Shown here one piece after another: positions 1 to 64,000 of a DNA stretch of 64,000 nt. This DNA is from a virus. Where the stretch lies: positions 1 through 64,000 of IMG/VR virus record IMGVR_UViG_3300022751_000017; one strand, 5' to 3'. The notes under the pieces were generated by a model. The model was not told where the DNA came from, ran no database searches, and saw nothing but the letters and a program-made list of their open reading frames with translations. The position numbers and the translations under genes are program-made. The first letter of the stretch is position 1. Each line of letters starts with the position of its first letter.

Positions 1-56
1 GGTGGGGTGCTTCGCTTTGTGGGGGTTGTTTCTTTGGGGGGTCAGGGTTCGGGGTG

Positions 57-530
57 CTATAGGGCAGCGGTGGCGATGGCACCGGGAAAGGGGAGAATAA
101 ATTTATCAGTTAACAATGCTATGTACATATTAGCAACGGCAGATGCGGCAGTCTCTCCATACCAGCTGCGCCAAGATTTACTTACCTTGCTGCCATCAGC
201 CAGTTCTCCCATTTCGGCACAATCAATTTCAACCTTATATTGTTGAAACCCAGTAATGTTCAGTGTCTTGAAAACCAAGGGTTGAGAAACTCCCTCCGAC
301 ACCTTAAACCTTCGACAATCTGGCATGTATTCCAAAATTTCAGCGGCAGTCCACGCCGGATACACCTCCACTGCATCGTCATGTACATCCCACATGCCGG
401 GTGGTAATACTTCCCATCCGCATTTACGGCCCTGGTTAATGTGGTGAAAATAACTTGGCGCAGTGATACCCAACTCCTGTAGGCGTATTGACTGCTCTCT
501 AGTGCATACTAATTGTTCCGGTGTTTGCAT
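57..530 (-). CDS. hypothetical phage protein (3' end lies in compositionally odd G-rich sequence)
   Basis: 157-aa ORF in the tightly packed leftward early cluster. Confidence 0.6.
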   Translation of the reverse strand: MQTPEQLVCTREQSIRLQELGITAPSYFHHINQGRKCGWEVLPPGMWDVHDDAVEVYPAWTAAEILEYMPDCRRFKVSEGVSQPLVFKTLNITGFQQYKVEIDCAEMGELADGSKVSKSWRSWYGETAASAVANMYIALLTDKFILPFPGAIATAAL

Positions 531-976
531 AGTGCTGATTTTGTCGTGTCAAGTAAGAATTGCTTACCCTCATTTTTGAAAAGAAAGTTCTCCGATACGG
601 TGGCTCCATTCTGCATTACTGAGTATGGAAGGAATACTGTAGCCATATCCGCCTGGTCAGCCTCTACAATAGCCATCTGCGCAGATATCCAGTCCTTAAT
701 GATACGCCAGCACACGCGCATAGCATGCTCTTCTGTATGATACTTCTTGGCGTTAGTTTGCTTTATGAGCGCTTTCTGTACTCCTTTGAAGTTTGCCGGC
801 AAACGAAACAATATGCTCATGTCATTGGAGAGTATTGTAAATGATATTCCCACCAATCTCTGCTTAACATCATAGTCCAGCATGATCTGTCTGGCACCCT
901 TAGATGACAGAAGCTTCTGTATGTCAGCACAAGTGGCATGCTCACTGATCGTAGTTGTGTAATTAAGAATTGCCAT
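509..976 (-). CDS. conserved phage hypothetical protein
   Basis: 155 aa; AMRVCWRIIKDWISAQMAIVE...FLPY motif resembles a widespread uncharacterised phage family. Confidence 0.75.
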   Translation of the reverse strand: MAILNYTTTISEHATCADIQKLLSSKGARQIMLDYDVKQRLVGISFTILSNDMSILFRLPANFKGVQKALIKQTNAKKYHTEEHAMRVCWRIIKDWISAQMAIVEADQADMATVFLPYSVMQNGATVSENFLFKNEGKQFLLDTTKSALCKHRNN

Positions 977-1415
977 TGGTCTTGTTTCTTTTTATGTATG
1001 CTTCATACTCTTCTTTTGTGGCGGGAACGAATATGTTTATTCGGCTCTTATGCCCTATATCTTTATTCGCATCACTGATAAAACAGTCCTCATTTTCTAC
1101 CCATTTATGTACCTTGATAACTATCCTACCTGCGACATTATCTTTTACATATTCAGGCATATCTTCTGGTTTAATAAAATTCCACCACTTCTGGTCATTT
1201 ATGTTAGATAATGTCTTATCAGTATTGGAATATGCGATTCCTAGATTTACGGCCTTGCAGAGCGCACTGAAAATACACTCCTCTAAGTGCTGAAAATCAC
1301 CTATCGTAACATCTATTTTATCATGTATTCGATTAACGCCTTCAATTAATTCCTCCGGGATGTCTGCAGTTGGCTTATTGCTGGTTTCATGACCATATAC
1401 TATCTCTTCGCTCAT
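963..1415 (-). CDS. hypothetical protein (C-terminus shared with 4922..5356)
   Basis: 150 aa; EDMPEY...FVPATKEEYEAY. Confidence 0.7.
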   Translation of the reverse strand: MSEEIVYGHETSNKPTADIPEELIEGVNRIHDKIDVTIGDFQHLEECIFSALCKAVNLGIAYSNTDKTLSNINDQKWWNFIKPEDMPEYVKDNVAGRIVIKVHKWVENEDCFISDANKDIGHKSRINIFVPATKEEYEAYIKRNKTNGNS

Positions 1416-1456
1416 GTTTCGTAGTTGAATATTTTTGTTGAAAAGTTGTTTGATGT

Positions 1457-1780
1457 TTATTTCTCTGTTTGCATATTACTTTTGATCATTAAAAAACGAT
1501 CAAAAGTGCACTGCGGAGGATTGTGAAAGTATCTGAATTCCAAGTTGCCTATCTGCTTATCAAATCCCTTTAATTCTCCCCAGCCATGATTTATATTAAG
1601 CCCTGGCAGAGGGACATTAAATGTTAGTGCATGCCTTGGATTTAGGTGCCTATTCGCTATGGAATCCGGGCTTTTATCTCTTATTGCAGTTGTATCGTGC
1701 TTTAGAGATAGGTTTATGGGCATCTGCGTACTCACCCACTCTTTAAGTATCTCAAATTTTTGTTCTATAGTCATGGTCAA
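1457..1780 (-). CDS. hypothetical protein
   Basis: 107-aa ORF; start overlaps the upstream stop. Confidence 0.6.
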   Translation of the reverse strand: MTMTIEQKFEILKEWVSTQMPINLSLKHDTTAIRDKSPDSIANRHLNPRHALTFNVPLPGLNINHGWGELKGFDKQIGNLEFRYFHNPPQCTFDRFLMIKSNMQTEK

Positions 1781-2097
1781 AAAAGTTTAAGTTGAATTTT
1801 ATCGGCTATGCACCAAGCACACTCACCATTATTCAGTTTAACATCAGATAATGGATGTGCCATATCAATGTTGTCGCATAGATCAACTCCTGTGTTTTCA
1901 AGAGTATCAATGGCTATCCCTGAATCCAGGTATATTTTATTATCTGACAGACTGTGCACAGTGAAAGGACCATACATGTCTTCGTTGTAGTTTATACGCT
2001 TACCATCTACTGATGTTCGCATGTTGTCCTTCTCGTAGTGGTCTGCCGGTAATATGTAACCATTACCTTCTGGTATACCACATGTTTTACAATTCAT
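1777..2097 (-). CDS. hypothetical protein, possible Zn ribbon
   Basis: CKTC at the N-terminus and CAWC at the C-terminus. Confidence 0.65.
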   Translation of the reverse strand: MNCKTCGIPEGNGYILPADHYEKDNMRTSVDGKRINYNEDMYGPFTVHSLSDNKIYLDSGIAIDTLENTGVDLCDNIDMAHPLSDVKLNNGECAWCIADKIQLKLF

Positions 2098-2110
2098 GGG
2101 ATGTATGTTT

Positions 2111-2500
2111 TTAAATGTTGACTGTAAGATGATTACCGGAACTTACAAATGTCCAGTTCTGCAGCTGGTGCAAATGAAGGATATGCTTTCGTATTGAGTT
2201 CCCAGCAGTGACAGACTCTATCTCTCCGGATCTGAATAATACCCTGATAGCAGGATATCTGTAGCTGAGTAGGCTCTCCCCGTAAGCATCCGTGTCTTCG
2301 TATTCTTTTATGAAACCACATTTTTCCAGTATACTGGGAGTGATGCTTATAGGGTCTATGTGTGGTGCATCATAATACCGGCGCTCACTACCCTCAAGCT
2401 CCGCCAGGGCAACTGAGAACTTCTCTACTGATACTACAACCCTGTAAATTCCATTAGGGTCGCATACGTAGTTATCTATCATTAGTTCTTTAAGGTCCAT
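2111..2500 (-). CDS. YopX-like phage protein of Bacteroidota
   Basis: ELMIDNYV...PISITPSILEKCGF...HLHQLQNW pattern. Confidence 0.6.
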   Translation of the reverse strand: MDLKELMIDNYVCDPNGIYRVVVSVEKFSVALAELEGSERRYYDAPHIDPISITPSILEKCGFIKEYEDTDAYGESLLSYRYPAIRVLFRSGEIESVTAGNSIRKHILHLHQLQNWTFVSSGNHLTVNI

Positions 2501-2501
2501 G

Positions 2502-2918
2502 CTATTTTGTTTTGCCGGTTAACAATCTGCGCTGCTCCAGCATATCGAGTGCGAAATCATAACATTCAATGGCCATCATGTCATTGCTCTGGCTGCTTGC
2601 CCCGTATACGTGTGCCGCAATGCTCATCGCCACCTTATCCACGTACTCGATCTCTGCAGGTGTGTAGAGCGAGCCGACTTCGACCTGCTCGGTGTTTGAG
2701 GCTATAAATTCGGCAGCGGGGATGTGCCTTGAATGGGAGTCTATATCTTTGATATAGTACTGACCGGTTTGGCACAAGGCTATTGAAAGCCCATTTGTGA
2801 CGCCTATAATGCAACTGGGTGTCCCCTCACGTTCCAGTATCTCAACGCACTTATACCGTTCCTCGATGTTCTGGCATATTATATCGACCTGCTGATCTAT
2901 GGCTTGTTTGATGTGCAT
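2502..2918 (-). CDS. hypothetical protein
   Basis: 138 aa; C-terminal helical CYDFALDMLEQR segment common in phage early proteins. Confidence 0.65.
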   Translation of the reverse strand: MHIKQAIDQQVDIICQNIEERYKCVEILEREGTPSCIIGVTNGLSIALCQTGQYYIKDIDSHSRHIPAAEFIASNTEQVEVGSLYTPAEIEYVDKVAMSIAAHVYGASSQSNDMMAIECYDFALDMLEQRRLLTGKTK

Positions 2919-2919
2919 G

Positions 2920-3219
2920 TTATTTGGTTAATTGTGAAAAATCGAATTGCTTATCTGTTATTTGCCATTGATGGATATTATGCCCAAGATTTATGTTTTT
3001 AATAAACCCATGATGCTCTAAAGTCCTTAATACCTGCCTAAGTTTCGGCTGATCGTTTTTGTTTCTGAAAGTAGAATTAAGTCCAGCCAACATAAATGTA
3101 TATTCAGGTTTTCCGGTTTTCAGAACGTCCATGATTGCAATTATTGACGGCTTGTAATAATACGCATCGGATGGGCTAAGTAGCTTCATGTTTTTATTTA
3201 TTTTATTGTAAATCGCCAC
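2920..3219 (-). CDS. hypothetical protein, possible winged HTH
   Basis: LRQVLRTLEHHGFIK followed by a beta-hairpin-like segment. Confidence 0.5.
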   Translation of the reverse strand: MAIYNKINKNMKLLSPSDAYYYKPSIIAIMDVLKTGKPEYTFMLAGLNSTFRNKNDQPKLRQVLRTLEHHGFIKNINLGHNIHQWQITDKQFDFSQLTK

Positions 3220-3523
3220 ATGTTGGGCACTTAATCATTATTTCCCCAGGTATTCTATCCGGGTAGCATCTTGAATTTAATATCTGATCACCAGGCTTAA
3301 GGAATTTGCGGACCGCGTGGCAAGATGGCTTACCTACTATTTTCATTTCATTGAAAACGTACTCTACAAGCATGAGCTCTGCCGGTCTGTAATATGAAAG
3401 GTCAAGTTCGTAATCTCTTACCTTATCATATATAAATGTTTTGCCGGCGCTGTCCATTATGGTATCTCCATCTGTTATCTGCTTGTCTGCAGGGAGATAT
3501 ATGGCGTGATAGGTTTTACTCAT
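3203..3523 (-). CDS. hypothetical protein
   Basis: 106-aa ORF in operon; C-terminal CPTC. Confidence 0.6.
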   Translation of the reverse strand: MSKTYHAIYLPADKQITDGDTIMDSAGKTFIYDKVRDYELDLSYYRPAELMLVEYVFNEMKIVGKPSCHAVRKFLKPGDQILNSRCYPDRIPGEIMIKCPTCGDLQ

Positions 3524-3846
3524 GACTGTAGTTCAATTAATTTTTCCATCTTAAGCATTTCAGCACGAATAAATCCATATGATGATAATATGCAGCCAAT
3601 TCCATTTATACAAATTATAGACGCATGGTATTGATTATGTGGATATTTACACTCAAGTGAATCATAGTCTTCAATTTTCGTCCACTCTACGCTATTGAAT
3701 AATTTTTTAAATTCCTTATAAGACATCTCCCTGCACTGTTCGCAATTAGACATTGTCATGCCAACATGAGTTGATCTGTATATAGAGTTGTAAAATCCAA
3801 ATGTGCATATGCCTATAAGAAATGACATTAATCTATCAAAAAACAT
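3520..3846 (-). CDS. hypothetical protein
   Basis: 108-aa ORF with ATGA-type overlap. Confidence 0.6.
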   Translation of the reverse strand: MFFDRLMSFLIGICTFGFYNSIYRSTHVGMTMSNCEQCREMSYKEFKKLFNSVEWTKIEDYDSLECKYPHNQYHASIICINGIGCILSSYGFIRAEMLKMEKLIELQS

Positions 3847-3868
3847 GCTTTCAAATTTAATGATGAAC

Positions 3869-4423
3869 TTATACTGTCTTATGCTTTAATACTATTGTCC
3901 TGCTATCCCTTCTTACTGCAGATACTACTTCTCTGGAATGCTCTGCAATGAAAATACTCTTGGTGCCTGGTAACTTCAGCATGTTGGGCAGATCATCCGC
4001 TGGGTTACTGCGTGTCTTCTCAGGCTTTACCTCCTTTACGGGCTTAATTACCTTCGGCGCTAGTATATGTACCACCTTTTTCTTTTTGGGCACCGGCTCC
4101 ACATGTATGCCCTTGCGCAGGTAAGGAATCTCTATGCCATCAATGCGCCACTTTGATATTTGCCGGCGCAGGGCTCCATTCGTAACGCCTATATGCTGCG
4201 CAACCTTTTCGAATCCATCAGCACGAACATTGTCTATAACATACTGTAGGACTTCTTCCGTGTATGTCTTACATTCACGAGTATACCTCCTGGCACAGCT
4301 TCGGGAACAATAAATATTTTTTGACCTCTTGATTTTTGCAGCAGTACGGAATGAAGTGTTATCACATCCTTCACGAGCGCATACAATTTCAAAAAGAGGA
4401 GATGGTGCGTGTTGATTAGCCAT
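3869..4423 (-). CDS. Zn-finger plus HTH-like DNA-binding protein
   Basis: CAREGC...YCSRSC, then FEKVAQHIGVTNGALRRQI. Confidence 0.6.
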   Translation of the reverse strand: MANQHAPSPLFEIVCAREGCDNTSFRTAAKIKRSKNIYCSRSCARRYTRECKTYTEEVLQYVIDNVRADGFEKVAQHIGVTNGALRRQISKWRIDGIEIPYLRKGIHVEPVPKKKKVVHILAPKVIKPVKEVKPEKTRSNPADDLPNMLKLPGTKSIFIAEHSREVVSAVRRDSRTIVLKHKTV

Positions 4424-4925
4424 TGATATCAGTTGGTTTTATTGCTATTCCTGCTTCGTATATATCTATACCCATGTATGGTACCATATATCCCAGATCT
4501 CGGATTTTATCAACCATGCGATACGACTGCCAGATAGGTTCCGGATTTTCTTCATTCTCATCCTGCATTTCAAAATGTAGCATCATATTATCCAGAGTGC
4601 CAATGAGAAAATAACCTTCAAAACAAATGAGAGAGTATTTAATTTTTACACACTCTTGCATTCTTAATATACGCTCTACATGTAAGTCACAGATAATGTC
4701 TTCGTACTCGTCCTTTATCTGTGGATGCCAACATGCTATTTTCAGGAGTTCCACCGCATCATCATCACTGATTTCTGATATAGGTTTGATAATGAGCTTC
4801 GCATTTATTATAGCCTCATGATGGCTATACTCCAGCATAAAAGGACCATCTTCCCCGTACATTACCATACAAGGCGCGTACATTGCGAATACCTTATCCT
4901 TCTGCTCGTTTGTTAGTGTGTTCAT
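4416..4925 (-). CDS. hypothetical phage protein
   Basis: 169 aa; LIIKPISEISDDDA...RDLGYMVPY pattern. Confidence 0.65.
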   Translation of the reverse strand: MNTLTNEQKDKVFAMYAPCMVMYGEDGPFMLEYSHHEAIINAKLIIKPISEISDDDAVELLKIACWHPQIKDEYEDIICDLHVERILRMQECVKIKYSLICFEGYFLIGTLDNMMLHFEMQDENEENPEPIWQSYRMVDKIRDLGYMVPYMGIDIYEAGIAIKPTDING

Positions 4926-5356
4926 TTATTAGTTTTTAAGTATGCTTCGTAATCTTGTTTGGTTGCGGGGATGAAAGCCCATATACAGATACCACCGTAA
5001 GCGCTTACGAATCCGTTTTCTTTTGTAAATTCAGTGCTGTTCCAAAAAACATCAACGCCGCACTTAATCACAACATTTGAAAAGCGAGTATAATGATTTA
5101 TTGGCTTATCCCATGACCTAATATACTCCGGCATATCCTCAATCTTACGTTCTGCGTACCACGGAAGTGGCTGGAAGATGGCGGGTGATTTATCGACTTC
5201 TTCTACCATTTCTACAGTGTGTTTACTGGTCAGCACACCTACTTTGAAGTAGTAATTCAATGGTGACTTTTGAAGTATATCGCCAGTTTCAAATTTACTG
5301 TTAGGATAGTAGTTTGTTACCTTTACCCTCGGCATCATTAGTTCTTCAGGTGTCAT
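4922..5356 (-). CDS. hypothetical phage protein
   Basis: 144 aa; EDMPEY...FIPATKQDYEAY. Confidence 0.7.
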   Translation of the reverse strand: MTPEELMMPRVKVTNYYPNSKFETGDILQKSPLNYYFKVGVLTSKHTVEMVEEVDKSPAIFQPLPWYAERKIEDMPEYIRSWDKPINHYTRFSNVVIKCGVDVFWNSTEFTKENGFVSAYGGICIWAFIPATKQDYEAYLKTNK

Positions 5357-5670
5357 TGTTTACAGTGTTTAATAAGTTCGTCAACTAAGTTTTTGAGATG
5401 TGTAATTCTGTCTTTGGGTAGCTTTTTTCTTGAAATTTCAAGGTAATTAATGCCGAATTTACCGACTATATAATCTGAGTTACATTGACCGATAAACTCT
5501 TTAAATGTCTCAGGACCATAACTTCGCCATGCATACCCATACATGCCCCAATCTGAGTTTAGAAATAAATCACCTACCGAGTTGAAGCAGAATATGCCAT
5601 AGCTACTATCAGGATGATTAATGTATAATGTTTCTGCCGTGTGTTGAATTGTTTTTATTTCCGGTGTCAT
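5353..5670 (-). CDS. hypothetical phage protein
   Basis: start reassigned to MTPEIK (5670) to avoid overlapping the 5681..6016 gene; GDLFLNSDWGMYGYAW motif. Confidence 0.65.
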   Translation of the reverse strand: MTPEIKTIQHTAETLYINHPDSSYGIFCFNSVGDLFLNSDWGMYGYAWRSYGPETFKEFIGQCNSDYIVGKFGINYLEISRKKLPKDRITHLKNLVDELIKHCKQ

Positions 5671-5680
5671 TTCTTTGGTT

Positions 5681-6016
5681 TTATTCAATATGATTGGAAT
5701 TACATACAGGGCACGTAGGATCTTCATAATCTCCAGTGTCAGCAATCGCTCCGCCTCCATTGCAGTATTCGCTGCTTCCCCACCATCCGCAATTACCGCA
5801 CACGGCATCATACCATTTCTTTTCTTCCTTGGAAACTTTCTTATACCAATTACCGAACTGACCAATATTGTATATAAGCCTGTGAAGCGTTTCATGTATC
5901 TCAACATTCTCCCAGTCTACATTTGTTTCGTCTGTCTGGTCTTGCTTTTTTACAATCAGCAACGCCTTATTCAAGTTGCCGATGTCATCCTTTGTTGCAA
6001 ATATTTTATCGCTCAT
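5681..6016 (-). CDS. hypothetical protein with Zn ribbon
   Basis: CGNCGWWG...CPVC. Confidence 0.65.
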   Translation of the reverse strand: MSDKIFATKDDIGNLNKALLIVKKQDQTDETNVDWENVEIHETLHRLIYNIGQFGNWYKKVSKEEKKWYDAVCGNCGWWGSSEYCNGGGAIADTGDYEDPTCPVCNSNHIE

Positions 6017-6351
6017 TTCTTTCGTTTTTTATACTCACCGCTGTTAGTGGCGAAGCGTTTTTTAAGATGTATTTTAGGCAATGATATTCCAGATACTCCG
6101 GCAAGCATTGCGGCGGAAAGTGCCAGTTCTGTAACCACTCTGCTACGGCCTATATGTTGCTTAGGCTGCTGTTCTGAGACTACGAATACCGGTTGCTCTT
6201 TATTTTCCGTGAACAGGCCCTTAATTATGAGTTCTGTGTTTTCATCACACTCCGGCTGAATGCAAGCAGGAGATTGTGCGTGATTCACCCCCCATGCCGC
6301 TAAGATTAAGGGGCTTCCTATTAATCCAAAATGTGTGTTTTTTATACTCAT
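6013..6351 (-). CDS. hypothetical protein
   Basis: 112-aa ORF in operon. Confidence 0.55.
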   Translation of the reverse strand: MSIKNTHFGLIGSPLILAAWGVNHAQSPACIQPECDENTELIIKGLFTENKEQPVFVVSEQQPKQHIGRSRVVTELALSAAMLAGVSGISLPKIHLKKRFATNSGEYKKRKK

Positions 6352-6386
6352 TGTTTACTGTATTTTAGCCTTTGTGAGTAAATCTT

Positions 6387-6740
6387 CTATAGCCCGTATC
6401 GCTGTTTCGGAAGCGTATTGTAAGCCATCGCGAATTCTACGCAAAGCATCCATAAATCCTCAATATCTATGTCCATAGAAACGTTAAGCACTGCACCGTA
6501 GTCTAAGCGAAAATCATTATCATAACGAAGTGTTTTAATTACAGCTACACACTCCATAATCCAGCTCCAGTTACTACGGAATAGCATATCCTCAAACTTA
6601 AAGAACTTGCTGTTTGATTCATAGTCGCCGCTAATGCGATTGTCTATGAAGTTCCCGTTTTCGCTGTAGGGTATATTACTATCTGACACCAAAATGCTTA
6701 GGTGCTTATTCCCGAGTTTTATTAATGTTTGGTCTGCCAT
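6387..6740 (-). CDS. hypothetical phage protein
   Basis: FRSNWSWIMECVAVI motif; start MADQ after an A-rich leader. Confidence 0.65.
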   Translation of the reverse strand: MADQTLIKLGNKHLSILVSDSNIPYSENGNFIDNRISGDYESNSKFFKFEDMLFRSNWSWIMECVAVIKTLRYDNDFRLDYGAVLNVSMDIDIEDLWMLCVEFAMAYNTLPKQRYGL

Positions 6741-6744
6741 GTTT

Positions 6745-6951
6745 TTATTTATGAAACTCATCCAGGTATTCACTTACAGACATCCCTTTTAGAAAAGACT
6801 TGCTTGCCAATATGGAGTCAATCCTGAATTTCTTTTGCGTACCATTTATGCCATCATGCCTATGCTTAAGGTCTGATAGCCAGCTTCTGAACTCAGGGTC
6901 TGTCTGCCGGTAATAAACTGTTTCAAATAATTCAAGATTTGACATCTTCAA
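6745..6951 (-). CDS. small hypothetical protein
   Basis: 68-aa ORF filling an operon gap. Confidence 0.5.
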   Translation of the reverse strand: MKMSNLELFETVYYRQTDPEFRSWLSDLKHRHDGINGTQKKFRIDSILASKSFLKGMSVSEYLDEFHK

Positions 6952-7135
6952 TATTAAGTTTTATGTGCTTTGTGGCTTTCTCCATTTCATGTATCACCTG
7001 CATAGACTTAGTACGGTGCTCCTGCTCTGATAGCTTATCTATTTTTTTGGATAATTCAATAGAGCAGTTTACATAAAAACCACCTCTACCTTCTGGGCGT
7101 GGACTCTTCGATATTTTCTTTTCTTTGTTTTTCAT
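6932..7135 (-). CDS. Arc/ribbon-helix-helix-like regulator
   Basis: FYVNCSIELSKKIDKLSEQEHRTKSMQVIHEM; first gene after a TAcaTTTG box. Confidence 0.55.
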   Translation of the reverse strand: MKNKEKKISKSPRPEGRGGFYVNCSIELSKKIDKLSEQEHRTKSMQVIHEMEKATKHIKLNIEDVKS

Positions 7136-7150
7136 AGATTTATTATGACA

Positions 7151-7158
7151 CAAATGTA
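7151..7158 (-). promoter_or_regulatory. Bacteroidota -7 promoter box (TACATTTG)
   Basis: matches TAnnTTTG with TTTG elements about 20 nt upstream; 16 nt before ATG 7135. Confidence 0.65.
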
Positions 7159-7196
7159 CTAAATTAAACCAACAAAGCAAATTTATTTTTTGGAAT

Positions 7197-7232
7197 AAAA
7201 AAATGCGCATGTTGAGAGTCAACATGCGCATT
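7197..7232 (-). terminator. intrinsic terminator
   Basis: 14-bp stem AATGCGCATGTTGA/TCAACATGCGCATT followed by a U-tract on the minus strand. Confidence 0.75.
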
Positions 7233-7246
7233 ATAAAAACAAGTCT

Positions 7247-7784
7247 TCAGCTAACTACACACCAATCTTCAGCCAGCATATCTGTCTGTGATGCCAGCCA
7301 ACCATTCACAATAGATCCATCAGCGGCCCTCATGCATATGTAGGCATTGAATTTTATTGTGCTCAACCCCCTGCTCTCCTGGCATTTCCTTGCTGTCACG
7401 ATTCTGGTAGTATTCCTTCACAGATGCCGGCAGACTCTTTACCTTCTCAATAACCATTGATATACTCAGGTCATCTGCAGGACGCATAAATATGAACATG
7501 TTCTTGCCGTTCCATCCTTCTCAAGCAACCATTTTACCATTTTTAAGAGCTAGTATGGCAAAGTCGAAACCAAGGCGCCCTTCAGTTATCTCAAAGTCAT
7601 CCCGAGTGCTGTATTTATCTATCCATGGGCTGTTCAGGATATCACCCACCCTAGTGAACACCTTTATGTCATCTGCAGGGTCACTACTTACATTCCCATC
7701 GGGAATAAACCAGTATCCCATCCACTCAGGCAATTTAACCTTTTTGCCAGACGCCATTTCGATAATTGCTTCTTGTAAATTCAT
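7247..7784 (-). pseudogene. disrupted tandem DUF2829 (Tad2-like) protein
   Basis: FDFAILALKNGKMVA*EGWNGKNMFIF ... [14 protein letters not shown]; in-frame TGA at 7521-7523 and a +1 frameshift, probably in the G5 run at 7367-7371. Confidence 0.8.
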
Positions 7785-7832
7785 CTTGTGTTTATTGGTT
7801 CACCTATACACCATAAGGTTTTAGATTGTTAG

Positions 7833-8063
7833 TTAATCCCACTTGAATGGGTTTTTAGCTTTTACCTGATTGATAAATCCGAGCACCCCCATCATAATTA
7901 AACTGGCTAATAGCACTAGAACAATAAGAATATAAGACAATGGGTTATATGGATTCAGCCGCTTGGCAACAAAAAATCCCCGGCCAAGTTTATCCATCCG
8001 TTTGGTGTTATCAATTTCCTGGATAACACGTAGCTGCTTGAGTATTTTTACATTAAAATTCAT
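7833..8063 (-). CDS. small membrane protein
   Basis: RLNPYNPLSY plus one TM helix plus NPFKW. Confidence 0.65.
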   Translation of the reverse strand: MNFNVKILKQLRVIQEIDNTKRMDKLGRGFFVAKRLNPYNPLSYILIVLVLLASLIMMGVLGFINQVKAKNPFKWD

Positions 8064-8073
8064 ATTCTGTTTT

Positions 8074-8478
8074 TTAGTAGTGCTTATTTATCTTATCGTA
8101 TATCTTCTCTGTAAGGTAGCTTATTAAGTAAGCATAGGCCTCATCAGACACCAGCAACTTAAGTTTCATTCCTATGCGGTCCATCACAAAGGTGACGATG
8201 TGGAATATCTCATGCGCCAGGGTAGCAAAGTCACGAGCGCTACTTGGCAGATGCCGGAGCCTTATGAAAGAACCATTGGTGCTGAACATAACTGCACGAC
8301 CAATTGCAGTGGTGCTGGCATACCGGCAAAGCTCTATATCCGCAACAGAAAGGTCCAGCTTATCCAACACTGCACCCAGCTGCTCATCACTCTGCCCTAT
8401 GCTTACCATTACATCAAATGGATATACCTCTAAGGGTATTATGAAATTAAGAGATGGTGGTGTTTTCTTCTTGCTCAT
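8074..8478 (-). CDS. HExxH metallopeptidase-like phage protein
   Basis: LAHEIFHIV ... DEAYAYL. Confidence 0.65.
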   Translation of the reverse strand: MSKKKTPPSLNFIIPLEVYPFDVMVSIGQSDEQLGAVLDKLDLSVADIELCRYASTTAIGRAVMFSTNGSFIRLRHLPSSARDFATLAHEIFHIVTFVMDRIGMKLKLLVSDEAYAYLISYLTEKIYDKINKHY

Positions 8479-10124
8479 TGGTTGATGGTTTTTATTTGCT
8501 CAAGCGCTGCGTGAACCATATCTATTCGCTTACCTATAAACTGCATGACGTGGGTTGTCATTGAGTTACCGAGCGCTGCGTATCTCTTACTGTCAGATGC
8601 GCCAGGGATATCAGTATAGTTATCAGGGAATCCCTGCAGGCGCTCACACTCCAATGGTGTAAGCCGGCGAACCAGTGTTTTGTAAATTACAGCAGGGGTT
8701 TTACTTTTGTCTAAAGTTGGGGTCACATTTCCTACCGAATCTCCTTGCTGGTGCGAATTTTGCCATCCAAATGCTAATGGAGACTCCTGAACAATAATTG
8801 GCTCGTGACCGTGTGCTTGCGCCCTCAAGGTTCCAGTTATACCGTTCTCATAAACAGACATAACACTACCGTCTTGATCATCAAGAATTATTGGTTGAGA
8901 TACCAGCAATGGTACGTGCCCATTCTTTACCAACGGGTGACACGGGTCTCCGGGTTGAGGGTTTGACCCATTAGTAGGCGATGTAACCTGAGTAGTGTCG
9001 AATATCACATGACATACTGCATGCCTGTCCACCTTAGTCAATGTAGGTGACTGTTCTACTTTTATACCCATACCATTCCCTCCGTTTTCTGGCTGACGGC
9101 CAATTGCTACAGATTGTATTCCATATGCCGGGGTAGACACAACCAAATCCGTGGCATCCTTATAATCTCGCTTCTTTAGCGCTGAGGCAGTGTCGGAGGC
9201 AGTGTAATCACCGAATCCTCTTTGTCTAAATCCAACCTCTACTTGCAATGGAACAAATAATGGCGCACCGCTATTGATATGCTGATTTTCAAGACCCATT
9301 TTATCACCATAAGCACAATTGAGCGTAGAGGCCAACTCTGCCGGCCTACTCTGCCGGCCTACTCGTTCACTATCTCCTCCAACGCTATTCTTAGAATTTC
9401 CGGGAGTGCCTTTCCTCTTCTTTCCGCCCGGCGTAAAATCCCTTCGCAAGCTGTCTTGCTCAAACAATACCGCAACAGGTGGTCTCCAGTCTTTTCCAAG
9501 ATGTCCGACAACAAAGATTCTTCTGCGTCTCTGTGGCACTCCGAAATATTGGCTATCAAGTATGCGCCATGCAATAGAGTAAAATTCACCTTCGATGGCA
9601 CCGGATTTTTCAAAGTCCTGGGCTGCGATATCCCTTCCTGTGAAGGCGGAAAGAATGCAAGCAAAGTCGCTTGATGATCCTTCTTCTTCTGATTCTTCAT
9701 CGCTTTCGTCTCCGTTTTCATCTGTTCCTGAAGTAATAACCCCCGGAACATTTTCCCAGACGAACCACTTGGGCCGTTTTTCAATAAGAATTCTGACAAA
9801 TTCAAGGGCGAGGTTACCACGCTCATCACCCAGTCCTTTTCTGAGTCCGGCAATACTGAATGACTGGCAGGGAGTTCCTCCAACGAGAAGATCGAATTGT
9901 TCATCATGATATGTTTTTAAGTCTCTTAATTTAAGCATGTCACCCAGATTAAGTACATGCGGATAATGATGCTGCAGCACTTCGCTTGGAAAGTCCAGTC
10001 GTTTGCTATAGTCATTCTCAGGGTCATACTGACTGAACCATACAGGCTTCCAACCGAGCGGATGCCATGCTACGGTCGCAGCCTCTATACCAGAGCAAAC
10101 TGATGCGTATTTTAATTTTGCCAT
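8475..10124 (-). CDS. dcm: DNA (cytosine-5) methyltransferase with expanded variable region
   Basis: motif I SVCSGIEA, IV GGTPCQSFS, VI WENVPG, VIII QRRRRIF, IX RRLTPLECERLQGFP, X YAALGNS; start set at MAKLKY. Confidence 0.92.
   Translation of the reverse strand: MAKLKYASVCSGIEAATVAWHPLGWKPVWFSQYDPENDYSKRLDFPSEVLQHHYPHVLNLGDMLKLRDLKTYHDEQFDLLVGGTPCQSFSIAGLRKGLGDERGNLALEFVRILIEKRPKWFVWENVPGVITSGTDENGDESDEESEEEGSSSDFACILSAFTGRDIAAQDFEKSGAIEGEFYSIAWRILDSQYFGVPQRRRRIFVVGHLGKDWRPPVAVLFEQDSLRRDFTPGGKKRKGTPGNSKNSVGGDSERVGRQSRPAELASTLNCAYGDKMGLENQHINSGAPLFVPLQVEVGFRQRGFGDYTASDTASALKKRDYKDATDLVVSTPAYGIQSVAIGRQPENGGNGMGIKVEQSPTLTKVDRHAVCHVIFDTTQVTSPTNGSNPQPGDPCHPLVKNGHVPLLVSQPIILDDQDGSVMSVYENGITGTLRAQAHGHEPIIVQESPLAFGWQNSHQQGDSVGNVTPTLDKSKTPAVIYKTLVRRLTPLECERLQGFPDNYTDIPGASDSKRYAALGNSMTTHVMQFIGKRIDMVHAALEQIKTINQ
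9359..9907 (-). CDS. nested alternative-frame ORF inside the methyltransferase (M.EcoHK31I beta-like)
   Basis: 182 aa, same strand, different frame; LSDILE...YCLSKTACEGILRRAERRGKALP. Confidence 0.65.
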   Translation of the reverse strand: MMNNSIFSLEELPASHSVLPDSEKDWVMSVVTSPLNLSEFLLKNGPSGSSGKMFRGLLLQEQMKTETKAMKNQKKKDHQATLLAFFPPSQEGISQPRTLKNPVPSKVNFTLLHGAYLIANISECHRDAEESLLSDILEKTGDHLLRYCLSKTACEGILRRAERRGKALPEILRIALEEIVNE

Positions 10125-10140
10125 AATGGTTGTGTGAAAT

Positions 10141-10371
10141 TTATTGTTTGAAAATATCCCCTTGCACCGGCGCACTCACCACCACTGCATTATCTGCCAG
10201 GAAACCTGCAGCACGCTCCGCTACTTCTTCTCTTGTATCTCCCCATATGTGAGCAGATATAACACGAGCGCCATTGTCTACTGATACTTTGCAAGTGAAA
10301 CGGCCCTTGGATGAGCGAATTGGCGTGCTGCTATGTGATAGCATATTGTTTCCTTCTTGTTGGACACTCAT
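10141..10371 (-). CDS. small hypothetical protein
   Basis: 76-aa ORF in operon. Confidence 0.5.
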   Translation of the reverse strand: MSVQQEGNNMLSHSSTPIRSSKGRFTCKVSVDNGARVISAHIWGDTREEVAERAAGFLADNAVVVSAPVQGDIFKQ

Positions 10372-10518
10372 CTCTCCATCCCTTGTTTATGATATTCAAA
10401 ATGTCTCTGATCGCAGACCTCCTTGTAGGTGTAACAATACCTTTGGCGCTCTACATATCCATTTGTGGATTGGAGCTTAATAAACTTATTTCTCCTGTTT
10501 TGGTTGCGCATAGTCATT

Positions 10519-10836
10519 TTATTTTTTAGTAAAAACAGGTACCGGCATCCAGTACTCACCGGCGAACTCTATACCTGGCATTGCAAATCCGTGATAGTCA
10601 CCCCTGCATCCCTGGTATGAACCGGCTAACACTCTGCTGTTGTATTGTTTGTCGTGACTTACCACAACAAACAGGCATTGCTGATATTGCTCTGGCTCCC
10701 GATCTTTCACACTCACCCATTCATTAGCTGCTGCATAGCCTGCTAGATAAGCACGTGATAAGTCTACCGGTCCTAAAACAGGGTGTTTTATTGTTGCATC
10801 TGAAGCATACTCATAAGATTTATTTTCTGGTGTCAT
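10519..10836 (-). CDS. DUF551-like protein
   Basis: WVSVKDREP ... EYWMPVP. Confidence 0.75.
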   Translation of the reverse strand: MTPENKSYEYASDATIKHPVLGPVDLSRAYLAGYAAANEWVSVKDREPEQYQQCLFVVVSHDKQYNSRVLAGSYQGCRGDYHGFAMPGIEFAGEYWMPVPVFTKK

Positions 10837-11423
10837 GGCTGCGCTACTTTAGCTTCGTTACGAATAGTTGTCCTGTATACCCCTGCGCTCCAGCTTATAG
10901 GCGCCTGATTCTCAATTATGGCGTTGAGTGCATCCAAGGCAGCCTGAACTTCTTTTGGCAATTCACCATCGCCATCCGTAGGCATGTCATCTGCCCAGTA
11001 TCCGCTGTCTATTTTGGACATTTTATTTGGCTCACACACAACCAAAGACAAATCTTCTGGCTGCATATCATTATCTACGCAGTATTCACGAACCTCATCT
11101 TCGTCCATGAAGAACCTGTCATCATCGTGCAGTGTAAGCATTGAGGATCCATCGTATTCCATAAATGGCTTAGCCAGATATTGCGCATGTCGTTTCTTCT
11201 CGTGGCATGGGTGGCAATAGCGATTTATTTTGTTAATATTCCCGCACGATTCGCATTTGCGATGTGTAGCCCCATCCGTCCTAGCCTGATGTTCTATGGT
11301 GTAAAACCGCATGTTGGCAGATACCCATCCTTTACCATAAGGAGTGCCATCTAATAGCTTCAGGCTTACAATTTGAGCAGCTTCCGGGCTGTCATACAAG
11401 ATTACTTTTTCTTCTGGTTTCAT
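10833..11423 (-). CDS. conserved phage hypothetical protein (Zn finger)
   Basis: ILYDSPEAA...GWVS...GATHRKCESCG...CHPC. Confidence 0.75.
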   Translation of the reverse strand: MKPEEKVILYDSPEAAQIVSLKLLDGTPYGKGWVSANMRFYTIEHQARTDGATHRKCESCGNINKINRYCHPCHEKKRHAQYLAKPFMEYDGSSMLTLHDDDRFFMDEDEVREYCVDNDMQPEDLSLVVCEPNKMSKIDSGYWADDMPTDGDGELPKEVQAALDALNAIIENQAPISWSAGVYRTTIRNEAKVAQP

Positions 11424-11426
11424 GAT

Positions 11427-11702
11427 TTACTTCTTTAAATAAATTACAAAATAGCTCCCGTTAACTCCTTTCTCACACAGGTAAAATGCCGGTAGTACAA
11501 GTGACTCGTAAATCTTGCGGATCTCCCGGTACATTGCCTCAAAACCCAGCACGCGTTCCCTCCTGGGGTACACACATACTACTGAGTAGTACTGATCACA
11601 GTCATATACCTGCTCGTATACTTTGTTTGGTATTATTCCCTTAAGGAAGGTCTTATCTGTTTTTTCTCCTGAAATAAGAGAATAGAAGAAGTTGTGGGAC
11701 AT
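11427..11702 (-). CDS. hypothetical protein
   Basis: 91-aa ORF in operon. Confidence 0.55.
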   Translation of the reverse strand: MSHNFFYSLISGEKTDKTFLKGIIPNKVYEQVYDCDQYYSVVCVYPRRERVLGFEAMYREIRKIYESLVLPAFYLCEKGVNGSYFVIYLKK

Positions 11703-11721
11703 TGATTGTGGTTTATGATGG

Positions 11722-11961
11722 TTACTTAAGTGTAGTCAGACATTCAAGTCCTCGCTGCATATCCTCATACGTCTGATAACTATCCAATTTTGAATTCTTA
11801 GCTCCAAACCCACAAACTTTTAAAGTATCATTCAAAGGCTTAATAACCCTTGACCACACCTCATGCCAATGCGTATACAGTCCCGATGTATTATGCTTAA
11901 CTACAGCGTCCATCAGCTTCTGAAAATCGATATCCATCAATAAAATGTCTTGATTTGTCAT
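11722..11961 (-). CDS. hypothetical protein
   Basis: 79-aa ORF in operon. Confidence 0.55.
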   Translation of the reverse strand: MTNQDILLMDIDFQKLMDAVVKHNTSGLYTHWHEVWSRVIKPLNDTLKVCGFGAKNSKLDSYQTYEDMQRGLECLTTLK

Positions 11962-11994
11962 TTCTTACTTGTTTTATATATTAAATATTAATGA

Positions 11995-13461
11995 TTAAAA
12001 TGGAGCATCTTCGTCCACAAATGATGATGAAGATGAGTTTCTTATTCCCGACCTTGGGTTATCATTTTTGCGCATATCGGCAAAATCATCTATCAATTCT
12101 TTATTCTGCCACTGCTGGATGCCGCCTACAAAAAGAACCTCTAGTTTTCCTAGTGTACCGTTTCTATTTTTAGCTATGGTTATGTAGTTTTTATATTCTC
12201 CGAATTCATCCAGGTCGTGCCATGGGAAAACTACAATATCTGCATCCTGCTCAATAGCGCCACTCTCCCTTAAGTCGGATAACTGGGGCTCTGGCGGCTT
12301 CCTTGTTTCGGCATTTCTATTAAGCTGAGAAAGAAGTATTATTGGCAAATCCAACTCCTTAGCAAGCATCTTCAATCCTCTGGTTATGCCAGCTATTTCC
12401 TGCTCCCTATTACCGTTTTTATTTCCCTTTTCACCCTTTATCAACTGCAGGTAATCTATAACCAATAATTGAATTTTATACTTCTTTTTCCACTGCCTGG
12501 CCTTTGCACAAATCTGCATGAATGAAAATGTTTTATCATCCATCCTGATAGGTAATTTGGAGAAATAATCGGTGTAGTAATTGAGCTTATTGAACTGCTC
12601 TTCTGTCACCTTCCCATTGCGGACAAATTCGAACGGAATCTTGGTTACTGTGGATACCATACGCTGCAAAAGTTGCTTGCTTCCCATCTCCAAACTGAAT
12701 ATCCCAACATTTTTCTTTTCTACTATCTCACTTATCGCCGCATTTAGAGCCAAATTAAGCCCCAAAGCGGTCTTCCCCTTACTAGGACGCCCACCTATGA
12801 TAATTAGGTCCGTATTCTGCCAGCCATTGGTCATTGCATTCAATTCTATGAAGCCAGTGTCTACCCCAGTGAGTACAAAATGGTTATTTCTCTGAAAATC
12901 GATGTCTTTTACCACTTCCCGGAAGATGCTACCCACCGCATAGTCGGTTCCGCCAGACACTAAATCAGTAACTTTCGTGTATTCGGTATGCAAGGTGTCG
13001 ATAAGTTCAAAAACATCGGTACTATCCTCGTAAGCAGCATTAACAACTTCACCGCAAATTCTGATAATTTCGCGCTGCATGTGTTTCTCCAGAACTATGC
13101 GACTATGTGTGACAATATGGGCACTGCTCAGGACTGCCATGGTTATCCTAGTCAAGGCGTAGGCGCCCCCGATAATTTCCAGTGTGCCATCCTTACGCAA
13201 CTGCTCAGTAATCGTCAGTAAGTCCACCGCATGCCCTAACGAATATAAATTCTTCATGCAATCGTAAATTGTCTGGTGAGCCGGCGCATAGAAGCACTCC
13301 CCTTTAGGCAATATGCCGATTACCTCTTCAAACGAATTTCGCTCCAACATGCAAGCGCCTAAAACGGCAGCTTCTAGATCTGTAGCTTGTGGAGGAACCT
13401 TGCCGTAAATCAATGAGTTTATTTTAGGTTTAACCTTTGATTTGTCAAATGAGTTTTCCAT
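11995..13461 (-). CDS. dnaB: replicative DNA helicase
   Basis: PPQATDLEAAVLG, Walker A GGRPSKGKT, FSLEM, VIDYLQL, LSQLNR, DLRESGAIEQDAD, IAKNRNG. Confidence 0.97.
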   Translation of the reverse strand: MENSFDKSKVKPKINSLIYGKVPPQATDLEAAVLGACMLERNSFEEVIGILPKGECFYAPAHQTIYDCMKNLYSLGHAVDLLTITEQLRKDGTLEIIGGAYALTRITMAVLSSAHIVTHSRIVLEKHMQREIIRICGEVVNAAYEDSTDVFELIDTLHTEYTKVTDLVSGGTDYAVGSIFREVVKDIDFQRNNHFVLTGVDTGFIELNAMTNGWQNTDLIIIGGRPSKGKTALGLNLALNAAISEIVEKKNVGIFSLEMGSKQLLQRMVSTVTKIPFEFVRNGKVTEEQFNKLNYYTDYFSKLPIRMDDKTFSFMQICAKARQWKKKYKIQLLVIDYLQLIKGEKGNKNGNREQEIAGITRGLKMLAKELDLPIILLSQLNRNAETRKPPEPQLSDLRESGAIEQDADIVVFPWHDLDEFGEYKNYITIAKNRNGTLGKLEVLFVGGIQQWQNKELIDDFADMRKNDNPRSGIRNSSSSSFVDEDAPF

Positions 13462-13463
13462 TA

Positions 13464-14603
13464 TTAATTTTTTGATTTTAAGTTTCTATGATGCCATGTT
13501 GACAACCTCATTGCCACATCCCACGATTTTTCTAGTTCCCATCTCAGGTAAATTCCATTCTGTGCAGGTTCCGCCCAGTATCTGAAAAATTCATTTAGCA
13601 TCTCTGCACCGTATTTTTTAAGATGTGGCTGCAATGACTCGGTAAAGGCTTCTTTCTTTTGCTTGATAGTCTTAAATTTTTCTTTTGCATCTTGAGGAGA
13701 CTTATTCAGATTTTTTTGAGTAAGCCAATTATGAAAATGCTGTACCCAAGAGTCAGCGCCACGCATGCACCTATTCGGATATTGACCAGCTTTTGCATCA
13801 TTGAACATTTCGGCCCATGTATTCAAGTACCCCCATATCTGCTCATCACTGAATTCCACATACTGACGCTTGAATAATTCAAAGCCTCTCATTCGGTCAT
13901 CATAAAAATCATCATCATGCAAATAGTAATATATACAATCCTTGACATTTGTTTCAAGGTGCCAGTTGCCGGCATAAAAATCTACCTCTTCCTTTTCTTC
14001 TTCTCCCCCCAACTTTTCGCCCCCCTGCACCCCCTTAGTATTACCTATACCCCCCTCATTATCTATACCTTCTTTATAGTTATAGTTATAGTTAGGCTTT
14101 TGCTGGTTATTTTGCCGCAGCAAAATCTCGGCTAATTCTTCTGCATCTTTCTTCTTTTTATTAGTTGCTTCAGCACCTTTTCTCCCATTTTCGCTTCTTG
14201 AATTACTGACTTTGTTATCATTAATCATCCTTTTTTGGCACAAAAACAGACCTTCTATATACAAAACGTCCTGTTGCAGCAATTCGATTATTGACCGCTC
14301 AATCTCTTTAATAGTGAACGGCAAATGCTTAGCTAAACGTTCGGTAATGCACCGGCTAATTTCCGCTATATACTGATATATTTGCTGATTGCTTTGCTGA
14401 GTATTTTGCCGCGGCAAAATGTCGGCAAATTGAGATAGGCATTCAGACTGCATTAGATATTTCCCTTTCTCTTTGCAGTCAAAAAGCATGCACATGAGGT
14501 GTATGTACACCCCATTAGCTTCTGCACTGCAATCATTTAGTTTACGATCATTTTTGAAGTCTTTGGTGAAAAACTTCATATAGAAATGCTTTTTGGCAGC
14601 CAT
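13464..14603 (-). CDS. phage replication initiator protein
   Basis: N-terminal YMKFFTKDF...AEANGVYIHLMC...RSENGRKGAE domain, low-complexity linker, C-terminal FFRYWAE...RWELEKSWD; directly upstream of dnaB. Confidence 0.7.
   Translation of the reverse strand: MAAKKHFYMKFFTKDFKNDRKLNDCSAEANGVYIHLMCMLFDCKEKGKYLMQSECLSQFADILPRQNTQQSNQQIYQYIAEISRCITERLAKHLPFTIKEIERSIIELLQQDVLYIEGLFLCQKRMINDNKVSNSRSENGRKGAEATNKKKKDAEELAEILLRQNNQQKPNYNYNYKEGIDNEGGIGNTKGVQGGEKLGGEEEKEEVDFYAGNWHLETNVKDCIYYYLHDDDFYDDRMRGFELFKRQYVEFSDEQIWGYLNTWAEMFNDAKAGQYPNRCMRGADSWVQHFHNWLTQKNLNKSPQDAKEKFKTIKQKKEAFTESLQPHLKKYGAEMLNEFFRYWAEPAQNGIYLRWELEKSWDVAMRLSTWHHRNLKSKN
14108..14431. repeat. two 30-bp direct repeats with palindromic core TTTTGCCGC(G/A)GCAAAA (candidate origin iterons)
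   Basis: 14108-14137 and 14402-14431 differ at 3 positions; both lie inside the initiator gene. Confidence 0.55.
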
Positions 14604-14610
14604 AGGTTAT

Positions 14611-14756
14611 AAAAGCAAAGTGCCCCTTTCCCGCAAGCAGGCTACCCAAATAAATAACCAAAGGATGGAGATAAATCGGCAACTTGCGGGAAAGAGGCGT
14701 ATAATTAAATGTAAAGTCAATTTCATTTTATTTATTTAAGTAGCAATTCAAAGGTA
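14611..14756 (-). promoter_or_regulatory. promoter plus attenuator-like leader of the replication operon
   Basis: TACCTTTG at 14749-14756; stem CTTTCCCGCAAG/CTTGCGGGAAAG with U-rich tail; alternative pairing of 14728-14744 with 14641-14657. Confidence 0.6.
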
Positions 14757-14916
14757 ATAAACTACTTGTAAATTCCAAATTGTGTAATAAAATAAATTAA
14801 GTATGCCCTTATTTTGCTGAATTATATTAAATAAATTGAATACAACAGGCAATATAGTAATACAGCAAAACAGATAGTTCAAAGTGTAATATTAAAATAA
14901 TTTATTTAAAAATCAC

Positions 14917-15435
14917 TTATGGAATACGAACGTCGAAATCATTCATAAGTTCAATCTCTCGTTCTGTGAATGAATTCGGGAGAGAGGAGTTCCTTGGTAG
15001 CGAAATCCCCTGGCGAATAGCCTCTTCACTGTCATCTGTTGCTATTCGATGGCAAGAACTGCAGATAGGCATAAAGTAGGCGCTCATGATCAGAAAGTAA
15101 TTTGCCCGGCCACCCATATGGTGATTTTGATCTGCTTTAATCCGGCAACCCGGGAGCATAGCCTTGCATACCTGATTACCCGGGAGAGCCATGAATTCAG
15201 CATGTACGATCTTGTATATCTCATCCAGTACTTCTCCTAGTGCGGAGCGCTTTCTAATGCTGAGCCGTTTTGTGTTGGTCTTCGGCGGTGCTACCGATAA
15301 ACTTTTTAATTCGCTGGCCATGTAAGGTACGTTGTCTATATAGTACCGGCCATTTTCTATGCGCTCTATTTTGCCCTTCTGGTCGGTATCTTTTATAATT
15401 ACTGTAGAACCTGTCTTCATTGATTGAACTCCCAT
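14917..15435 (-). CDS. HNH-like/Zn-binding nuclease-domain protein
   Basis: CKAMLPGC...QNHHMGGR...PICSSCH. Confidence 0.55.
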   Translation of the reverse strand: MGVQSMKTGSTVIIKDTDQKGKIERIENGRYYIDNVPYMASELKSLSVAPPKTNTKRLSIRKRSALGEVLDEIYKIVHAEFMALPGNQVCKAMLPGCRIKADQNHHMGGRANYFLIMSAYFMPICSSCHRIATDDSEEAIRQGISLPRNSSLPNSFTEREIELMNDFDVRIP

Positions 15436-15454
15436 GTGTTGTGATTGTGTGGAG

Positions 15455-15549
15455 CAAAGATAGCAGCAAATATCAACACTAACAACATTCCCAAAAAAAT
15501 AAAAAAAAATAGGAAATATTTGGTTAATTGAAAAAGATGTTTACCTTTG
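15455..15549. promoter_or_regulatory. divergent early promoters
   Basis: TATCTTTG on minus (15455-15462) and TACCTTTG on plus (15542-15549) at the strand switch. Confidence 0.65.
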
Positions 15550-15557
15550 TGATAATT

Positions 15558-15845
15558 ATGGAAAATGCAACTATAGAGAACACCGATCTGAAAGAAATGT
15601 CGGTCAAGATAAAAGCGCTATATCCAAATTGGATAAGCAAAGTGGCCGAGTATATTTCCAGGGATAAAGACTGGAAAGAATATTCAAACAACCAATGTAC
15701 TGAGGATAATGCCCGACATATATCAAACGGGACTATCAAATCTCAGTTGCATCGCCGGCTGTTTATGAAGGCTGCGGCGAAAATGCTTCTGGATGTAAAG
15801 AAGGATATGCAGGGAATAGAGTCACTTGTAAATCAAACAGCATAA
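15558..15845 (+). CDS. hypothetical helical protein, possible regulator
   Basis: first rightward gene; start moved to MENAT, downstream of the promoter box. Confidence 0.55.
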   Translation: MENATIENTDLKEMSVKIKALYPNWISKVAEYISRDKDWKEYSNNQCTEDNARHISNGTIKSQLHRRLFMKAAAKMLLDVKKDMQGIESLVNQTA

Positions 15846-16378
15846 TGGGATTTGCGGAATATCCGGGAATAGAAGAGGTTTATGTGCTACACCATACAGA
15901 GGGATTTGGTGTGATGGAAAGTCAGATGGTCACTCTTGAAATAGTTGGACAATCTAATTCAGAAGATGAGCTAGTGGATTTGGGACATAAATTATACCCT
16001 CGTAGTGGCACAGGATGGGATTATGATGGGTGGGTTATACACATAAATATCTGCAGTGAAAAAGGCCGCGAACTATATGATGTATATAAGATAAAATCAG
16101 CGACAAGACGGAAAGAATGGGAGAATGACATGAGGATGTATCCAGATAAATACACCTCAACTAAATTCGGCGGCTATACAATAACAATGAAAAAATTTCC
16201 AGAACTGGAAGATGCTGCCGAAACTAGTAGTTTCACAAAAATGATGTTTCTGCTACCATCCGGTGGTGGGTTGCTATCGGATAAACACATGGTAGTAATT
16301 GGTGAGGGAGAAATAAAAGATCCAGACAATAAATTGCCGGAATTCTTTGATATGATGATGGGGGAAAAGAAAGATTAA
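15845..16378 (+). CDS. hypothetical protein
   Basis: 177-aa ORF with TAATG overlap. Confidence 0.65.
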   Translation: MGFAEYPGIEEVYVLHHTEGFGVMESQMVTLEIVGQSNSEDELVDLGHKLYPRSGTGWDYDGWVIHINICSEKGRELYDVYKIKSATRRKEWENDMRMYPDKYTSTKFGGYTITMKKFPELEDAAETSSFTKMMFLLPSGGGLLSDKHMVVIGEGEIKDPDNKLPEFFDMMMGEKKD

Positions 16379-16399
16379 TTTACTACATAAATAATTAAA

Positions 16400-16643
16400 A
16401 TGGCAGCAAAAGACTATGAATTAGCGGTTACAGGTTTAACCAATACTGTTTGGATATTAAGCCGAGTAAGAAAAAAGGATTAATGACGGATGATAGAGTT
16501 AAAGTAGAAAAAAGCCATTTTTTAGGCGTTGTTCTGGAGTGGGTGAATGGTGAACTTGAAGATGATAAGAAACTCTAAGCATTACAGTAGATGGGGAGGT
16601 AGTTGCCGAAATAAAAATATTCAAGGATAAATTATTTAAATAA
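16400..16643 (+). pseudogene. small gene broken by two 1-nt deletions (or assembly errors)
   Basis: MAAKDYELAVTGLTNTVWI / KPSKKKGLMTDDRVKVE...ELEDDK / ETLSITVDGEVVAEIKIFKDKLFK* in three successive frames. Confidence 0.6.
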
Positions 16644-16649
16644 TCACAC

Positions 16650-16937
16650 ATGTCTGACCAACTAAACAAACTGGAAGAAGCCCAGAGAATAAATTACAAA
16701 ATCAAGGGCGTAGAAAAATACAGAGACCTCATAAATAAGGTTCTGATCAATCACGTAGAAGCTGGTACGCCACTGCCGCCAATATGGACCAGGCCTAATG
16801 CTATTCATTCAGGGTCTATGGATCTTAATCCATTGTATCTACCAATGCAGCTGGAAGAATTCTGGCATGGATATGTATCCAACATAGAACTGCATATAGA
16901 AAGCCTTAAAGGTGAACTGGAAGAGGTAATGAAGTAA
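16650..16937 (+). CDS. hypothetical protein
   Basis: 95-aa ORF. Confidence 0.6.
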   Translation: MSDQLNKLEEAQRINYKIKGVEKYRDLINKVLINHVEAGTPLPPIWTRPNAIHSGSMDLNPLYLPMQLEEFWHGYVSNIELHIESLKGELEEVMK

Positions 16938-16975
16938 ACAAAAATGTTCTATTTGGGACAACTAAAAAAATAAAC

Positions 16976-17611
16976 ATGAAATTTCTCTCCATAGATTTAG
17001 AAACAACCGGCCTGGATAGTGCTCGTGACCAGATACTTGAATTTGGTGCTGTATTTGTTGATACGACCAAAATCCCAAATGATTGGCCACAGCTTACTAT
17101 GATAATTAATCACCGGATAATATCAGGGGGTGCTGTAGCGCTCCATATGAATAGTCGTATTATCGAGCAACTTGCTGGGTATGCCAAGCGTAAAGATGTT
17201 GATCAGCACATGGTAAGCCCGGACCAGCTATTATACAAAATAACCTCATTCCTTTCTGAGAGTATGTCAGAAGATGAAATTCAGGATGTTGTGATAAATA
17301 TCACTGTAGCAGGTAAAAATCCATCTGGTTTTGATATCCCGTTTCTTAAAAATCACTTTAATAAGCATAATTTTAGCGGTACGGAACTATATACATCGGT
17401 AAATGATAACCCGGAAAGTCAGAATGTGCTCAACTTCAGAAGAAGGGTAATTGACCCGGCTGTGCTTTATGTAGACTGGGATAAAGATGAAATACTTCCT
17501 GACCTGGAAGAATGTAAAAGGCGCGCCGGCATGACTGAGCATGTTGCTCATACTGCACTGGAAGACGCCATGGATGTGGCTATGCTTATTTATAAGAAAA
17601 TACACGGGTAA
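16976..17611 (+). CDS. DEDDh 3'-5' exonuclease (oligoribonuclease/DnaQ-like)
   Basis: IDLETTG, AGKNPSGFDIPFL, HTALEDA. Confidence 0.88.
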   Translation: MKFLSIDLETTGLDSARDQILEFGAVFVDTTKIPNDWPQLTMIINHRIISGGAVALHMNSRIIEQLAGYAKRKDVDQHMVSPDQLLYKITSFLSESMSEDEIQDVVINITVAGKNPSGFDIPFLKNHFNKHNFSGTELYTSVNDNPESQNVLNFRRRVIDPAVLYVDWDKDEILPDLEECKRRAGMTEHVAHTALEDAMDVAMLIYKKIHG

Positions 17612-17674
17612 TGTAATTTATAGTAGCGCCTTTTCTTATGTACTGATTATTAGCATAAATAAAAAAATCAAACA

Positions 17675-17998
17675 ATGAGCACAATAACCATAAACAATAA
17701 GGGATATGTAGGTAATAGTATAACCATCATAAACGGAGTAGTATCCATAGATGGCAAAGTACAGGATGCCGGTAATGAAAAGCAGATTAATATAACAGTT
17801 ACCGGAGACATCACTAACCTGTCAGTTGATGCATGCATATCATGCCAAATTACTGGTAATGCAGGCTCAGTAAAAACTGTATCGGGCGATGTAACTTGTG
17901 GTGATGTGTCTGGTAGTGTAAGTACTGTCTCCGGAGATGTAGTAGCTTATATTATACATGGGTCGGCATCTACCGTATCTGGTGATATTATGAAATAA
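17675..17998 (+). CDS. small beta-solenoid repeat protein
   Basis: three S(V/A)xTVSGD repeats. Confidence 0.7.
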   Translation: MSTITINNKGYVGNSITIINGVVSIDGKVQDAGNEKQINITVTGDITNLSVDACISCQITGNAGSVKTVSGDVTCGDVSGSVSTVSGDVVAYIIHGSASTVSGDIMK

Positions 17999-18002
17999 CT
18001 TA

Positions 18003-18296
18003 GTGATGGCAAAGACAACCCATAAGCAACCTGCAATCCGTACTGGAGGAGATGGCTTGTCTCCGTACCCATCAAAAATAGATAGAGAAGAAAAGAGAGA
18101 TGGCGCATGCTATGAACTTACTTTACCTCTTGACATTGAGCGCATACCCAGGATAATAGGTGTAGGAGGTAAACTCAGGGAATGCCTTGATGGTTTCTTC
18201 TCTGTATATGATGAGCGCGGAGGTGTTACCTTCTTCAGGGTGGGTCCGCAGATAATAGATCAGCTGAAATTAGAAAACAAAATAATTAAAATTTAA
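18003..18296 (+). CDS. hypothetical protein
   Basis: 97-aa ORF. Confidence 0.55.
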   Translation: MMAKTTHKQPAIRTGGDGLSPYPSKIDREEKRDGACYELTLPLDIERIPRIIGVGGKLRECLDGFFSVYDERGGVTFFRVGPQIIDQLKLENKIIKI

Positions 18297-18312
18297 AAAC
18301 TCCACACACAAC

Positions 18313-18831
18313 ATGGAATTTGCTAAAATGAGTAAGGGCACCACCTATAACTTGAAGGTGACCAAAATAACTGAAAACGTCAAGTCTATAAATACCAGGA
18401 GTGGCACGCGATACAGGCATGACATAGAGGGTATAGATACAGGAACAGGCTTCAAGTATAAGTGTGAGTATCTTACCCGGGAGACAACCCAAGATCAGTT
18501 CGCACTACACTGCTATTCCAAAGTAAGGTGCATCAGTGATTATGCTGAAGGAGATACCATAGAGCCATGCACGCTTGAGGTATGTGATAGTCCTGCAAGT
18601 AGAGATCGGAAACTTCCAGCCTTCCATGGAGATGATCCGGCACCATCTGCCAAGTCTGTAAACGTTTCTGGATTGAGTACTACATTTGCGCATGCATATG
18701 CTAAGGATATACTGGTGGCAGAGATGTCCAGGTGGCATCCAGCAAGGGCAGTAACACCTGAAGATATAGCCCGTATGAATCTGAATGCGGAAATGATAAA
18801 CGCATCTATTGTCAGCAGTATAATTTTCTAA
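18313..18831 (+). CDS. hypothetical protein, possible OB-fold ssDNA-binding
   Basis: beta-rich N-terminus, linker and helical C-terminus; function speculative. Confidence 0.5.
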   Translation: MEFAKMSKGTTYNLKVTKITENVKSINTRSGTRYRHDIEGIDTGTGFKYKCEYLTRETTQDQFALHCYSKVRCISDYAEGDTIEPCTLEVCDSPASRDRKLPAFHGDDPAPSAKSVNVSGLSTTFAHAYAKDILVAEMSRWHPARAVTPEDIARMNLNAEMINASIVSSIIF

Positions 18832-18836
18832 AGCTT

Positions 18837-19007
18837 ATGAAAGAGATAAAGAGGTTATTTGTATATATATGGCAGCACATGTGGTTTAGTCATTGTGATT
18901 TATGTGATAAGCGCAGTAGTAGAGAATATATCATAGAATATAGTGGAATTGGGATCAATTTATGTCCTGAATGTTACGCTAAAGAAATGAAAGATAATGG
19001 GAAATAG
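18837..19007 (+). CDS. small Zn-finger protein (absent from the ORF track)
   Basis: 56 aa; CDLC...CPEC. Confidence 0.55.
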   Translation: MKEIKRLFVYIWQHMWFSHCDLCDKRSSREYIIEYSGIGINLCPECYAKEMKDNGK

Positions 19008-19839
19008 GCGCTATCATATACACATACCCTCATTCTCGGAATATGCATACCGCATGCTAATGGGTTTATCTGAGCAGCAGAAACTTCAGCTACATGAGGA
19101 CGAACAAAAAATCGTATCCTCTGCCAGGAACATAAGTAAGTTCACAGCACATGAGCCATTTGAGAAGATACTTCTGCTACTTACTAAGGTAGGATACGAG
19201 TGGGTGCTGCTTATGGGGCCTACAAAAGAGGCTATAGAGCAGGTGCACTTCGCCACATTCAACCAGTACGATTTTGAATCCAAGAGAGTAGATGCAATAA
19301 ATGCTGCAGCAAGAGAGCGTGTGTGCGCAGCATCCAGTCACCAGGTAATGCTTACGGCACATATGTGTGCACAGAACTGCCAGACCAGTGTATATAACCT
19401 CTCTCAGTACAGTAAGGACCTGGTAAAGGCCGGACGAAGCTTCAATAAAATGAAGACCACGGACGAAGAGTTGCAGGAAGCTACGGAGTCTTATCAGTAC
19501 ATGAATAGAGTGCTCTGCGCACAATTAAATAGCATGGACTGGGCGCTCAACACGCTGGGACTGGATCAGCAGGAGTTAAGGATATTATCTATCCTTTTTG
19601 ATAAGCAGACCAGCGCGCGGTCGCAGCAGGAAATATCGGAAGGAGCTCAACTGAAGGGGAAGAAGGCCTACCTGAAAAAATATCTGGATAAACTACAGGC
19701 AGATGGGCTCATAACCAGTGACAAGGATAACTCCGGGCGCATAAAGACCCGTAATCACTACTACTTAATAACCGGTAAGGGGATTGAGAAGATGATGAAG
19801 TATAGGTTGTATATTCACAAAAAAACTTTCAATAAGTAA
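18997..19839 (+). CDS. protein with C-terminal MarR-type winged HTH
   Basis: QELRILSIL...SQQEISE...YLDKLQADGLI...YLITGKG. Confidence 0.7.
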   Translation: MGNRRYHIHIPSFSEYAYRMLMGLSEQQKLQLHEDEQKIVSSARNISKFTAHEPFEKILLLLTKVGYEWVLLMGPTKEAIEQVHFATFNQYDFESKRVDAINAAARERVCAASSHQVMLTAHMCAQNCQTSVYNLSQYSKDLVKAGRSFNKMKTTDEELQEATESYQYMNRVLCAQLNSMDWALNTLGLDQQELRILSILFDKQTSARSQQEISEGAQLKGKKAYLKKYLDKLQADGLITSDKDNSGRIKTRNHYYLITGKGIEKMMKYRLYIHKKTFNK

Positions 19840-19845
19840 ATCGCT

Positions 19846-20001
19846 ATGAAATATTACTATGCATTAATTATCGCTATTGCCATTTGTTATTTATTAATCC
19901 AAATATTCAATCATGTTGATCCATGGATTGCGATTTTACTTCTCGTTGTTATAATAGGTTTTATTATTAAATTCATCATAAACAAAACAAAAAATAAATG
20001 A
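19846..20001 (+). CDS. small 2-TM membrane protein (absent from the ORF track)
   Basis: 51 aa, hydrophobic; ATGA overlap with the SPFH gene. Confidence 0.6.
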   Translation: MKYYYALIIAIAICYLLIQIFNHVDPWIAILLLVVIIGFIIKFIINKTKNK

Positions 20002-20786
20002 AAAAAACAATCATGGCGCTACTTAGCGCATGCGTATTGCTCGCATCATGCGAAAGGGTAGCCCCGAATTATCAAGGTGTTCTTATGGAAAATTACGGCA
20101 AGTCGGGTAAGTCTGATTTTAGCTTGCAAAAAGGACGTGTGTGGACCGCCGGGTTTGGGAAGGAGTTGTTCCAAGTCCCATTGTGGGAACAGAGGGGAAA
20201 TTACGGAGATCAAGTGCTAAGGCTTAAGGCTTCGGATAATACTGAGTTCAGTGCAAAACCGATATATTCTTTCAAGGTTATTGAAAGCAGAGCTATTGAT
20301 GTTGTATTTGAAAATAAACAGCTTGGCGCAGGGGAGGACTTCATACAGTCATTAGAGGATAATATTTTGGAGAATAAAATATACGATTTGATGAAGGAAG
20401 AAAGCAGGAAGTACACGACCGATACACTTATGGCTAATGGCGGGTCCTTGCGTTTTGAGGAAACCGTACAATTGCTAGTGCGGAAGGCATTCTCAGAAAA
20501 AGGGTTAGATCTTATGACATTCTCCTGTCAACTAGATTTTAGCGACAAGGTGAAGGCCCGGATAGATACAAGGAATGAAGTAAATACTAATGTCACCGTT
20601 ATTGACCAACAGATAATTGAGCAGCGCAAGAAAAATGAACTTGCTGCATTGCAGCGCGATTACAATAAAATACTTAGCGAGGGAATTACCCCTCAGTTGC
20701 TGCAGCAGCAGTTCATCGAAAAATGGGATGGTCATACTGCCATTTACGGAAGTGCCCCATTTTTTATAAAAGATATAAAACAATAA
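19998..20786 (+). CDS. SPFH/band-7 domain lipoprotein
   Basis: lipobox LLASC; ERVAPNYQGV...ITPQLLQQQFIEKWDG. Confidence 0.85.
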   Translation: MKKTIMALLSACVLLASCERVAPNYQGVLMENYGKSGKSDFSLQKGRVWTAGFGKELFQVPLWEQRGNYGDQVLRLKASDNTEFSAKPIYSFKVIESRAIDVVFENKQLGAGEDFIQSLEDNILENKIYDLMKEESRKYTTDTLMANGGSLRFEETVQLLVRKAFSEKGLDLMTFSCQLDFSDKVKARIDTRNEVNTNVTVIDQQIIEQRKKNELAALQRDYNKILSEGITPQLLQQQFIEKWDGHTAIYGSAPFFIKDIKQ

Positions 20787-20858
20787 GTTCAAGGTGCGTG
20801 GTGCAGGGTTGATTATATCCTGCACCACGCATATTTTGTATTTAATAAAAACATTCTG

Positions 20859-21884
20859 ATGAGCGCACAAGAACTACCATTTATCCTTGAAGACATAGTA
20901 GCTTCAAGAGAGACAATAAGAGCCACTTCAAAGAATTCAGATGCATTACGTAAGGTGCAGCTGAGGAGTATCCGTATCCGACCATGCTTCAATGCCCGGC
21001 GCCAAGGGTTCCACACAGAGCATATGTGGGAACTGCTGTTAGGTATACCAGACCTGGCAGAGGCTATCTTTCAGAACAATGGCCCTGCTACTCCTTTGCT
21101 GGGCGATATAACTGTAGATGGTGTATTCTACCAGACAGATGGAGAGCGCCGCATACGTGCCCTACGACACCTCATAAGAGAGGGTAAAACAGTGTACCCT
21201 AATGGAGATTCAGTAGATGAAGTGCTGGTACTGCTGAACCCAAGAAATACCACAGACCTGGAGCGCAAGAGAAAGGTGCTTACCACGGAAGATAACCTGA
21301 AGCTGCGTCCTATGGACAAAGCCTGGTTTTACAAGTCCTTTGAGACAGAAGGTGCTGGCATGACCCATGATGAGATAGCCAAGTTCCTCAATGTTTCCCG
21401 GCAATCAGTAGACAACTACATCCAAGCCTCGGAGCTTTCTCAGGAGGTGCAGGATAAGATAGACTGCGGAGAGATTACTATGACCAAGGCCCTGGCTGAT
21501 TACCGCGAAGCAAACCCTAAGCGTAAAACAAAGCTGGTAGAGGTAGATATAGAGTCTGGCGAAGTACTGGAGCAAAAGAAGCCAGAAGAAAAAGTCATGA
21601 ATGGTGACGAAGATGAATTCTTGGACCAGCAGGATAACAGCATATCATCTGCCGGTACGAAAGGTGGTCCAAAGGAAGGCGGCAGCGGAGAAGTAGTGAT
21701 CGGCAAGGATAGCATATACATGGATGGTCAGAAGCTGGCGCTGTGGAAGCAATTCGTAAACCGGTACGAGAAACTAAAGACCGAGATAATAATGGGCGCC
21801 ACACTAGAAAATGGGCACTTGCTGAAAGTTGACGACATGCTTGCGGAGAGGCTGAAAAATGAGTATAATTTAACCGTAAAATAA
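20859..21884 (+). CDS. ParB/Spo0J-like protein
   Basis: FNARR...DGERRIRA, then HTH THDEIAKFLNVSRQSVDNY. Confidence 0.8.
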   Translation: MSAQELPFILEDIVASRETIRATSKNSDALRKVQLRSIRIRPCFNARRQGFHTEHMWELLLGIPDLAEAIFQNNGPATPLLGDITVDGVFYQTDGERRIRALRHLIREGKTVYPNGDSVDEVLVLLNPRNTTDLERKRKVLTTEDNLKLRPMDKAWFYKSFETEGAGMTHDEIAKFLNVSRQSVDNYIQASELSQEVQDKIDCGEITMTKALADYREANPKRKTKLVEVDIESGEVLEQKKPEEKVMNGDEDEFLDQQDNSISSAGTKGGPKEGGSGEVVIGKDSIYMDGQKLALWKQFVNRYEKLKTEIIMGATLENGHLLKVDDMLAERLKNEYNLTVK

Positions 21885-21889
21885 AAACC

Positions 21890-22324
21890 ATGAACACATT
21901 TTCATTGAACATTATTACCCTGCAGCATCCGGACGGCAGCTACATATCATCATCCCCTCAATTATTGGATACTGAGGCATCTGGAGTTACAAAAGAAGAG
22001 TCCATAGAGCAATATAAAAAGCTTATCCCTTCTCTTATGCTGGATAAAAGAAATGACATGATCCAGTACCTTACTAAAGAAGGAATAGAGTTTGATATAA
22101 CGAGCATACCTTGCGTACTTAATGAAGTGGTAGCAGCATCTGTATCCAGTGATAGCACAGTAGATGTCTCACGTAAGCTTGAGATACTGCATCTGTATCA
22201 AAGAGTAGGCTACCCACAGGCAGAGCTATCGCTCTCCAGGCATTGTGAGCTACAGTATCTGGGAATGATAAAGGATATAGAACTCGACAAGGAAAAGCTC
22301 AGGCTTGAGCAGAAAATAAGATAA
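21890..22324 (+). CDS. HicB-like N-terminal domain protein
   Basis: DGSYISSSPQL...ASGVTKEESIE. Confidence 0.55.
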   Translation: MNTFSLNIITLQHPDGSYISSSPQLLDTEASGVTKEESIEQYKKLIPSLMLDKRNDMIQYLTKEGIEFDITSIPCVLNEVVAASVSSDSTVDVSRKLEILHLYQRVGYPQAELSLSRHCELQYLGMIKDIELDKEKLRLEQKIR

Positions 22325-22364
22325 TTTCACACAACAGAACACCGGTCAGGGCCGGATATATTTT

Positions 22365-22634
22365 ATGGAAACTAACCAAGACAAGACATCTGCACAATTA
22401 CATGGTAAAAAATTGATTGATTCAGTACAATATGAGGCTGAGGCGAGAGATTCCAGTATCCGTAAATCTTGCGAAGAAATGGCTAAAGAAAACGGATTTT
22501 CTGAAGATTTTGCCAGGGCGTGATATGCTTGGAGAATGTTTATCAGAACCAGCATACCAGGTAAGATTGATTATGAAGGCTTGAAGCAGCGATGGCTTAA
22601 GATTAAAGAATTAGGTGAGTTAAATCATGGTTGA
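22365..22634 (+). pseudogene. 89-codon ORF with internal TGA
   Basis: ...EDFARA*YAWRMF...; TGA at 22521-22523 and the frame continues to 22634. Confidence 0.5.
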
Positions 22635-22657
22635 TTTTCGGTTTGTTAAAATAGAGG

Positions 22658-22684
22658 GCTGCATGTTTCTACATGCAGCTTTTT
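22658..22684 (+). terminator. intrinsic terminator ending the rightward early operon
   Basis: GCTGCATGT-TTCT-ACATGCAGC followed by TTTTT. Confidence 0.75.
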
Positions 22685-22699
22685 ATTGTACAAATAGTG

Positions 22700-22725
22700 T
22701 AATTTTAACCCATTGGCGGAATTAA
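22700..22725 (+). repeat. left inverted repeat TAATTTTAACCCATTGGCGGAATTAA
   Basis: exact reverse complement of 30880-30905. Confidence 0.92.
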
Positions 22726-23042
22726 TCCCCGCTGGCAGGTGTTTATGAAAATGGATATACTTTCAACTTGGAGTGGTATCATCGCAAATTTATCCCCGGT
22801 ACATCCTGGAATTGTTCCGTTAGATATTTTTTCCAGACCCCGTCAAGAAGATAGTGATTTGAAATCATTGCATAAAAATTCTGACGAACTAGACTCGGAT
22901 AAGAAGCAGAAACTTGTTGAACAGCTATGGGGTCTTCAGAACCGACGATTTTCAGAAGGAGTGTAAGAAGCGTTTTCTGAGCCTCCACCTGAGCCTATCG
23001 CTTTTCCGTTTCCTTCTCTCCCAATATTGAAAAATAATTGAA

Positions 23043-23228
23043 ATGCAGCATCAATCAATTTTAGATAAAATAGATGTCCCGGAAACACTCATGGACATGA
23101 ATTTGCGGCTGAATATCATTCAGCTTATGTCTGATCCCTCAACAGATAAAGAACGTCAGCGCAGCAACATAAGAGTTGCACAGAAGTATCTGGCATCTTT
23201 ATCTAAATCTAAGTTGTTGAAGGATTAA
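23043..23228 (+). CDS. small hypothetical protein
   Basis: 61-aa ORF with A-rich start. Confidence 0.4.
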   Translation: MQHQSILDKIDVPETLMDMNLRLNIIQLMSDPSTDKERQRSNIRVAQKYLASLSKSKLLKD

Positions 23229-23466
23229 TCTTGCTTGATAATTATGGTGGGTGACTTACCCATTTACACGCAAGTCGCACTATTTAAATAAAACAGTATA
23301 TTTGAATATGAAAAAGTCTAAGATAACCATTGACCCGGATTTACCTCATAACCATATTTTATTTGTCCCTCTTGATCTACATGTGAACGTAGAGGAACGC
23401 TCAGAAGGTTTGCGCCGCCTTTTAAATCACCTCTTCCAAATAAAACCAATAGTATGAAAAAAAATG

Positions 23467-23847
23467 TCAAAACAGGACCAGGTCATCATCCACGGGAAAC
23501 CCATATTTCAGAGATACATCTGCCTGAACGTATTGACGCAAAGAAACTGATAGAAGACTTACGCCCATTCTTAAATTCGTGGATGAAGAAAGCACGACAG
23601 TAAAATTATCATCTCTAACTCTAGCCTCAAATAAATCTAGGTCTATTTTATTTGCACCTTGGGTTTGAATGAATGTCGTTAAGATTTCTCTAAACTCATC
23701 TATCTCATTAACCGGAACTGGGTTAATAGTGATTACATCGTAAATAAATCCATTTTCAGTATATTTAAATTGGCTTCCTATAAGGTGATTAAAAGATTGA
23801 CATACCTTTAATGCCTCTGCGTGAGGTAAGTATATTTCTGCTCCCAT
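23467..23847 (-). CDS. hypothetical protein (island cargo)
   Basis: 126-aa ORF. Confidence 0.6.
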   Translation of the reverse strand: MGAEIYLPHAEALKVCQSFNHLIGSQFKYTENGFIYDVITINPVPVNEIDEFREILTTFIQTQGANKIDLDLFEARVRDDNFTVVLSSSTNLRMGVSLLSVSLRQYVQADVSLKYGFPVDDDLVLF

Positions 23848-23880
23848 GTTATTACATTTTGATTAGACACCATAAATGTA

Positions 23881-23911
23881 AAAAAGGTTCACTCTTCTAG
23901 TGAACCTTTTT
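23881..23911. terminator. bidirectional terminator-like hairpin
   Basis: AAAAAGGTTCACT-CTTCT-AGTGAACCTTTTT. Confidence 0.65.
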
Positions 23912-24005
23912 ATTTTTCCTGCAATAAATCACCGACTTATACGCACTAAAAACATTTTTATGTTTAAAGTTGAAAACTTTAAACTATTTGGTTTAATTTC
24001 ACAAA

Positions 24006-24194
24006 ATGAAAACAAATAAACCGGACATAGACAAGCTCCGAACTATTAAAAACTATGCTGTCAAAGAGGGGGTCACCCCGGCTTATATTTATAAGCTGAA
24101 CAAGGCCGAAAAAATGGAGATAGTATCAATTGACGGGGTGCAGTTCGTGGATACGGATCAGTATCCAACGCTACCTACCAGGAAGGATAAATAA
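24006..24194 (+). CDS. small Xis/MerR-like HTH DNA-binding protein
   Basis: TIKNYAVKEGVTPAYIYKL...IDGVQFVD. Confidence 0.7.
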   Translation: MKTNKPDIDKLRTIKNYAVKEGVTPAYIYKLNKAEKMEIVSIDGVQFVDTDQYPTLPTRKDK

Positions 24195-24316
24195 AAAGGC
24201 AAAAGCCCATCAAGTTTGGCGACCGAGGGCTTTTGCTAGTAAGAATGACAGGCTATAAACCCATCTTCTCTGCAGCAAATGTAGAGGAAATTTTGTATTG
24301 CTACAAGATTTTCGTA

Positions 24317-25228
24317 ATGCATTGCATCAAGTCAAATTTTGATAAAGTGATGTATGCCCTAAAAGTGGTTTTAGGCAACGATTTTCCTATTGGTGGCAAT
24401 TACCTGCGCAGGGAGCCTAAGCCTTTATTTACCGACATGGAAGTGATAGCACTTAGCCTTACTGCTGAAGCGATGAGCATAGATAGTGAGTGCTATCTGT
24501 TCGCCAAGTTACAAGCCAATTACAGCGCTGATTTTCCGCATCTCATCAGCCGGAGACAGTATAATGACCGAAGAAAGATATTGTTCGATGTGCAGGAGCA
24601 TGTACGCGCTAAGATGGCTGATACGCTCAATGATATAACGGAGGTTTATGTCATAGACAGCATGCCTTTGGAGATATGCAAGATATCCAGGATGGAGCGT
24701 AATAAAATGGGCAAGGAAGAAGAGTACAGCTGTCCTGATAAAGGGTACTGCGCATCTCAGGACAAGTGGTTCTACGGGTACAAGCTGCATGGGGTGTGTT
24801 CTCCATCCGGGGTGATGCAGACAATAGATCTTACACGCGCCTCAGTGCACGACAATAAGTATCTGTATGACGTAGCAAGTAACCTAAGTGATTGCCTTGT
24901 CGTAGGAGACAAAGGGTATATTACCAACAAGGATGATGCTAAATCGCTCTCAATAAAAGAGGCTGGCGTATGCATGGAGGTTCCTTACCGGGCCAACCAG
25001 AAGGATAAGAAACCGCAGATGTATGTCATGAAAAAAATAAGAAAAAGGATTGAGACGGTATTTTCTCAATTGTGCGATCAGTTCATGATACAGCGCAACT
25101 ACGCTAAATCATTTACAGGCTATAAGACCCGGATATTGGCTAAGGTAAGCAGCATGACCGTCCTGCAGTACCTCAATAAGTTTGTGAATAATAGGCCGGT
25201 GGGGAACTTAAAGTATGCGCTGATGTAA
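24317..25228 (+). CDS. IS982-family DDE transposase (intact)
   Basis: DMEVIALSLTAE..IDSE, SRRQYNDRR, VIDSMP, YGYKLH, VGDKGY, RKRIETVFSQLCDQFMI; start MHCIKSNF. Confidence 0.93.
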   Translation: MHCIKSNFDKVMYALKVVLGNDFPIGGNYLRREPKPLFTDMEVIALSLTAEAMSIDSECYLFAKLQANYSADFPHLISRRQYNDRRKILFDVQEHVRAKMADTLNDITEVYVIDSMPLEICKISRMERNKMGKEEEYSCPDKGYCASQDKWFYGYKLHGVCSPSGVMQTIDLTRASVHDNKYLYDVASNLSDCLVVGDKGYITNKDDAKSLSIKEAGVCMEVPYRANQKDKKPQMYVMKKIRKRIETVFSQLCDQFMIQRNYAKSFTGYKTRILAKVSSMTVLQYLNKFVNNRPVGNLKYALM

Positions 25229-25265
25229 ACTCCTGTTTAATGGGAATAGGATGCAGTGCCCAATA

Positions 25266-25484
25266 TCAGCACCCCATATACTTCATAGCGCTCCCTGGAT
25301 CAATCGTGGTGTGATAAGCCGCTCGGATGCAGCCAAAATAATCAAGCTCATTCGTTATAAGCTCATCGCCTCTCCATGCCTCGTAAAGCACACGGCCGGC
25401 TACATTCTTGCGCTTGAACGTGAAGTCTGCAACAATGTACACATCGGTTGTCGCGTTAAGGCGGGTCCAGGGGATTTCGAACAT
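25266..25484 (-). CDS. small hypothetical protein
   Basis: 72-aa ORF. Confidence 0.4.
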   Translation of the reverse strand: MFEIPWTRLNATTDVYIVADFTFKRKNVAGRVLYEAWRGDELITNELDYFGCIRAAYHTTIDPGSAMKYMGC

Positions 25485-25498
25485 GGGCGTTAAGGTAA

Positions 25499-25527
25499 AA
25501 AGGGTGCGGGGATTAGCCGCACCCTTT
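25499..25527. terminator. terminator hairpin
   Basis: AAAGGGTGCGG/CCGCACCCTTT. Confidence 0.65.
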
Positions 25528-25557
25528 ATTTGTGTATCCGATTCGGATATTTTAGTA

Positions 25558-25866
25558 TTAATTTTGTCTTGAATTTAAACTGTACTCTCCCTCAACCCAC
25601 CCCCTGTTACTTTTAAGCCAATCCATAAGTTCAGACAAAAACCCTAAATTAATTGCATGTGCGCTTGCCTGAAAGTATGAAACCTGACTATCTTCTATCT
25701 CTCTAATAATGATAAGGCGTTTATGCATAGGTTTGTTTCCTTTCTTTACATACATGGTAGTTCGCCCTACCTTCTGTTTACTTCCTTCTATGATGCTGTC
25801 GCATATATCCATTCTGCTTTCTATGAAAGACATATCTATAGTGGGGATGTAATTATCTTCTAGCAT
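25558..25866 (-). CDS. hypothetical protein, possible toxin partner of the HicB-like gene
   Basis: 102 aa; start overlaps the stop of 25860..26222. Confidence 0.5.
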   Translation of the reverse strand: MLEDNYIPTIDMSFIESRMDICDSIIEGSKQKVGRTTMYVKKGNKPMHKRLIIIREIEDSQVSYFQASAHAINLGFLSELMDWLKSNRGWVEGEYSLNSRQN

Positions 25867-26222
25867 TCTGCAAGTTCTAATTGTTCATAATATTGCTCGC
25901 CAGTCTCCATAATTTGCTCCATAACTGGACTACTTTCCATGAACTCCATCGAATTATTAATGGGCTTCCATCCAAGTGAAATAAGCTCAGTTTCTATTCC
26001 TGATCCGTATTTTTGCGAGGCTATAAAAAAGCATTTAAGTGCTTCGTCTACTGCTGAGTTTGTTTCTTCCTCTGCCTTGACATAGGTTTTAAGTCCAAAC
26101 AAGGGGATATTAATTGCAAGTGTGTTTTCTGAAATTTGCTTACGCCAGATGGGCATAACTACAGATATTTTCATGCTTTTATCTTCCCTTAAAACTTCTA
26201 TGCTGGCTTCTGTGTTTCCCAT
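25860..26222 (-). CDS. HicB-like protein
   Basis: LAINIPLFGLKTYVKAEEETNSAVDEALKCFF...LISLGWK. Confidence 0.55.
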   Translation of the reverse strand: MGNTEASIEVLREDKSMKISVVMPIWRKQISENTLAINIPLFGLKTYVKAEEETNSAVDEALKCFFIASQKYGSGIETELISLGWKPINNSMEFMESSPVMEQIMETGEQYYEQLELAEC

Positions 26223-26660
26223 AATAGGCTATTTAAGTTGGTTAGATATTTAGCAAACAAGTATAAATATCATACCTGCTATTTTGCTTTTCATTTCAAA
26301 AGTAGTTCGTTTTCTTGTAGTAACAAAGTTAAATAGCACAATGGCAATACATTTGTTTTATGACAATTCCAATAGTTTTCGAGCATTGTGCAAAACTTTA
26401 AAGCTATAACAATCATCATCCCATCAGGGATACTTTTTACATTAATAGCTAAAATCATAAGATATGGATATCAAGTAGCAAATGGAGTGCCACATGGCTG
26501 CGATACCTCTACGTGCTGCGATTGCCCGTTATGGTCTGTGAATGTTATGTCTATAATTGTGCGCATGCTATCATCGTATTCTGTCGGTGTCACAGTGTCT
26601 CAAACATGAACCAAAGATAAAAGTAGCCCTTGGTTTTATCAGGGCTATTTTTTTACATTT

Positions 26661-27095
26661 ATGTTGTCTAATCAAAATGTAACTATTATGGTAGAAATTA
26701 CCGAAGGTCATCTCATCAATTTGAAGGTTGATATGAATGATGCATTCATGGGTGCTACAACAAGAGAGCAGGTCACATTGTCCTATGATCTCATAGTTCC
26801 TCCATCGGAGCCGCAAAATGTAATTCTATATCTTACCTACTTTCAGTCAACGTCAAGCATAGAAGGTGATGACTTTGTCTTTAAACTTCAATCGGTATGG
26901 GAATATAAACTTTCTCCAAAACTTAACATCACACCAAAAGATGTTTATGAATGTGTTGTCAAAACTCAAAAGCATATGCAAGAAATATCTTCTGCTATCT
27001 TTTCAAAACAAAAATCATTTATTGAGATAAGAATTCCTGCTTTTGAACACGAAGTTGATGAAATATCTTCTTCGCTTCAGAGAATGATTGAGTAG
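26661..27095 (+). CDS. hypothetical protein, possible SecB-like fold
   Basis: 144 aa; beta-strands followed by a long helix and IPAF; fold call speculative. Confidence 0.45.
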   Translation: MLSNQNVTIMVEITEGHLINLKVDMNDAFMGATTREQVTLSYDLIVPPSEPQNVILYLTYFQSTSSIEGDDFVFKLQSVWEYKLSPKLNITPKDVYECVVKTQKHMQEISSAIFSKQKSFIEIRIPAFEHEVDEISSSLQRMIE

Positions 27096-27217
27096 TTTTT
27101 TCTTTTGGATATTTAACTACAACAATCATTGATTTCTTTTCTTTCCTGGGTATGGTTACCTTATTTTTCATGTTGATGGTTTTATTTGGGAGAGGGGGCA
27201 AAAATAGCTGTCAGAAT

Positions 27218-27427
27218 TTACAGTATGTGCTTTCTCAGTCGATCTATAAGACACATCCAATAATCATGGGATGCAGTTGCACCCTTTGCAAACAGTAGTG
27301 GATGCGGATTCTGGAGAGCTGGCGTATGGATTTGGGATAGTGACTTAGTTTGTACCGCTATTCCCATGGCGGATAGTTTACTTTCAGAAATAGTAATGTC
27401 AGATGCCGTCTTTAGTGTGCTTTGCAT
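27218..27427 (-). CDS. small hypothetical protein
   Basis: 69-aa ORF with A-rich start. Confidence 0.4.
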   Translation of the reverse strand: MQSTLKTASDITISESKLSAMGIAVQTKSLSQIHTPALQNPHPLLFAKGATASHDYWMCLIDRLRKHIL

Positions 27428-27668
27428 AACAAAAATGTTTTAAATTTGTGATGCAATTTTATTTAAAGCGAAAAACCTCCCCACCTGCTAAGTGGGGTTT
27501 TTCGTTTGTGGCTTAAAGGTAATCATATTTAAAAATACTTTTCAGTTTTTCACCTGTATAAAAATGTGAGAAATATTTTTAGCTTTGCAAATTACCTTTT
27601 AAAATGCTATACGTATGAATATATAAAAAACATTGGCGACTTTTATCTTTTATACGCTTTTCCCTAAA

Positions 27669-28096
27669 TTACCACCTTTACAAAAGCTTATCCACGCTCG
27701 ATATAAATAGATATGCCTAAATTATGGCGTAACTGTGTCTTTATGCGTGGATGGGTTGTGGTAAACCTAAGGGATGCACAGAGAACTACAGTTACGCCTT
27801 GTTTTTTTCAAACGGCTGCAAGGTAAATGTATTTTGCTAATGCTTTATGTTTAAATTTGCCGGTACACAACAAACCAGATAAACACATATGGATAGATAA
27901 AAAACTGCATTCCGAGAAGATTATTGCACCTTGAATTACCACAGTTTGAATTGCAAATTCCTTCCTTACACAAATGACTATGACGATGCGCCGCATGGCG
28001 TAGTTGTGTCTTTGTGTAAGAGGCCGTGGTAAGCCTAAGGTGCAAGGAATAACGACTACGCTATTTTATTTTATAACGGCCACCTTAAATTACCAC
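27669..28096 (+). ncRNA. duplicated structured RNA cassette (GTGGTAA loop with TTACCAC targets)
   Basis: stems 27726-27736/27788-27798 and 27998-28007/28052-28061, each with a U-rich tail; complementary sites at 27669, 27936 and 28090. Confidence 0.6.
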
Positions 28097-28098
28097 AA

Positions 28099-28752
28099 AT
28101 GAAGAAGCCACTAATTGCTATCCTGGCGCTGCTCAGCACTGGGGTAAAAGCGCAGGATATTGCGCCAAAGAATCACACCAAAAATCAACACGTATTTGAG
28201 ATATATGCAAATTACGGCATAGGGTTAAGTACATCCATGTCCGGGAATGCACTTTCTAATACTACAAATGAAAAATGGACAATTAAAGATGTTCCGTCCT
28301 ATTCTGGCGGAGCCTCCATTTACATCATAAAGAGGCTGAATGTCGGTATATCTGCGCGCTCGTCTGTGTGGAATACGACATCTAAGCTAAGCGACAATAT
28401 TACGGGTCCTACGGTATCTCCCAGGGTTACTACAGGCAAGACTTCGGTACTCTCTGTTTCTGCCTTTGCAAATTATAATCAGCCCATTGGTAAAGGTGTT
28501 ATCTATGTCGGAGGATCTGTTGGGTATGCCATTGCCAATGGTGACACGAAGCATCTTGCCAAAGGGAAAGGCCGCGATATGAATGGCCATATAGGCTATG
28601 CTCATCCTGTAGTAGGCCAAATATTATGGGTCACAGCTGAAGCCGGTATGTCCCAGGCAAAGATCACTCCCGATGGTCAGGTATTCTCGATAAAGCGAAT
28701 ATATTCTGTCACTAACTATCCGGTTTCTCTTGGATTAAAGGTCAGGATTTAA
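28099..28752 (+). CDS. outer-membrane beta-barrel protein (OmpA/OmpW-like)
   Basis: signal peptide ending VKA/Q, alternating amphipathic strands, C-terminal YPVSLGLKVRI. Confidence 0.75.
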   Translation: MKKPLIAILALLSTGVKAQDIAPKNHTKNQHVFEIYANYGIGLSTSMSGNALSNTTNEKWTIKDVPSYSGGASIYIIKRLNVGISARSSVWNTTSKLSDNITGPTVSPRVTTGKTSVLSVSAFANYNQPIGKGVIYVGGSVGYAIANGDTKHLAKGKGRDMNGHIGYAHPVVGQILWVTAEAGMSQAKITPDGQVFSIKRIYSVTNYPVSLGLKVRI

Positions 28753-28762
28753 AACGTATGGC

Positions 28763-29251
28763 ATGATAGTAAAGATTATTCCAGAGGATAAGTACAGCCT
28801 ATTTTATAAAAAGGAGACTTTAGCTGCTCATGTGGGCATTGGGATGATAGTAGCTGGGGGTGTGGTGCTTCCGTTATTAGGGACTACACCTGGTATGTTC
28901 AGAATGATGTATTTGGGCGCCGGGATATTTTCGGCAATATGGGTCCATGCAATAGCTGAAGATCAAAACAGAGAGCCCTTATGGCTTTCAATAGCGGCAT
29001 TCCTGTTCCCTGTATTTATGCTTATTGTGATGGGTTATTCCAGGAAAATGAATCTAGTGTTTTCTATTGATAATTCATATAGCGAAGAAGACAAGTATTA
29101 TTCATTGAAGGGCTACGCTGATAAATTTGTAGAAAAAGGAAAGGTTGAAGAGGCGGAGATTGTATACCGCTATATCATCAGCAACCTTTTACATGATGAG
29201 GAAGATGAAGTATTGTATAGTAAACTTTTAAATAAGCTTACGCATGTCTGA
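28763..29251 (+). CDS. membrane protein with TPR-like C-terminus
   Basis: 3 TM helices; GKVEEAEIVYRYII. Confidence 0.6.
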   Translation: MIVKIIPEDKYSLFYKKETLAAHVGIGMIVAGGVVLPLLGTTPGMFRMMYLGAGIFSAIWVHAIAEDQNREPLWLSIAAFLFPVFMLIVMGYSRKMNLVFSIDNSYSEEDKYYSLKGYADKFVEKGKVEEAEIVYRYIISNLLHDEEDEVLYSKLLNKLTHV

Positions 29252-29975
29252 ATATATAAGTCAACACGATAATAAAGCGTATAATCATTATGCTATTTTC
29301 GGAGTAATAACAATGGTTGTAACTCAATGCTATCTGAGTTACGTCACCTATCTACATGGAGGCATTAATGGGGTACTTGATGTGTTTTTATCTATATTCA
29401 GTGTTCTTGTTTTATGTGTCGGGATTGCATATATCGCTTTCTGGTCTTTAATAGTTGATAGATTCCCTAAAAAAGGTGATTTAAATCATCCCAAAATGAT
29501 AGTAATATTTGGATTTTATGCTTTTGTGTCAGCTATAGGGTATTTAGTCATGCTGTACTTTTGGAATGATGTTATAGAGGACATAAGCAATCCCATTTTT
29601 ATCTACACTATTTTTTCGTTGCTGATATTAGCAATTGAATGTTTTTTAGTACGCAGAAAATTGAATTCAAGAATTAAAGAAGTGCACAAAGAGTACATAG
29701 ATGTGTATTCTTATATTGAAGAAGAAATCGAAAATATAAAAGAAGACAAATTGAGTTACGGCTATGCCTTCCAGCGATTAGTGGATAAAAGATTCAAGAA
29801 GCATTATGAAGATTATGCAATGGAGCATTTGAGAGTTAATTACTGCATGTTGACTACGGATGAAAAAGTAAAGGATTTCGAAAAATTTTCGCAACAATTT
29901 GAGTTGTTACATCCTGTAGTCATAAAAAATATTATTTATTTTCCCACGTATGGGTATAGGAAAATAAAGGCATAA
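29244..29975 (+). CDS. 4-TM membrane protein
   Basis: hydrophobic N-terminal half, soluble C-terminus. Confidence 0.65.
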   Translation: MSEYISQHDNKAYNHYAIFGVITMVVTQCYLSYVTYLHGGINGVLDVFLSIFSVLVLCVGIAYIAFWSLIVDRFPKKGDLNHPKMIVIFGFYAFVSAIGYLVMLYFWNDVIEDISNPIFIYTIFSLLILAIECFLVRRKLNSRIKEVHKEYIDVYSYIEEEIENIKEDKLSYGYAFQRLVDKRFKKHYEDYAMEHLRVNYCMLTTDEKVKDFEKFSQQFELLHPVVIKNIIYFPTYGYRKIKA

Positions 29976-29995
29976 CATTCCATTATATTTGTAGA

Positions 29996-30496
29996 ATGAA
30001 ATTCGATAAAATACAGCGGCTATCAAATATTGATTTCATTACTCATTACAGTGAAATGTGGTGGTCATTATCATTATATCCTGCAGAATATAATCATTCT
30101 AAGGTAGGTGAAATATCTATAAAGATAACCAGGGGCGAAGTGACGAGAAAATATCATCCAGTCGACTATTTGAATTACATTATTGAATACTATACCCAAA
30201 AAATGGGTCAAACAACTAATTTGTATGATCAGCACGTAATGGCGATAACGCTTAGGGCTACCATATCAAATCAAATTGAAAGTTTTAAAGAATTATTGGT
30301 AGGCGCAGATGAGTCGACTGAAAAATATGATTTTTCAAGCCAGATGAATAAGGCTAACAATATAGCTGAGTTATCTAAAGGGAAAATAGATATAGCCGGA
30401 TACAGGCGAGAAAGATACAAGTTTTGGTATGGTGTTTTTACTGGCGCAGCAACTGCGTCCATAGGTTTGCTCACGCTCTATTTCAACACAAAATAA
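29996..30496 (+). CDS. hypothetical protein with C-terminal TM anchor
   Basis: 166 aa; FWYGVFTGAATASIGLLTLYF. Confidence 0.6.
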   Translation: MKFDKIQRLSNIDFITHYSEMWWSLSLYPAEYNHSKVGEISIKITRGEVTRKYHPVDYLNYIIEYYTQKMGQTTNLYDQHVMAITLRATISNQIESFKELLVGADESTEKYDFSSQMNKANNIAELSKGKIDIAGYRRERYKFWYGVFTGAATASIGLLTLYFNTK

Positions 30497-30658
30497 ACCG
30501 CAGTAATTATGATTACGCCAAGAAATCCAATAGTAAATCCTTTAATAAACTGTTTCATATTAGCCCAAAAGAATTAATTCCAGAATCCATGAGAAGATGG
30601 AGCGGTTATCGTGGAGTGAGTGCCGTAATTTTTACCGAAATAAGATTTGGTAACGACC

Positions 30659-30853
30659 TTATATCTGCCCCTTAATTTCTTCTGGGGTGAGTAATTTAGC
30701 TAAAAAAGTATCTTTCCCTAACGAAAATATTATAATTCTATCTTCTTCAGCTCTCCCAAAGTTGAAGTCAACCATGTGAGTTAGCCCTTTGGACTGTAGT
30801 CCCTTTGTTATAGATTTCATCTTACGCTGCCATCCTGTTTCTTTATCTTCCAT
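30659..30853 (-). CDS. small hypothetical protein
   Basis: 64-aa ORF reading inward from the right IR. Confidence 0.45.
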   Translation of the reverse strand: MEDKETGWQRKMKSITKGLQSKGLTHMVDFNFGRAEEDRIIIFSLGKDTFLAKLLTPEEIKGQI

Positions 30854-30879
30854 TGGTTAATGTGGGGGTTTGTGAAAAT

Positions 30880-30905
30880 TTAATTCCGCCAATGGGTTAA
30901 AATTA
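30880..30905 (-). repeat. right inverted repeat TTAATTCCGCCAATGGGTTAAAATTA
   Basis: exact reverse complement of 22700-22725. Confidence 0.92.
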
Positions 30906-30933
30906 GGTAATTTTATCTTGAAAATAAAAATTT

Positions 30934-33900
30934 ATGCCGTTTAAATTTACGCAGTCTTTTAATAAGGGAATGAATATGGATTTCAGTGAATTGCGCCTAC
31001 CACAAGATGCTGTGCAATTTATGAAAAACATGACTGCCAATGTAAACCAGAACACTGGGACTCCTGCCCAGTCTGGAGCAAATATGGATGTATTCTCTCC
31101 TCTGGAAGGGAATGCAGTGCTATCAGTAGCCTTACCTGGTGGGACTAACTATTGTGTGGGGTTCTATAGTAGTGAACAGACAAATGAGGGATATTTCTTT
31201 TTATGGAATAGCAACATGGACCATTCCATATGGGTAATAAGAGGAGATAGTGGACTCTGTGAATTGGTATATCATGGTAATTTGCTGCCGCTACAGCTGA
31301 ATCCACTATATTTTATAGCAGAAGGCAGGTGCACTCTGGAGCTCAGGTCTTATGTAGACCCGGTAACAGGGCTTGAAACAAATTTTAAGTTCCTGATATT
31401 CACTAACAATACTATTCAACAATACTATATATCAGTAGAAGATTCTATAAACACAGATTCATTCACTGCACCGACAGGATATTTCGCCGGCGCCGGCACG
31501 TTTTATGATCCAATTACCTTGATACATCTGGGTGTTCCTACGCCTATAAGTGACATAGGAATAATCAAGGTGCCAATATCAGGTGCTGATGTTGGATTGC
31601 AGAATCAAACAATCAATCAGGCATTTCAATTCAGAAATAAAACCGTAGACGTTTTTGGACGAGAAAGCGAGCATGGCATTATAAGTCAAGTGGCGATAGA
31701 TCGTGTATCTGGTGGATGCTATGGCAGCAGCAATGCGGAGTCAAGATGTTTTGATATTACGTTTGATGCCGGGAATCCATTGGTGGATACCATATCCATA
31801 GAATATAGGACATGGGCTGGCAATGATACGGCTGCAGCACTACAAACCGGGTGGATAAAGTACGCCACCATAAATAAGTGGATAAATTCTACTGGGCTGC
31901 AATGGTATGAGCGGTCTCCCAATACTGTATATTATAATCCAGTAACAAATCTGATTACTTATAGATTTTGTGCGGATCAGCAAAATATTCCCATACCAAC
32001 AGAAGAAACGGCGCGGACAGAGCCTGGATTACCGAGATTATCCAGTGGGGTATTCTCGGTAAATAAGCGAATAGGTTTAGCTAATAACGTAAGGAATTTT
32101 GAGCCTATTAGTCCGGTAGAGACTGACAAAATAAGTTACAGTGCTATTATCCCAGAAGCTCCTGATTGCGGGATATTACCTATGCGTAAAATAGTTGCTT
32201 ATGCCTACATGTACAATTTTGCTAATGTACAGGCTGGGTATATGCAATACGAATTAATAGATGGGGTCAAGACTTATATATGGGGTAACCAGCGAGGTCA
32301 ATGCGGTGATGACACTGGCAATGCGGTGAGATTAGATCAGGTTTTTGGCGATCAGGATAATCCTGGATTTATATTCTATCTGGCTGGAACCCAATACAAC
32401 TGTGTTACTCAGTGGGGCGGCTTATTGCCATCTGGTGTTTTTACTCCATCTCCCATAATGGATGGCACCGGGGCATTCAATAGGAATATTCTTGGAGAGC
32501 CGGTATGCCAAATAACGATAATGGCACCGCCTGGTAAGTATCTCCTGAGGGGCGCCTCTCACAAGGCTAAATTAACAGATCCGGACTATCAAAACACCTC
32601 TACGTATATAGGAGGAATAATAGAGGTTAATGATCTTTATTCAACAGGGGATCCTTCAAATTATTCTTTCAATCCGATAAAGGAAATAGAAATAGATTGT
32701 ACATCAGGCGATGTTTATTTTAGAAATCCTACAGATCCAGCATTTCTGATTATTGACAATAGCTTTGGTGATACATGTATGGTAGATGGATATTTGTGTG
32801 AACAGACTGGGGAGGGTGTTCCTGTAGAGATGAACCCGATTAACTTCTCATCATACCCAGATAATGCGATGCCATGCTATGGAAGTTGGTTTACCGACCA
32901 TAATGGGTTCTTCTTTGGTGGGTGTCCTACGCAGGGTGTATATTTAGTAATAGCCTCTGATATATGTACGGGAACTTATGCTGTAGGAACCATTCTCAAC
33001 AGCGGGATTGATGGAACATTTAAAGGCATATTGCATGGGGATGGTTCTGGAGACGGCAGCTACTGTACCGAATTAAGAAGTGGCAATTGGAAAAATAAGG
33101 TTTATATATCACGTTCCGGCAATGTATTCCCAGCTAATGCGCGTCGTAAAATAACTCAGCAAATAAACTTGTGTGGTGCTGAAGGAGGGGTATCCAATGT
33201 GCCTGTAGTGATGACTAAGGGTGCTATATCATTTACGGACAGTGAAGGGATAGCAACAGTTATTGCGCATAACCGGACTAACTATGCAGCTGTGCCCTGG
33301 AATACATTGACATATCTCAACCCTATAGGTGTGCCAATATTCACAATAAATATACCGAATTACGGAGTGTCGCCATATGCAGATGATAAATTGATAGTGA
33401 CGCAACGGGGATATTGTCGGTGGACCAATTGCGGTGGCTGCGTACCTGCGGTCCCTGATCAGAATATAATATATCAGCCATGCGGTGGCTCAAGAGATAC
33501 TACACTTTCTGATGTCACCATATCTCTTGAAAATATAAATGTTCAAGGGGTGCAGACTGGTGGTAAGTATGCGATGTGTTATTGGCTGGTTGATAATATT
33601 GGCCGGCGCACATTTTCTCAGGTGAGGCAAGGGGAGTCTGGATTTGTCAGCATGCCTAGTTTGAATGATATAGGATATTATAGGCTGCCCCAGATTGGAT
33701 ATACTATAGACCCGTCATTTACAGTGCCGTCCATTTTTAAGAAATTAATATTCGGGGTATCTGCTAATACTAATTTCACAGACTTCTTTTCGTGGTCTAT
33801 TGATTACGTGCAGCAGGTTGATAACACAGGCAATACCAATACGGTCAATCCCACACAGACTAGGATATACTACGGCAGCCTTAATGAGTATAATAAGCAA

Positions 33901-35784
33901 AATAATCTGACGATAAATTGTAACTGGCAATTCATAGCAACTGGTCAAAATGCGCAGGGGCAGCCAGTAATAGGGGATGTTGTACAGTTCATTGCTAAAG
34001 CGGATGGGACATTCTTTCCCCCAGGTCTATTTGCTACCGTAACAAATGATCAGGCTGGGTACTTCTTTACAATAGACTATCAGGCTGCATTATCTGACCT
34101 TACTAATGGTGCGTTGTTCCGTGTCATCCGTCCACAGGCCAATCAGAATAACTATATCTATTACGAACAATGTAAGGTTCTGGATATAGTGGATGGACGG
34201 ATACCTGCAGGTCAACTTACGGGCATAATACCGTATTCCGATAGCTACATGTTATCCAGAGTCTTGCCAGTGCCTATTTTGCAGGGTCAGCCAGGCGTAT
34301 TGGCCCCGGGCGCAACGCCACCAAATCCTATACAGTATACTAGTACCAATCAGAATGTTACACTTGATGAGGCTGGTTATTCTACTTTTAATCCAAACAG
34401 TAATGGTGTTTTGATTAAAAGTGTGAATGATGCACAGACTTCTTTCCCTTTCTATTTTGAGAGTCCATCACCATCTGATTTTTGGGGGAGTCATCTAGCA
34501 AACAGAGGGCGGATAGGGGTAGCTAACCCACAAGAGGCACAGCAGCGTATAGGCACAGAGGTAGCCTTATCAGCGGCACTCGGTGACCGCGGAACATTCA
34601 ATGGACTATCTTATTTTGACAGTGCCAATACCCAAGTATTTGACCGTAATACCTGGGGTAACATAACGGTGGTGCTGGTAGAGGTGGGAGTATGCCTTGT
34701 CATCTGCGATAGCGATCACTTCATGGTGCGCTATAATGCTACACAGCTTACTGTAGATGCTGATGGAAATGTAAATGCTAATAACCAGAATGGTATATTC
34801 ACTACTCCACAGCGTCCTCCCGGCACGCCTTTCGGTTGTACTATGGAGAACATAAATTCTATACGTAAGTACCTGGGCAAAGTGTATTGGATAGATGCTG
34901 ATGGACGCCTTATACTGAACAACTTCAGCACCTCCCATGACGTAAGCACATATGATGCAGAGAAGGGTATAATAGGGGGATACAATGGCTACCTTATGAA
35001 CAAAGTATCTGCTGTAAACCTACGTAATGCCAATCCTGGCGCAAATGGCGTTTACTACTTTGTAGGAGGTATAGACCCGCGCACGAACGAGTACTATCTT
35101 ACCACGTTTAACATACCATCCCTTGCAGTGCCCAGGTATATCAACATACAGCCAGCAATAGACCTGTACGGCCCGGAGACTATATATGTTGACCTTAATA
35201 CCGGTATGCTAAAGGGTATGGCATCATTTACACCGGAGATGTACGGCATGGTACCGGGTTATATCAGCGGCAGGAACTTCTTTACCTTCAGAAGAGGGCT
35301 ACCATACAAGCATCATCAAGGCAGCGCTACTACCACTCCGGCTAAGTACGCTAACTTCTACGGTATACAGTGCCCATGCTATGTCATTCCAGTAGCCAAT
35401 CCGGATAGTGAAAAAGTAAAACGCTATTTCTGGGTAGAGGTGTACACTAAGCAATCAATACCTGGTGCGCCAGGTCAAATGCCTACGGCTCTATTCTATT
35501 GTGAGCAAATAACCACAGAGAAAGGACAGATGTCACGACTTAAGCCGCTGCGCTGGGACATACGGGATGGATTCCAGACTGCAGAGTTGCTGTGCGACAT
35601 GAATACGCCTTTCGATCCAAATCTTCAGCCGCAAACTACAACCAATAAACTTACGGATGGTAATCCTCTCATAGGAAGATGGATGAAGTTGACACTTAAG
35701 ACAAATGATTTGTGGGCCGGCACCTATTTTGAAGTGAGTGCGTCAATAGTTGGCATGAATTATATAAAAATAAGTGGAGAATAG
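30934..35784 (+). CDS. large tail stabilisation/nozzle (muzzle-like) protein
   Basis: 1616 aa; N-terminal FNKGMNMD, C-terminal VGGIDPRTNEYY...SFTPEMY...GNPLIGRW as in crAss-like stabilisation proteins. Confidence 0.7.
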   Translation: MPFKFTQSFNKGMNMDFSELRLPQDAVQFMKNMTANVNQNTGTPAQSGANMDVFSPLEGNAVLSVALPGGTNYCVGFYSSEQTNEGYFFLWNSNMDHSIWVIRGDSGLCELVYHGNLLPLQLNPLYFIAEGRCTLELRSYVDPVTGLETNFKFLIFTNNTIQQYYISVEDSINTDSFTAPTGYFAGAGTFYDPITLIHLGVPTPISDIGIIKVPISGADVGLQNQTINQAFQFRNKTVDVFGRESEHGIISQVAIDRVSGGCYGSSNAESRCFDITFDAGNPLVDTISIEYRTWAGNDTAAALQTGWIKYATINKWINSTGLQWYERSPNTVYYNPVTNLITYRFCADQQNIPIPTEETARTEPGLPRLSSGVFSVNKRIGLANNVRNFEPISPVETDKISYSAIIPEAPDCGILPMRKIVAYAYMYNFANVQAGYMQYELIDGVKTYIWGNQRGQCGDDTGNAVRLDQVFGDQDNPGFIFYLAGTQYNCVTQWGGLLPSGVFTPSPIMDGTGAFNRNILGEPVCQITIMAPPGKYLLRGASHKAKLTDPDYQNTSTYIGGIIEVNDLYSTGDPSNYSFNPIKEIEIDCTSGDVYFRNPTDPAFLIIDNSFGDTCMVDGYLCEQTGEGVPVEMNPINFSSYPDNAMPCYGSWFTDHNGFFFGGCPTQGVYLVIASDICTGTYAVGTILNSGIDGTFKGILHGDGSGDGSYCTELRSGNWKNKVYISRSGNVFPANARRKITQQINLCGAEGGVSNVPVVMTKGAISFTDSEGIATVIAHNRTNYAAVPWNTLTYLNPIGVPIFTINIPNYGVSPYADDKLIVTQRGYCRWTNCGGCVPAVPDQNIIYQPCGGSRDTTLSDVTISLENINVQGVQTGGKYAMCYWLVDNIGRRTFSQVRQGESGFVSMPSLNDIGYYRLPQIGYTIDPSFTVPSIFKKLIFGVSANTNFTDFFSWSIDYVQQVDNTGNTNTVNPTQTRIYYGSLNEYNKQNNLTINCNWQFIATGQNAQGQPVIGDVVQFIAKADGTFFPPGLFATVTNDQAGYFFTIDYQAALSDLTNGALFRVIRPQANQNNYIYYEQCKVLDIVDGRIPAGQLTGIIPYSDSYMLSRVLPVPILQGQPGVLAPGATPPNPIQYTSTNQNVTLDEAGYSTFNPNSNGVLIKSVNDAQTSFPFYFESPSPSDFWGSHLANRGRIGVANPQEAQQRIGTEVALSAALGDRGTFNGLSYFDSANTQVFDRNTWGNITVVLVEVGVCLVICDSDHFMVRYNATQLTVDADGNVNANNQNGIFTTPQRPPGTPFGCTMENINSIRKYLGKVYWIDADGRLILNNFSTSHDVSTYDAEKGIIGGYNGYLMNKVSAVNLRNANPGANGVYYFVGGIDPRTNEYYLTTFNIPSLAVPRYINIQPAIDLYGPETIYVDLNTGMLKGMASFTPEMYGMVPGYISGRNFFTFRRGLPYKHHQGSATTTPAKYANFYGIQCPCYVIPVANPDSEKVKRYFWVEVYTKQSIPGAPGQMPTALFYCEQITTEKGQMSRLKPLRWDIRDGFQTAELLCDMNTPFDPNLQPQTTTNKLTDGNPLIGRWMKLTLKTNDLWAGTYFEVSASIVGMNYIKISGE

Positions 35785-35819
35785 TATATTTGCATTTCAT
35801 CTTTTAAACACACAACAAA

Positions 35820-36401
35820 ATGAACGAAACAGAAATTTATTTAAAATGCATTGAATTAGCATCTCAGCCAGTTCATGGCACATCTTACAACTACGATTCG
35901 CTATTAGAAATGGCAAATCGAATTCTTCCAGACACAAGTACCGAACTAGAAAAAATTGCATATGCCATGTTGGTATTTAGCAAGAATGGGAACGATATGC
36001 ATCAGTCTTACTCGAACAGTGACGGCAAAATTCCTCTCAATTCATTGAATTTCCCAATAATAAAAACGCTGCCACTTGATGATATTTTGCAGAAAGCAGA
36101 TTTGATTTTTGATGCGGTTAAGGCAAAAAGTGTGGCCCGGAATGCATCTATGCGGGAATCTCCCCCCATAGATAAATATGTATTGTTATTGCCAAATGAA
36201 GTGTCATTAATAGAGGACCTATGCAATCAAATAAATACTAAAATTGAATTTATTTGGTCAGAGCACTACCATTTAGATAGGACTAAGGATCATTTGAGTT
36301 GCCATTTCGTAAAGAATGGGGAAGCAATAGTTGTGTATAGTGGAGTGGATAAGTCTCAATTAATATCTGTAATAACTGGCATAAAGGAGCTTTTGTTTTA
36401 G
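35820..36401 (+). CDS. hypothetical moron-like protein
   Basis: 193 aa, own promoter, flanked by a 15-bp direct repeat. Confidence 0.65.
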   Translation: MNETEIYLKCIELASQPVHGTSYNYDSLLEMANRILPDTSTELEKIAYAMLVFSKNGNDMHQSYSNSDGKIPLNSLNFPIIKTLPLDDILQKADLIFDAVKAKSVARNASMRESPPIDKYVLLLPNEVSLIEDLCNQINTKIEFIWSEHYHLDRTKDHLSCHFVKNGEAIVVYSGVDKSQLISVITGIKELLF

Positions 36402-36588
36402 TATATTTGCATTAGTAGTGCGCCGCGATCTGGAGGTTCAAACCCTCATAATATGGATGGTATCTTGGAAGGGGATTCGGTAAGGTAGGATAGGATACTC
36501 AAAACTACAGACACTATAATTTAAAACTCAAACTAAAAAAAAGACGTTTGTGGGCGAGGTGCGTCTATAAAATAACCCGGCCCGTCAT

Positions 36589-36661
36589 GGGAATGTAGCT
36601 CAGATGGTAGAGCGCTTGATTGAAGGTCAAGGCGTCAGCGGTTCAAGTCCGTTCGTTCCCG
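36589..36661 (+). tRNA. tRNA-Phe(GAA)
   Basis: acceptor GGGAATG/CGTTCCC, D arm GCTC/GAGC, anticodon arm CTTGA-TTGAAGG-TCAAG, T arm AGCGG-TTCAAGT-CCGTT; CCA not encoded. Confidence 0.9.
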
Positions 36662-36796
36662 CAATTTTTAAGATCGTGCCGGTGTGTGAAAAGAACGCGC
36701 AGAGAGAAAATCACACCAAACAGTCTCTCCTTGTGAATCCCGAGAGTAGGATGCCTAAGTTTGAGGGCACAATAGAAAGGATTCTATCAAACAGGA

Positions 36797-36828
36797 AAAA
36801 GCCCCGCTAAATTAATAGCGGGGCTTTT
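36797..36828. terminator. bidirectional terminator between the tRNA unit and groEL
   Basis: AAAAGCCCCGCTA/TAGCGGGGCTTTT. Confidence 0.8.
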
Positions 36829-36902
36829 CTTATCAGGCCCATTGGGTAGGTCCACACAACAAAACCGAAACACTGGATGGCTTGACTGTGGACGAAGGTA
36901 TT

Positions 36903-38522
36903 TTATTTTTCTGGAACTTCCACTATTGCGCATTCAGTTGTTAGGAACATCCCGGCAACGGAGCTTGCATTTTCCAGGGACACACGAAGAACCTTAGCTG
37001 GATCTATAACGCCAGTGGCCAATAAGTCTGCATATTCATTTGTTTTGGCATTGTATCCAAAGTTGGGCGCCATTGATGTGCAGATATCATATTTTATAGA
37101 CGATATTTCAGATTGAGTGATGCCGGCGTTTTTTAGTATCTGTATCAAAGGTGCGGCCAATGATTCTACTATAAGATTGTATCCATGCACTTCATCTGTA
37201 GATTTTGATGAGGTATCTCCTATTGAGTTCTGAGCTTTCAGATAGGCTATGCCGCCACCAGGCACTATACCTTCTTCCAAGGCGGCCTTCGTAGCACACA
37301 GTGCGTCATCTACGCGATCCATCTTTTCTTTCACCTCTATCTCACTGAATCCACCTACATTAATGACCGCCATACCGCTAGTGAGCTTGGCCAGACGTAC
37401 CTCCATCTTAGGCCTTTCATAAGCGGTGATCTCTGTTCCATTGATGATGCCGCGGAGTTCTTCGGCTCGTTCAGATATTGCCAATTGATTGCCTCTTCCG
37501 CCTATTATAGTGGTGCTATCACGACCAACAACCACTTTTTCTGCTGACCCCAGCCATGCGTGTGTGCAGTCCTTAGGCTTCATGTTAAGGTCTTTATCTA
37601 TAACCGTTCCACCTACCTGGATGGCGATGTCCTGCAGCATTTCTTTCTGAGCCCCGCCGTATCCAGGCATACGTATAGCGCATGCTTTAATATTGCCTCG
37701 GACAGTGTTTATACTAAGGGTTGAGAGGGCTTCGCTGTCGGCATCGCTGCATATAATCAGCAATGAGCGCTTCTTGTCAGGTGTAGATCCTTTAGTGCAT
37801 ATTTCCATCACGCTTAGTATGTCAGTGAATGTACTTAGCTTATCCGGGCAAAGCATGATCAGTGGGTTGTCCAATATTGCTTCTGCTTTTGGCTTATCTG
37901 TTATGAATGCCGGGCTCAGATATCCTTTATCAATAGAAAGTCCGGATACTACTGACACAAATGTATCGGTGCTGCGGGACTCCTGTTTTTGTATCAGTCC
38001 ATCATTACCTACGCGCAGGACTGCATCAGCTATGTGTTTACCTATTTCTTCATCATTGTTCGCAGATATGGTAGCAATGCTGAGTACTTCCTGGCTGTCA
38101 TTGGCTATCTGCTTTGCCTGTAGCTTAATATTAGCTACAACATCGGCTACGGCATTGTCCATACCACGTTTTAGTTCTACTGGATTGGCGCCATTGGCAA
38201 CAAGCTTCATGCCCTCAGTAATGAGGTATTGGGTGAGCACTGTTGATGTGGTTGTACCATCACCGGCTTCGCCTGCGGTTTTACGCGCTACCGCCTTGAT
38301 CATCTGTGCTCCGCTATCCTCATAAGGATCTGATAATGTCCTGACGTTCTGCGCCACGGTAACACCATCCTTAGTTATGAATGGGTTCTGGCCACTATTT
38401 TGCTGTATGGTAACATTGCGTCCTTTAGGACCCAGTGTTACTTTTACTGCATCAGCTACCTTGTCTATGCCTGCCTTCATTTTGTTCCGGGCATCGGAAT
38501 TAAATTGCAATTGTGTGCTCAT
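36903..38522 (-). CDS. groEL: chaperonin GroEL (no C-terminal GGM tail)
   Basis: VTLGPKGRNV, ITKDGVTVA, AGDGTTT, EEGIVPGGG, GVIDPAKV. Confidence 0.97.
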   Translation of the reverse strand: MSTQLQFNSDARNKMKAGIDKVADAVKVTLGPKGRNVTIQQNSGQNPFITKDGVTVAQNVRTLSDPYEDSGAQMIKAVARKTAGEAGDGTTTSTVLTQYLITEGMKLVANGANPVELKRGMDNAVADVVANIKLQAKQIANDSQEVLSIATISANNDEEIGKHIADAVLRVGNDGLIQKQESRSTDTFVSVVSGLSIDKGYLSPAFITDKPKAEAILDNPLIMLCPDKLSTFTDILSVMEICTKGSTPDKKRSLLIICSDADSEALSTLSINTVRGNIKACAIRMPGYGGAQKEMLQDIAIQVGGTVIDKDLNMKPKDCTHAWLGSAEKVVVGRDSTTIIGGRGNQLAISERAEELRGIINGTEITAYERPKMEVRLAKLTSGMAVINVGGFSEIEVKEKMDRVDDALCATKAALEEGIVPGGGIAYLKAQNSIGDTSSKSTDEVHGYNLIVESLAAPLIQILKNAGITQSEISSIKYDICTSMAPNFGYNAKTNEYADLLATGVIDPAKVLRVSLENASSVAGMFLTTECAIVEVPEK

Positions 38523-38549
38523 ATTTTGGTTGTGGGATAAAAATGAAAA

Positions 38550-40235
38550 TTATTCTTCAGTAAAGGTAAGCAGGTCGTTTTGGTGCATCACCAGATGCTC
38601 GACACCATCTATAGCGATCTCTGCGCCGGCCATGCGTTTAAAGTACACGACATTACCCTCTGATACTATCATAGGTATCTTATCGGTGCCTGGGCCAACT
38701 CTTATAACTCTGCCTTTTACAGGGCGCTCCTTGGCATCCTCTGGAAGTATCAGGTGTGATTCTTTCTTATCTTCTATTGGCAGGATAAGAACTTTGTCTC
38801 CGAATGGCGTGTGTATTGTGTTGCCCATGTCGTCTTTGTGTGTTTTAAGTAAAATAAAATGTTCGTGTGCTATTATGAAGTTCTCTCCCAGCAGCGTTAT
38901 TGGGTATAGTTCCTTAAATGTTGCTACTATCTTTCGGTTACCTTTAATCGGGGTGCAAATGACAGCATGATTCTTATTGACATAGGCAGCTTTCTCAAGC
39001 GCATCCGTCTTTAGTCCTTCTATGCTCGTTTCCAATGCTTGCAATTCTTCTTTCTGTGCAGGGTCTGCAGGGTTAAGCATGCGGTGCTTGTTGGATAAGC
39101 GCTGAAATGTAGCAGTGTACTTACCTGCACCTTCTTTCTTCTTTTCAGCTATTATATTCTGAAGTGCCGGCAGTGTTTTTATATCATTGAACGTATAGTC
39201 CATGTTATGCAGTTCAGACCTTGGGATTTCTTTTTTCTCAAAAAGTTCAATCTCTGGCTTAAGAAATATGTTCCTGTCAAATGGTTTGATAGTGCTCAGC
39301 TGTGGTATTGGGTTTGTGGATAGATTATTCCTGGATTCCATCATCCCGAAGATTTCTCTTCCGTCATGTGAGAAACAGTTGATCATAATGTACGCATACT
39401 TTGATTTTCCATCTTTGCCTTTTTTCTCTCGGAGCATGCGGTACTGCTGGTGCTCTACCGTGTGATGGAGTATCGCAAAGCAGCCAGGGCGAAGCTTAGG
39501 GTACATCTTGGCTGCTTCTGAACCTATGCTGACAACTTTAGCATACTGCAGGTTGTACATCATGTGTATATATGCCTCCGGGCGTATCAGGCCACTTGCC
39601 ATTTCAAACCGGCTGCGCTTCTGCTCATTGATGTCTACGCGTACTATTATTTTGTGTGGCGCAGCCTTTTCATTTACTGAGTATATATCACGCTCAAATA
39701 ATACTTCCATGATGCGGCCATCGACATTAGCTGTGGGGTACATGCCTTGTTCTGCCTTCCTGTATTCTACTGTATCCCCTACCTTAAATAAAGAGCCTGG
39801 AGGGACCGCATGTATTATTCCTTTTTGAGGGACCCCCAGCGTTTCGTCAGGAATGATGATACCGCCATCGCTCACCATTTTGCCAGATAGTGGTTCAATG
39901 AATAGCCGGTTGAATGGAGTATTATCAACCGACCATATTTCGTTCTCAAAAAGCAGGTCCAGTTCTTCTCCTGCTATCTCTATTCCGCTGTACCGCTCCT
40001 CCGGGTTATTGCGCTCGATCTTGCGATAAGATACGTGTGCACCCACCGGTATTTCTGAGCCTTCGCAGTTGGAAATAACGACACCGGTTTCGCAAACCAC
40101 ATTTGCATCTTTTGGTATTTCGATACCGTGCTGGTTTACCACTGCAGGATGTTCGTCCGGGCGCACGATAAGGCGCCTTGATATTGCTCCGCTATTGTTG
40201 ATGTAGGGGATGCTGGTTAAATTATGTGTGTGCAT
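38550..40235 (-). CDS. groES: multi-domain co-chaperonin with about five tandem GroES domains
   Basis: canonical C-terminal GroES (PFGDKVLI..LILPEDAKERPVKGRVIRVGPG) preceded by repeats GIEIP..GVVIS, GGIIIP..KGIIHAV and SGLIRP..AKVVSIG. Confidence 0.8.
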   Translation of the reverse strand: MHTHNLTSIPYINNSGAISRRLIVRPDEHPAVVNQHGIEIPKDANVVCETGVVISNCEGSEIPVGAHVSYRKIERNNPEERYSGIEIAGEELDLLFENEIWSVDNTPFNRLFIEPLSGKMVSDGGIIIPDETLGVPQKGIIHAVPPGSLFKVGDTVEYRKAEQGMYPTANVDGRIMEVLFERDIYSVNEKAAPHKIIVRVDINEQKRSRFEMASGLIRPEAYIHMMYNLQYAKVVSIGSEAAKMYPKLRPGCFAILHHTVEHQQYRMLREKKGKDGKSKYAYIMINCFSHDGREIFGMMESRNNLSTNPIPQLSTIKPFDRNIFLKPEIELFEKKEIPRSELHNMDYTFNDIKTLPALQNIIAEKKKEGAGKYTATFQRLSNKHRMLNPADPAQKEELQALETSIEGLKTDALEKAAYVNKNHAVICTPIKGNRKIVATFKELYPITLLGENFIIAHEHFILLKTHKDDMGNTIHTPFGDKVLILPIEDKKESHLILPEDAKERPVKGRVIRVGPGTDKIPMIVSEGNVVYFKRMAGAEIAIDGVEHLVMHQNDLLTFTEE

Positions 40236-40252
40236 GAATATGTTTTTGAGTA

Positions 40253-40269
40253 ACCTGCAAAGTGCAGGT
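40253..40269. promoter_or_regulatory. operator copy 1 ACCTGCA-AAG-TGCAGGT
   Basis: identical 17-mer at three intergenic sites. Confidence 0.75.
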
Positions 40270-40728
40270 AAAGATATTGTAATTAATCAGAAGTGCAAAG
40301 GTATGCGGTTTTTTTTGCAGGGTAAAGCGGTTTTAAATTGTTTCATCCCGCGCAAACTGTGCCAAGCTTGCGAATGAAAGGTTAGCTATCAACTCAGGAA
40401 ATCAGTTTAGTTCGATGCCGCAAGGCTGACTTGATAAATTGAAAAGTATTATTCGGTAAAAATGCTGGCAATGTTTGGAAGGTAACAACTAGCAACGGAC
40501 AAGGCAGTGTGTGCTGCACCCAAAACACTGAATACCTATATGAGGAGTAGAAGTTGAGCGTAGCCTGATGTCATCGGCATTAATACAAAATGACATAAAC
40601 TTTTAACTGGTGCCTTACTATAAAGGGACTTGTTTGGAGGAAGACCTTTCTTTGTTGATAATCTAATATAAACCATTATATTTGCACTGCAACTCTTACA
40701 AATTGCAGTGTCAGTTCTCGCTGACTTA

Positions 40729-40764
40729 ATCCCCAACTGTGGCACTGGTTGGGGATAATTTTTT
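40729..40764 (+). terminator. terminator of a short non-coding transcript
   Basis: ATCCCCAAC/GTTGGGGAT plus T-run, downstream of TATATTTG at 40677. Confidence 0.55.
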
Positions 40765-40772
40765 CTTTAGTA

Positions 40773-40789
40773 ACCTGCACTTTGCAGGT
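40773..40789. promoter_or_regulatory. operator copy 2 (inverted) ACCTGCA-CTT-TGCAGGT
   Basis: 40 nt upstream of TAGTTTTG (40830-40837). Confidence 0.75.
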
Positions 40790-40853
40790 GCGACACTCGC
40801 CAATCACTATAATCACAATCATTAAAAAGTAGTTTTGTGCATAATACTACTTT

Positions 40854-41345
40854 ATGTCTGCATATAAGAAAGTCACAGCCCCCGTTCTATGGGATAATGA
40901 TAGTACATTCCAGGGTGGAAGGTACTACACTGTAAGTTCTTCTGCTATAGTAGTAGGAACTGTAAATAAGCCAACTGGTCCTGTTATCCCAGGTGTGAGA
41001 ACAATACCGGCATTAGTGCCTACGCTGCAGATAAAAGACCCGGAGTATAATGACCTATACCTTGCCATGACCTTTGAAGAGTGGATAGCATTAGTAGGTA
41101 TGGCCAACGGGAGTGCCGGGATACCGGAGTCAGTGACATTCACAGGCGGTGATACAATACCTGCCGGCAATACAATATCATCTCCGCTGCTTAAAAATAT
41201 TATTATTCTATCGGTAAACAAGAGCGGCATTAGCATTTACAATTACGTTTACACTAATGGATCTCCGAATGGCACGCTGAATCTAACAGCAGATGGTGGA
41301 TTGGCCGTGGATGAAAAAATACAAATAATCTATAAAAGGGCGTGA
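40854..41345 (+). CDS. putative virion protein
   Basis: 163 aa, beta-rich; first gene of the fibre/lysis operon. Confidence 0.55.
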   Translation: MSAYKKVTAPVLWDNDSTFQGGRYYTVSSSAIVVGTVNKPTGPVIPGVRTIPALVPTLQIKDPEYNDLYLAMTFEEWIALVGMANGSAGIPESVTFTGGDTIPAGNTISSPLLKNIIILSVNKSGISIYNYVYTNGSPNGTLNLTADGGLAVDEKIQIIYKRA

Positions 41346-43069
41346 TGAGAATTATACTGTTGATGTTGTCTTTATTGCTTGTTAATTCTCTGTCTTTCGG
41401 GCAAATAACTCCTTTTGGTAATAAAAATGGTACCGTGGAGGTATTGGGTGGATTACAGGCTGACAGCGCCTTGGGTATACCGGTTGTTCCAAAAGGGTAT
41501 ACCGGTTTTCAGAAAGGCATCACCACTACGGCCAGGCTGATTGCGGATATTAATGATACAATGCTGTATTTTATGCGCAAGGGCGTGTCTGTAAGGACAC
41601 TCACGCAGTTTGATAGTAATATACTGTATCCAACCCTATTTTTCGTTCGTAATAATTATATCCCCTCGTTCTTTATGGGTGTATCTAATGGAGTAGCTAC
41701 ACTGGATGCTACCGGGCGTGTGCCTATTGCGCAGATCCCAGCTTACCCTATCGGTACGACATATGTAGCAAGCAGCCTTCCTGAAATGTTGGCGTTGCCG
41801 GCTACGGTAGGATCCCTATGTGTAAGAACAGATAGTAATTATAGTTTCTCATTGGCCGCTCTGCCGGCTACATCTTATGCGAATTGGGTTAGGTTGCTTT
41901 TCCCTGCTGTGATGTCTTTTAATGGGCGAATGAATGTGGTGACACCTCTGAAGGGTGACTATAATACGGACTCTGTGCTTGAGGGCCCCATAAACAAATA
42001 CTTCACAGCAGCCAGGGCACAAGCCGAGATTGTAGCAGATACACCCACGTTCCTTGCTACCAAAAGTAATATTTCTATGCTTACCAGTGCTACCGGGCAA
42101 ACTCTTTTGGGTAGATACTCTGCTTCTACGGGCGCTGCGCAGTTTATAACCATAGGTTCGGGTCTTACACTTAATACAAGTACGGGCGTGCTTTCAGCTA
42201 CCAATACCGGGAGTGTGACCAGTGTTACAGGGACAACGAACAGGATTACTTCTACTGGTGGCGCAACTCCTGTGATAGATATATCTGCCCTGTATGTGGG
42301 CCAGACCAGCATAACTACACTGGGTACAATAGGTACAGGCACATGGCAAGGTACGGCGATTGCTAATGCATATATTGCCAATCCACAGGTTACAGTGAAT
42401 GGTTCGGCAATATCGCTCGGCGGTTCCGCAACCATATCCGCGGCGCCTAACGGAGCTGCCGGTGGTGATCTTACCGGCACTTATCCTAATCCAACGCTGA
42501 CAACCAGCGGCATTACACCGGGCACTTATGGCGGTGCTTCAGCAATCCCTGTTATTACATATAATGGTAAGGGAATTGCCACCAGTATTACTACTGTGTC
42601 GGTATCAGGAGGTGGCGGATCAGGCGTGACGAGTGTGACATCTACGGATGGCAGCTTATCTGTTACGGGCACAACTATAGTGAATGTAGCGGTCGCCCCG
42701 GTGCCTGTATATACTATAACAGAAACAAGGGCTTTTACGGTTACAGCAACCAATGGCCATGAGCAGCAGGTGACGCTTAATCACAACAACCCGACCGATA
42801 CAATTACATTGGCAGGATTTGGTCCAACAGCTGCCGGTGGTGCCGGGTTCATCAATCAGGTTGTGTTGAACATATACCAGGACGGTACAGGTGGTACGGC
42901 GGTTTATATAGCCGGTACGAATATACTGATACCCATGAACGGCACCAGCAGGTTAATGCCTGTATCAACCACGGCTAATGCCCTGGCTGCCCAGTGGGTA
43001 CTTACCTGGGATAAGCAGCTAAGCAAAGTAAGAGTTCTCTATACCTCAGATTTTATAACACCGCCATGA
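41345..43069 (+). CDS. tail-fibre-like protein with Sec signal peptide
   Basis: NGVATLDATGRVP, GTIGTGTWQGTAI, GGDLTGTYPNPTL and GVTSV fibre motifs; N-terminal SLSFG/Q. Confidence 0.75.
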   Translation: MRIILLMLSLLLVNSLSFGQITPFGNKNGTVEVLGGLQADSALGIPVVPKGYTGFQKGITTTARLIADINDTMLYFMRKGVSVRTLTQFDSNILYPTLFFVRNNYIPSFFMGVSNGVATLDATGRVPIAQIPAYPIGTTYVASSLPEMLALPATVGSLCVRTDSNYSFSLAALPATSYANWVRLLFPAVMSFNGRMNVVTPLKGDYNTDSVLEGPINKYFTAARAQAEIVADTPTFLATKSNISMLTSATGQTLLGRYSASTGAAQFITIGSGLTLNTSTGVLSATNTGSVTSVTGTTNRITSTGGATPVIDISALYVGQTSITTLGTIGTGTWQGTAIANAYIANPQVTVNGSAISLGGSATISAAPNGAAGGDLTGTYPNPTLTTSGITPGTYGGASAIPVITYNGKGIATSITTVSVSGGGGSGVTSVTSTDGSLSVTGTTIVNVAVAPVPVYTITETRAFTVTATNGHEQQVTLNHNNPTDTITLAGFGPTAAGGAGFINQVVLNIYQDGTGGTAVYIAGTNILIPMNGTSRLMPVSTTANALAAQWVLTWDKQLSKVRVLYTSDFITPP

Positions 43070-43911
43070 TCCGCCTACTCATTATATTGCTATTTATAGC
43101 AACCAATTCATTTGGGCAGGCTCAGCAAGTGCCAGCCCAGACGCAACGGTTCATGTCCACACTTAATGCTGTAGGGTATGCGCCAACGCTGCCAAATTTC
43201 AGGGATGCTTACTACTTGGGCATGCATCTATACGGCAATGTGACTCACGAGGGCCAGGTATATGTGGAGACAGATACGTTGCTGTTCTACTATTTCCCAT
43301 ATATAGGAAATACATCTGCGGCTTTGAGGGTTGATTTCATAACGTTGGCTTCAGGGTCATTCGTTGGTGGAGTTACCATCGGAACTGATGCATGGAATGG
43401 GAATGGGTCTTCAGGGTATTTCAATACGACAATTACGCCACCATCTAATATTGGCAGCTATCATCTTGGTGTATATTCCTTCACAAATGAAGCGGCTAAC
43501 ACAAAAGTTGATATAGGTAACTCTACGGGCAATTCAATTGCGCATAGATTCCTGATAAAAACCACGCTGGTGGCTAATCCATGCTTTATGCTTGCACTAT
43601 CCATGTCGGCCTCGGTGCCTACCAGTGCGCTGCAGAATGCCCCGGCATCAACAATAGGCCTTTTCATAGCAGCTAGATTAGCCTCAAACACTTCATTAGT
43701 TCAAGGATTTAAGGATGGTGTTGCTCTCCAGGCGGCATCTAATAATGCACCTACAACCGGCACTATTGGGGTGTCTTGGGTAGGGCATGACCAATCTGCG
43801 ACTTTTGGCTACAGCACAAAATCATATGGTGTTGCATTTGCCGGTAAAGCACTTACGACACCCCAGATATTAAGTCTTTCTCAAGCAGGAACATATAAAG
43901 TAACAAAATGA
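43066..43911 (+). CDS. secreted-type lectin/LamG-like receptor-binding protein
   Basis: signal peptide NSFG/Q; NGNGSSGYFNT...KALTTPQI. Confidence 0.55.
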   Translation: MIRLLIILLFIATNSFGQAQQVPAQTQRFMSTLNAVGYAPTLPNFRDAYYLGMHLYGNVTHEGQVYVETDTLLFYYFPYIGNTSAALRVDFITLASGSFVGGVTIGTDAWNGNGSSGYFNTTITPPSNIGSYHLGVYSFTNEAANTKVDIGNSTGNSIAHRFLIKTTLVANPCFMLALSMSASVPTSALQNAPASTIGLFIAARLASNTSLVQGFKDGVALQAASNNAPTTGTIGVSWVGHDQSATFGYSTKSYGVAFAGKALTTPQILSLSQAGTYKVTK

Positions 43912-44525
43912 AAAAATACATCTATCTGCTGTTAATGATATTGGGAAGTGCCCAGCACACTTTCGCACAGGCGCCACCACCACAATATTGGATAATAATC
44001 CCCCCGGACTTTGCTTTATCCATGCGTGATAGCATTGGCTGTAGCGGTGGTTGCGTATTTGCATGCGCAGTGGATACGTTTGGGCGGTATATAGTGGATA
44101 CATCTACCTCCCATTATTTTGAGGCAGCATTCGATACGATGTATGCGCATACAGGTGGGAGGCATATGGAACTGATCAATTACTACCAGATATGGCAAGG
44201 TGATCCTTACCAGGGCCAGATGCTGGTGGACATGCATATAAAAGTAAGGGATGGGTATATCCCACAAAAGGATACTGCAACAATATCAGGGAGCACAACC
44301 TATGTTCTACCGGCGGGGCGAGTGTTGCTACTATACAGGATAGTGCCGTCAGGGAGCACAACGATCACGGTAGGGTTGACACCCGGAGGGGATGAAATAT
44401 TCCCAGCTACTACCACCAGTCAGCCATTGACATTGCAATCCGGCATAACGTTCGATACAAATACAACTATTTATATAACCGTTACAGGAGGTACATCTTG
44501 TAGACACATTCGCCTTAAAGTATGA
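43908..44525 (+). CDS. fibre-associated protein with signal peptide
   Basis: HTFA/Q; C-terminal ITVGLTPGGDEI beta domain. Confidence 0.55.
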   Translation: MKKYIYLLLMILGSAQHTFAQAPPPQYWIIIPPDFALSMRDSIGCSGGCVFACAVDTFGRYIVDTSTSHYFEAAFDTMYAHTGGRHMELINYYQIWQGDPYQGQMLVDMHIKVRDGYIPQKDTATISGSTTYVLPAGRVLLLYRIVPSGSTTITVGLTPGGDEIFPATTTSQPLTLQSGITFDTNTTIYITVTGGTSCRHIRLKV

Positions 44526-45442
44526 GAAACATATTCATAACCGTTATTACCGTAGTTTGTGTCTGTATTGCGGCATTCATTTATATTACGGCCAGGACAG
44601 AAGCTCCGGCGCATGCGCAGACATCTGTGTATATGACAGATGTTCTGAAGCTGGGGTCAAAAATGGCTACATCACTCAGTGACGATACTACCGGTGCCAA
44701 CTGGACTACTCAATCACTAATTGAGGGCTATGCAATCAAGCGATATGTCGCAGGAAGGGTTGCTGCGACTGTAGCCTTGATACCAACCAACAATAATACG
44801 CTGTCCAATGGTGCCGGTTATATTACCGCAAGCTCAGCCTCGGCACTGACCAATAAGAGCGGGAATATATCTATGTGGACGAATGACATAGGCTATATTA
44901 CCGGCATAACAAATGCCCAGGTGGTATCTGCTTTGGCGTATACTCCTACACCTACAACCCGGAATCTCACTATAAATGGCTCTACTCAGTCATTGGCCTC
45001 TGATAGAACATGGACATTGACTACTGCAACTGTGGCGGAGAGTGGTAATCTATATTATACTGATACACGTAGTAGAGCAGCTGTATCTTTGACTACTACC
45101 GGTACCGGAGTTGCGACTTATAATCCTGCTACAGGTGTACTAAATATTCCGGCACCAAATTCCTACAAAATACCTGTACCTTATTCTGGAATTACTAATG
45201 GGTCTGGAGATTATACAGTTACATTTCCGGTTTCTTATTCAGTAGCTCCAAATATACAGGCTAATATAGTAGGTGGTACTGACTTGCAGCGATCCACAAT
45301 AACCACAATAACAACTACTGGATTTACAGTACATGTTGTTGTGCAGAATACTACAACCGTTGCGCTTGTAGGTCTTGTGCTTATACCCGGAACTGCTGCC
45401 GTGGTTGGAGCTAAGGTAGATGTGCTTATAACTGAGAAATAA
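44522..45442 (+). CDS. fibre-like protein with signal peptide or anchor
   Basis: LSNGAGYIT, VAESGNLYYTDTR, YNPATGVLNIP, VTFPVSYSVAPNI. Confidence 0.65.
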   Translation: MRNIFITVITVVCVCIAAFIYITARTEAPAHAQTSVYMTDVLKLGSKMATSLSDDTTGANWTTQSLIEGYAIKRYVAGRVAATVALIPTNNNTLSNGAGYITASSASALTNKSGNISMWTNDIGYITGITNAQVVSALAYTPTPTTRNLTINGSTQSLASDRTWTLTTATVAESGNLYYTDTRSRAAVSLTTTGTGVATYNPATGVLNIPAPNSYKIPVPYSGITNGSGDYTVTFPVSYSVAPNIQANIVGGTDLQRSTITTITTTGFTVHVVVQNTTTVALVGLVLIPGTAAVVGAKVDVLITEK

Positions 45443-45473
45443 TTATAACTAAACAATAAAATCGACCAAGCAC

Positions 45474-45800
45474 ATGTGCAAAGCAACTCGTTTAATGAAG
45501 ATTAAAGATTTCAACCTGTTTTCAGATGATGTGACAGGAATTAATGGTGATGGCATACCAGTAGGCAAGCTGCCATTTTTGCTTGCCGCATACCCTACTA
45601 TGTTTGCTATAGCACCAGATACTGATGGTCAACCTACATTATTTGCGGAGGTGCCGGTAGGTGAAGGCTTGACGTTGAACACTACCTCTATGGATCGCGT
45701 GGCTACTGAGGTACATTCTGTAGAATTTAATGGTGATAATGTACCACTGCTTATCAGACTATTTGGTGCATGGACTAAGCCAAAACCTAAAGTATCGTGA
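45474..45800 (+). CDS. hypothetical protein
   Basis: 108-aa ORF in operon. Confidence 0.55.
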   Translation: MCKATRLMKIKDFNLFSDDVTGINGDGIPVGKLPFLLAAYPTMFAIAPDTDGQPTLFAEVPVGEGLTLNTTSMDRVATEVHSVEFNGDNVPLLIRLFGAWTKPKPKVS

Positions 45801-46123
45801 GGAGATGGGAGCCATTTGTCTGGTGGGGTGTTCTTGCATGTGGGTTCCTCATGGAATATTATAAGGGAACTGACAAAGTCCCTGTTTTTGATGCCATGGG
45901 GAGTGCAATGTTGATTTTTGTCGGACTATTTGGGAAAAACAACAATCTTGTAATTGCATGGTATATATTATTCTTAGGGATAGGCAAGGCATTTGACGCA
46001 ATACAATACCCTTATTTACAAATAGATCATAATGTAGCAGAGATAGTTAACATTATATTTAGCACGATTGGAGCGATAATACTATGGATTAGGAGAAATT
46101 ATCACCATGATACAACAACATAG
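45797..46123 (+). CDS. multi-TM membrane protein (lysis region)
   Basis: 3-4 hydrophobic segments. Confidence 0.6.
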   Translation: MRRWEPFVWWGVLACGFLMEYYKGTDKVPVFDAMGSAMLIFVGLFGKNNNLVIAWYILFLGIGKAFDAIQYPYLQIDHNVAEIVNIIFSTIGAIILWIRRNYHHDTTT

Positions 46124-46496
46124 AAGAATGGATACTCCTAAAGCCCATGTTACAGATATATTAATGAGGATACTTGCATGGGCCTGGATGGTTTTACCTC
46201 CGGTGATTATAGGTAATCTCACACTATGGTCTGCAATGGAGGTTTCAGAGAAACGCTTATCCTGGAGAGGCAGGTTTTTCATAGTTCTAGGATCTCTAGG
46301 TCTTGCATCAGTGATGCATAGGGTTTGTGAAACGTACCAGCTGCAAAGGCATGAGTGGATATGTATATTCCTTATAAGCTTCGTGAGCCAGCATATCCTA
46401 AAATTTGCCTACGCTGAATTGGGTGGCATAATGAAGGATGCGGTAAGAGCGCAGCTGCAGCGATTTGTTAAGGGTCTTGATAAAGAAAAAGAATAA
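46107..46496 (+). CDS. holin-like membrane protein
   Basis: 3 TM helices, charged C-terminus. Confidence 0.55.
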   Translation: MIQQHRRMDTPKAHVTDILMRILAWAWMVLPPVIIGNLTLWSAMEVSEKRLSWRGRFFIVLGSLGLASVMHRVCETYQLQRHEWICIFLISFVSQHILKFAYAELGGIMKDAVRAQLQRFVKGLDKEKE

Positions 46497-46507
46497 AAAC
46501 AATAATC

Positions 46508-46843
46508 ATGCATAGTGACTTAACTTTACTGGGTCTTGGAATGGCAGGGGTGTTATTGCACTGTCTTATCAAGATAAGCAAATTAAAAAAGACGAATAGT
46601 TTCAAGTTCGCTACCTATTTTAGTATGGAGTGGCCGACCATATGTATATCAGCTATAGTTGTCGCTATAGCCATAGTGTGCAAGCATGAGGTTACTCAGC
46701 TGGATCAGGCGAAAAACTGGCTCGGTATCGGGTTTGTATCTATTGGCTATATGGGTCAGTCCATATTGATAACCGTGATGGGTCGTGCAGAAGCTATATT
46801 GACAAGAAAAAAAGAAGAAATTGAAATTAAAACAGGTCTATGA
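46508..46843 (+). CDS. holin-like membrane protein
   Basis: 3 TM helices; IGYMGQSIL. Confidence 0.55.
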   Translation: MHSDLTLLGLGMAGVLLHCLIKISKLKKTNSFKFATYFSMEWPTICISAIVVAIAIVCKHEVTQLDQAKNWLGIGFVSIGYMGQSILITVMGRAEAILTRKKEEIEIKTGL

Positions 46844-47415
46844 GATACATTACAGATAGAGCTTACTCCAGGTTATTATTGTTCGCATGCTTGTTTGTAG
46901 CGGTGGTAGTTGTTTTTGCCTCATGTAAAGGAACGAAGGACTACGCTACTGCATTTGATCAACTGAAGAATAAGGCTGAAGCGAGCAAGGTTGATGATGA
47001 TCATGCCATACCGGCTGCGAAGTGCGCTGCGTGGTACCCTGTTCATACTAAGATAGTGACATTGCCGGCTCGTATAATAAAAGGTAAAAGTGACACAACG
47101 GTATTGCCGGGAGAGGTACGATATGTAGATTGCGACAGCGTTAAATCTGCTAATGGCAGTAGCAAGGTAGTTGTGAAATGTCCTCCGGCTCAAATTGTGC
47201 ATGATATAGACACTGTAGTGAAGGAGACTATAAAATTGGTAGAGAACACAGCGCGAGTGCATGAGCTTGAAGTGAAGTTGTCCAATACAGAAAAAAAATC
47301 GGAGAGTATGTACCAGTCTCTGAAAACTTATAAAAAGGTTAGTGCATGTGAGGGAATAATTCTTGCGCTCATTGGTATTTACGGGGTATACAAATTATAC
47401 AATAAAGTAGTCTAA
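46840..47415 (+). CDS. putative unimolecular spanin
   Basis: lipobox VFASC plus coiled coil plus C-terminal TM. Confidence 0.6.
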   Translation: MRYITDRAYSRLLLFACLFVAVVVVFASCKGTKDYATAFDQLKNKAEASKVDDDHAIPAAKCAAWYPVHTKIVTLPARIIKGKSDTTVLPGEVRYVDCDSVKSANGSSKVVVKCPPAQIVHDIDTVVKETIKLVENTARVHELEVKLSNTEKKSESMYQSLKTYKKVSACEGIILALIGIYGVYKLYNKVV

Positions 47416-47429
47416 AATATAAATCTAAC

Positions 47430-48077
47430 ATGAGAAAGTCATTCACGGTTCTTGCATGGCAGGATAGCGCTGGTACATTTTTCCCTGCGGGTGCTCAGCG
47501 GACTATTAGCTGCGATCATATTAATGAGGGTAATTACGGATTGGCACTAAATGGGCAGATAACCAAATTGCCTACAAGTACGGTACCAATAGGGTTTACA
47601 GGCACTGACTTTCAGCACCAGGTGGCAAGCATACACCCAGGCACTTTACTAAGCGATCCTACAGCGTATACAAATTCCAGCTTTAAGGTTGTTACGAGGG
47701 TGAAAGACTTGTCCAATAACAATGTTACGTATGTCGATGCAGCTGACTACCTGGCTAAATTTGGTGATTGCAATAAATGCTGCACACCGATCAACTGCAC
47801 ACCGATATTGAATGTGCGTACTACAGCATTGGGTACAACTACCGCGACTGTTGCATGGGATGCGTCAAGCCAGGCTACAGTGTATGAATATGTGAATGTC
47901 ATAAGGTCTGGCTCATGTGTTACGCCAGCCGGCACCGGCACTATAACCACGGCCACGAGTGTGTCATTTACCGGACTTACAGGCGGGTCGGTTTATTGTT
48001 TTGCGGTAAGGCAGCGATGCAGCGCCACAAATTTTAGTGCATGGACATTGTTCCAATATACCACTGTAGCGCCTTAA
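47430..48077 (+). CDS. virion decoration-like protein with FN3 domain
   Basis: TTATVAWD..YEY..FTGLTGGSVYCFAVRQRC..FSAW. Confidence 0.7.
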   Translation: MRKSFTVLAWQDSAGTFFPAGAQRTISCDHINEGNYGLALNGQITKLPTSTVPIGFTGTDFQHQVASIHPGTLLSDPTAYTNSSFKVVTRVKDLSNNNVTYVDAADYLAKFGDCNKCCTPINCTPILNVRTTALGTTTATVAWDASSQATVYEYVNVIRSGSCVTPAGTGTITTATSVSFTGLTGGSVYCFAVRQRCSATNFSAWTLFQYTTVAP

Positions 48078-48086
48078 AATATTAAT

Positions 48087-48593
48087 ATGGCGACTTCAAT
48101 AGGTTATTTAAAGGGTATGCTTCTGGATACGGATATTAAGGCCGTACTAAGAACCATCAGGCGCGGCGAAGGTACCATAGCGCCTGATGGTTACAGTTAT
48201 TTATTCGGCAGCTCGCCAAAAAATAACAGGCGCTTTACTGATTTTTCTACGCACCCCAATCAACGCTTTACCTTCACCATAAACGGTGTTACAAATATCA
48301 CAAGCGCTGCCGGAGCCTACCAGATATTAAAGAAGACATTTGATACCCTTTGCTTCAAATATGGGTTTAAAGACTTCACGCCGCAGACGCAGGATTTGAT
48401 GGCATTGGCTCTTTTCGATACCCGTGGATGCCTCAAGGCTGTAGCAGATGGAAATTTCTTCGACCCTGAAATAATGGACCGGTTGAACAATGAATGGGCC
48501 AGTCTTCCGATGGCCGGATACGGACAGCCTGAAAAGAGCATGGACCAGGTAAAGAGGTGGTACATTATGGAAGGTGGAATTATAGCTAAATAA
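48087..48593 (+). CDS. endolysin, lambda R-type lytic transglycosylase (GH104)
   Basis: IRRGEGT, FTDFSTHP, SAAGAYQIL, DFTPQTQD, EWASLPMAGYGQ. Confidence 0.92.
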   Translation: MATSIGYLKGMLLDTDIKAVLRTIRRGEGTIAPDGYSYLFGSSPKNNRRFTDFSTHPNQRFTFTINGVTNITSAAGAYQILKKTFDTLCFKYGFKDFTPQTQDLMALALFDTRGCLKAVADGNFFDPEIMDRLNNEWASLPMAGYGQPEKSMDQVKRWYIMEGGIIAK

Positions 48594-48602
48594 AAATAGA
48601 GC

Positions 48603-51248
48603 ATGTTCTTATTAAGGGAATGGATTGAGACCAACGAGGGTGAAAAAAATATTGAGTGGGCTAACCGTATCATCTCATTTGTGCGGATGTATATGTCGCC
48701 ATTGGTCAATCTTGATTCTGCTGAGATGGGTATGAACTACCTGCTCGGGCGCCAGGATATGTCTCCTATACGCAACCTGTTCCAGAATCCTATAGCCCTT
48801 AATCTGAACAACACCACATACGGTAATACAGGATACGGTAGAGTGTTTGGCCCCAATGGGCAGCCGGTAAAGCCCGAAGAGCGCAATCTGCATCCTGAGA
48901 TGTTAGGTGTTGAATTCCGCTCATTACCTGTAATGGAAAAGCTGAGGAACATGCTGGTGGCGGAGATGAAAAAAATGGGGGTAGTGCTCACCGTGAAAAG
49001 CGATGACCCTACCGCTACCATCAACAGGAAAAAGGACGAGGCGTTCATTAAGGACAGGCACAATATAGAAGGGCTTTTAAATTATATTTATACCTCCATA
49101 GGCGAAGCCCCGTTCAAGATAGAAGAGCACGAGGCAAGGTTCGGGGAGAAGCCAGACAATGGCAACACTCAGGATTTTCAGCGTATGAGTCTAAATCCTG
49201 GGAATCCATCTGATGTGGATTTCTTTATGCGTAATTTCCATAAGCTGGATGCGGAAATGGCGGCGGAGAATCCTATTAATTACTTCATGAGATTTAATGA
49301 GGTAGAGGATATATTCTTTGAAAACTGGACTACAGACCTGGTGGCAAAAAAAGCTATTGCCGGGCAGCAGTACGTAAGTAAGCTAAATGGAGCAATAAAG
49401 TTTGATTATCTCACTCCGGAGACAACGTACATATACGGTGGTGGGAGGAGAAAGGATTTTGATGATGCAAATGCCAAGGCATACCAGCAGAATATTACCA
49501 TAAAAGATCTACTTGACAGGATAGGTGATGAATTCGATTTTAATAAAGAGCTTAATCTGCTTTTTCAGGCAGTTTATACCTGCAGCCAAGGATCAATTGA
49601 TATTACCGGTATAGGTACAGACGCCCGTAATGGATGGTTTTGTTCAGCGCGCACAGGCACTAAGTACTCCTACCGGGATTTTATGGACTTTAAGGTGTCT
49701 TTCGGATACATGGAGTGGATCAGCGCAAATGAGACAGATTATGGTGCTGAAGCAAACCTAACAGGTGACAGAAAGTTCGATGAGGACAAGAGCACATTTT
49801 CTTATGGTGGGTCTGGAGGGGAAGAGTCTCCTGAAAAAAGGTACGCAAAAAAAGCGCGCTACGAGGTGCCTACATACAAGGCCTACTATCTTGTTCTTAG
49901 TTCTTATGAGCAGCGGATATTTGATTTTGGCAAAGTAACTTACCAGCAGATAGAAGGGTACAATGACTTTAACTCAAACTGGACCATACTCACTTACAAA
50001 GAGATAGGAGATAGTATTGCTATCAACTGCGCCCCTTTTGTAGACATCATCAATGAGTGCTGGTATAAATGGAAGTACGAGGTTCGCAAGGCAAAGCCCA
50101 GGGGGACTGATTACAACTATGACAGCCTTCTGGATATTGCTGAGGATACCTTTTCTGATACCAACATGACCCAGGCAGATAAGATACAGAAGATGGTGTC
50201 TTGGCTAGATGCATCTGCCAATGGTATGTGGAAATTTCCGCAGATAGATGGGAAGATAGTAGCTATGTCCAACAATGCGCTGAATATAGATAAGCCAAAC
50301 GGACTGACTGCAGAGATCATGCGCTGGTGGGAAATGCTCATCAAGTCATGGGAGCAGATGCTATCGGTAGTAGGCCTTGATGCGCCCCTAAGGCAGGGTG
50401 ATCCCGGCAATGCAAGGGATAGTATGAATAATCAGTTCAAGGCTCTGGAATATAGCCAGAACAATACTTATTATATCCCGGACAGCCTTACGTATATGGC
50501 GCAGAAGCTGGCTACGCGTACTATGCTGCAGGTTCAAGACATTATTCAGTTCAAAGATCATGATACCCTGGCATTTAAATTCCTTGCGGATGCTGTTGGA
50601 GAGGATTGTCTTGCCAGGATATCGCAGCTAGGCAAGAAGGCCATGCACCGGTATGGTATATTCGTGGAGAGCCTTAACCAGGCGCCACAGAAGGCTAAGC
50701 TGGATGCGAGAATAGATGCCGCAATACAGAATGGTAAGATCAGCAATGCGGAAGCGCTAATGCTGGATGAAATAAAAAGCCTCAAGAGCAAGGCGCTAAT
50801 GCTGGCCTATTTTGAGCAGCGCAATGCATCTCTTGTGCAGAAGAACGCTATGGAAATGCAGCAAGCCCAGGCGCAGCAAGCCCAGGCGCAGCTTCAGGGT
50901 GAAAAGGAAAACATTTTGCTCAAGGGCAACCTTGAGATTGAGAAGGCAAAGGTTGAAGGTAGCTTCGCGCTGCAAGGGCACATGATCACACAGCAAGGCG
51001 GCATGGCTAAGCAGGAGATGAAGCATAGTGCAGATAGCAGGCAGATATACGAACAGGCTCAAGCCAATGTGATGGAGCAGCAACAGAGCCTTAATGATAC
51101 CGGCAAGACTACACCGCCGGCGCAATCCGCAATAGTGCCTACGCCATACAGCAACCCTATTAACCAGATACCGCATCAGTCCGGCATCCAGCAGTCGATG
51201 GCTGATTCCCAGCCGATGAGTACTGAACAGGCTGCGATGATTCCATAA
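48603..51248 (+). CDS. portal protein
   Basis: 881 aa, helical, Q-rich coiled C-terminus, upstream of scaffold and capsid; size typical of crAss-like portals. Confidence 0.7.
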   Translation: MFLLREWIETNEGEKNIEWANRIISFVRMYMSPLVNLDSAEMGMNYLLGRQDMSPIRNLFQNPIALNLNNTTYGNTGYGRVFGPNGQPVKPEERNLHPEMLGVEFRSLPVMEKLRNMLVAEMKKMGVVLTVKSDDPTATINRKKDEAFIKDRHNIEGLLNYIYTSIGEAPFKIEEHEARFGEKPDNGNTQDFQRMSLNPGNPSDVDFFMRNFHKLDAEMAAENPINYFMRFNEVEDIFFENWTTDLVAKKAIAGQQYVSKLNGAIKFDYLTPETTYIYGGGRRKDFDDANAKAYQQNITIKDLLDRIGDEFDFNKELNLLFQAVYTCSQGSIDITGIGTDARNGWFCSARTGTKYSYRDFMDFKVSFGYMEWISANETDYGAEANLTGDRKFDEDKSTFSYGGSGGEESPEKRYAKKARYEVPTYKAYYLVLSSYEQRIFDFGKVTYQQIEGYNDFNSNWTILTYKEIGDSIAINCAPFVDIINECWYKWKYEVRKAKPRGTDYNYDSLLDIAEDTFSDTNMTQADKIQKMVSWLDASANGMWKFPQIDGKIVAMSNNALNIDKPNGLTAEIMRWWEMLIKSWEQMLSVVGLDAPLRQGDPGNARDSMNNQFKALEYSQNNTYYIPDSLTYMAQKLATRTMLQVQDIIQFKDHDTLAFKFLADAVGEDCLARISQLGKKAMHRYGIFVESLNQAPQKAKLDARIDAAIQNGKISNAEALMLDEIKSLKSKALMLAYFEQRNASLVQKNAMEMQQAQAQQAQAQLQGEKENILLKGNLEIEKAKVEGSFALQGHMITQQGGMAKQEMKHSADSRQIYEQAQANVMEQQQSLNDTGKTTPPAQSAIVPTPYSNPINQIPHQSGIQQSMADSQPMSTEQAAMIP

Positions 51249-51291
51249 ATAAAAGTGCCCTCAATATTGAGGGCACTTTTATTTATGGAAT
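51240..51291. repeat. 52-bp perfect palindrome / bidirectional terminator
   Basis: ATTCCATAAATAAAAGTGCCCTCAAT|ATTGAGGGCACTTTTATTTATGGAAT. Confidence 0.85.
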
Positions 51292-51572
51292 TTCCTGACC
51301 GTTTTCTTTTCAGGGACATGTGCCCTGCTTATATCACGGAGAGCCCTGCTTGATTTATTTTTCCTATAGTCTATATAGTTTCTATTGTTGCTGCAACCTT
51401 TATTCAGATTGCATGAATGGCATAGCGTCTGCAGGTTTGTATAGTAATTGGTGCCTCCTTTTGACAAGGGTATTATGTGGTCTATAGTAAGATTGAATCT
51501 GGCGTTGCAAAGCAGACACATGTTATTATCTCTCTTGAAAATTGCCTCTCTTACTGCTTTGCGTATGGGCAT
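51279..51572 (-). CDS. HNH endonuclease
   Basis: RDNNMCLLC..LTIDHIIPLSKGG..NLQTLCHSCN. Confidence 0.92.
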   Translation of the reverse strand: MPIRKAVREAIFKRDNNMCLLCNARFNLTIDHIIPLSKGGTNYYTNLQTLCHSCNLNKGCSNNRNYIDYRKNKSSRALRDISRAHVPEKKTVRKFHK

Positions 51573-51576
51573 AGCG

Positions 51577-51879
51577 TTAGTCTATTTTTTTACCTTTGAT
51601 AGCTAAGGATATGAGTGCAGAGAAGGATATGCCGGTATCGTATGATTTACAAAGTATCTTATCGGATACGAATTTAGGGATATCAATTTCGTGAGACTTT
51701 TCTATCTTATCTATGGCTATACCATGGCATGGGGCACACTTGGATACAGACCCGTACTCTTTCATTATCTTATGGTGAATGTACATGCCAATAGATATCT
51801 TCATTTCGGCAGCTTCTGCATAGAAAATGGCCCATTCTGCCTCTGTATACCGGAGCCTGAGTTTAAAACTATTATTCAT
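51577..51879 (-). CDS. tandem ribbon-helix-helix regulator
   Basis: LRLRYTEAEWAIFYAEAAEMKISIGMYI and IDIPKFVSDKI..TGISFSALI. Confidence 0.6.
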   Translation of the reverse strand: MNNSFKLRLRYTEAEWAIFYAEAAEMKISIGMYIHHKIMKEYGSVSKCAPCHGIAIDKIEKSHEIDIPKFVSDKILCKSYDTGISFSALISLAIKGKKID

Positions 51880-51894
51880 TAAGGAAGTTGTGAG

Positions 51895-51915
51895 TTACCT
51901 GCAAAGTGCAGGTAA
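51895..51915. promoter_or_regulatory. operator copy 3 TTACCTGCA-AAG-TGCAGGTAA
   Basis: between the divergent RHH and scaffold genes; core ends 40 nt before TACTTTTG (51954-51961). Confidence 0.75.
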
Positions 51916-51977
51916 AGCTATGCAAATTCATTCTTATTACCAATAGTGGTTTATACTTTTGATATGAATTATATTTT

Positions 51978-53027
51978 ATGGCAGTCACAGACACGAACAC
52001 ACAACCAGGTCAGGCGGCGGAACAGGTAAATGCACCAGCAGTAGATAACACTACAGTTGTTGCAGATACTGCTATTCCAGCCCAGGAACCTGCGGATGCT
52101 GAAAAGCCGAAGATTGATATTGACGCAATAGATGAGGATACTCAGCTGCGCCTTATCAATAAAGCGCTTGGCTCAAATTATAAAACTCTGGATGAGGCTA
52201 AGCCGAAGGCTGTAAGGTCCCCGGAAGATATAGCTGCAGAGAAAGAAGCTAAGAAACAAAAAGCGCTGGAGTGGGCTCTAGGTACCGGCAAGACAAAGAA
52301 GGATGAATATGAGAGAGCAATCATAGAGCGCTCTAAGAATACCCGGGATATTGCCATGGCGTTATTTGCAGAGCAGGAGCGCGCAGAAAATCCAAAGATC
52401 AGTGAAGAAGAGATCGCGGCGCAATTTTCTGATGAATACCATGAAGACCTGGATATTGACTCTCCTCTCCGTAAGCGTGCTCTGGCAAGAATGGATAAAG
52501 TTGCAAAAAGTTACCTCGCAGAAATCACCGGTCCTATTGATAACATAGAAGCTGAATACGACAACTACATTTCAGATACAGAGAAGTACACCGGCTACCA
52601 GAAGCAGATAAAGAATGTCGCAAGTGCATTGCCCAAGGAGTTAGTGGTTTCAATACCATACACAGGGGCGGATGGCACCGAGACAACATTGGAATATAAA
52701 GTCCCGGTTGAAGATAATGTGATGACTGCAGTGCGCAAAGAGTTCCTGGACGCCAATACATACCTGGCTATTTCCGGGTCTGGCAGAGAGATAAAGGATG
52801 CTGACATTGCCAACGAAATGACCGCGGCTATCGAAAACCGGATATTGCGCAAGGCGATACCTAAGATGCTGGCCGATCATGGCGAAAAGGTTGCCAAAGA
52901 CTTCGAAGCGCATCTTAAGGCTATACCAAATACAGGGAATAACCTCGGATTTGGGAATACCGCACGCCCCGGGGAGGCAAAAAAGCCACCTGAATATACA
53001 GCACTCCGCGCGCATCAGAAATACTAA
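51978..53027 (+). CDS. putative capsid scaffolding protein
   Basis: acidic, helical, immediately before the capsid gene. Confidence 0.6.
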   Translation: MAVTDTNTQPGQAAEQVNAPAVDNTTVVADTAIPAQEPADAEKPKIDIDAIDEDTQLRLINKALGSNYKTLDEAKPKAVRSPEDIAAEKEAKKQKALEWALGTGKTKKDEYERAIIERSKNTRDIAMALFAEQERAENPKISEEEIAAQFSDEYHEDLDIDSPLRKRALARMDKVAKSYLAEITGPIDNIEAEYDNYISDTEKYTGYQKQIKNVASALPKELVVSIPYTGADGTETTLEYKVPVEDNVMTAVRKEFLDANTYLAISGSGREIKDADIANEMTAAIENRILRKAIPKMLADHGEKVAKDFEAHLKAIPNTGNNLGFGNTARPGEAKKPPEYTALRAHQKY

Positions 53028-53075
53028 AAAATAACACCCATAAAATAATACAATAACTAAAACAATTTAAAAACG

Positions 53076-54650
53076 ATGATAACCTACGCTTTAACTCCCC
53101 AGCATGCTCCACGTCAGATATTTTCCGTTGGTGAGGCACAGACTCAGTTCCAGCCGTTCTCAGATGTCTACAGGCAACTGTGGGATTTCGTGGAAGATGG
53201 CGGATTAGATGCCTTCGGGATAAACAAGGAAGACCTGGCGCGTTGGCGTAAAAACTTCCGTGAGGGAGTGGTGAACATTGGTGGTAAGCCATCAGAGATA
53301 GACTTCTTCCGTATGATGATGGGTGGCACTCCTAAGGAGACAAACGCCTCTTCAATCAGCGTAGAGTATAACAGTGCGTTGGACTACAACATATACGCAG
53401 AGAATGATGCTACCGGCACCAACGGCGCTGTCACCAATGCATACTTTGGAGACCTGATAAACGGCACTTACAATGGTAACTACGTGGTGTTCGACATTGC
53501 GGTTGATACTTATGCAGATAACGGTACCAAGTCCAATATAAATGTTGGCGACCAGATATTCAACTACATAGATGGTAAGTATCTGGTGGTGATCAAGAAG
53601 GATGTAACCACTCCTTTTGCGCACCATATCTACTGCGCACCTTTCGATGGTAACTATACGCCTCAGATATATGCGAAGCAGCCAATGCAGCCCAACCATA
53701 TACAGCTGGTGTCTGGTTATAGCGATGCTACTACATCTGCGCCGCACAGTGAGTGGGAAACCCTCGGTTACATCAAGGAGTATAACCCATTCTCTCTTCG
53801 TACAGACTGGGAAACACCGCGTAACCTGGAGAAGCCATACAAGGATATTCTGCAGTTCCCGATCATATTCGATATGCATACCGGTGCAGAGATGGACTCA
53901 TGGGACTTCAAAGCGATGGCTGATGGCCGCGAGCGTATGATCATGGGTGAGAACATGATGTTCTTCACAGGTGAGCAGCTGACCAATGTAAGCCTGATAT
54001 CAAATACATATACAAACCAGTATAACGGTTTTGAAGGGCTTCTGACCACCATCTGGTATGGCGGCGGCAATATACAGCAGTATGACAATAGCTATGGTTA
54101 CGACCTGGATGTTGACTTCATGCAGATGGTATTCTCAAACGATGCACTGAAGAAATCTCAGGAGTTCCTGTTCCTGGCCGCAAAGCGCTGGATATACATG
54201 ATGGAGCGCCGTAGCCAGGATATGTTTAAGAATAACTCAGGGGCATGCACTTTTGATACGTTTGAGCGTATGGGTGATGAGCGTGCCGATCTGAAGCGCC
54301 TGGGCATCAACTCATACGAGTGGAGAGGTTCAACAATGCATATCAAGGAAGTCGGTGCATGGTCTGACAGCCGCTGGGTAGGTAATGCTTATTTCCCCGC
54401 TATGGCTATAGTTCTGCCAGGCGATGGTCTTACAGACAGCAAGGGCAATAAAGTATCTCCGGTTGAGTACTGGATACCAGCAGGCCGTAGAGTGTCTGGA
54501 ACATGGCAGGAAGAGTGGAGAGACCACATGAAGCTTTCAGATAAGGCTGATAAGTTCTCAGGTACCATTACTCATGACATTATGATGAGCGTGAACGGAG
54601 TGGAAAATATGTGGGCAGTGATGCCGAAATACATTGTGAGCAATTCTTAA
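53076..54650 (+). CDS. major capsid protein
   Basis: 524 aa; ENMMFFTGE...FEGLLTTIWYGG spine-helix/P-domain pattern; position; strong 3' hairpin. Confidence 0.75.
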   Translation: MITYALTPQHAPRQIFSVGEAQTQFQPFSDVYRQLWDFVEDGGLDAFGINKEDLARWRKNFREGVVNIGGKPSEIDFFRMMMGGTPKETNASSISVEYNSALDYNIYAENDATGTNGAVTNAYFGDLINGTYNGNYVVFDIAVDTYADNGTKSNINVGDQIFNYIDGKYLVVIKKDVTTPFAHHIYCAPFDGNYTPQIYAKQPMQPNHIQLVSGYSDATTSAPHSEWETLGYIKEYNPFSLRTDWETPRNLEKPYKDILQFPIIFDMHTGAEMDSWDFKAMADGRERMIMGENMMFFTGEQLTNVSLISNTYTNQYNGFEGLLTTIWYGGGNIQQYDNSYGYDLDVDFMQMVFSNDALKKSQEFLFLAAKRWIYMMERRSQDMFKNNSGACTFDTFERMGDERADLKRLGINSYEWRGSTMHIKEVGAWSDSRWVGNAYFPAMAIVLPGDGLTDSKGNKVSPVEYWIPAGRRVSGTWQEEWRDHMKLSDKADKFSGTITHDIMMSVNGVENMWAVMPKYIVSNS

Positions 54651-54665
54651 GCTCACAATGTATTT
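54627..54665 (+). terminator. 15-bp stem-loop over the capsid stop codon
   Basis: AAATACATTGTGAGC/GCTCACAATGTATTT. Confidence 0.65.
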
Positions 54666-54706
54666 ATATAAATCAGTAAAAAATCACACAACAAAAATAA
54701 AAAATC

Positions 54707-55717
54707 ATGAGTACTACAACATTGCCAAGGGAAGTCGCAGAAGTAGCTAATATTCATCAGAACATGGTGTTTGAAATGATCAGCCGGTCAACATCCGGAT
54801 TTATCCGCAAGGATGACGTAGGCAAAGTCAATCCGCGCAAAATGAATTCAGCGAAGCGCTTCGACCTCCCGGTTACATCAAGGCACCATATAGGTAAGGG
54901 TAAGGGGTATATTAAAACACAGTATGTTCCTGGCGCCGATACTATATATGTGGATGATTATGTAGATGCAGATGGTAAAATACAGTCCGGACTTAAAAAG
55001 CAGGGGATAAATCTGGAACTGGAGCGTGAGCGTGCAATACAGATGAATATCCATTTTAAGTTCGGCATACTTGATCTCAGGCAATATGGAGAAGATCCAA
55101 TGCTGGTAGAGTTCGTGAATAAACATGAGATGAATGCGGAATCTGCAGCCGGCAAAAACCCTGACCGTACCGTAAGCCGCATGTTCCAGTTCCAGCCAAT
55201 GCGTAAAGAGGAGAAGGCTGCTAAGCGCACTGTAGGCTTTGAAGAGCAGTATGAGGCGATGTCAATTATAAAAGCACTTCGTACAAAGACGGCGGCTGGA
55301 TTTGAATATGACGTAGCACAGGTTGATGCGATCATTAATGTGCTGGGCCTTAAGACAGCCGATCTCGGTGACAGCGACACTGCGCAGAAGTTTGAGATAA
55401 TACTCAAGGCCGCATCTCAGGATGGCATTGAGTTCCTTAAGATAGTGAATGATGCACTGAACAGTACGCGCTTGACAATAGCAAAGGCATTGGGTATGGG
55501 TATCGTTAAGATAAGCAGCAAAGGAGCTGATATAAAGGCTGGTGAAGGTGCGCAGACTAGGGAGGTTTTAAAATTCAAAAACGGAATGGATGAATCTGCG
55601 CGCATGCAGGCGCTCGCTATTCATTTGCTTGGCGGAAGCCCACAGGCGCAAAACGATCTTAATACCATCATCAGCGAGGTAGAGATCGGAGAGATAAGTG
55701 CGCTCTCAAAGAAGTAA
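54707..55717 (+). CDS. conserved capsid-adjacent protein
   Basis: 336 aa; YVPGADTIYVDD, IHFKFGIL, FVNKHEMN. Confidence 0.6.
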   Translation: MSTTTLPREVAEVANIHQNMVFEMISRSTSGFIRKDDVGKVNPRKMNSAKRFDLPVTSRHHIGKGKGYIKTQYVPGADTIYVDDYVDADGKIQSGLKKQGINLELERERAIQMNIHFKFGILDLRQYGEDPMLVEFVNKHEMNAESAAGKNPDRTVSRMFQFQPMRKEEKAAKRTVGFEEQYEAMSIIKALRTKTAAGFEYDVAQVDAIINVLGLKTADLGDSDTAQKFEIILKAASQDGIEFLKIVNDALNSTRLTIAKALGMGIVKISSKGADIKAGEGAQTREVLKFKNGMDESARMQALAIHLLGGSPQAQNDLNTIISEVEIGEISALSKK

Positions 55718-55752
55718 TACAATAAAATAAAAAAACATAATAATATTATACC

Positions 55753-56694
55753 ATGTCCATCCAATTAGTTCAATCAAATCAGCTAGCTGAAGTTAACGGA
55801 GAGACCTTCGTTAACAGCTTTTATCCTAACGGGCTACAGAAAGCAATCCCATGTCGCAGCCAGGTAGTCGGGGCGTACTGGAAAATACCGGTAACACTTG
55901 GTAACCGAGTGGTGAGCTATAATGAACTGGTGGCTACCGATGCTACGAAGCCAGTGCCTGATGCCTTCAAGATACTGCGTCTTAAAGATGCTCTGGATGC
56001 AAATACCGAGTATGGTATCGTAATTGCGGATGCAGATGCCGTAACTACTAACTCATTTGTGGACAACTGTAACGGCTGCTGCGGCGCTACACCTGTGATG
56101 GCTACGGTGACAATCCCTCAGCCAATACAGGAAAGTGATCCACAGACTGCCATTGCTGGTGTGAACTCATTCATTTTTGCCTTCCCGCAAAATCCAAACA
56201 GCCTCCTGTTCTCTATACCATTCCCATGGTTCAATGGTGCCGGCCCTGTATCTCCTTATGCGCCAACTGGCATCACTACTGCTGCGCAGTTTGTTACCTG
56301 GGCGAATACTAACTGGGAAGAATATGGTACCTGGTCAAGCCCTGCAGCTAATGTAGTGAAGCTTGTGTCCACTCCGAGTGCGGCTATATATGTCCTCAGG
56401 TCTGGTATGCAGGTAGCATTGACTCCGGCCAATTTCTGTTTTACACTGACGTCATTCTCTACACCCGCAGCAATTAACGGAGTGGGATTTGGTGCTGGTC
56501 TGCCTCAGAAGTTCCCATCATTTGCGCTGACCAATGCGAATCAGGCAACTCTTATACAGCGCTTGAAGCCACTTATGCCCGGTGCTACATTTACCATTAC
56601 GACAAATCACCTGCAGATAGCAACAGTTCAGGCGCAGCCCAAACTGTATAACAATGCGAGCGTGATAGCAACGGCAGCCACCGGTGTTTGCTAA
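55753..56694 (+). CDS. putative capsid decoration/auxiliary protein
   Basis: 313 aa, beta-rich, CNGCC; followed by a terminator. Confidence 0.55.
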   Translation: MSIQLVQSNQLAEVNGETFVNSFYPNGLQKAIPCRSQVVGAYWKIPVTLGNRVVSYNELVATDATKPVPDAFKILRLKDALDANTEYGIVIADADAVTTNSFVDNCNGCCGATPVMATVTIPQPIQESDPQTAIAGVNSFIFAFPQNPNSLLFSIPFPWFNGAGPVSPYAPTGITTAAQFVTWANTNWEEYGTWSSPAANVVKLVSTPSAAIYVLRSGMQVALTPANFCFTLTSFSTPAAINGVGFGAGLPQKFPSFALTNANQATLIQRLKPLMPGATFTITTNHLQIATVQAQPKLYNNASVIATAATGVC

Positions 56695-56728
56695 TAATAT
56701 ACAAGCTAATAAAAATAATTAACCCAAT

Positions 56729-56757
56729 AAAGGGATACCTTAAACGGGTATCCCTTT
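56729..56757 (+). terminator. terminator hairpin
   Basis: AAAGGGATACC/GGTATCCCTTT. Confidence 0.7.
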
Positions 56758-56770
56758 AATAATTTATACA

Positions 56771-59158
56771 ATGCCAGCACTACCAATTACAACATCACCT
56801 GATATTACATCGCTTAATTTCGGGATACTATACGATATCTCTGCCGGTACGCCGTCAATTACACTGACTAACTTATCCGTGGGTAATCCATCCGGATCTA
56901 CCCGGCTGAATAATTGTACCTGGTGGTATAAAATATACTCTCCTAATGGTGTAGCTATTCATGAGGGTTCTGAATCTACACCGGATGTTGATAATAATAC
57001 ATGGTCAACATTGACAATCCCTGCAGGTTCATGGCCAACGCCTTTCGGTATACCTCCATATGGGCAGGTTGAGTTCAGCTGCGCAGTGCCATATGTGGCT
57101 ACATTGTTTGTAAAGGACGGTGTAGGCAACATATACAGTACGGCACCCAAGTCAACACTTCTGTGCCGGCCAAATGGCAATACCGATAAGACAAAGGGGA
57201 ACTTTGGCGCAGCAGAAGTGGGAATGCAGACACAGTGTGCCCAGGCAAAAATATATTCTTCAGATACCACCAATTACACTTATCAGGGCATAATTGGTAG
57301 TTCACAGGCGAGTACCTGGACGCTTGCATATCCAATGGATGCGGATGGTAATCTGCCTGACCCTGTAGTAGTCCTTAATAAGCCTACGGTAATATTCCCT
57401 GTAGGATATAGCTCTGAAGGTTACCAGCTATATCTCAATACATTTTGTACATACAATACAGGCGACAATGGCGCCGTAAAAATACAGTACAAATTTAAGG
57501 AAGTGTTCTCTGTATTCTGTAATGTAGACCTGTGTGCTATACAGTGTGAAATAGACAAGCTATATGCACAGCTGTCACCTAAATGCGGTACTGTGACCAA
57601 TCCTGAATTGCAGGACAGGCTGTTCCGTATAGGTGTGCTAATGGATAAGTGCCTTACTGGCATAGCACAGCCTTTATGCGGCATAGACGTACCGGCAACC
57701 ATACAGGAGATAAAGCGCATAGGTTGCTTTGACTGTGATTGCATGTGCGGTACAGGAGGGGGGATCAATCCGGTAGGGAATACTACGGGCATAATCACTT
57801 TCGACACAGAAACGGTAGGTGATATCACCGCAGTTATAACCAATGTAGGTGACAACTATCTCTTGCATCTGGAAGTGCCGAATAGTGGAGGTGTTCCTAA
57901 TCTGCAGCAGGTAAGCCAGGTAGGTAATGTGACCAACAGGCCTTTATATAGCGGAGTGCAGGCATCATATTATTCAAGTATTGCCTCAAGAAATGTAAAT
58001 GTCGCCAATGGTGCGGACATCCTTATTGCACTTGATAGCTCTACAGGTACCAATTACCTGCGTATAAAGGGTGCTACATCTGGTATTGTTCAGCTTACAG
58101 CTGCAGATGTTACTACCCCATATACTATGAAGCTGCCAGCGGCGCAAGGTACCGGGTATTTGAAGAACCCGGGAGATGGGTTGCTTGTGTGGGATGCAAG
58201 TGGCGGCGGCGGATCTCAGAACCTGCAGCAGGTTACTACTGTAGGCAATGAAACTACCAACCCTATAAACCTTAAGGGTGCAGGAACAAAGCTTATGCAG
58301 CTAACATCAGGCGGGTTTGCTGTATACCAATCTACCGGTGACCTGTGGGCTGGGCTTGATACATCTCTGGGGATAGCAAGATTTATCTTGAGGGGAGGCG
58401 CCGCAGGTACAGGAACTGTTAATATGCAAGCGCCGAGCGCAATATCCGCTTCGTATGACTGGATATTCCCGGCTGCGCAGGGAGGCGCTAATACGTTGCC
58501 GCTGAATGATGGTACGGGCCAGCTGTCATGGTGGCTCGCAAATTTACAGAATGTAACAAATAATGGGTCAATAACAACAAATACGATCACAGTAGGTGCC
58601 TCTGCAGGTTCTAATGCAAAGCTATCTGCGACTGATGTGACAGTGTATAATGCTTCTGTCGTTGTTGCTAGATTGTTAGGGGTAGGAGGTATTGGTATTT
58701 TGACATTAAGAGAATTCACTGGGTTCATTGTCAACTTGAGGGCAGACCCCGGCGGGATGACTTCTAATTTGGATTTTTTCTTCCCGAGATTTAAATCTGG
58801 CACATTGGCATTGAGTGGTGCCGGAACTGCTGTGACCTTTGCGTTGAATGTCGGTGCCGGCACTGGTGCCACTGTAGTAGATAATTTATCAAATGATAAC
58901 GGTGGATCTTTCACAATTACAACAGGTACAAGTCCTGCAGTAGGGAGGGTCATTTTAGTATCATACTCTATGACATATCCTACAACACCGTATAGGCATG
59001 TTGTGATATGCCCTGGTAATGCTGCTACGGCAGCGTTAAGTGGCGCGCAGAATGTATATGCGAATGAAGGCTCTTTGAATAGTTTTGAAATTATATCCGG
59101 TGCCACCCCATTGGCTGCAAGTACAGTATATCGCTGGAATTATGTAGTTAGTAACTAA
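56771..59158 (+). CDS. tail fibre/hub protein
   Basis: Cys-rich N-terminal half; three NLQ(Q/N)V..G..T repeats; G/T-rich beta C-terminus. Confidence 0.7.
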   Translation: MPALPITTSPDITSLNFGILYDISAGTPSITLTNLSVGNPSGSTRLNNCTWWYKIYSPNGVAIHEGSESTPDVDNNTWSTLTIPAGSWPTPFGIPPYGQVEFSCAVPYVATLFVKDGVGNIYSTAPKSTLLCRPNGNTDKTKGNFGAAEVGMQTQCAQAKIYSSDTTNYTYQGIIGSSQASTWTLAYPMDADGNLPDPVVVLNKPTVIFPVGYSSEGYQLYLNTFCTYNTGDNGAVKIQYKFKEVFSVFCNVDLCAIQCEIDKLYAQLSPKCGTVTNPELQDRLFRIGVLMDKCLTGIAQPLCGIDVPATIQEIKRIGCFDCDCMCGTGGGINPVGNTTGIITFDTETVGDITAVITNVGDNYLLHLEVPNSGGVPNLQQVSQVGNVTNRPLYSGVQASYYSSIASRNVNVANGADILIALDSSTGTNYLRIKGATSGIVQLTAADVTTPYTMKLPAAQGTGYLKNPGDGLLVWDASGGGGSQNLQQVTTVGNETTNPINLKGAGTKLMQLTSGGFAVYQSTGDLWAGLDTSLGIARFILRGGAAGTGTVNMQAPSAISASYDWIFPAAQGGANTLPLNDGTGQLSWWLANLQNVTNNGSITTNTITVGASAGSNAKLSATDVTVYNASVVVARLLGVGGIGILTLREFTGFIVNLRADPGGMTSNLDFFFPRFKSGTLALSGAGTAVTFALNVGAGTGATVVDNLSNDNGGSFTITTGTSPAVGRVILVSYSMTYPTTPYRHVVICPGNAATAALSGAQNVYANEGSLNSFEIISGATPLAASTVYRWNYVVSN

Positions 59159-59166
59159 TCAAAAAC

Positions 59167-59949
59167 ATGACACCAATCAACATATTCACTATCTGGCAGG
59201 CATTAATGTCTGAGGTAAATGTACAGCAGGGCGGCCAGATACGCCCTGTGCAGGATTTCCAGAACTGGTATAATGCCGTATCACTGGAACTGTTCCGTGA
59301 GAAGGTAGCAAAGGCAGAAATCAATCAGATGACTGATGATGACCTGTCTCCGTTCCTGCTCTCAATGAATATATCGGTAGGCCAGGTATCTGGGCAGAGA
59401 TACGGGCTTGTCCCATATCCCGCCAATTATGAGGGATTCTCTAACATGCGCGTGCTCAGGCCTAAGGGTGCTACAGCATGCGCGTGTGATGGCTCATTGC
59501 CTATTATGGACAAAGGGAAATGCGTACAGGTAGTAGATCCAGATTATGCAGAGATGGCAGCGCGATTCGCCGGTACTAACCTTGCCGAGTTCACAATGAA
59601 TAAGGTGGATAATCAGGCGTGGGGTAATTGCCTTCAGCATGACACTAAGGGGCCGACTTTTGACAGCCCAAAGCTTACGCAATACTCTTCTGGGTTCCAG
59701 GTGGCGCCGGCAGGAATTTCCATCGTGGTACTGGATTATTACAGGCTACCCCGCAGTGCTGTATTTGCATATACGGTATCCAATGATGATATTGTTATTT
59801 ATGACAGCAATAATAGCGTGCAGCTAGAATGGAGCTCTACGCTGGAGAATGAATTCCTTACGCGCCTGAAGAAAAAGTATGCATTGCATGTTCACGACAG
59901 CGAAACATACCAGATGGCTGTTAATGATAAAAAAGAACTGGTACCTTAA
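59167..59949 (+). CDS. putative tail ring/adaptor protein
   Basis: GGQIRPVQDFQNWYN...LDYYRLP...QLEW. Confidence 0.55.
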   Translation: MTPINIFTIWQALMSEVNVQQGGQIRPVQDFQNWYNAVSLELFREKVAKAEINQMTDDDLSPFLLSMNISVGQVSGQRYGLVPYPANYEGFSNMRVLRPKGATACACDGSLPIMDKGKCVQVVDPDYAEMAARFAGTNLAEFTMNKVDNQAWGNCLQHDTKGPTFDSPKLTQYSSGFQVAPAGISIVVLDYYRLPRSAVFAYTVSNDDIVIYDSNNSVQLEWSSTLENEFLTRLKKKYALHVHDSETYQMAVNDKKELVP

Positions 59950-59975
59950 ATTAATTGTATTAATTTTATACCCAC

Positions 59976-60650
59976 ATGGCAACATCATTAAAGCAAGCGG
60001 CGGCAAGGGCAATGGACCTGTACTATCAGGACTATGCTCCGCGTGACTCATTTTTTGATGTTCCTGATTTTAAGTTTCATTTCGCCTCGGTATACAGTGA
60101 TCTGTTCGATGCCGATTTCCAGATGTTCAGAAAGATGACAAGGCAGGAAACGGGATTTAGTAATGTAGAGATAACTGCGCAGTGGCTTGTAAAGGAGAAA
60201 GTGAAAGTAGAGATTTCAGAACATGAGCCGGTGTATTATGCAACTCCTTCAAGCTGTGTATTTGGGTTCGGGTATGATGCCTTCTCTTATTCTCTGGATT
60301 CTGTCAGGCCAGCGAGCCCATGTGGCTGCCGGCTGCAGAAGATATCGAGAGATGAGGTGCCATACTTGGATATTGCCCCTACTACCTCTCTTTGCTATTA
60401 TTGGCTAGAGGCTAATAATAAAATATCGTTTCTTAATGATGTCAAGGAGGTCTTCATATCGTACATCCCATCTGTAGATGCGAATAATGATGATTGTGTG
60501 ATCAGTGACCTGATAGTTAGCAAGGCTATACGGGCGACTCTTGATATCATGTTTAAATCAAAAAATGGCAATGTTATAGACGTTGTCAATGACGGTAATT
60601 CAAATCCTACAGCACAGAACCAGCAAAACCCAGCACTAAATAAACCATAG
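59976..60650 (+). CDS. putative tail ring protein
   Basis: 224 aa; YYWLEANNKISF...DVVNDG. Confidence 0.5.
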   Translation: MATSLKQAAARAMDLYYQDYAPRDSFFDVPDFKFHFASVYSDLFDADFQMFRKMTRQETGFSNVEITAQWLVKEKVKVEISEHEPVYYATPSSCVFGFGYDAFSYSLDSVRPASPCGCRLQKISRDEVPYLDIAPTTSLCYYWLEANNKISFLNDVKEVFISYIPSVDANNDDCVISDLIVSKAIRATLDIMFKSKNGNVIDVVNDGNSNPTAQNQQNPALNKP

Positions 60651-60652
60651 CC

Positions 60653-60919
60653 ATGAGCAACGAAAACATAAAACTGAACTACTTTCAAGCCAGGTCAAAT
60701 ATATTTGCCGGTACCATGATGCGCAGGGAATCCTGGGCGGAGTGTCGTAAGGTACGTAAATGGGAACAGTCAGATGCAGAGTATGTGGGGTACTTCCCGG
60801 ATATGATCGTTGAAGACTGTCCAAAAAAATGTGATTGCCAGATTGGTCCATTCATTCCCACAAGTGAGGATGAGAATGGTATCGACTGGATTATTGTTGA
60901 AGCAGACCAAAAAATATAA
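60653..60919 (+). CDS. DUF2829 (Tad2-like) protein
   Basis: NYFQARSNIFAGTMMRRESW ... PFIPTSEDENGIDWIIVE. Confidence 0.55.
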   Translation: MSNENIKLNYFQARSNIFAGTMMRRESWAECRKVRKWEQSDAEYVGYFPDMIVEDCPKKCDCQIGPFIPTSEDENGIDWIIVEADQKI

Positions 60920-60924
60920 TCATC

Positions 60925-61239
60925 ATGGGCAGAGAACTACCGCAAGAGAAAGTACAACGCATTATTAACCAGAATTCAAGCGGCCTGGAAGAAGAGAATA
61001 AGACTTTGCGTGATCAGATACGCTCTATAGAGGAGTCTAATGACACAATAAAAGGACTGTCGGATATCTGTGAAGGGCTCAATGCTAAGATTAGCCTGCT
61101 TGAGTCGGACATTGCAGAAAAAGATGCGCTCATAGAGAAGCTGAACCAAGCCAATTTTGAACTCATTGAAACTGCCAAGAAATCACCAGCAGAAGACAGT
61201 GCAGAATCAAAGAAGACCGCCACGAAAAATAAAAAATAA
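60925..61239 (+). CDS. coiled-coil protein
   Basis: heptad pattern over most of 104 aa. Confidence 0.6.
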   Translation: MGRELPQEKVQRIINQNSSGLEEENKTLRDQIRSIEESNDTIKGLSDICEGLNAKISLLESDIAEKDALIEKLNQANFELIETAKKSPAEDSAESKKTATKNKK

Positions 61240-61245
61240 ATTCAG

Positions 61246-62334
61246 ATGCCTACCCAGTACGGAAAACAGGTAAAGACCATAAGCGATTTTGTACGCACCT
61301 TCAGCCTTAAGCAAGGTAACACGAAGGCTGCGTACTTTGTGCGTAACCTGGAGTTTGCCGCATGGGCTTGGAAAGAAATGTTCAGGAAGAGCATCTGGGA
61401 GATAAAAACAGTAGTGCTTACCTTGGATAAAGATCATAATATCCGTATCCCGGATGATTGTGAGCGAATGGTAAATGTCAGTGTGGTAGACCGATTTGGC
61501 AAGCTGCAGCCGCTGTCGTACAACCCCAATATGAGCACTGTGGAAGTGATGTGTGAAACTAATTCTTGCGCATGTACTCATTGTCATGGGAAGGATACCT
61601 TATGTGCGGCGGTGGAGAACATCTCAGTTGTATTTGAGGATATAATCATAGATGGGGAGACTTACCAGAAGGTCACTTATATAAAGGCAGATGGCTGCGG
61701 GAATATTATTAAAGAAGAGCACGTACCTGTAACAGAGGCGATATCCGAGAAAGTTGTTACAACAATTGTGACTACTTCTTTGTGTAAGGTAGAGGTAAGT
61801 GATAAGGGGTGTATATTGCCAACTGCCCCAAATATTAATATGTTGCAGACCTATTGCGGCTATAATGGGTCCATGCTGAATAATGGATACCGTGGTAATG
61901 GGTTGGGTTATAACGCTTACCGCAGTTTAATACCGGTGCCATATAATTATTATGGACACTGGAACTGGAATGCTGCATGCCAGGATATTATCCATATATT
62001 CCGTAGCGCTGCAAATAACTGTACTTATATCAACCAGCAGGATACATGCACTGTAAACTGCGCCCAGGAACAGAATGACATTCATAAAGTTATTTTATCG
62101 TACCAGACCATAGGAGCAGAACCTGGCGTTGAAATATTAATACCGGAATATGCAGAGATGGCCATCAGTATAGGTATATTATACCAGCAGGCATTATTCA
62201 ACCCTAAGGACATGGATAGGAATAATGCAATGCTCTACAAATTCAGGGCCGCAAAGAAAGACGTTGACCGGCATCTCAACCCTATCCGCATGGATGACAT
62301 CATTAAAATTCAAACACAGCCACATTTGTGGTAA
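61246..62334 (+). CDS. putative tail ring protein with Cys-rich insert
   Basis: IRIPDDCERMVNVS...ILSYQTIG..ILIPEYAEMAI. Confidence 0.55.
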   Translation: MPTQYGKQVKTISDFVRTFSLKQGNTKAAYFVRNLEFAAWAWKEMFRKSIWEIKTVVLTLDKDHNIRIPDDCERMVNVSVVDRFGKLQPLSYNPNMSTVEVMCETNSCACTHCHGKDTLCAAVENISVVFEDIIIDGETYQKVTYIKADGCGNIIKEEHVPVTEAISEKVVTTIVTTSLCKVEVSDKGCILPTAPNINMLQTYCGYNGSMLNNGYRGNGLGYNAYRSLIPVPYNYYGHWNWNAACQDIIHIFRSAANNCTYINQQDTCTVNCAQEQNDIHKVILSYQTIGAEPGVEILIPEYAEMAISIGILYQQALFNPKDMDRNNAMLYKFRAAKKDVDRHLNPIRMDDIIKIQTQPHLW

Positions 62335-62346
62335 AAACAGGAGCGC

Positions 62347-62619
62347 ATGTATTTCATAGAAGTAAAGACCACAGGCCATATAGACAGGCCAGAGATAGTT
62401 CATCGCGAGCATATAGAGAAACTGAATAACTACCTGCAGACTGGTGTTTCTATTGAGTTCGGGCGGTATGAGAAACTGGCAGAAGACCGGCGCGGCAATA
62501 CAAGCATCATAAGAAATGTATGTAGCCATAGCACTACTAACTATCAATACAATTTTGTACTTACCCTGATAACTACTTTGTGTTGCGAAGGCGAGCATCC
62601 AGATAAATTTTTGCCATAA
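62347..62619 (+). CDS. hypothetical protein
   Basis: 90-aa ORF in operon. Confidence 0.5.
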   Translation: MYFIEVKTTGHIDRPEIVHREHIEKLNNYLQTGVSIEFGRYEKLAEDRRGNTSIIRNVCSHSTTNYQYNFVLTLITTLCCEGEHPDKFLP

Positions 62620-62630
62620 AATATAATATC

Positions 62631-63377
62631 ATGCTACCATTAGGACTTATAGGCGGAGGATTGCTTGGCGCAGGGGAAATTGCATACGGGCTCATCAACC
62701 AGTCAAAGGCAAGAAAGGCCGCGGCAGCAAACATCCGGCCGAAATACGAAATACCTGACGAAGAGCGCCAGGCTGAAAATCTTGCTCAGGCGGAGAGTAT
62801 GGCGGGGCAGGGCATGTCGGCAGCATCGCGTCAGCAGCTGTATCAGAACACCGCCAACATGCAGGGGCAGTCAATAGATGCTATACTCCGCGCCGGTGGC
62901 GACCCGAATGCTATAAGCAACCTGGCTAATAACACGCAGAACCAGCTCAACCAGAGTTCTATCTATGACAACCAAGCTAGGTTGCAAAATCTGGGTAACC
63001 TGCAGGCCTTACGTTCGCAGATATCATCAAGGAGGTCTGCAAGTAAAGATAAGGCATGGCAGCTCAATCACTACCAGCCATGGGCGGACCGTGCACAAGC
63101 TATTGCCCAGCAATCGCAGGGTGCGCAGAATATGATCAACTCGGGCGTGAACCAGTTGGGTATGGGCTTGGTAAGCGGCCTCGGCAGCCTGTCAAAGCCT
63201 GCTGGAATACCATCGCAACCGCAGGGCATGCCGCCATCACCATGGCAGATGCCTATGCAGCCACAGGCGGACTATTCTCAGGGCAATAATTTTTACCCAA
63301 CACAGCCATTTGGTATGATGGCTGACAACAATACAGAACAGGGCGGCCCTTCATGGAATGGCTGGTCATTTCAATAA
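62631..63377 (+). CDS. putative ejection (internal virion) protein
   Basis: Gly-rich hydrophobic N-terminus, RPKYEIP, A/Q-rich helices. Confidence 0.6.
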   Translation: MLPLGLIGGGLLGAGEIAYGLINQSKARKAAAANIRPKYEIPDEERQAENLAQAESMAGQGMSAASRQQLYQNTANMQGQSIDAILRAGGDPNAISNLANNTQNQLNQSSIYDNQARLQNLGNLQALRSQISSRRSASKDKAWQLNHYQPWADRAQAIAQQSQGAQNMINSGVNQLGMGLVSGLGSLSKPAGIPSQPQGMPPSPWQMPMQPQADYSQGNNFYPTQPFGMMADNNTEQGGPSWNGWSFQ

Positions 63378-63383
63378 ATAAAC

Positions 63384-64000
63384 ATGGCTGACGCACCTTT
63401 TATCACAGGCTCTGACCTGACATCAAACCCCGGCAATGCAGCATTAGGATATAGTTCCGGAATAGCATATAATGCGAACCCGGAGATACAGAATCCTTTT
63501 GCCGGCATCCAGAGCTCGCTTAGTAGCCTTCAGAACGAAGAGGTGTATCGTAGGCAACTTGCTGCGCAGCAGGCCCAGAAAGAAAAAGACGAACTTGCTG
63601 CTCATCTTGCAGAGACCGGTCAGAGCGTGTTCAACATGAAAGGTGAGAATGGACAGAATATGTCCTTCAGTCCACTACAGGAAGACTATGATATAATGAG
63701 GGGTGGCGCAGATGAAATACGCAAGAGTACAATGGGCAACCCTACCGGTTGGAAATTTGACCTGGACCGTATTGCCAAGGAGCAGCGCCAGCAGCAGCTG
63801 GTGAGGCATGCAGGCGTAAGGGCGGTTGAGGTTGCAAAACTCCAACAGGCCGCCGCAGCCACTAACGACCCGCAGGAGCGCGCGGATATCCTGAATCACA
63901 TATCAAAAATAAAATCGCAAAAAGTAGATGACTTCATCTCTCCTGATCCCTATATGCCTAAGGCTAAGTATGATGTAAATAAATTCATACAGGAAGATGT
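63384..64000 (+). CDS. partial ORF, probable large ejection/cargo protein
   Basis: MADAPFITG... frame appears open to the window end. Confidence 0.55.
   Translation, partial: MADAPFITGSDLTSNPGNAALGYSSGIAYNANPEIQNPFAGIQSSLSSLQNEEVYRRQLAAQQAQKEKDELAAHLAETGQSVFNMKGENGQNMSFSPLQEDYDIMRGGADEIRKSTMGNPTGWKFDLDRIAKEQRQQQLVRHAGVRAVEVAKLQQAAAATNDPQERADILNHISKIKSQKVDDFISPDPYMPKAKYDVNKFIQED

Follow-up and report, generated by a model that had tools for sequence, protein, structure and literature searches.

Insertion sequences of the IS982 family have terminal inverted repeats of ~18-35 bp that start with 5'-AC. The target duplications of the family are direct, short (3-9 bp) and abut the ends. Canonical elements such as IS982, IS1187 and ISAba825 are ~1.0 kb long, and their left end precedes the start codon by ~86 nt, while the right end overlaps with the stop codon. 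Transporter insertion sequences (tIS), a concept of ISfinder, consist of one transposase and its inverted repeats placed around passengers that are idle in transposition (PMC9330008). In the literature searched, outside ISfinder, we found no description of a tIS or other passenger-carrying element of the IS982 family. An IS982-derived MITE of Cardinium is ~240 bp long, lacks genes and needs a transposase acting in trans (PMC9769881).

Here, we have analysed the first 64,000 nt (the window) of a 91,186-bp record from an uncultured Bacteroidota phage, and suggest that positions 22708-30897 (plus strand) are probably a single passenger-carrying transposon of the IS982 family, i.e. a transporter insertion sequence or unit transposon, inserted between phage genes. 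This island measures 8,190 bp from ACCC to ACCC, has cognate 18-bp ends, and shares its architecture with four relatives (L022, L023, L025 and L103). As the block is bounded by true IS982-type ends and its closest relatives, found in soil bacteria, are smaller but built alike, we consider it most likely to be a transposon with gene cargo and not ordinary DNA of the phage. An IS982-derived element with cargo was one of the readings proposed in an earlier note on this DNA, and it is supported by the cognate ends and by a clade of passenger-carrying elements that moved as units. The perfect 18-bp repeats and a DDE transposase that fits the family model are those of IS982 elements, whereas neither the length nor the about 15 extra ORFs are those of a ~1-kb element with the transposase as its only gene; the island is therefore filed as a passenger-carrying derivative instead of a plain insertion sequence. 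As in a tIS or unit transposon, unrelated genes are enclosed by a single pair of cognate ends, with one transposase among them. With its cognate ends, its IS982 transposase and its place in a passenger-carrying clade, the reading that fits the island best is that of the largest member so far known in that lineage, lodged between phage modules.

The 26-bp inverted repeat TAATTTTAACCCATTGGCGGAATTAA, which the earlier note placed at the two boundaries, is present as two perfect arms at 22700-22725 (plus strand) and 30880-30905 (minus strand), its only copies in the 91-kb record. In the left arm, the end proper (IRL, 22708-22725, ACCCATTGGCGGAATTAA) is preceded by the flank TAATTTTA (22700-22707); in the right arm, the end proper (IRR, 30880-30897) is followed by the flank TAAAATTA (30898-30905). 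The 18-bp core has only two sites with up to three mismatches in the window, a count reached in none of 100 shuffles, and a search of the whole record with up to four mismatches returned the same two sites and one weak four-mismatch site at 87477. When the repeat was compared with IS982 termini, the inner 18 bp equalled ACCCGTTGGCGGAATTAA, the terminal repeat of related elements of this IS982 subgroup, at 17 of 18 positions; by this comparison, the ends of the island are the cognate ends of the subgroup.

The 8 bp outside ACCC are inverted rather than direct, and an extra direct copy of TAATTTTA lies at 30908-30915 (plus strand), both as the earlier note had described. This perfect copy is inside the leader of a 1616-aa gene and is displaced by 10 bp from the right end of the element. 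No clean target duplication was found at the ends of the island, where TA alone is common to the two abutting sequences. In the 91 kb, TAATTTTA and its complement occur only eight times, three of them at the island.

The transposase (303 aa, 24317-25228, plus strand) matches the NCBIfam equivalog model for IS982, NF033520, with 220.4 bits (cut-off 130; E 2.6e-65), and the Pfam families DDE_Tnp_1_3 (E 1.4e-19) and DDE_Tnp_1. Its ORF spans 24233-25228, with the likely true start at ATG 24317, which aligns with the MH(C/N)IK of the relatives; the in-frame extension upstream (to ATG 24245 or TTG 24233) is probably leader and not coding. The enzyme retains 67 of the 69 near-invariant residues (at least 96% conserved), and by these measures it is an intact IS982-family transposase. 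The earlier claim that it lies well inside the ends, with no convincing inverted repeat beside it, holds: the left arm is 1.59 kb away and the right arm 5.65 kb. The nearest approach to such a repeat is a weak, decayed IRR-like stretch at the stop codon (25226-25248, plus strand; TAAACTCCTGTTTAATGGGA against TTAATTCCGCCAATGGGT), identified by alignment to canonical insertion sequences and absent from the other clade members in the alignment. When the island was searched sensitively with tblastn, no other transposase remnant came to light. With a single transposase gene and no second remnant, it is not a composite transposon, in which the cargo lies between two insertion-sequence copies.

In a maximum-likelihood tree of 30 transposases (L103 not among them), the transposase of the window forms a clade, with support of 100/98, with those of L022 (Flavipsychrobacter MAG), L023 (Terrimonas ferruginea DSM 30193), L025 (Chitinophagaceae UBA1930) and the partial L039 (Ferruginibacter MAG), all four being Chitinophagaceae elements. 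The sister clade consists of canonical Chitinophagaceae insertion sequences. Every clade member examined has ends detached from the transposase and variable passengers, and L103, from a metagenome contig, is built in the same way. The complete relatives are flanked by clean target duplications: L022 (3,933 bp) by 7 bp, L023 (2,411 bp) by 8 bp, L025 (2,261 bp) by 9 bp and L103 (3,273 bp) by 8 bp. The ends of the first three are perfect to the consensus and the left end of L103 is two positions off; in all four, the distance from the transposase to the upstream end is about 0.7-0.9 kb and that to the downstream end 0.66-2.1 kb. Their passenger ORFs differ from one element to the next, and none is common with the window. 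For L023, a sister genome (G157) has an uninterrupted target, with one TACTACTT precisely at the position of the 2.4-kb element. Because of the clean duplications and this empty site, the relatives can be said, on genome comparison, to have transposed as whole units. Each of the three relatives' genomes that were searched has one copy. The canonical relatives, represented by ~75 copies of 967-1040 bp, have ends ACCCGTTGGCGGA(A/G)TTAA or close variants and target duplications of 7-9 bp, the first base of which is directly at ACCC; about one in eight of the canonical copies is without a duplication.

The island occupies an intergenic site of the phage genome. On its left, a regulator/ParB block is closed by a terminator, the intrinsic-terminator hairpin at 22647-22690 (plus strand), 17 nt outside the left end; on its right follows the leader of the 1616-aa structural gene. 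The ATG of the large gene (30934) is 28 nt past the right arm, the distance given in the earlier note, and 36 nt past the true element end at 30897; the right end may thus influence the expression of this gene. A motif in the leader of the 1616-aa gene is also found in a related phage, G002. None of the genes of the island is present in G002, the sole related phage record, and neither a second copy of the island nor an empty site was found, no phage relative being close enough. The host of the phage is probably a member of the Chitinophagaceae.

Besides the transposase, the island has roughly 15 ORFs of at least 49 aa, eight of them of at least 100 aa, so that the earlier count of about 14 cargo genes was fair. 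Its G+C content is lower than that of the flanks, which, like the absence of its genes from G002, speaks for an accessory status, and its interior has 20 terminator-like sites where 6.4 are expected. Three small ORFs without family matches run inward from the left end on the plus strand (22745-22966, 73 aa; 23043-23228, 61 aa; 23308-23457, 49 aa). They are followed by ORF X (126 aa, 23467-23847, minus strand), which points away from the middle of the element and has 5' and 3' flanks in common with ORF Y (26688-27095, plus strand; about 135 aa, or 144 aa if the start is at 26661), although the two coding sequences are unrelated. These cassette-like flanks form two collinear, nested inverted repeats that the earlier note had overlooked: I1 (34 nt, 97%) in the upstream or leader sequences of ORF X (23852-23885) and ORF Y (26649-26682), and I2 (38 nt, 82%) immediately 3' of ORF X (23430-23467) and 3' of ORF Y (27158-27195). 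The nested repeats are a sign of rearrangement within the island or of exchange of cassettes.

Downstream of the transposase, minus-strand ORFs of 102, 120 and 55 aa (25558-26458) converge on it at a bidirectional terminator (25499-25527); no family match was found for those of 102 and 120 aa. A terminator-like hairpin (27479-27497) lies a short way upstream of a 69-aa ORF (27218-27427, minus strand). A long leader (27700-28070, plus strand) has no match in Rfam; it contains two homologous hairpins in tandem, at 27726-27805 and 27997-28065, with compensatory changes between them. The four-gene operon at 28099-30496 (plus strand) encodes membrane-type proteins of 217, 162, 243 and 166 aa. The first has a signal peptide and by eye resembles an outer-membrane beta-barrel, the second is transmembrane, the third gives a weak SLATT match (PADLOC RTasSLATT, E 5.6e-5; NCBIfam SLATT_5, E 4.5e-7, below the cut-off), and the fourth has a C-terminal transmembrane segment. 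The last passenger, a 64-aa ORF (30659-30853, minus strand), points inward from the right end with its ATG 26 nt inside IRR. Invertible segments and shufflon-type switches have a dedicated serine or tyrosine recombinase and occur in both orientations within a population. Recombinase families were not found in the island ORFs scanned (all except 26291-26458, 27019-27201 and 25251-25493), as were transposition-related families from the scanned passengers. We found no island passenger in the other elements fetched, no occurrence of two island proteins in 151 sampled Chitinophagaceae genomes, and none of three island proteins in GenBank phages; one passenger protein is unique among 5.8 billion proteins. 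Since the passengers are unseen elsewhere, the interior may partly have been gained after insertion. These passengers, the nested repeats, the large size, the missing clean duplication and the lack of a second copy or empty site all weigh against the reading as one transposon.

An extreme form of such gain is that a 2-4 kb element of the clade landed in an ancestor of the phage, that the interior was mostly added by ordinary phage recombination or moron gain, and that the 8.2 kb, with both ends still intact, is not, or is no longer, mobile as a unit. We regard this history as unlikely. It would agree with the size of the relatives, only 2.3-3.9 kb, with ORFan passengers that have no link to any other element, with the many self-contained transcription units and the excess of terminator-like sites, with the common flanks around unrelated ORFs, and with the lack of a target duplication abutting the ends. 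However, ends that are identical over 26 bp and so close to the family consensus, together with a transposase that keeps nearly all conserved residues, are unlike the outcome of neutral decay. Moreover, the passengers also differ wholly among the demonstrably mobile bacterial relatives, so that passenger turnover appears normal for the lineage.

The region just upstream of the transposase has a terminator-like hairpin (24199-24237, plus strand) between the upstream ORF and the transposase gene. Alignment and folds show that it is common to the window, L023, L039, L022 and L103; its stem varies across the clade yet still pairs, and its loop (AAGTTTGGCGACCGA) is conserved. Two more leader hairpins precede the transposase start (24266-24312, plus strand) and are partly conserved in L022 and L023. 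The upstream ORF (24006-24194, plus strand) encodes a 62-aa protein that the earlier note took for an Xis-like partner of the transposase. Its resemblance to HTH_17 and excisionase proteins stands, with Atlas language-model features of 0.94 to HTH_17 clusters and TM of 0.74-0.76 for the predicted structure, but it has no match in Pfam or NCBIfam, PF12728 included even at E up to 1. We therefore call it HTH_17-like and not a member of HTH_17. It is not homologous to the ~160-aa protein that the relatives have in the equivalent position, so a conserved xis-tnp pair is unsupported.

This small protein enters the second alternative, the other reading of the earlier note, which has gained no support: a phage-domesticated transposase, perhaps aided by the HTH_17-like protein, would invert, excise or exchange the segment between the repeats and so change how the accessory genes or the adjacent 1616-aa gene are expressed. 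The inverted orientation of the ends, the short distance between the right end and the start of the large gene, the excisionase-like protein adjoining the transposase, and the nested 34- and 38-nt repeats, which could support inversion by homologous recombination, would all suit such a switch. We nevertheless find it very improbable, as elements of the same architecture in bacterial chromosomes are simple insertions, marked by target duplications and, in one case, an empty site, and the clade does not conserve the HTH protein. To our knowledge, programmed inversion is not known for DDE transposases of the IS982 family. That the 26-bp copies are phage promoter or operator sites that merely resemble insertion-sequence ends is scarcely credible: they do lie 20-26 nt before the ATG of small inward ORFs (22745 and 30853), and the outer 8-mer TAATTTTA is directly upstream of two other gene starts too, but the reading is largely refuted by the match of the 18-bp core to the ends of 1-kb insertion sequences, dozens of which occur in unrelated genomes, with duplications at ACCC among the ~75 canonical copies, and the arms enclose the cognate transposase, have no further copies in the 91-kb genome and precede two unrelated ORFs.

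Returning to the gene-carrying transposon, we propose that the 303-aa DDE transposase would recognise both 18-bp ends and move all the DNA between them. The clade-conserved terminator-like hairpin would shield the transposase gene from upstream transcription, and the passengers would form separate small transcription units punctuated by terminators. The copy in the window may have reached the phage as a unit or may have grown after arrival, and it may still be mobile. Tentatively, and with some doubt, the island could belong to a new IS982-family lineage of unit transposons, active in Chitinophagaceae and passing between phage genomes and the chromosomes of the hosts, represented here by an 8.2-kb mobile island with ~15 ORFans that include a SLATT-like membrane module. 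If so, phages would have a transposon-based route to the acquisition and exchange of accessory genes, and an uncultured phage would be linked directly to its host.

How the island stands to known systems can be summarised as follows. Canonical IS982-family elements, here the Ferruginibacter/Ilyomonas sister clade (loci L024-L037), belong to the same family (NF033520), with transposases 58-63% identical to that of the island, and have the same ACCC 18-bp ends; AT-rich targets are common to both, with 7-9-bp duplications in the relatives. Unlike them, the island has ends 1.6 and 5.65 kb away from the transposase, ~15 other ORFs and no abutting duplication. The passenger-carrying relatives share with the window the transposase clade, the detached ends, passengers on both sides of the transposase and the leader hairpin, but they are chromosomal, have clean duplications and other passengers, and the island is 2-3.6 times larger than any of them; most have a ~160-aa coiled-coil protein upstream of the transposase, whereas the window has the 62-aa HTH_17-like ORF. 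The Cardinium MITE, whose host is likewise of the Bacteroidota, also has IS982-type ends that can be mobilised without adjoining the transposase gene (PMC9769881), whereas the island has the transposase inside, together with the cargo. Phage morons and hyperplastic accessory regions resemble the island in low G+C, ORFans, own terminators, position at a module boundary and absence from G002, but are not normally bounded by transposon ends enclosing a cognate transposase. With tIS of other IS families, the island has in common a single IS-type transposase, inverted repeats and passenger genes.

The island that separates the early and late phage modules is bounded by the 26-mer TAATTTTAACCCATTGGCGGAATTAA at 22700-22725 (+ strand) and its exact reverse complement at 30880-30905, which bears out the perfect inverted repeat described in an earlier note on this DNA; the distances, the flank sequences and the extra copy of TAATTTTA at 30908 given there are also all correct. 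The outer 8 bp of each arm are flank, and the element proper spans 22708-30897 (8,190 bp), with junction sequences that read IRL + TCCCCGCTGGCAGG and GTTTGTGAAAAT + IRR, where IRL and IRR are its 18-bp left and right ends. In the window, the two arms are the sole matches to the 18-bp core at up to three mismatches, and two matches were found in none of 100 shuffles. When the whole 91,186-bp record was searched at up to four mismatches, only one weak site, at 87477, was found beyond the two arms. The exact 18-mer has one match in IMG/VR, an unrelated contig end. A candidate decayed second end at 27628 was rejected, as agreement at 12 of 18 positions occurs at chance frequency within the island.

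Relatives of the transposase were taken from IMG/VR, GTDB (one genome per species) and metagenome contigs, and inverted repeats were sought around each of them. About 75 of the fetched copies are ordinary insertion sequences of 967-1040 bp, with target duplications that are mostly 7-9 bp long and have their first base directly at ACCC. In the nearer canonical copies both termini read ACCCGTTGGCGGA(A/G)TTAA. Compared with these IS982-type termini, the repeat core of the window matches the canonical consensus save at one position, the A at position 5, which is also present in the left ends of three relatives (L004, L005 and L103). Since the core differs at a single position and that variant recurs among relatives, this comparison shows that the window repeats are the cognate ends of the IS982 subgroup to which the transposase belongs.

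Between the arms lies a single ORF with the Pfam domains DDE_Tnp_1_3 and DDE_Tnp_1. It scores 220 bits with the NCBIfam equivalog model for IS982-family transposases (cut-off 130), and alignment with relatives places its true start at ATG 24317 (MHCIK...), giving a product of 303 residues. Of 69 positions with at least 96% conservation among 28 relatives, it keeps 67, and the acidic residues that a DDE enzyme should have are among them. The NCBIfam score and the conserved residues thus agree with the intact IS982 DDE transposase that had been recognized inside the island.

The five closest relatives of the window transposase (56-67% identity) have the same build with detached ends, so that the separation of transposase and ends in the window copy is no accident. 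In the Flavipsychrobacter MAG (L022), the element is 3,933 bp long, with 908 bp from left end to transposase, 2,122 bp from transposase to right end, and the 7-bp target duplication ATGTATA. The corresponding values are 2,411 bp, about 0.8 kb, 686 bp and TACTACTT (8 bp) in Terrimonas ferruginea DSM 30193 (L023); 2,261 bp, about 0.7 kb, 664 bp and TGGTATAGT (9 bp) in Chitinophagaceae UBA1930 (L025); and 3,273 bp, 752 bp, 1,621 bp and TATATATA (8 bp) on a 525-kb metagenome contig (L103). At the partial locus from a Ferruginibacter MAG (L039) the right end lies 300 bp from the transposase; the left end was not found, and size and duplication are not defined. A maximum-likelihood tree built from 30 transposases groups the window enzyme with those of L022, L023, L025 and L039 in one clade (support 100/98), and canonical 1-kb insertion sequences of the same bacterial family make up its sister clade. 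As the transposase clade is restricted to Chitinophagaceae, it points to this family as the host of the uncultured phage.

That the passenger-carrying lineage transposes with its passengers as one unit is shown by an empty site. The sister genome G157, of the same genus as T. ferruginea, reads ...caatggctactTACTACTTataactt... uninterrupted, and at this position L023 has TACTACTT, the 2.4-kb element and TACTACTT again. The left flank of the Terrimonas element (7745-9244 of L023) contains a short repeat of about 45-90 nt that has dozens of copies across the genomes G004 and G157 and looks REP- or MITE-like. Each of three genomes searched has one copy of the clade element. Passenger ORFs vary between relatives and include a ClpP-like SDH-type serine protease homologue (in L022; PF01972, E 3.6e-16), lipoprotein-like proteins and small membrane proteins. 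A lipoprotein-like passenger is common to L022 and L103. Canonical elements of this IS982 subgroup have multiplied to at least nine copies in one Ilyomonas MAG (L026-L034) and at least 12 in Galbibacter orientalis (L083-L098), every copy being flanked by a separate 7-9-bp duplication; in Bacteroidota they are active at present.

What chiefly weakens the case for the window copy is the absence of a clean target duplication. Only TA adjoins both ends, compared with the 7-9 bp duplicated in relatives, and about one in eight canonical copies is also without a duplication. The 8-bp flanks are exact inverted copies of each other and, read as direct copies, match at 6 of 8 positions for this 8-mer; the left flank recurs as a perfect direct copy 10 bp past the right end. 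Counting both the 8-mer and its complement, there are only 8 occurrences in 91 kb, so the three at the ends of the element are not due to chance. Three histories are compatible with this: the element entered a short AT-rich palindrome and duplicated 2 bp; it duplicated 8 bp, and a palindromic insertion of 10 bp was then added at the right junction; or one end was rearranged later, e.g. by an adjacent deletion. Immediately beyond the right end stands ATTTTATCTTGAAAATAA, which is similar to the leader (ATTTTTCTTGAAAAATAA) of the homologous gene in the only related phage record, G002, so that this flank seems to be native phage sequence. A resemblance between the flank and 21856-21887 was rejected, as that copy lies inside the ParB coding sequence.

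The record is that of a phage, encoding DnaB, a methyltransferase, ParB, GroEL, GroES and large structural proteins. G002 (72.6 kb; 30-58% amino acid identity) was the only relative that could be retrieved, by ParB alignment in IMG/VR, and is too distant for an empty-site search. It has homologues of genes on both sides of the island and none of the island genes. In G002 (loci L016-L021) the large structural gene and the homologue of 18997-19839 are only about 3.1 kb apart, and the ParB gene is elsewhere, on the opposite strand and near the contig end; the 19.9-30.9 kb interval is therefore a variable region. No match was found by megablast of 21000-32500 against GenBank phages, nor in IMG/VR with the left-flank 25-mer or the ParB protein itself, nor in metagenome contigs with the N-terminal 500 residues of the 1616-aa protein encoded right of the island.

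On the left, a phage terminator hairpin (22647-22690) lies outside the element and is followed by the flank TAATTTTA, the left end and three small ORFs on the + strand (73, 61 and 49 aa). Then come ORF X (- strand, 126 aa), a terminator (23881-23911), a 62-aa ORF and the transposase gene, which is followed by a bidirectional terminator (25499-25527), three ORFs on the - strand (102, 120 and 55 aa), ORF Y (+ strand, about 135 aa), a 69-aa ORF (- strand) and a terminator (27479-27497). A 600-nt leader of an OMP-like gene then precedes a four-gene operon of membrane-type proteins (28099-30496, + strand), a 64-aa ORF (- strand), the right end, the flank TAAAATTA GG TAATTTTA and the ATG of the 1616-aa gene at 30934. 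Terminator-like sites number 20 compared with 6.4 in shuffles, and this threefold excess suggests that the passengers are many small independent units. The leader holds two homologous tandem hairpins (27700-28070, about 271 nt apart) with stems GGCGTAACTGT...ACAGTTACGCC and GGCGTAGTTG...CGACTACGCT, whose differences are compensatory; Rfam returned nothing for the island, these hairpins included.

The operon products, all ORFans, are a signal-peptide protein that seems to end like an outer-membrane beta-barrel, two multi-pass membrane proteins and one tail-anchored protein. In Pfam, PHROGs, PADLOC and NCBIfam, the only signal of passenger function is a weak SLATT match of the 243-aa multi-pass protein (PADLOC RTasSLATT 5.6e-5; NCBIfam SLATT_5 4.5e-7, below cut-off), and the operon may be an exclusion or abortive-infection-type module. 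The 243-aa protein is unique among 5.8 billion proteins in a word-based search; two passenger proteins were not found in 151 sampled Chitinophagaceae genomes, and three were not found in GenBank phages. No homology was detected between the two end-proximal small ORFs. The island has a G+C content of 0.30-0.40 compared with 0.40-0.47 in its flanks, the exceptions being the transposase and the first operon gene.

That the cargo consists of ORFans leaves room for later gain, such that a smaller element landed, became a fossil and acquired much of the interior afterwards; we consider this history unlikely, though the best of the alternatives. The cognate ends and the passenger-carrying transposase clade support instead the first of the two readings in the earlier note, namely that the island is an IS982-derived element with cargo, and it is probably a single passenger-carrying IS982-family transposon.

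Inside the island are two nested inverted repeats, I1 (34 nt, 97%) and I2 (38 nt, 82%), both collinear with the outer pair. Each of ORFs X and Y (23430-23885 and 26649-27195) lies between an I1 arm and an I2 arm and points away from the centre, with I1 placed between a terminator and the start codon and I2 directly after the stop. The coding sequences of X and Y are unrelated, and no homology was detected. The arrangement resembles a single gene 'slot' that occurs as two mirror-image copies, alike in their 5' and 3' flanks and differing in what they enclose, for which an old inverted duplication around the transposase core with insert replacement, or cassette exchange via the shared flanks, is a possible cause. 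I1 was rejected as a widespread phage boundary motif, as its 18-mer has five hits in IMG/VR and all of them fall within coding DNA by chance. Another inverted repeat, 25 nt long (84%, borderline significance), at 26613-26637 and 27626-27650 brackets 1,038 bp with ORF Y and the 69-aa ORF. The central segment of 2.76 kb could in principle be flipped by recombination between the I1 arms. We regard the reading of the island as a programmed switch as very improbable. That the terminal repeats, which match IS982-type termini, are purely regulatory sites is harder still to credit.

Within the presumed transposon, a strong hairpin (24199-24237) lies between the 62-aa ORF and the transposase gene, followed by two smaller leader hairpins. 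The upstream hairpin is also found in L023 (about 9890-9928), L039 (about 2142-2172), L022 (about 9824-9863) and L103 (about 9871-9899), where the stem sequence varies with pairing kept and the loop (AAGTTTGGCGACCGA) is largely conserved; every passenger-carrying member of the clade that was examined has it. Given the likeness of its loop to the GTTGGCGG core found in the terminal repeat, the hairpin could be a transposase-binding or regulatory site as well as a terminator. It would act as an insulator that bars outside transcription from driving the transposase. Insulation of this kind is common among insertion sequences.

The 62-aa protein could be assigned to no family in Pfam, NCBIfam or annotated PHROGs. 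Its language-model features (0.94) and its predicted structure (TM 0.74-0.76) are like those of HTH_17 (excisionase/MerR-like) clusters, so that a small DNA-binding protein beside the window transposase is plausible. Relatives L022, L023, L039 and L103 have, directly upstream of the transposase and thus in the same place, a conserved coiled-coil protein of 155-169 residues with no assigned family, and homology between the two was not detected (hhalign probability 0.1%). The Xis-like partner proposed for the transposase is therefore supported as far as its HTH_17-like features and structure go, and not as part of a conserved xis-tnp pair, as no relation to the upstream protein of the relatives was detected.

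IS982 elements are regarded as insertion sequences of about 1 kb that carry nothing but a transposase gene. A passenger-carrying IS982 lineage was not found described in the literature searched, which did not cover ISfinder, and our results add such a lineage to a family with none known within that literature. Throughout the clade the ends are detached from the transposase and the cargo is variable; one member is proven mobile by its empty site, and the largest resides in a phage. The mobile relatives show that these transposases act on ends as far off as about 2 kb, and the enzyme of the phage copy may do so over several kb. The tIS concept is established (PMC9330008), and a Cardinium MITE shows that IS982-type ends work away from the transposase gene (PMC9769881). 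The island makes up 9% of the phage genome and lies exactly at a module boundary, which suggests a route for accessory genes into phages. Since phages are reported to have a low tolerance for insertion sequences and to be poor vehicles of them (PMC3429520), it is unusual for a phage to contain an intact cargo transposon of 8.2 kb.

Follow-up and report, generated by a model that had tools for sequence, protein, structure and literature searches.

A phage gene for a chain of five GroES-fold units, proposed as a lid for the phage's own GroEL, with a probable internal start for a free GroES

In a phage that has not been cultured and whose host belongs to the Bacteroidota, a single gene specifies a protein in which, with little doubt on the combined strength of profile comparison and predicted structure, five units of the GroES fold follow each other head to tail, neighbouring units being placed as in the GroES ring. 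We propose that this multi-domain co-chaperonin is the lid for the phage's own GroEL and that an internally started free GroES, made from the same gene, fills the remainder of the ring; taken as a whole, this is the reading that we favour, with reasonable confidence. The gene was analysed within a window, that is, the whole stretch of 64,000 nucleotides under study, in which it lies next to the gene for its presumed partner.

38550..40235, minus strand: gene of the five-unit co-chaperonin (P0001), an ORF of 561 aa
36903..38522, minus strand: phage groEL, 539 aa (PF00118, E 1.7e-62), the presumed partner

The position of the 561-aa ORF upstream of groEL, which had been pointed out in the preliminary description of this DNA, is confirmed: both genes are on the same strand and 27 nt separate them. 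The whole protein matches the Pfam Cpn10 family (PF00166) in three stretches with an E value of 2.5e-28, and its score of 98.4 bits against a cut-off of 21.1 bits places it in Cpn10/GroES by sequence. The phage GroEL aligns over its full length with group I chaperonins, 9rwr being the best match (E 2.8e-154). groEL is found downstream on the same strand in all nine of the related loci (10/10 when the window is counted), and this pairing agrees with the assignment to Cpn10/GroES. No second Cpn10 gene was found in the 91-kb record, and the large structural proteins of this phage gave no match in a PHROGs search. At some related loci the neighbour proteins have a C-terminal tail in common; this tail is absent from the window, and it was dropped as an explanation here.

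The chain starts with two units that are recognizable from their sequence and ends with a third one.

39921..40214, minus strand: unit 1, residues 8-105, a GroES domain of diverged sequence (hhalign; Pfam score below the cut-off)
39666..39920, minus strand: unit 2, residues 106-190, a GroES domain (Pfam and hhalign)
38550..38828, minus strand: unit 5, residues 470-561, of the canonical GroES type; putatively also made as a free product of 92 aa

Units 1, 2 and 5 are GroES as judged by profile-profile comparison (hhalign), which was built on 27 family members. Unit 5 aligns with GroES at 100% (E 3e-38) and unit 2 at 98.8% (E 4e-17), and unit 1 aligns with the free-GroES profile at 98.5% (E 2e-15, 77 columns) and with unit 2 at 99.7%. 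Scanned one by one against Pfam Cpn10, as had been suggested earlier, the segments behave unequally: unit 5 (E 6e-18, 65 bits), described as canonical from the beginning, and unit 2 (E 2e-6, 28 bits) exceed the cut-off, whereas unit 1 (E 0.033, 14.7 bits) stays under the 21.1 bits required and units 3 and 4 have no match. The model of unit 5 superposes on 1wnr_G with Z 10.5 and an rmsd of 2.3 over 80 residues. The loop motif G-h-x-h-P, where h is a hydrophobic residue, is kept in units 1, 2, 3 and 5 throughout the 27 members; it reads HGIEIP in unit 1 (family consensus G-L-I-I-P), the canonical GGIIIP in unit 2 and SGLIRP in unit 3.

Between these recognizable domains lie two units that are far more diverged, the second of which carries a helical hairpin.

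39294..39665, minus strand: unit 3, residues 191-314, a GroES-fold domain whose sequence has diverged strongly
38832..39293, minus strand: unit 4, residues 315-468, a GroES-like barrel with a 92-residue insertion in place of the mobile loop
38979..39173, minus strand: helical hairpin of unit 4, residues 355-419, assigned by DSSP on both models

Units 3 and 4 gave no match in PHROGs either; on predicted models both are of the GroES fold, the fold of unit 4 being taken solely from structure prediction. In unit 3 the loop has short helices on both sides, NLQYG and AILHH are further motifs, and hhalign aligns the unit with unit 5 at 88% (E 3e-6, 40 columns). The sequence signal of unit 4 is weak (16-44% over 23 columns in hhalign) and the weakest of the five, as had been remarked from the outset, and the helical insertion noticed at the position of the mobile loop is located precisely there: a strand at 322-331 is followed by the insertion at 332-423 and then by the strands of 424-467. 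Within the insertion, the helices 355-386 and 392-419 form a hairpin of about 65 residues with the tip LNPAD. The length of the hairpin is conserved, its tip contains (N/D)-P in 21 of the 27 members, and it is predicted to be rigid and about 45 Å long.

The AlphaFold model of the unit 3+4 core has a pLDDT of 91.3, and its top match among 48,161 PDB chains is the tandem plastid co-chaperonin 7ekq_S, both domains of which are superposed (156 residues aligned, model residues 1..276) with a Z of 9.3 that is modestly above the helical background matches at about 7.7. GroES/Cpn10 structures are the top Foldseek matches of the core, and gp31 is also among the matches. In the model of the full chain, which is of moderate quality (pLDDT 76, pTM 0.64), units 4 and 5 superpose on 7ekq_R with Z 9.9, 174 residues being aligned over 227..560. 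Plastid tandem co-chaperonins are the best structural matches found here; with the pair 3+4, and again with the pair 4+5, the two domains of a 7ekq chain are both covered by the superposition, and the GroES β-barrel fold is present in every unit of the predicted models. The linkers between units 1 and 2 and between units 2 and 3 are very short. Matches of the hairpin to MacA/AcrA, to the RNA polymerase beta insertion and to designed bundles (Z about 6-7.7) are of the generic coiled-coil kind, and no meaning was given to them.

The preliminary description had proposed about five tandem GroES domains from five motifs, all of which are present (RRLIVRP at residues 20-26, PFNRLFIEP at 107-115, APHKIIVRV at 192-200, PFDRNIFLKP at 318-327 and PFGDKVLILP at 477-486). 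That count is supported, for units 1, 2 and 5 by profiles and for units 3 and 4 by predicted structure.

The same architecture is found in a family of relatives. About 27 clusters of full-length proteins, 33-55% identical and 547-595 aa long, are uninterrupted and come from different samples, and the ORF is open through the junction of units 4 and 5 at seven loci (L001, L002, L003, L005, L006, L008 and L012) and also at the partial locus L004. One relative, L007, is a split form, in which a 473-aa chain of units 1-4 ends with a stop and is followed after 41 nt by a GroES gene of 93 aa, whose start Met lies at a distance from the first strand equivalent to that of the Met in the linker of the fused forms. 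The two genes of L007 are what could be said for regarding the long ORF as an artefact, namely an assembly chimera or a sequencing error that joined separate groES-like genes. Considering that about 27 independent clusters share the uninterrupted architecture and that the junction is open at the loci named, this explanation is effectively refuted by the family data, and its probability is negligible.

Shorter relatives contain two, three or four units per chain, with units 3+4 as the constant core, and in some relatives a PDZ domain is inserted in unit 3. A tblastn search with P0001 and P0049 against 50,697 GenBank phage records matched the last GroES unit alone, and the unit 3+4 core was not detected in these cultured phages at E <= 1e-3. 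Scans of viral contigs with A1, P0062, P0049 and A4 gave no relatives. The Atlas search yielded weak leads alone, to viral clusters with Cpn10.

The junction between units 4 and 5 leads to the question of the second product.

38826..38858, minus strand: linker of units 4 and 5 with an in-frame ATG and an A-rich leader, the proposed internal translation start

Judging from sequence comparison, unit 5 is probably also made alone, as a free GroES of 92 aa that starts at Met470. The ATG of Met470 (38828-38826) is in frame and is preceded by cttaaaacacacaaagacgac, a leader that had earlier been likened to those of other genes of this phage. Among the leaders of 324 internal in-frame ATGs it ranks at the 97.5th percentile, and true starts have scores in the same range. 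SD motifs are nearly absent from the phage genome (1 of 41 genes), and the leaders are A-rich and G-poor. A Met is present in the linker of all 27 full-length members, at shifting positions; the linker is otherwise poorly conserved and unaligned (mean conservation 0.36), the overall frequency of Met is 2.2%, and the sole other segment of the alignment with a Met in 27/27 is that of the aligned structural M225. In seven of eight orthologous genes the linker ATG belongs to the 10% of the mRNA with the least structure, and the 16 nt before it contain 0-2 G. The ORF has, internally, a start codon that is conserved and whose leader is unstructured and resembles that of true starts; a G-poor and unstructured leader of this kind fits the rules of initiation in Bacteroidetes (PMC6847099). 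Position -3 of Met470 is G, not the favoured A, and the leader matrix gives an equally good score to another internal Met, M386. A hydrophilic linker rich in K, N and T would have many A and little structure even if initiation were not selected for.

An internal promoter is not supported as the source of unit 5: none of eight genes has a promoter box of the Bacteroidota type (TAnnTTTG) ahead of its internal ATG, which leaves internal initiation on the same mRNA as the remaining route. Nor was a separate groES gene found at the loci of the fused form. The earlier suggestion of an internal start has thereby gained strong comparative support from the invariant Met, the start-like leader in 7/8 genes, the split L007 and the lack of another groES, whereas the product itself is one that we infer.

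On the other hand, the five-unit protein could be the sole product and an obligate single-chain lid, with the linker Met as a relic of a groES that was fused to an upstream four-unit gene. The ring would then be completed by GroES of the host, or be an open arc of five units, or be filled in by units of a second chain, the rest of which dangle. The split form L007 is compatible with such a history, as it shows that units 1-4 and the last GroES once had genes of their own or are able to have them, and so is the G at position -3. The three- and four-unit relatives P0042, P0083 and P0153 have a fused last unit without a linker Met, so a fused last unit can evidently work without a free copy; furthermore, engineered GroES concatamers of six or eight domains are functional with GroEL, according to a review (PMC5780408). 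However, where a linker is not conserved, a relic Met would be expected to disappear, yet every full-length member keeps one, and its surroundings are start-like in almost all of the genes compared. We regard the obligate single-chain lid as unlikely, though it deserves serious weight, and prefer a gene with two products.

Two products from one bacterial gene through internal in-frame starts are familiar from IF2 alpha/beta, ClpB 93/79 and CheA long/short. As in these cases, one ORF would provide, in a fixed proportion, the full-length protein and its C-terminal part. Unlike in the phage, where the proposal comes from conservation and leader features, the two products of IF2, ClpB and CheA have been shown experimentally; the initiation proposed here also differs from theirs in being of the SD-independent type that is typical of Bacteroidota.

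As to the function of the chain, the loops of units 1, 2, 3 and 5 would dock on the apical domains of GroEL, where a hydrophobic tripeptide of the GroES mobile loop binds to helices H and I, and the hairpin of unit 4 would create one non-canonical position per lid. A different function can be imagined, in which the array of barrels caps or inhibits a heptameric ClpP protease, like the Cpn11/20/23 ring of Chlamydomonas, or else helps assembly as a scaffold or works as an adaptor. In 7ekq, the structure matched best, a co-chaperonin ring is seen on ClpP (10.1101/2021.07.26.453741); units 3 and 4 differ greatly from canonical GroES, and the hairpin, like the PDZ inserts of relatives, resembles a binding module. 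Such a role is nevertheless very improbable in view of the strict linkage to groEL, on the same strand at every locus, the preservation of the putative GroEL-docking loop motif in four units, and the canonical GroES that ends the chain.

The closest known systems share some features with the phage chain and differ from it in others. Plastid Cpn20/Cpn21 and the Chlamydomonas CPN20/CPN23, which act with CPN11, likewise consist of head-to-tail GroES domains that are neighbours in the ring, and in plastids, as in our proposal, a ring reaches its seven domains by combining tandem with single-domain subunits. Unlike the phage chain of five, the plastid proteins have two domains and belong to a eukaryotic organelle; their domains are all canonical, without a helical hairpin that replaces the mobile loop, and their single-domain partner has a gene of its own, whereas an internal start is proposed for the phage. 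A review from 2018 called the two-domain Cpn20 fusions chloroplast-specific (PMC5780408), and in the literature searched no natural five-unit GroES chain is described. Given the phage context and the number of domains, it is more likely that the fusion arose independently of the Cpn20 lineage, and that the protein works like Cpn20 without being a member of that lineage.

With bacterial GroES/Cpn10 (1aon_O, 1wnr) the phage protein shares a canonical unit 5, clear homologues in units 1 and 2, and the position of the lid gene upstream of groEL, as in the groESL operon. Bacterial GroES is, however, a single-domain homo-heptamer of 10-kDa subunits with seven identical mobile loops, whereas the phage chain links five non-identical units, one of them without a mobile loop. 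T4 gp31 (1g31), which matches unit 5 with Z 7.6, is also a phage replacement for the GroEL lid that has the GroES fold but little similarity in sequence; it forms a homo-heptamer of single-domain subunits and works with the GroEL of the host, whereas the present phage brings its own GroEL along with a five-unit chain. Covalently linked GroES units reportedly work when fused as GroES7. Engineered concatamers, cited in the review (PMC5780408), show that GroES units with short linkers between them can still function as a lid, even when some positions are not canonical, although they are artificial and built of identical units.

For the assembly of the ring, SD-independent internal initiation on one mRNA would supply both the five-unit chain and free unit 5, and one such chain would be completed to a ring by free units. 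The simplest count would be 5+2=7, the combination of one chain and two 92-aa monomers given as an example in the preliminary description, which we consider possible but slightly less than evenly probable; such a ring would parallel the mixed Cpn10/Cpn20 rings of plastids, and mixed seven-domain rings have a precedent (PMC5780408). A count of seven, reached as 5+2, is not required, since concatamers of six and eight domains work according to that review. As relatives have two, three or four units, the constant part of the family is the unit 3+4 core and not the number five.

The hairpin, together with the PDZ insert of relatives, leads us to speculate that the asymmetric position serves to bring in, or to make room for, certain substrates of the phage; the preliminary description had thought of a large virion substrate or a substrate-recruiting arm. 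More tentatively still as a complete picture, and with considerable doubt on our side, this may be an asymmetric natural lid in which chain and free units combine at a set ratio to occupy seven positions and unit 4 alone carries a rigid helical arm in place of a loop for docking on GroEL. The core would then be a substrate-selecting or cage-modifying module, joined to between zero and three extra GroES units and, in some lineages, to a PDZ domain.

GroES is the textbook homo-heptamer, the two-domain Cpn20 of plastids has been the sole natural fusion described, and how fused lids fit into a seven-fold ring is still debated. The phage family offers a compact system of two genes, lid and GroEL, in which to ask how many docking loops a lid needs, how asymmetry of the lid is tolerated or used, and whether a chaperonin can be made client-specific. 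These questions are approachable through the one non-canonical position of the lid, the probable internally started free subunit, and the variants with two to five units. In the SD-less translation of Bacteroidota, moreover, the gene would be a clear new candidate for internal initiation of the programmed kind. The lids of phage chaperonins appear far more diverse than gp31 and single-domain GroES; if the asymmetric lid outlined above is true, phages have turned the general cage of GroEL into a machine that folds specific clients.

The five-unit co-chaperonin P0001 lies on an IMG/VR virus record of 91,186 bases, which is about 70% complete, directly upstream of groEL:

38550-40235, minus strand, five-unit co-chaperonin P0001 (ORF, 561 aa)
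36903-38522, minus strand, groEL (539 aa; begins 27 nt after the five-unit gene; PF00118, E 1.7e-62)

The motifs and coordinates listed for P0001 in the preliminary description are all correct, including the in-frame ATG at 38828 that follows aaaacacacaaagacgac. Pfam alone detects at most three GroES units; units 3 and 4 have no Pfam score at all, and PHROGs agrees.

Residues 1-105, unit 1, Pfam E 0.033 (under the cut-off)
Residues 106-190, unit 2, Pfam E 2e-6 (exceeds the curated cut-off)
Residues 470-561, unit 5, Pfam E 6e-18

A word-indexed search returned eight full-length relatives, and HMMER, run exhaustively on 1.84 billion representatives, about 27 full-length clusters (541-595 aa, 29-55% identity). 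The 27-member family alignment was cut into units for hhalign, in which units 1 and 2 are closest to each other, which points to tandem duplication.

hhalign comparisons of units (probability; E-value; aligned columns)
Unit 1 with free-GroES profile; 98.5%; 2e-15; 77
Unit 2 with free-GroES profile; 98.8%; 4e-17; 76
Unit 5 with free-GroES profile; 100%; 3e-38; 87
Unit 1 with unit 2; 99.7%; 8e-27; 83
Unit 3 with unit 5; 88%; 3e-6; 40 (loop to second strand only)
Unit 4 with GroES or unit 5; 16-44%; 2e-4 to 2e-3; 23

The AlphaFold2 model of units 3 and 4 (residues 191-468, 48-sequence alignment) has a pLDDT of 91.3 and a pTM of 0.84. In an unbiased VIA-align search of 48,161 PDB representatives its top match is 7ekq_S (Z 9.3, 156 residues aligned), a tandem co-chaperonin of 194 residues from Chlamydomonas; the alignment covers residues 1..276 of the model and 13..194 of the chain, and both barrels and their mutual arrangement agree, while the matches listed below it (Z ≤7.7) concern the helical insertion only. 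In Foldseek, GroES/Cpn10 chains make up 22 of the 24 top-ranked matches, with T4 gp31 at rank 29; probabilities reach 1.00 and E-values are at best 2.7e-3. As far as prediction allows, the GroES fold of units 3 and 4 is therefore settled. The full-length model is of lower quality (pLDDT 76, pTM 0.64), and its residues 227..560 align with 7ekq_R (174 residues, Z 9.9), so that units 4 and 5 too are predicted to be placed like a Cpn20 pair. The five GroES domains proposed earlier are thus upheld, as in hhalign and the predicted models it is not the C-terminal segment alone that scores or folds as GroES.

Throughout the 27 members, a glycine followed by hydrophobic-x-hydrophobic-Pro is kept at the mobile-loop position of units 1 (G-L-I-I-P), 2 (G-L/I-I-I-P), 3 (S-G-I-x-L-S-P) and 5 (hydrophobic L-I-L-P). 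It corresponds to the IVL tripeptide by which GroES docks on GroEL (PMC5780408). Unit 4 has no mobile-loop motif in this alignment; in the predicted model, exactly that position is taken by an insertion (332-423, with helices 355-386 and 392-419), preceded by strand 322-331 and followed by five strands in 424-467. The hairpin formed by these helices has a conserved length; 21 of 27 members have (N/D)-P at its tip, and the helices themselves vary in sequence.

The HMMER search also returned shorter complete relatives, all Met-initiated, whose matches end a few residues from the unit 4/5 boundary:

Units 3 and 4 alone (264-300 aa): P0046, P0062, P0082, P0097
Core and one GroES: P0042, P0049, P0083, P0041
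Core and two GroES: P0044, P0153
One unit and core: P0036, P0037, P0039, P0057
Two units and core: P0026, P0029, P0031
PDZ-like domain of ~90 residues, apparently in the unit 3 mobile-loop position (by eye from sequence): P0048, P0050, P0145

Across these architectures the core of units 3 and 4, hairpin included, is what stays constant, and zero to three canonical GroES units surround it.

PDZ domains are of a type that binds C-terminal peptides. Since some relatives have such a domain, it deserves mention that seemingly unrelated neighbours of the chaperonin genes in several related loci share a C-terminal tail like (D/E)RSVA(T/P/N)xA(K/E), which might serve as a tag for sorting, for cleavage or for targeting to the chaperonin. 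It occurs at L001:3846-4418, L002:7525-7968, L007:97-681, L007:697-2118 and L008:7598-7906, the four-unit chain of L007 bears it as well, and it is absent from every ORF of the window.

Whether unit 5 is also made as a free protein depends on Met470. No segment of the alignment is less conserved than the unit 4/5 linker (0.36), yet all 27 members have a Met in it, at shifting alignment positions and 5-12 residues ahead of unit 5's first strand. At the overall Met frequency of 2.2%, about 23% of 12-residue windows would contain one by chance; the only other window with Met in all members contains the aligned structural M225. The preliminary description likened the Met470 leader to those of other genes in this phage, and a position weight matrix built from 41 true starts bears this out: the leader scores 1.34 bits, within the true-start distribution and at the 97.5th percentile when ranked among 324 internal in-frame ATGs. 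In eight orthologous genes (the window and seven loci), the 16 nt upstream of the linker ATG hold 0-2 G, and the surrounding 50 nt rank with the mRNA's least structured stretches (at least the 90th percentile in seven). In Bacteroidetes, initiation is known to depend for its tuning on the structure of the mRNA and on adenines upstream, not on SD pairing (PMC6847099). Locus L007 is naturally split into a 473-aa chain of units 1-4, a stop codon, 41 nt and a 93-aa GroES with the same Met-to-first-strand distance as for Met470. No further Cpn10 ORF was found in the 91-kb record or in the fused-form loci (up to ±8 kb, contig permitting), so these phages could have a single-domain GroES of their own only via an internal start; as there is no promoter box ahead of the internal ATG, this route would be translational. 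On the other hand, the linker is hydrophilic and would be rich in A anyway, position -3 of Met470 is G where A is favoured, M386 equals Met470 on the matrix, and P0042, P0083 and P0153, relatives with three or four units, lack the linker Met. On balance, use of the internal start is judged somewhat more likely than not.

All nine distinct related loci, eight of them metagenomic (L001-L008) and one (L012) in a MAG with the label uncultured Bacteroidetes, have groEL downstream of the multi-unit gene and in the same orientation. An additional 86-aa ORF lies between them in L008 (9649-9909), and a 190-aa ORF in L001. The GroEL of the window aligns over its whole length with chaperonins of group I, best with 9rwr, a reconstructed Fibrobacteres-Chlorobi-Bacteroidetes ancestor (E 2.8e-154). 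It lacks the C-terminal GGM repeat tail, carries a five-residue insertion after apical-domain helix H (KGSTPDKKRS) and has an altered helix I groove (ALSTLSIN against ALATLVVN), changes that may be co-adaptations to an unusual lid. Shine-Dalgarno motifs precede only 1 of 41 genes in the window, the leaders being A-rich and G-depleted, and a TAccTTTG box (TAnnTTTG type) lies 68 nt upstream of the five-unit gene's ATG; together with the Bacteroidetes MAG among the groEL-linked loci, this fits a Bacteroidota host.

The stretch of ~620 nt that separates the five-unit gene from its divergent neighbour at 40854 (40236-40853) has no convincing ORF and is probably a divergent regulatory region. A 17-bp palindrome occurs there twice, as ACCTGCA-CTT-TGCAGGT (40253-40269), ending 17 nt before the five-unit gene's start codon, and as ACCTGCA-AAG-TGCAGGT (40773-40789). 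A DnaB-like helicase (11995-13461) and a DNA methyltransferase (8475-10175) have strong PHROG matches; the large presumed virion proteins, including one of 1616 aa, match no PHROG family at E ≤ 0.001 (30934-35784, 48603-51248, 53076-54650, 54707-55717, 56771-59158), and the phage group to which the structural module belongs is poorly sampled.

Among known systems, Cpn20/CPN23 with CPN11 (PDB 7ekq), bacterial GroES and T4 gp31 come closest. P0001 is filed as a GroES-family co-chaperonin that would work like a Cpn20-type tandem lid, and is not assigned to the plastid lineage. A full-text literature search found no paper describing a phage multi-domain GroES, and a survey of virioplankton chaperonins considered single-domain GroES only (PMC5649160). 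Three things are new: the chain of five units, the recognition that the diverged hairpin core of units 3 and 4 is the constant module, and the case that comparison makes for an internal start.

P0001 is a chain of five units with predicted GroES folds, strictly linked to the phage groEL. We infer that it would take five adjacent positions of a lid ring, with four loops docking on GroEL, and that the remaining positions, most simply two, would be filled by free unit 5 or, alternatively, by host GroES. In plastids, tandem and single-domain co-chaperonin subunits totalling seven domains provide a precedent, and the domain count is not strict, as engineered concatamers of six or eight domains work (PMC5780408). 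Unit 4 would give each lid one rigid arm, which may serve in client recruitment, in enlargement or venting of the cage, or in contacting GroEL elsewhere; speculatively, the PDZ inserts of relatives favour recruitment.
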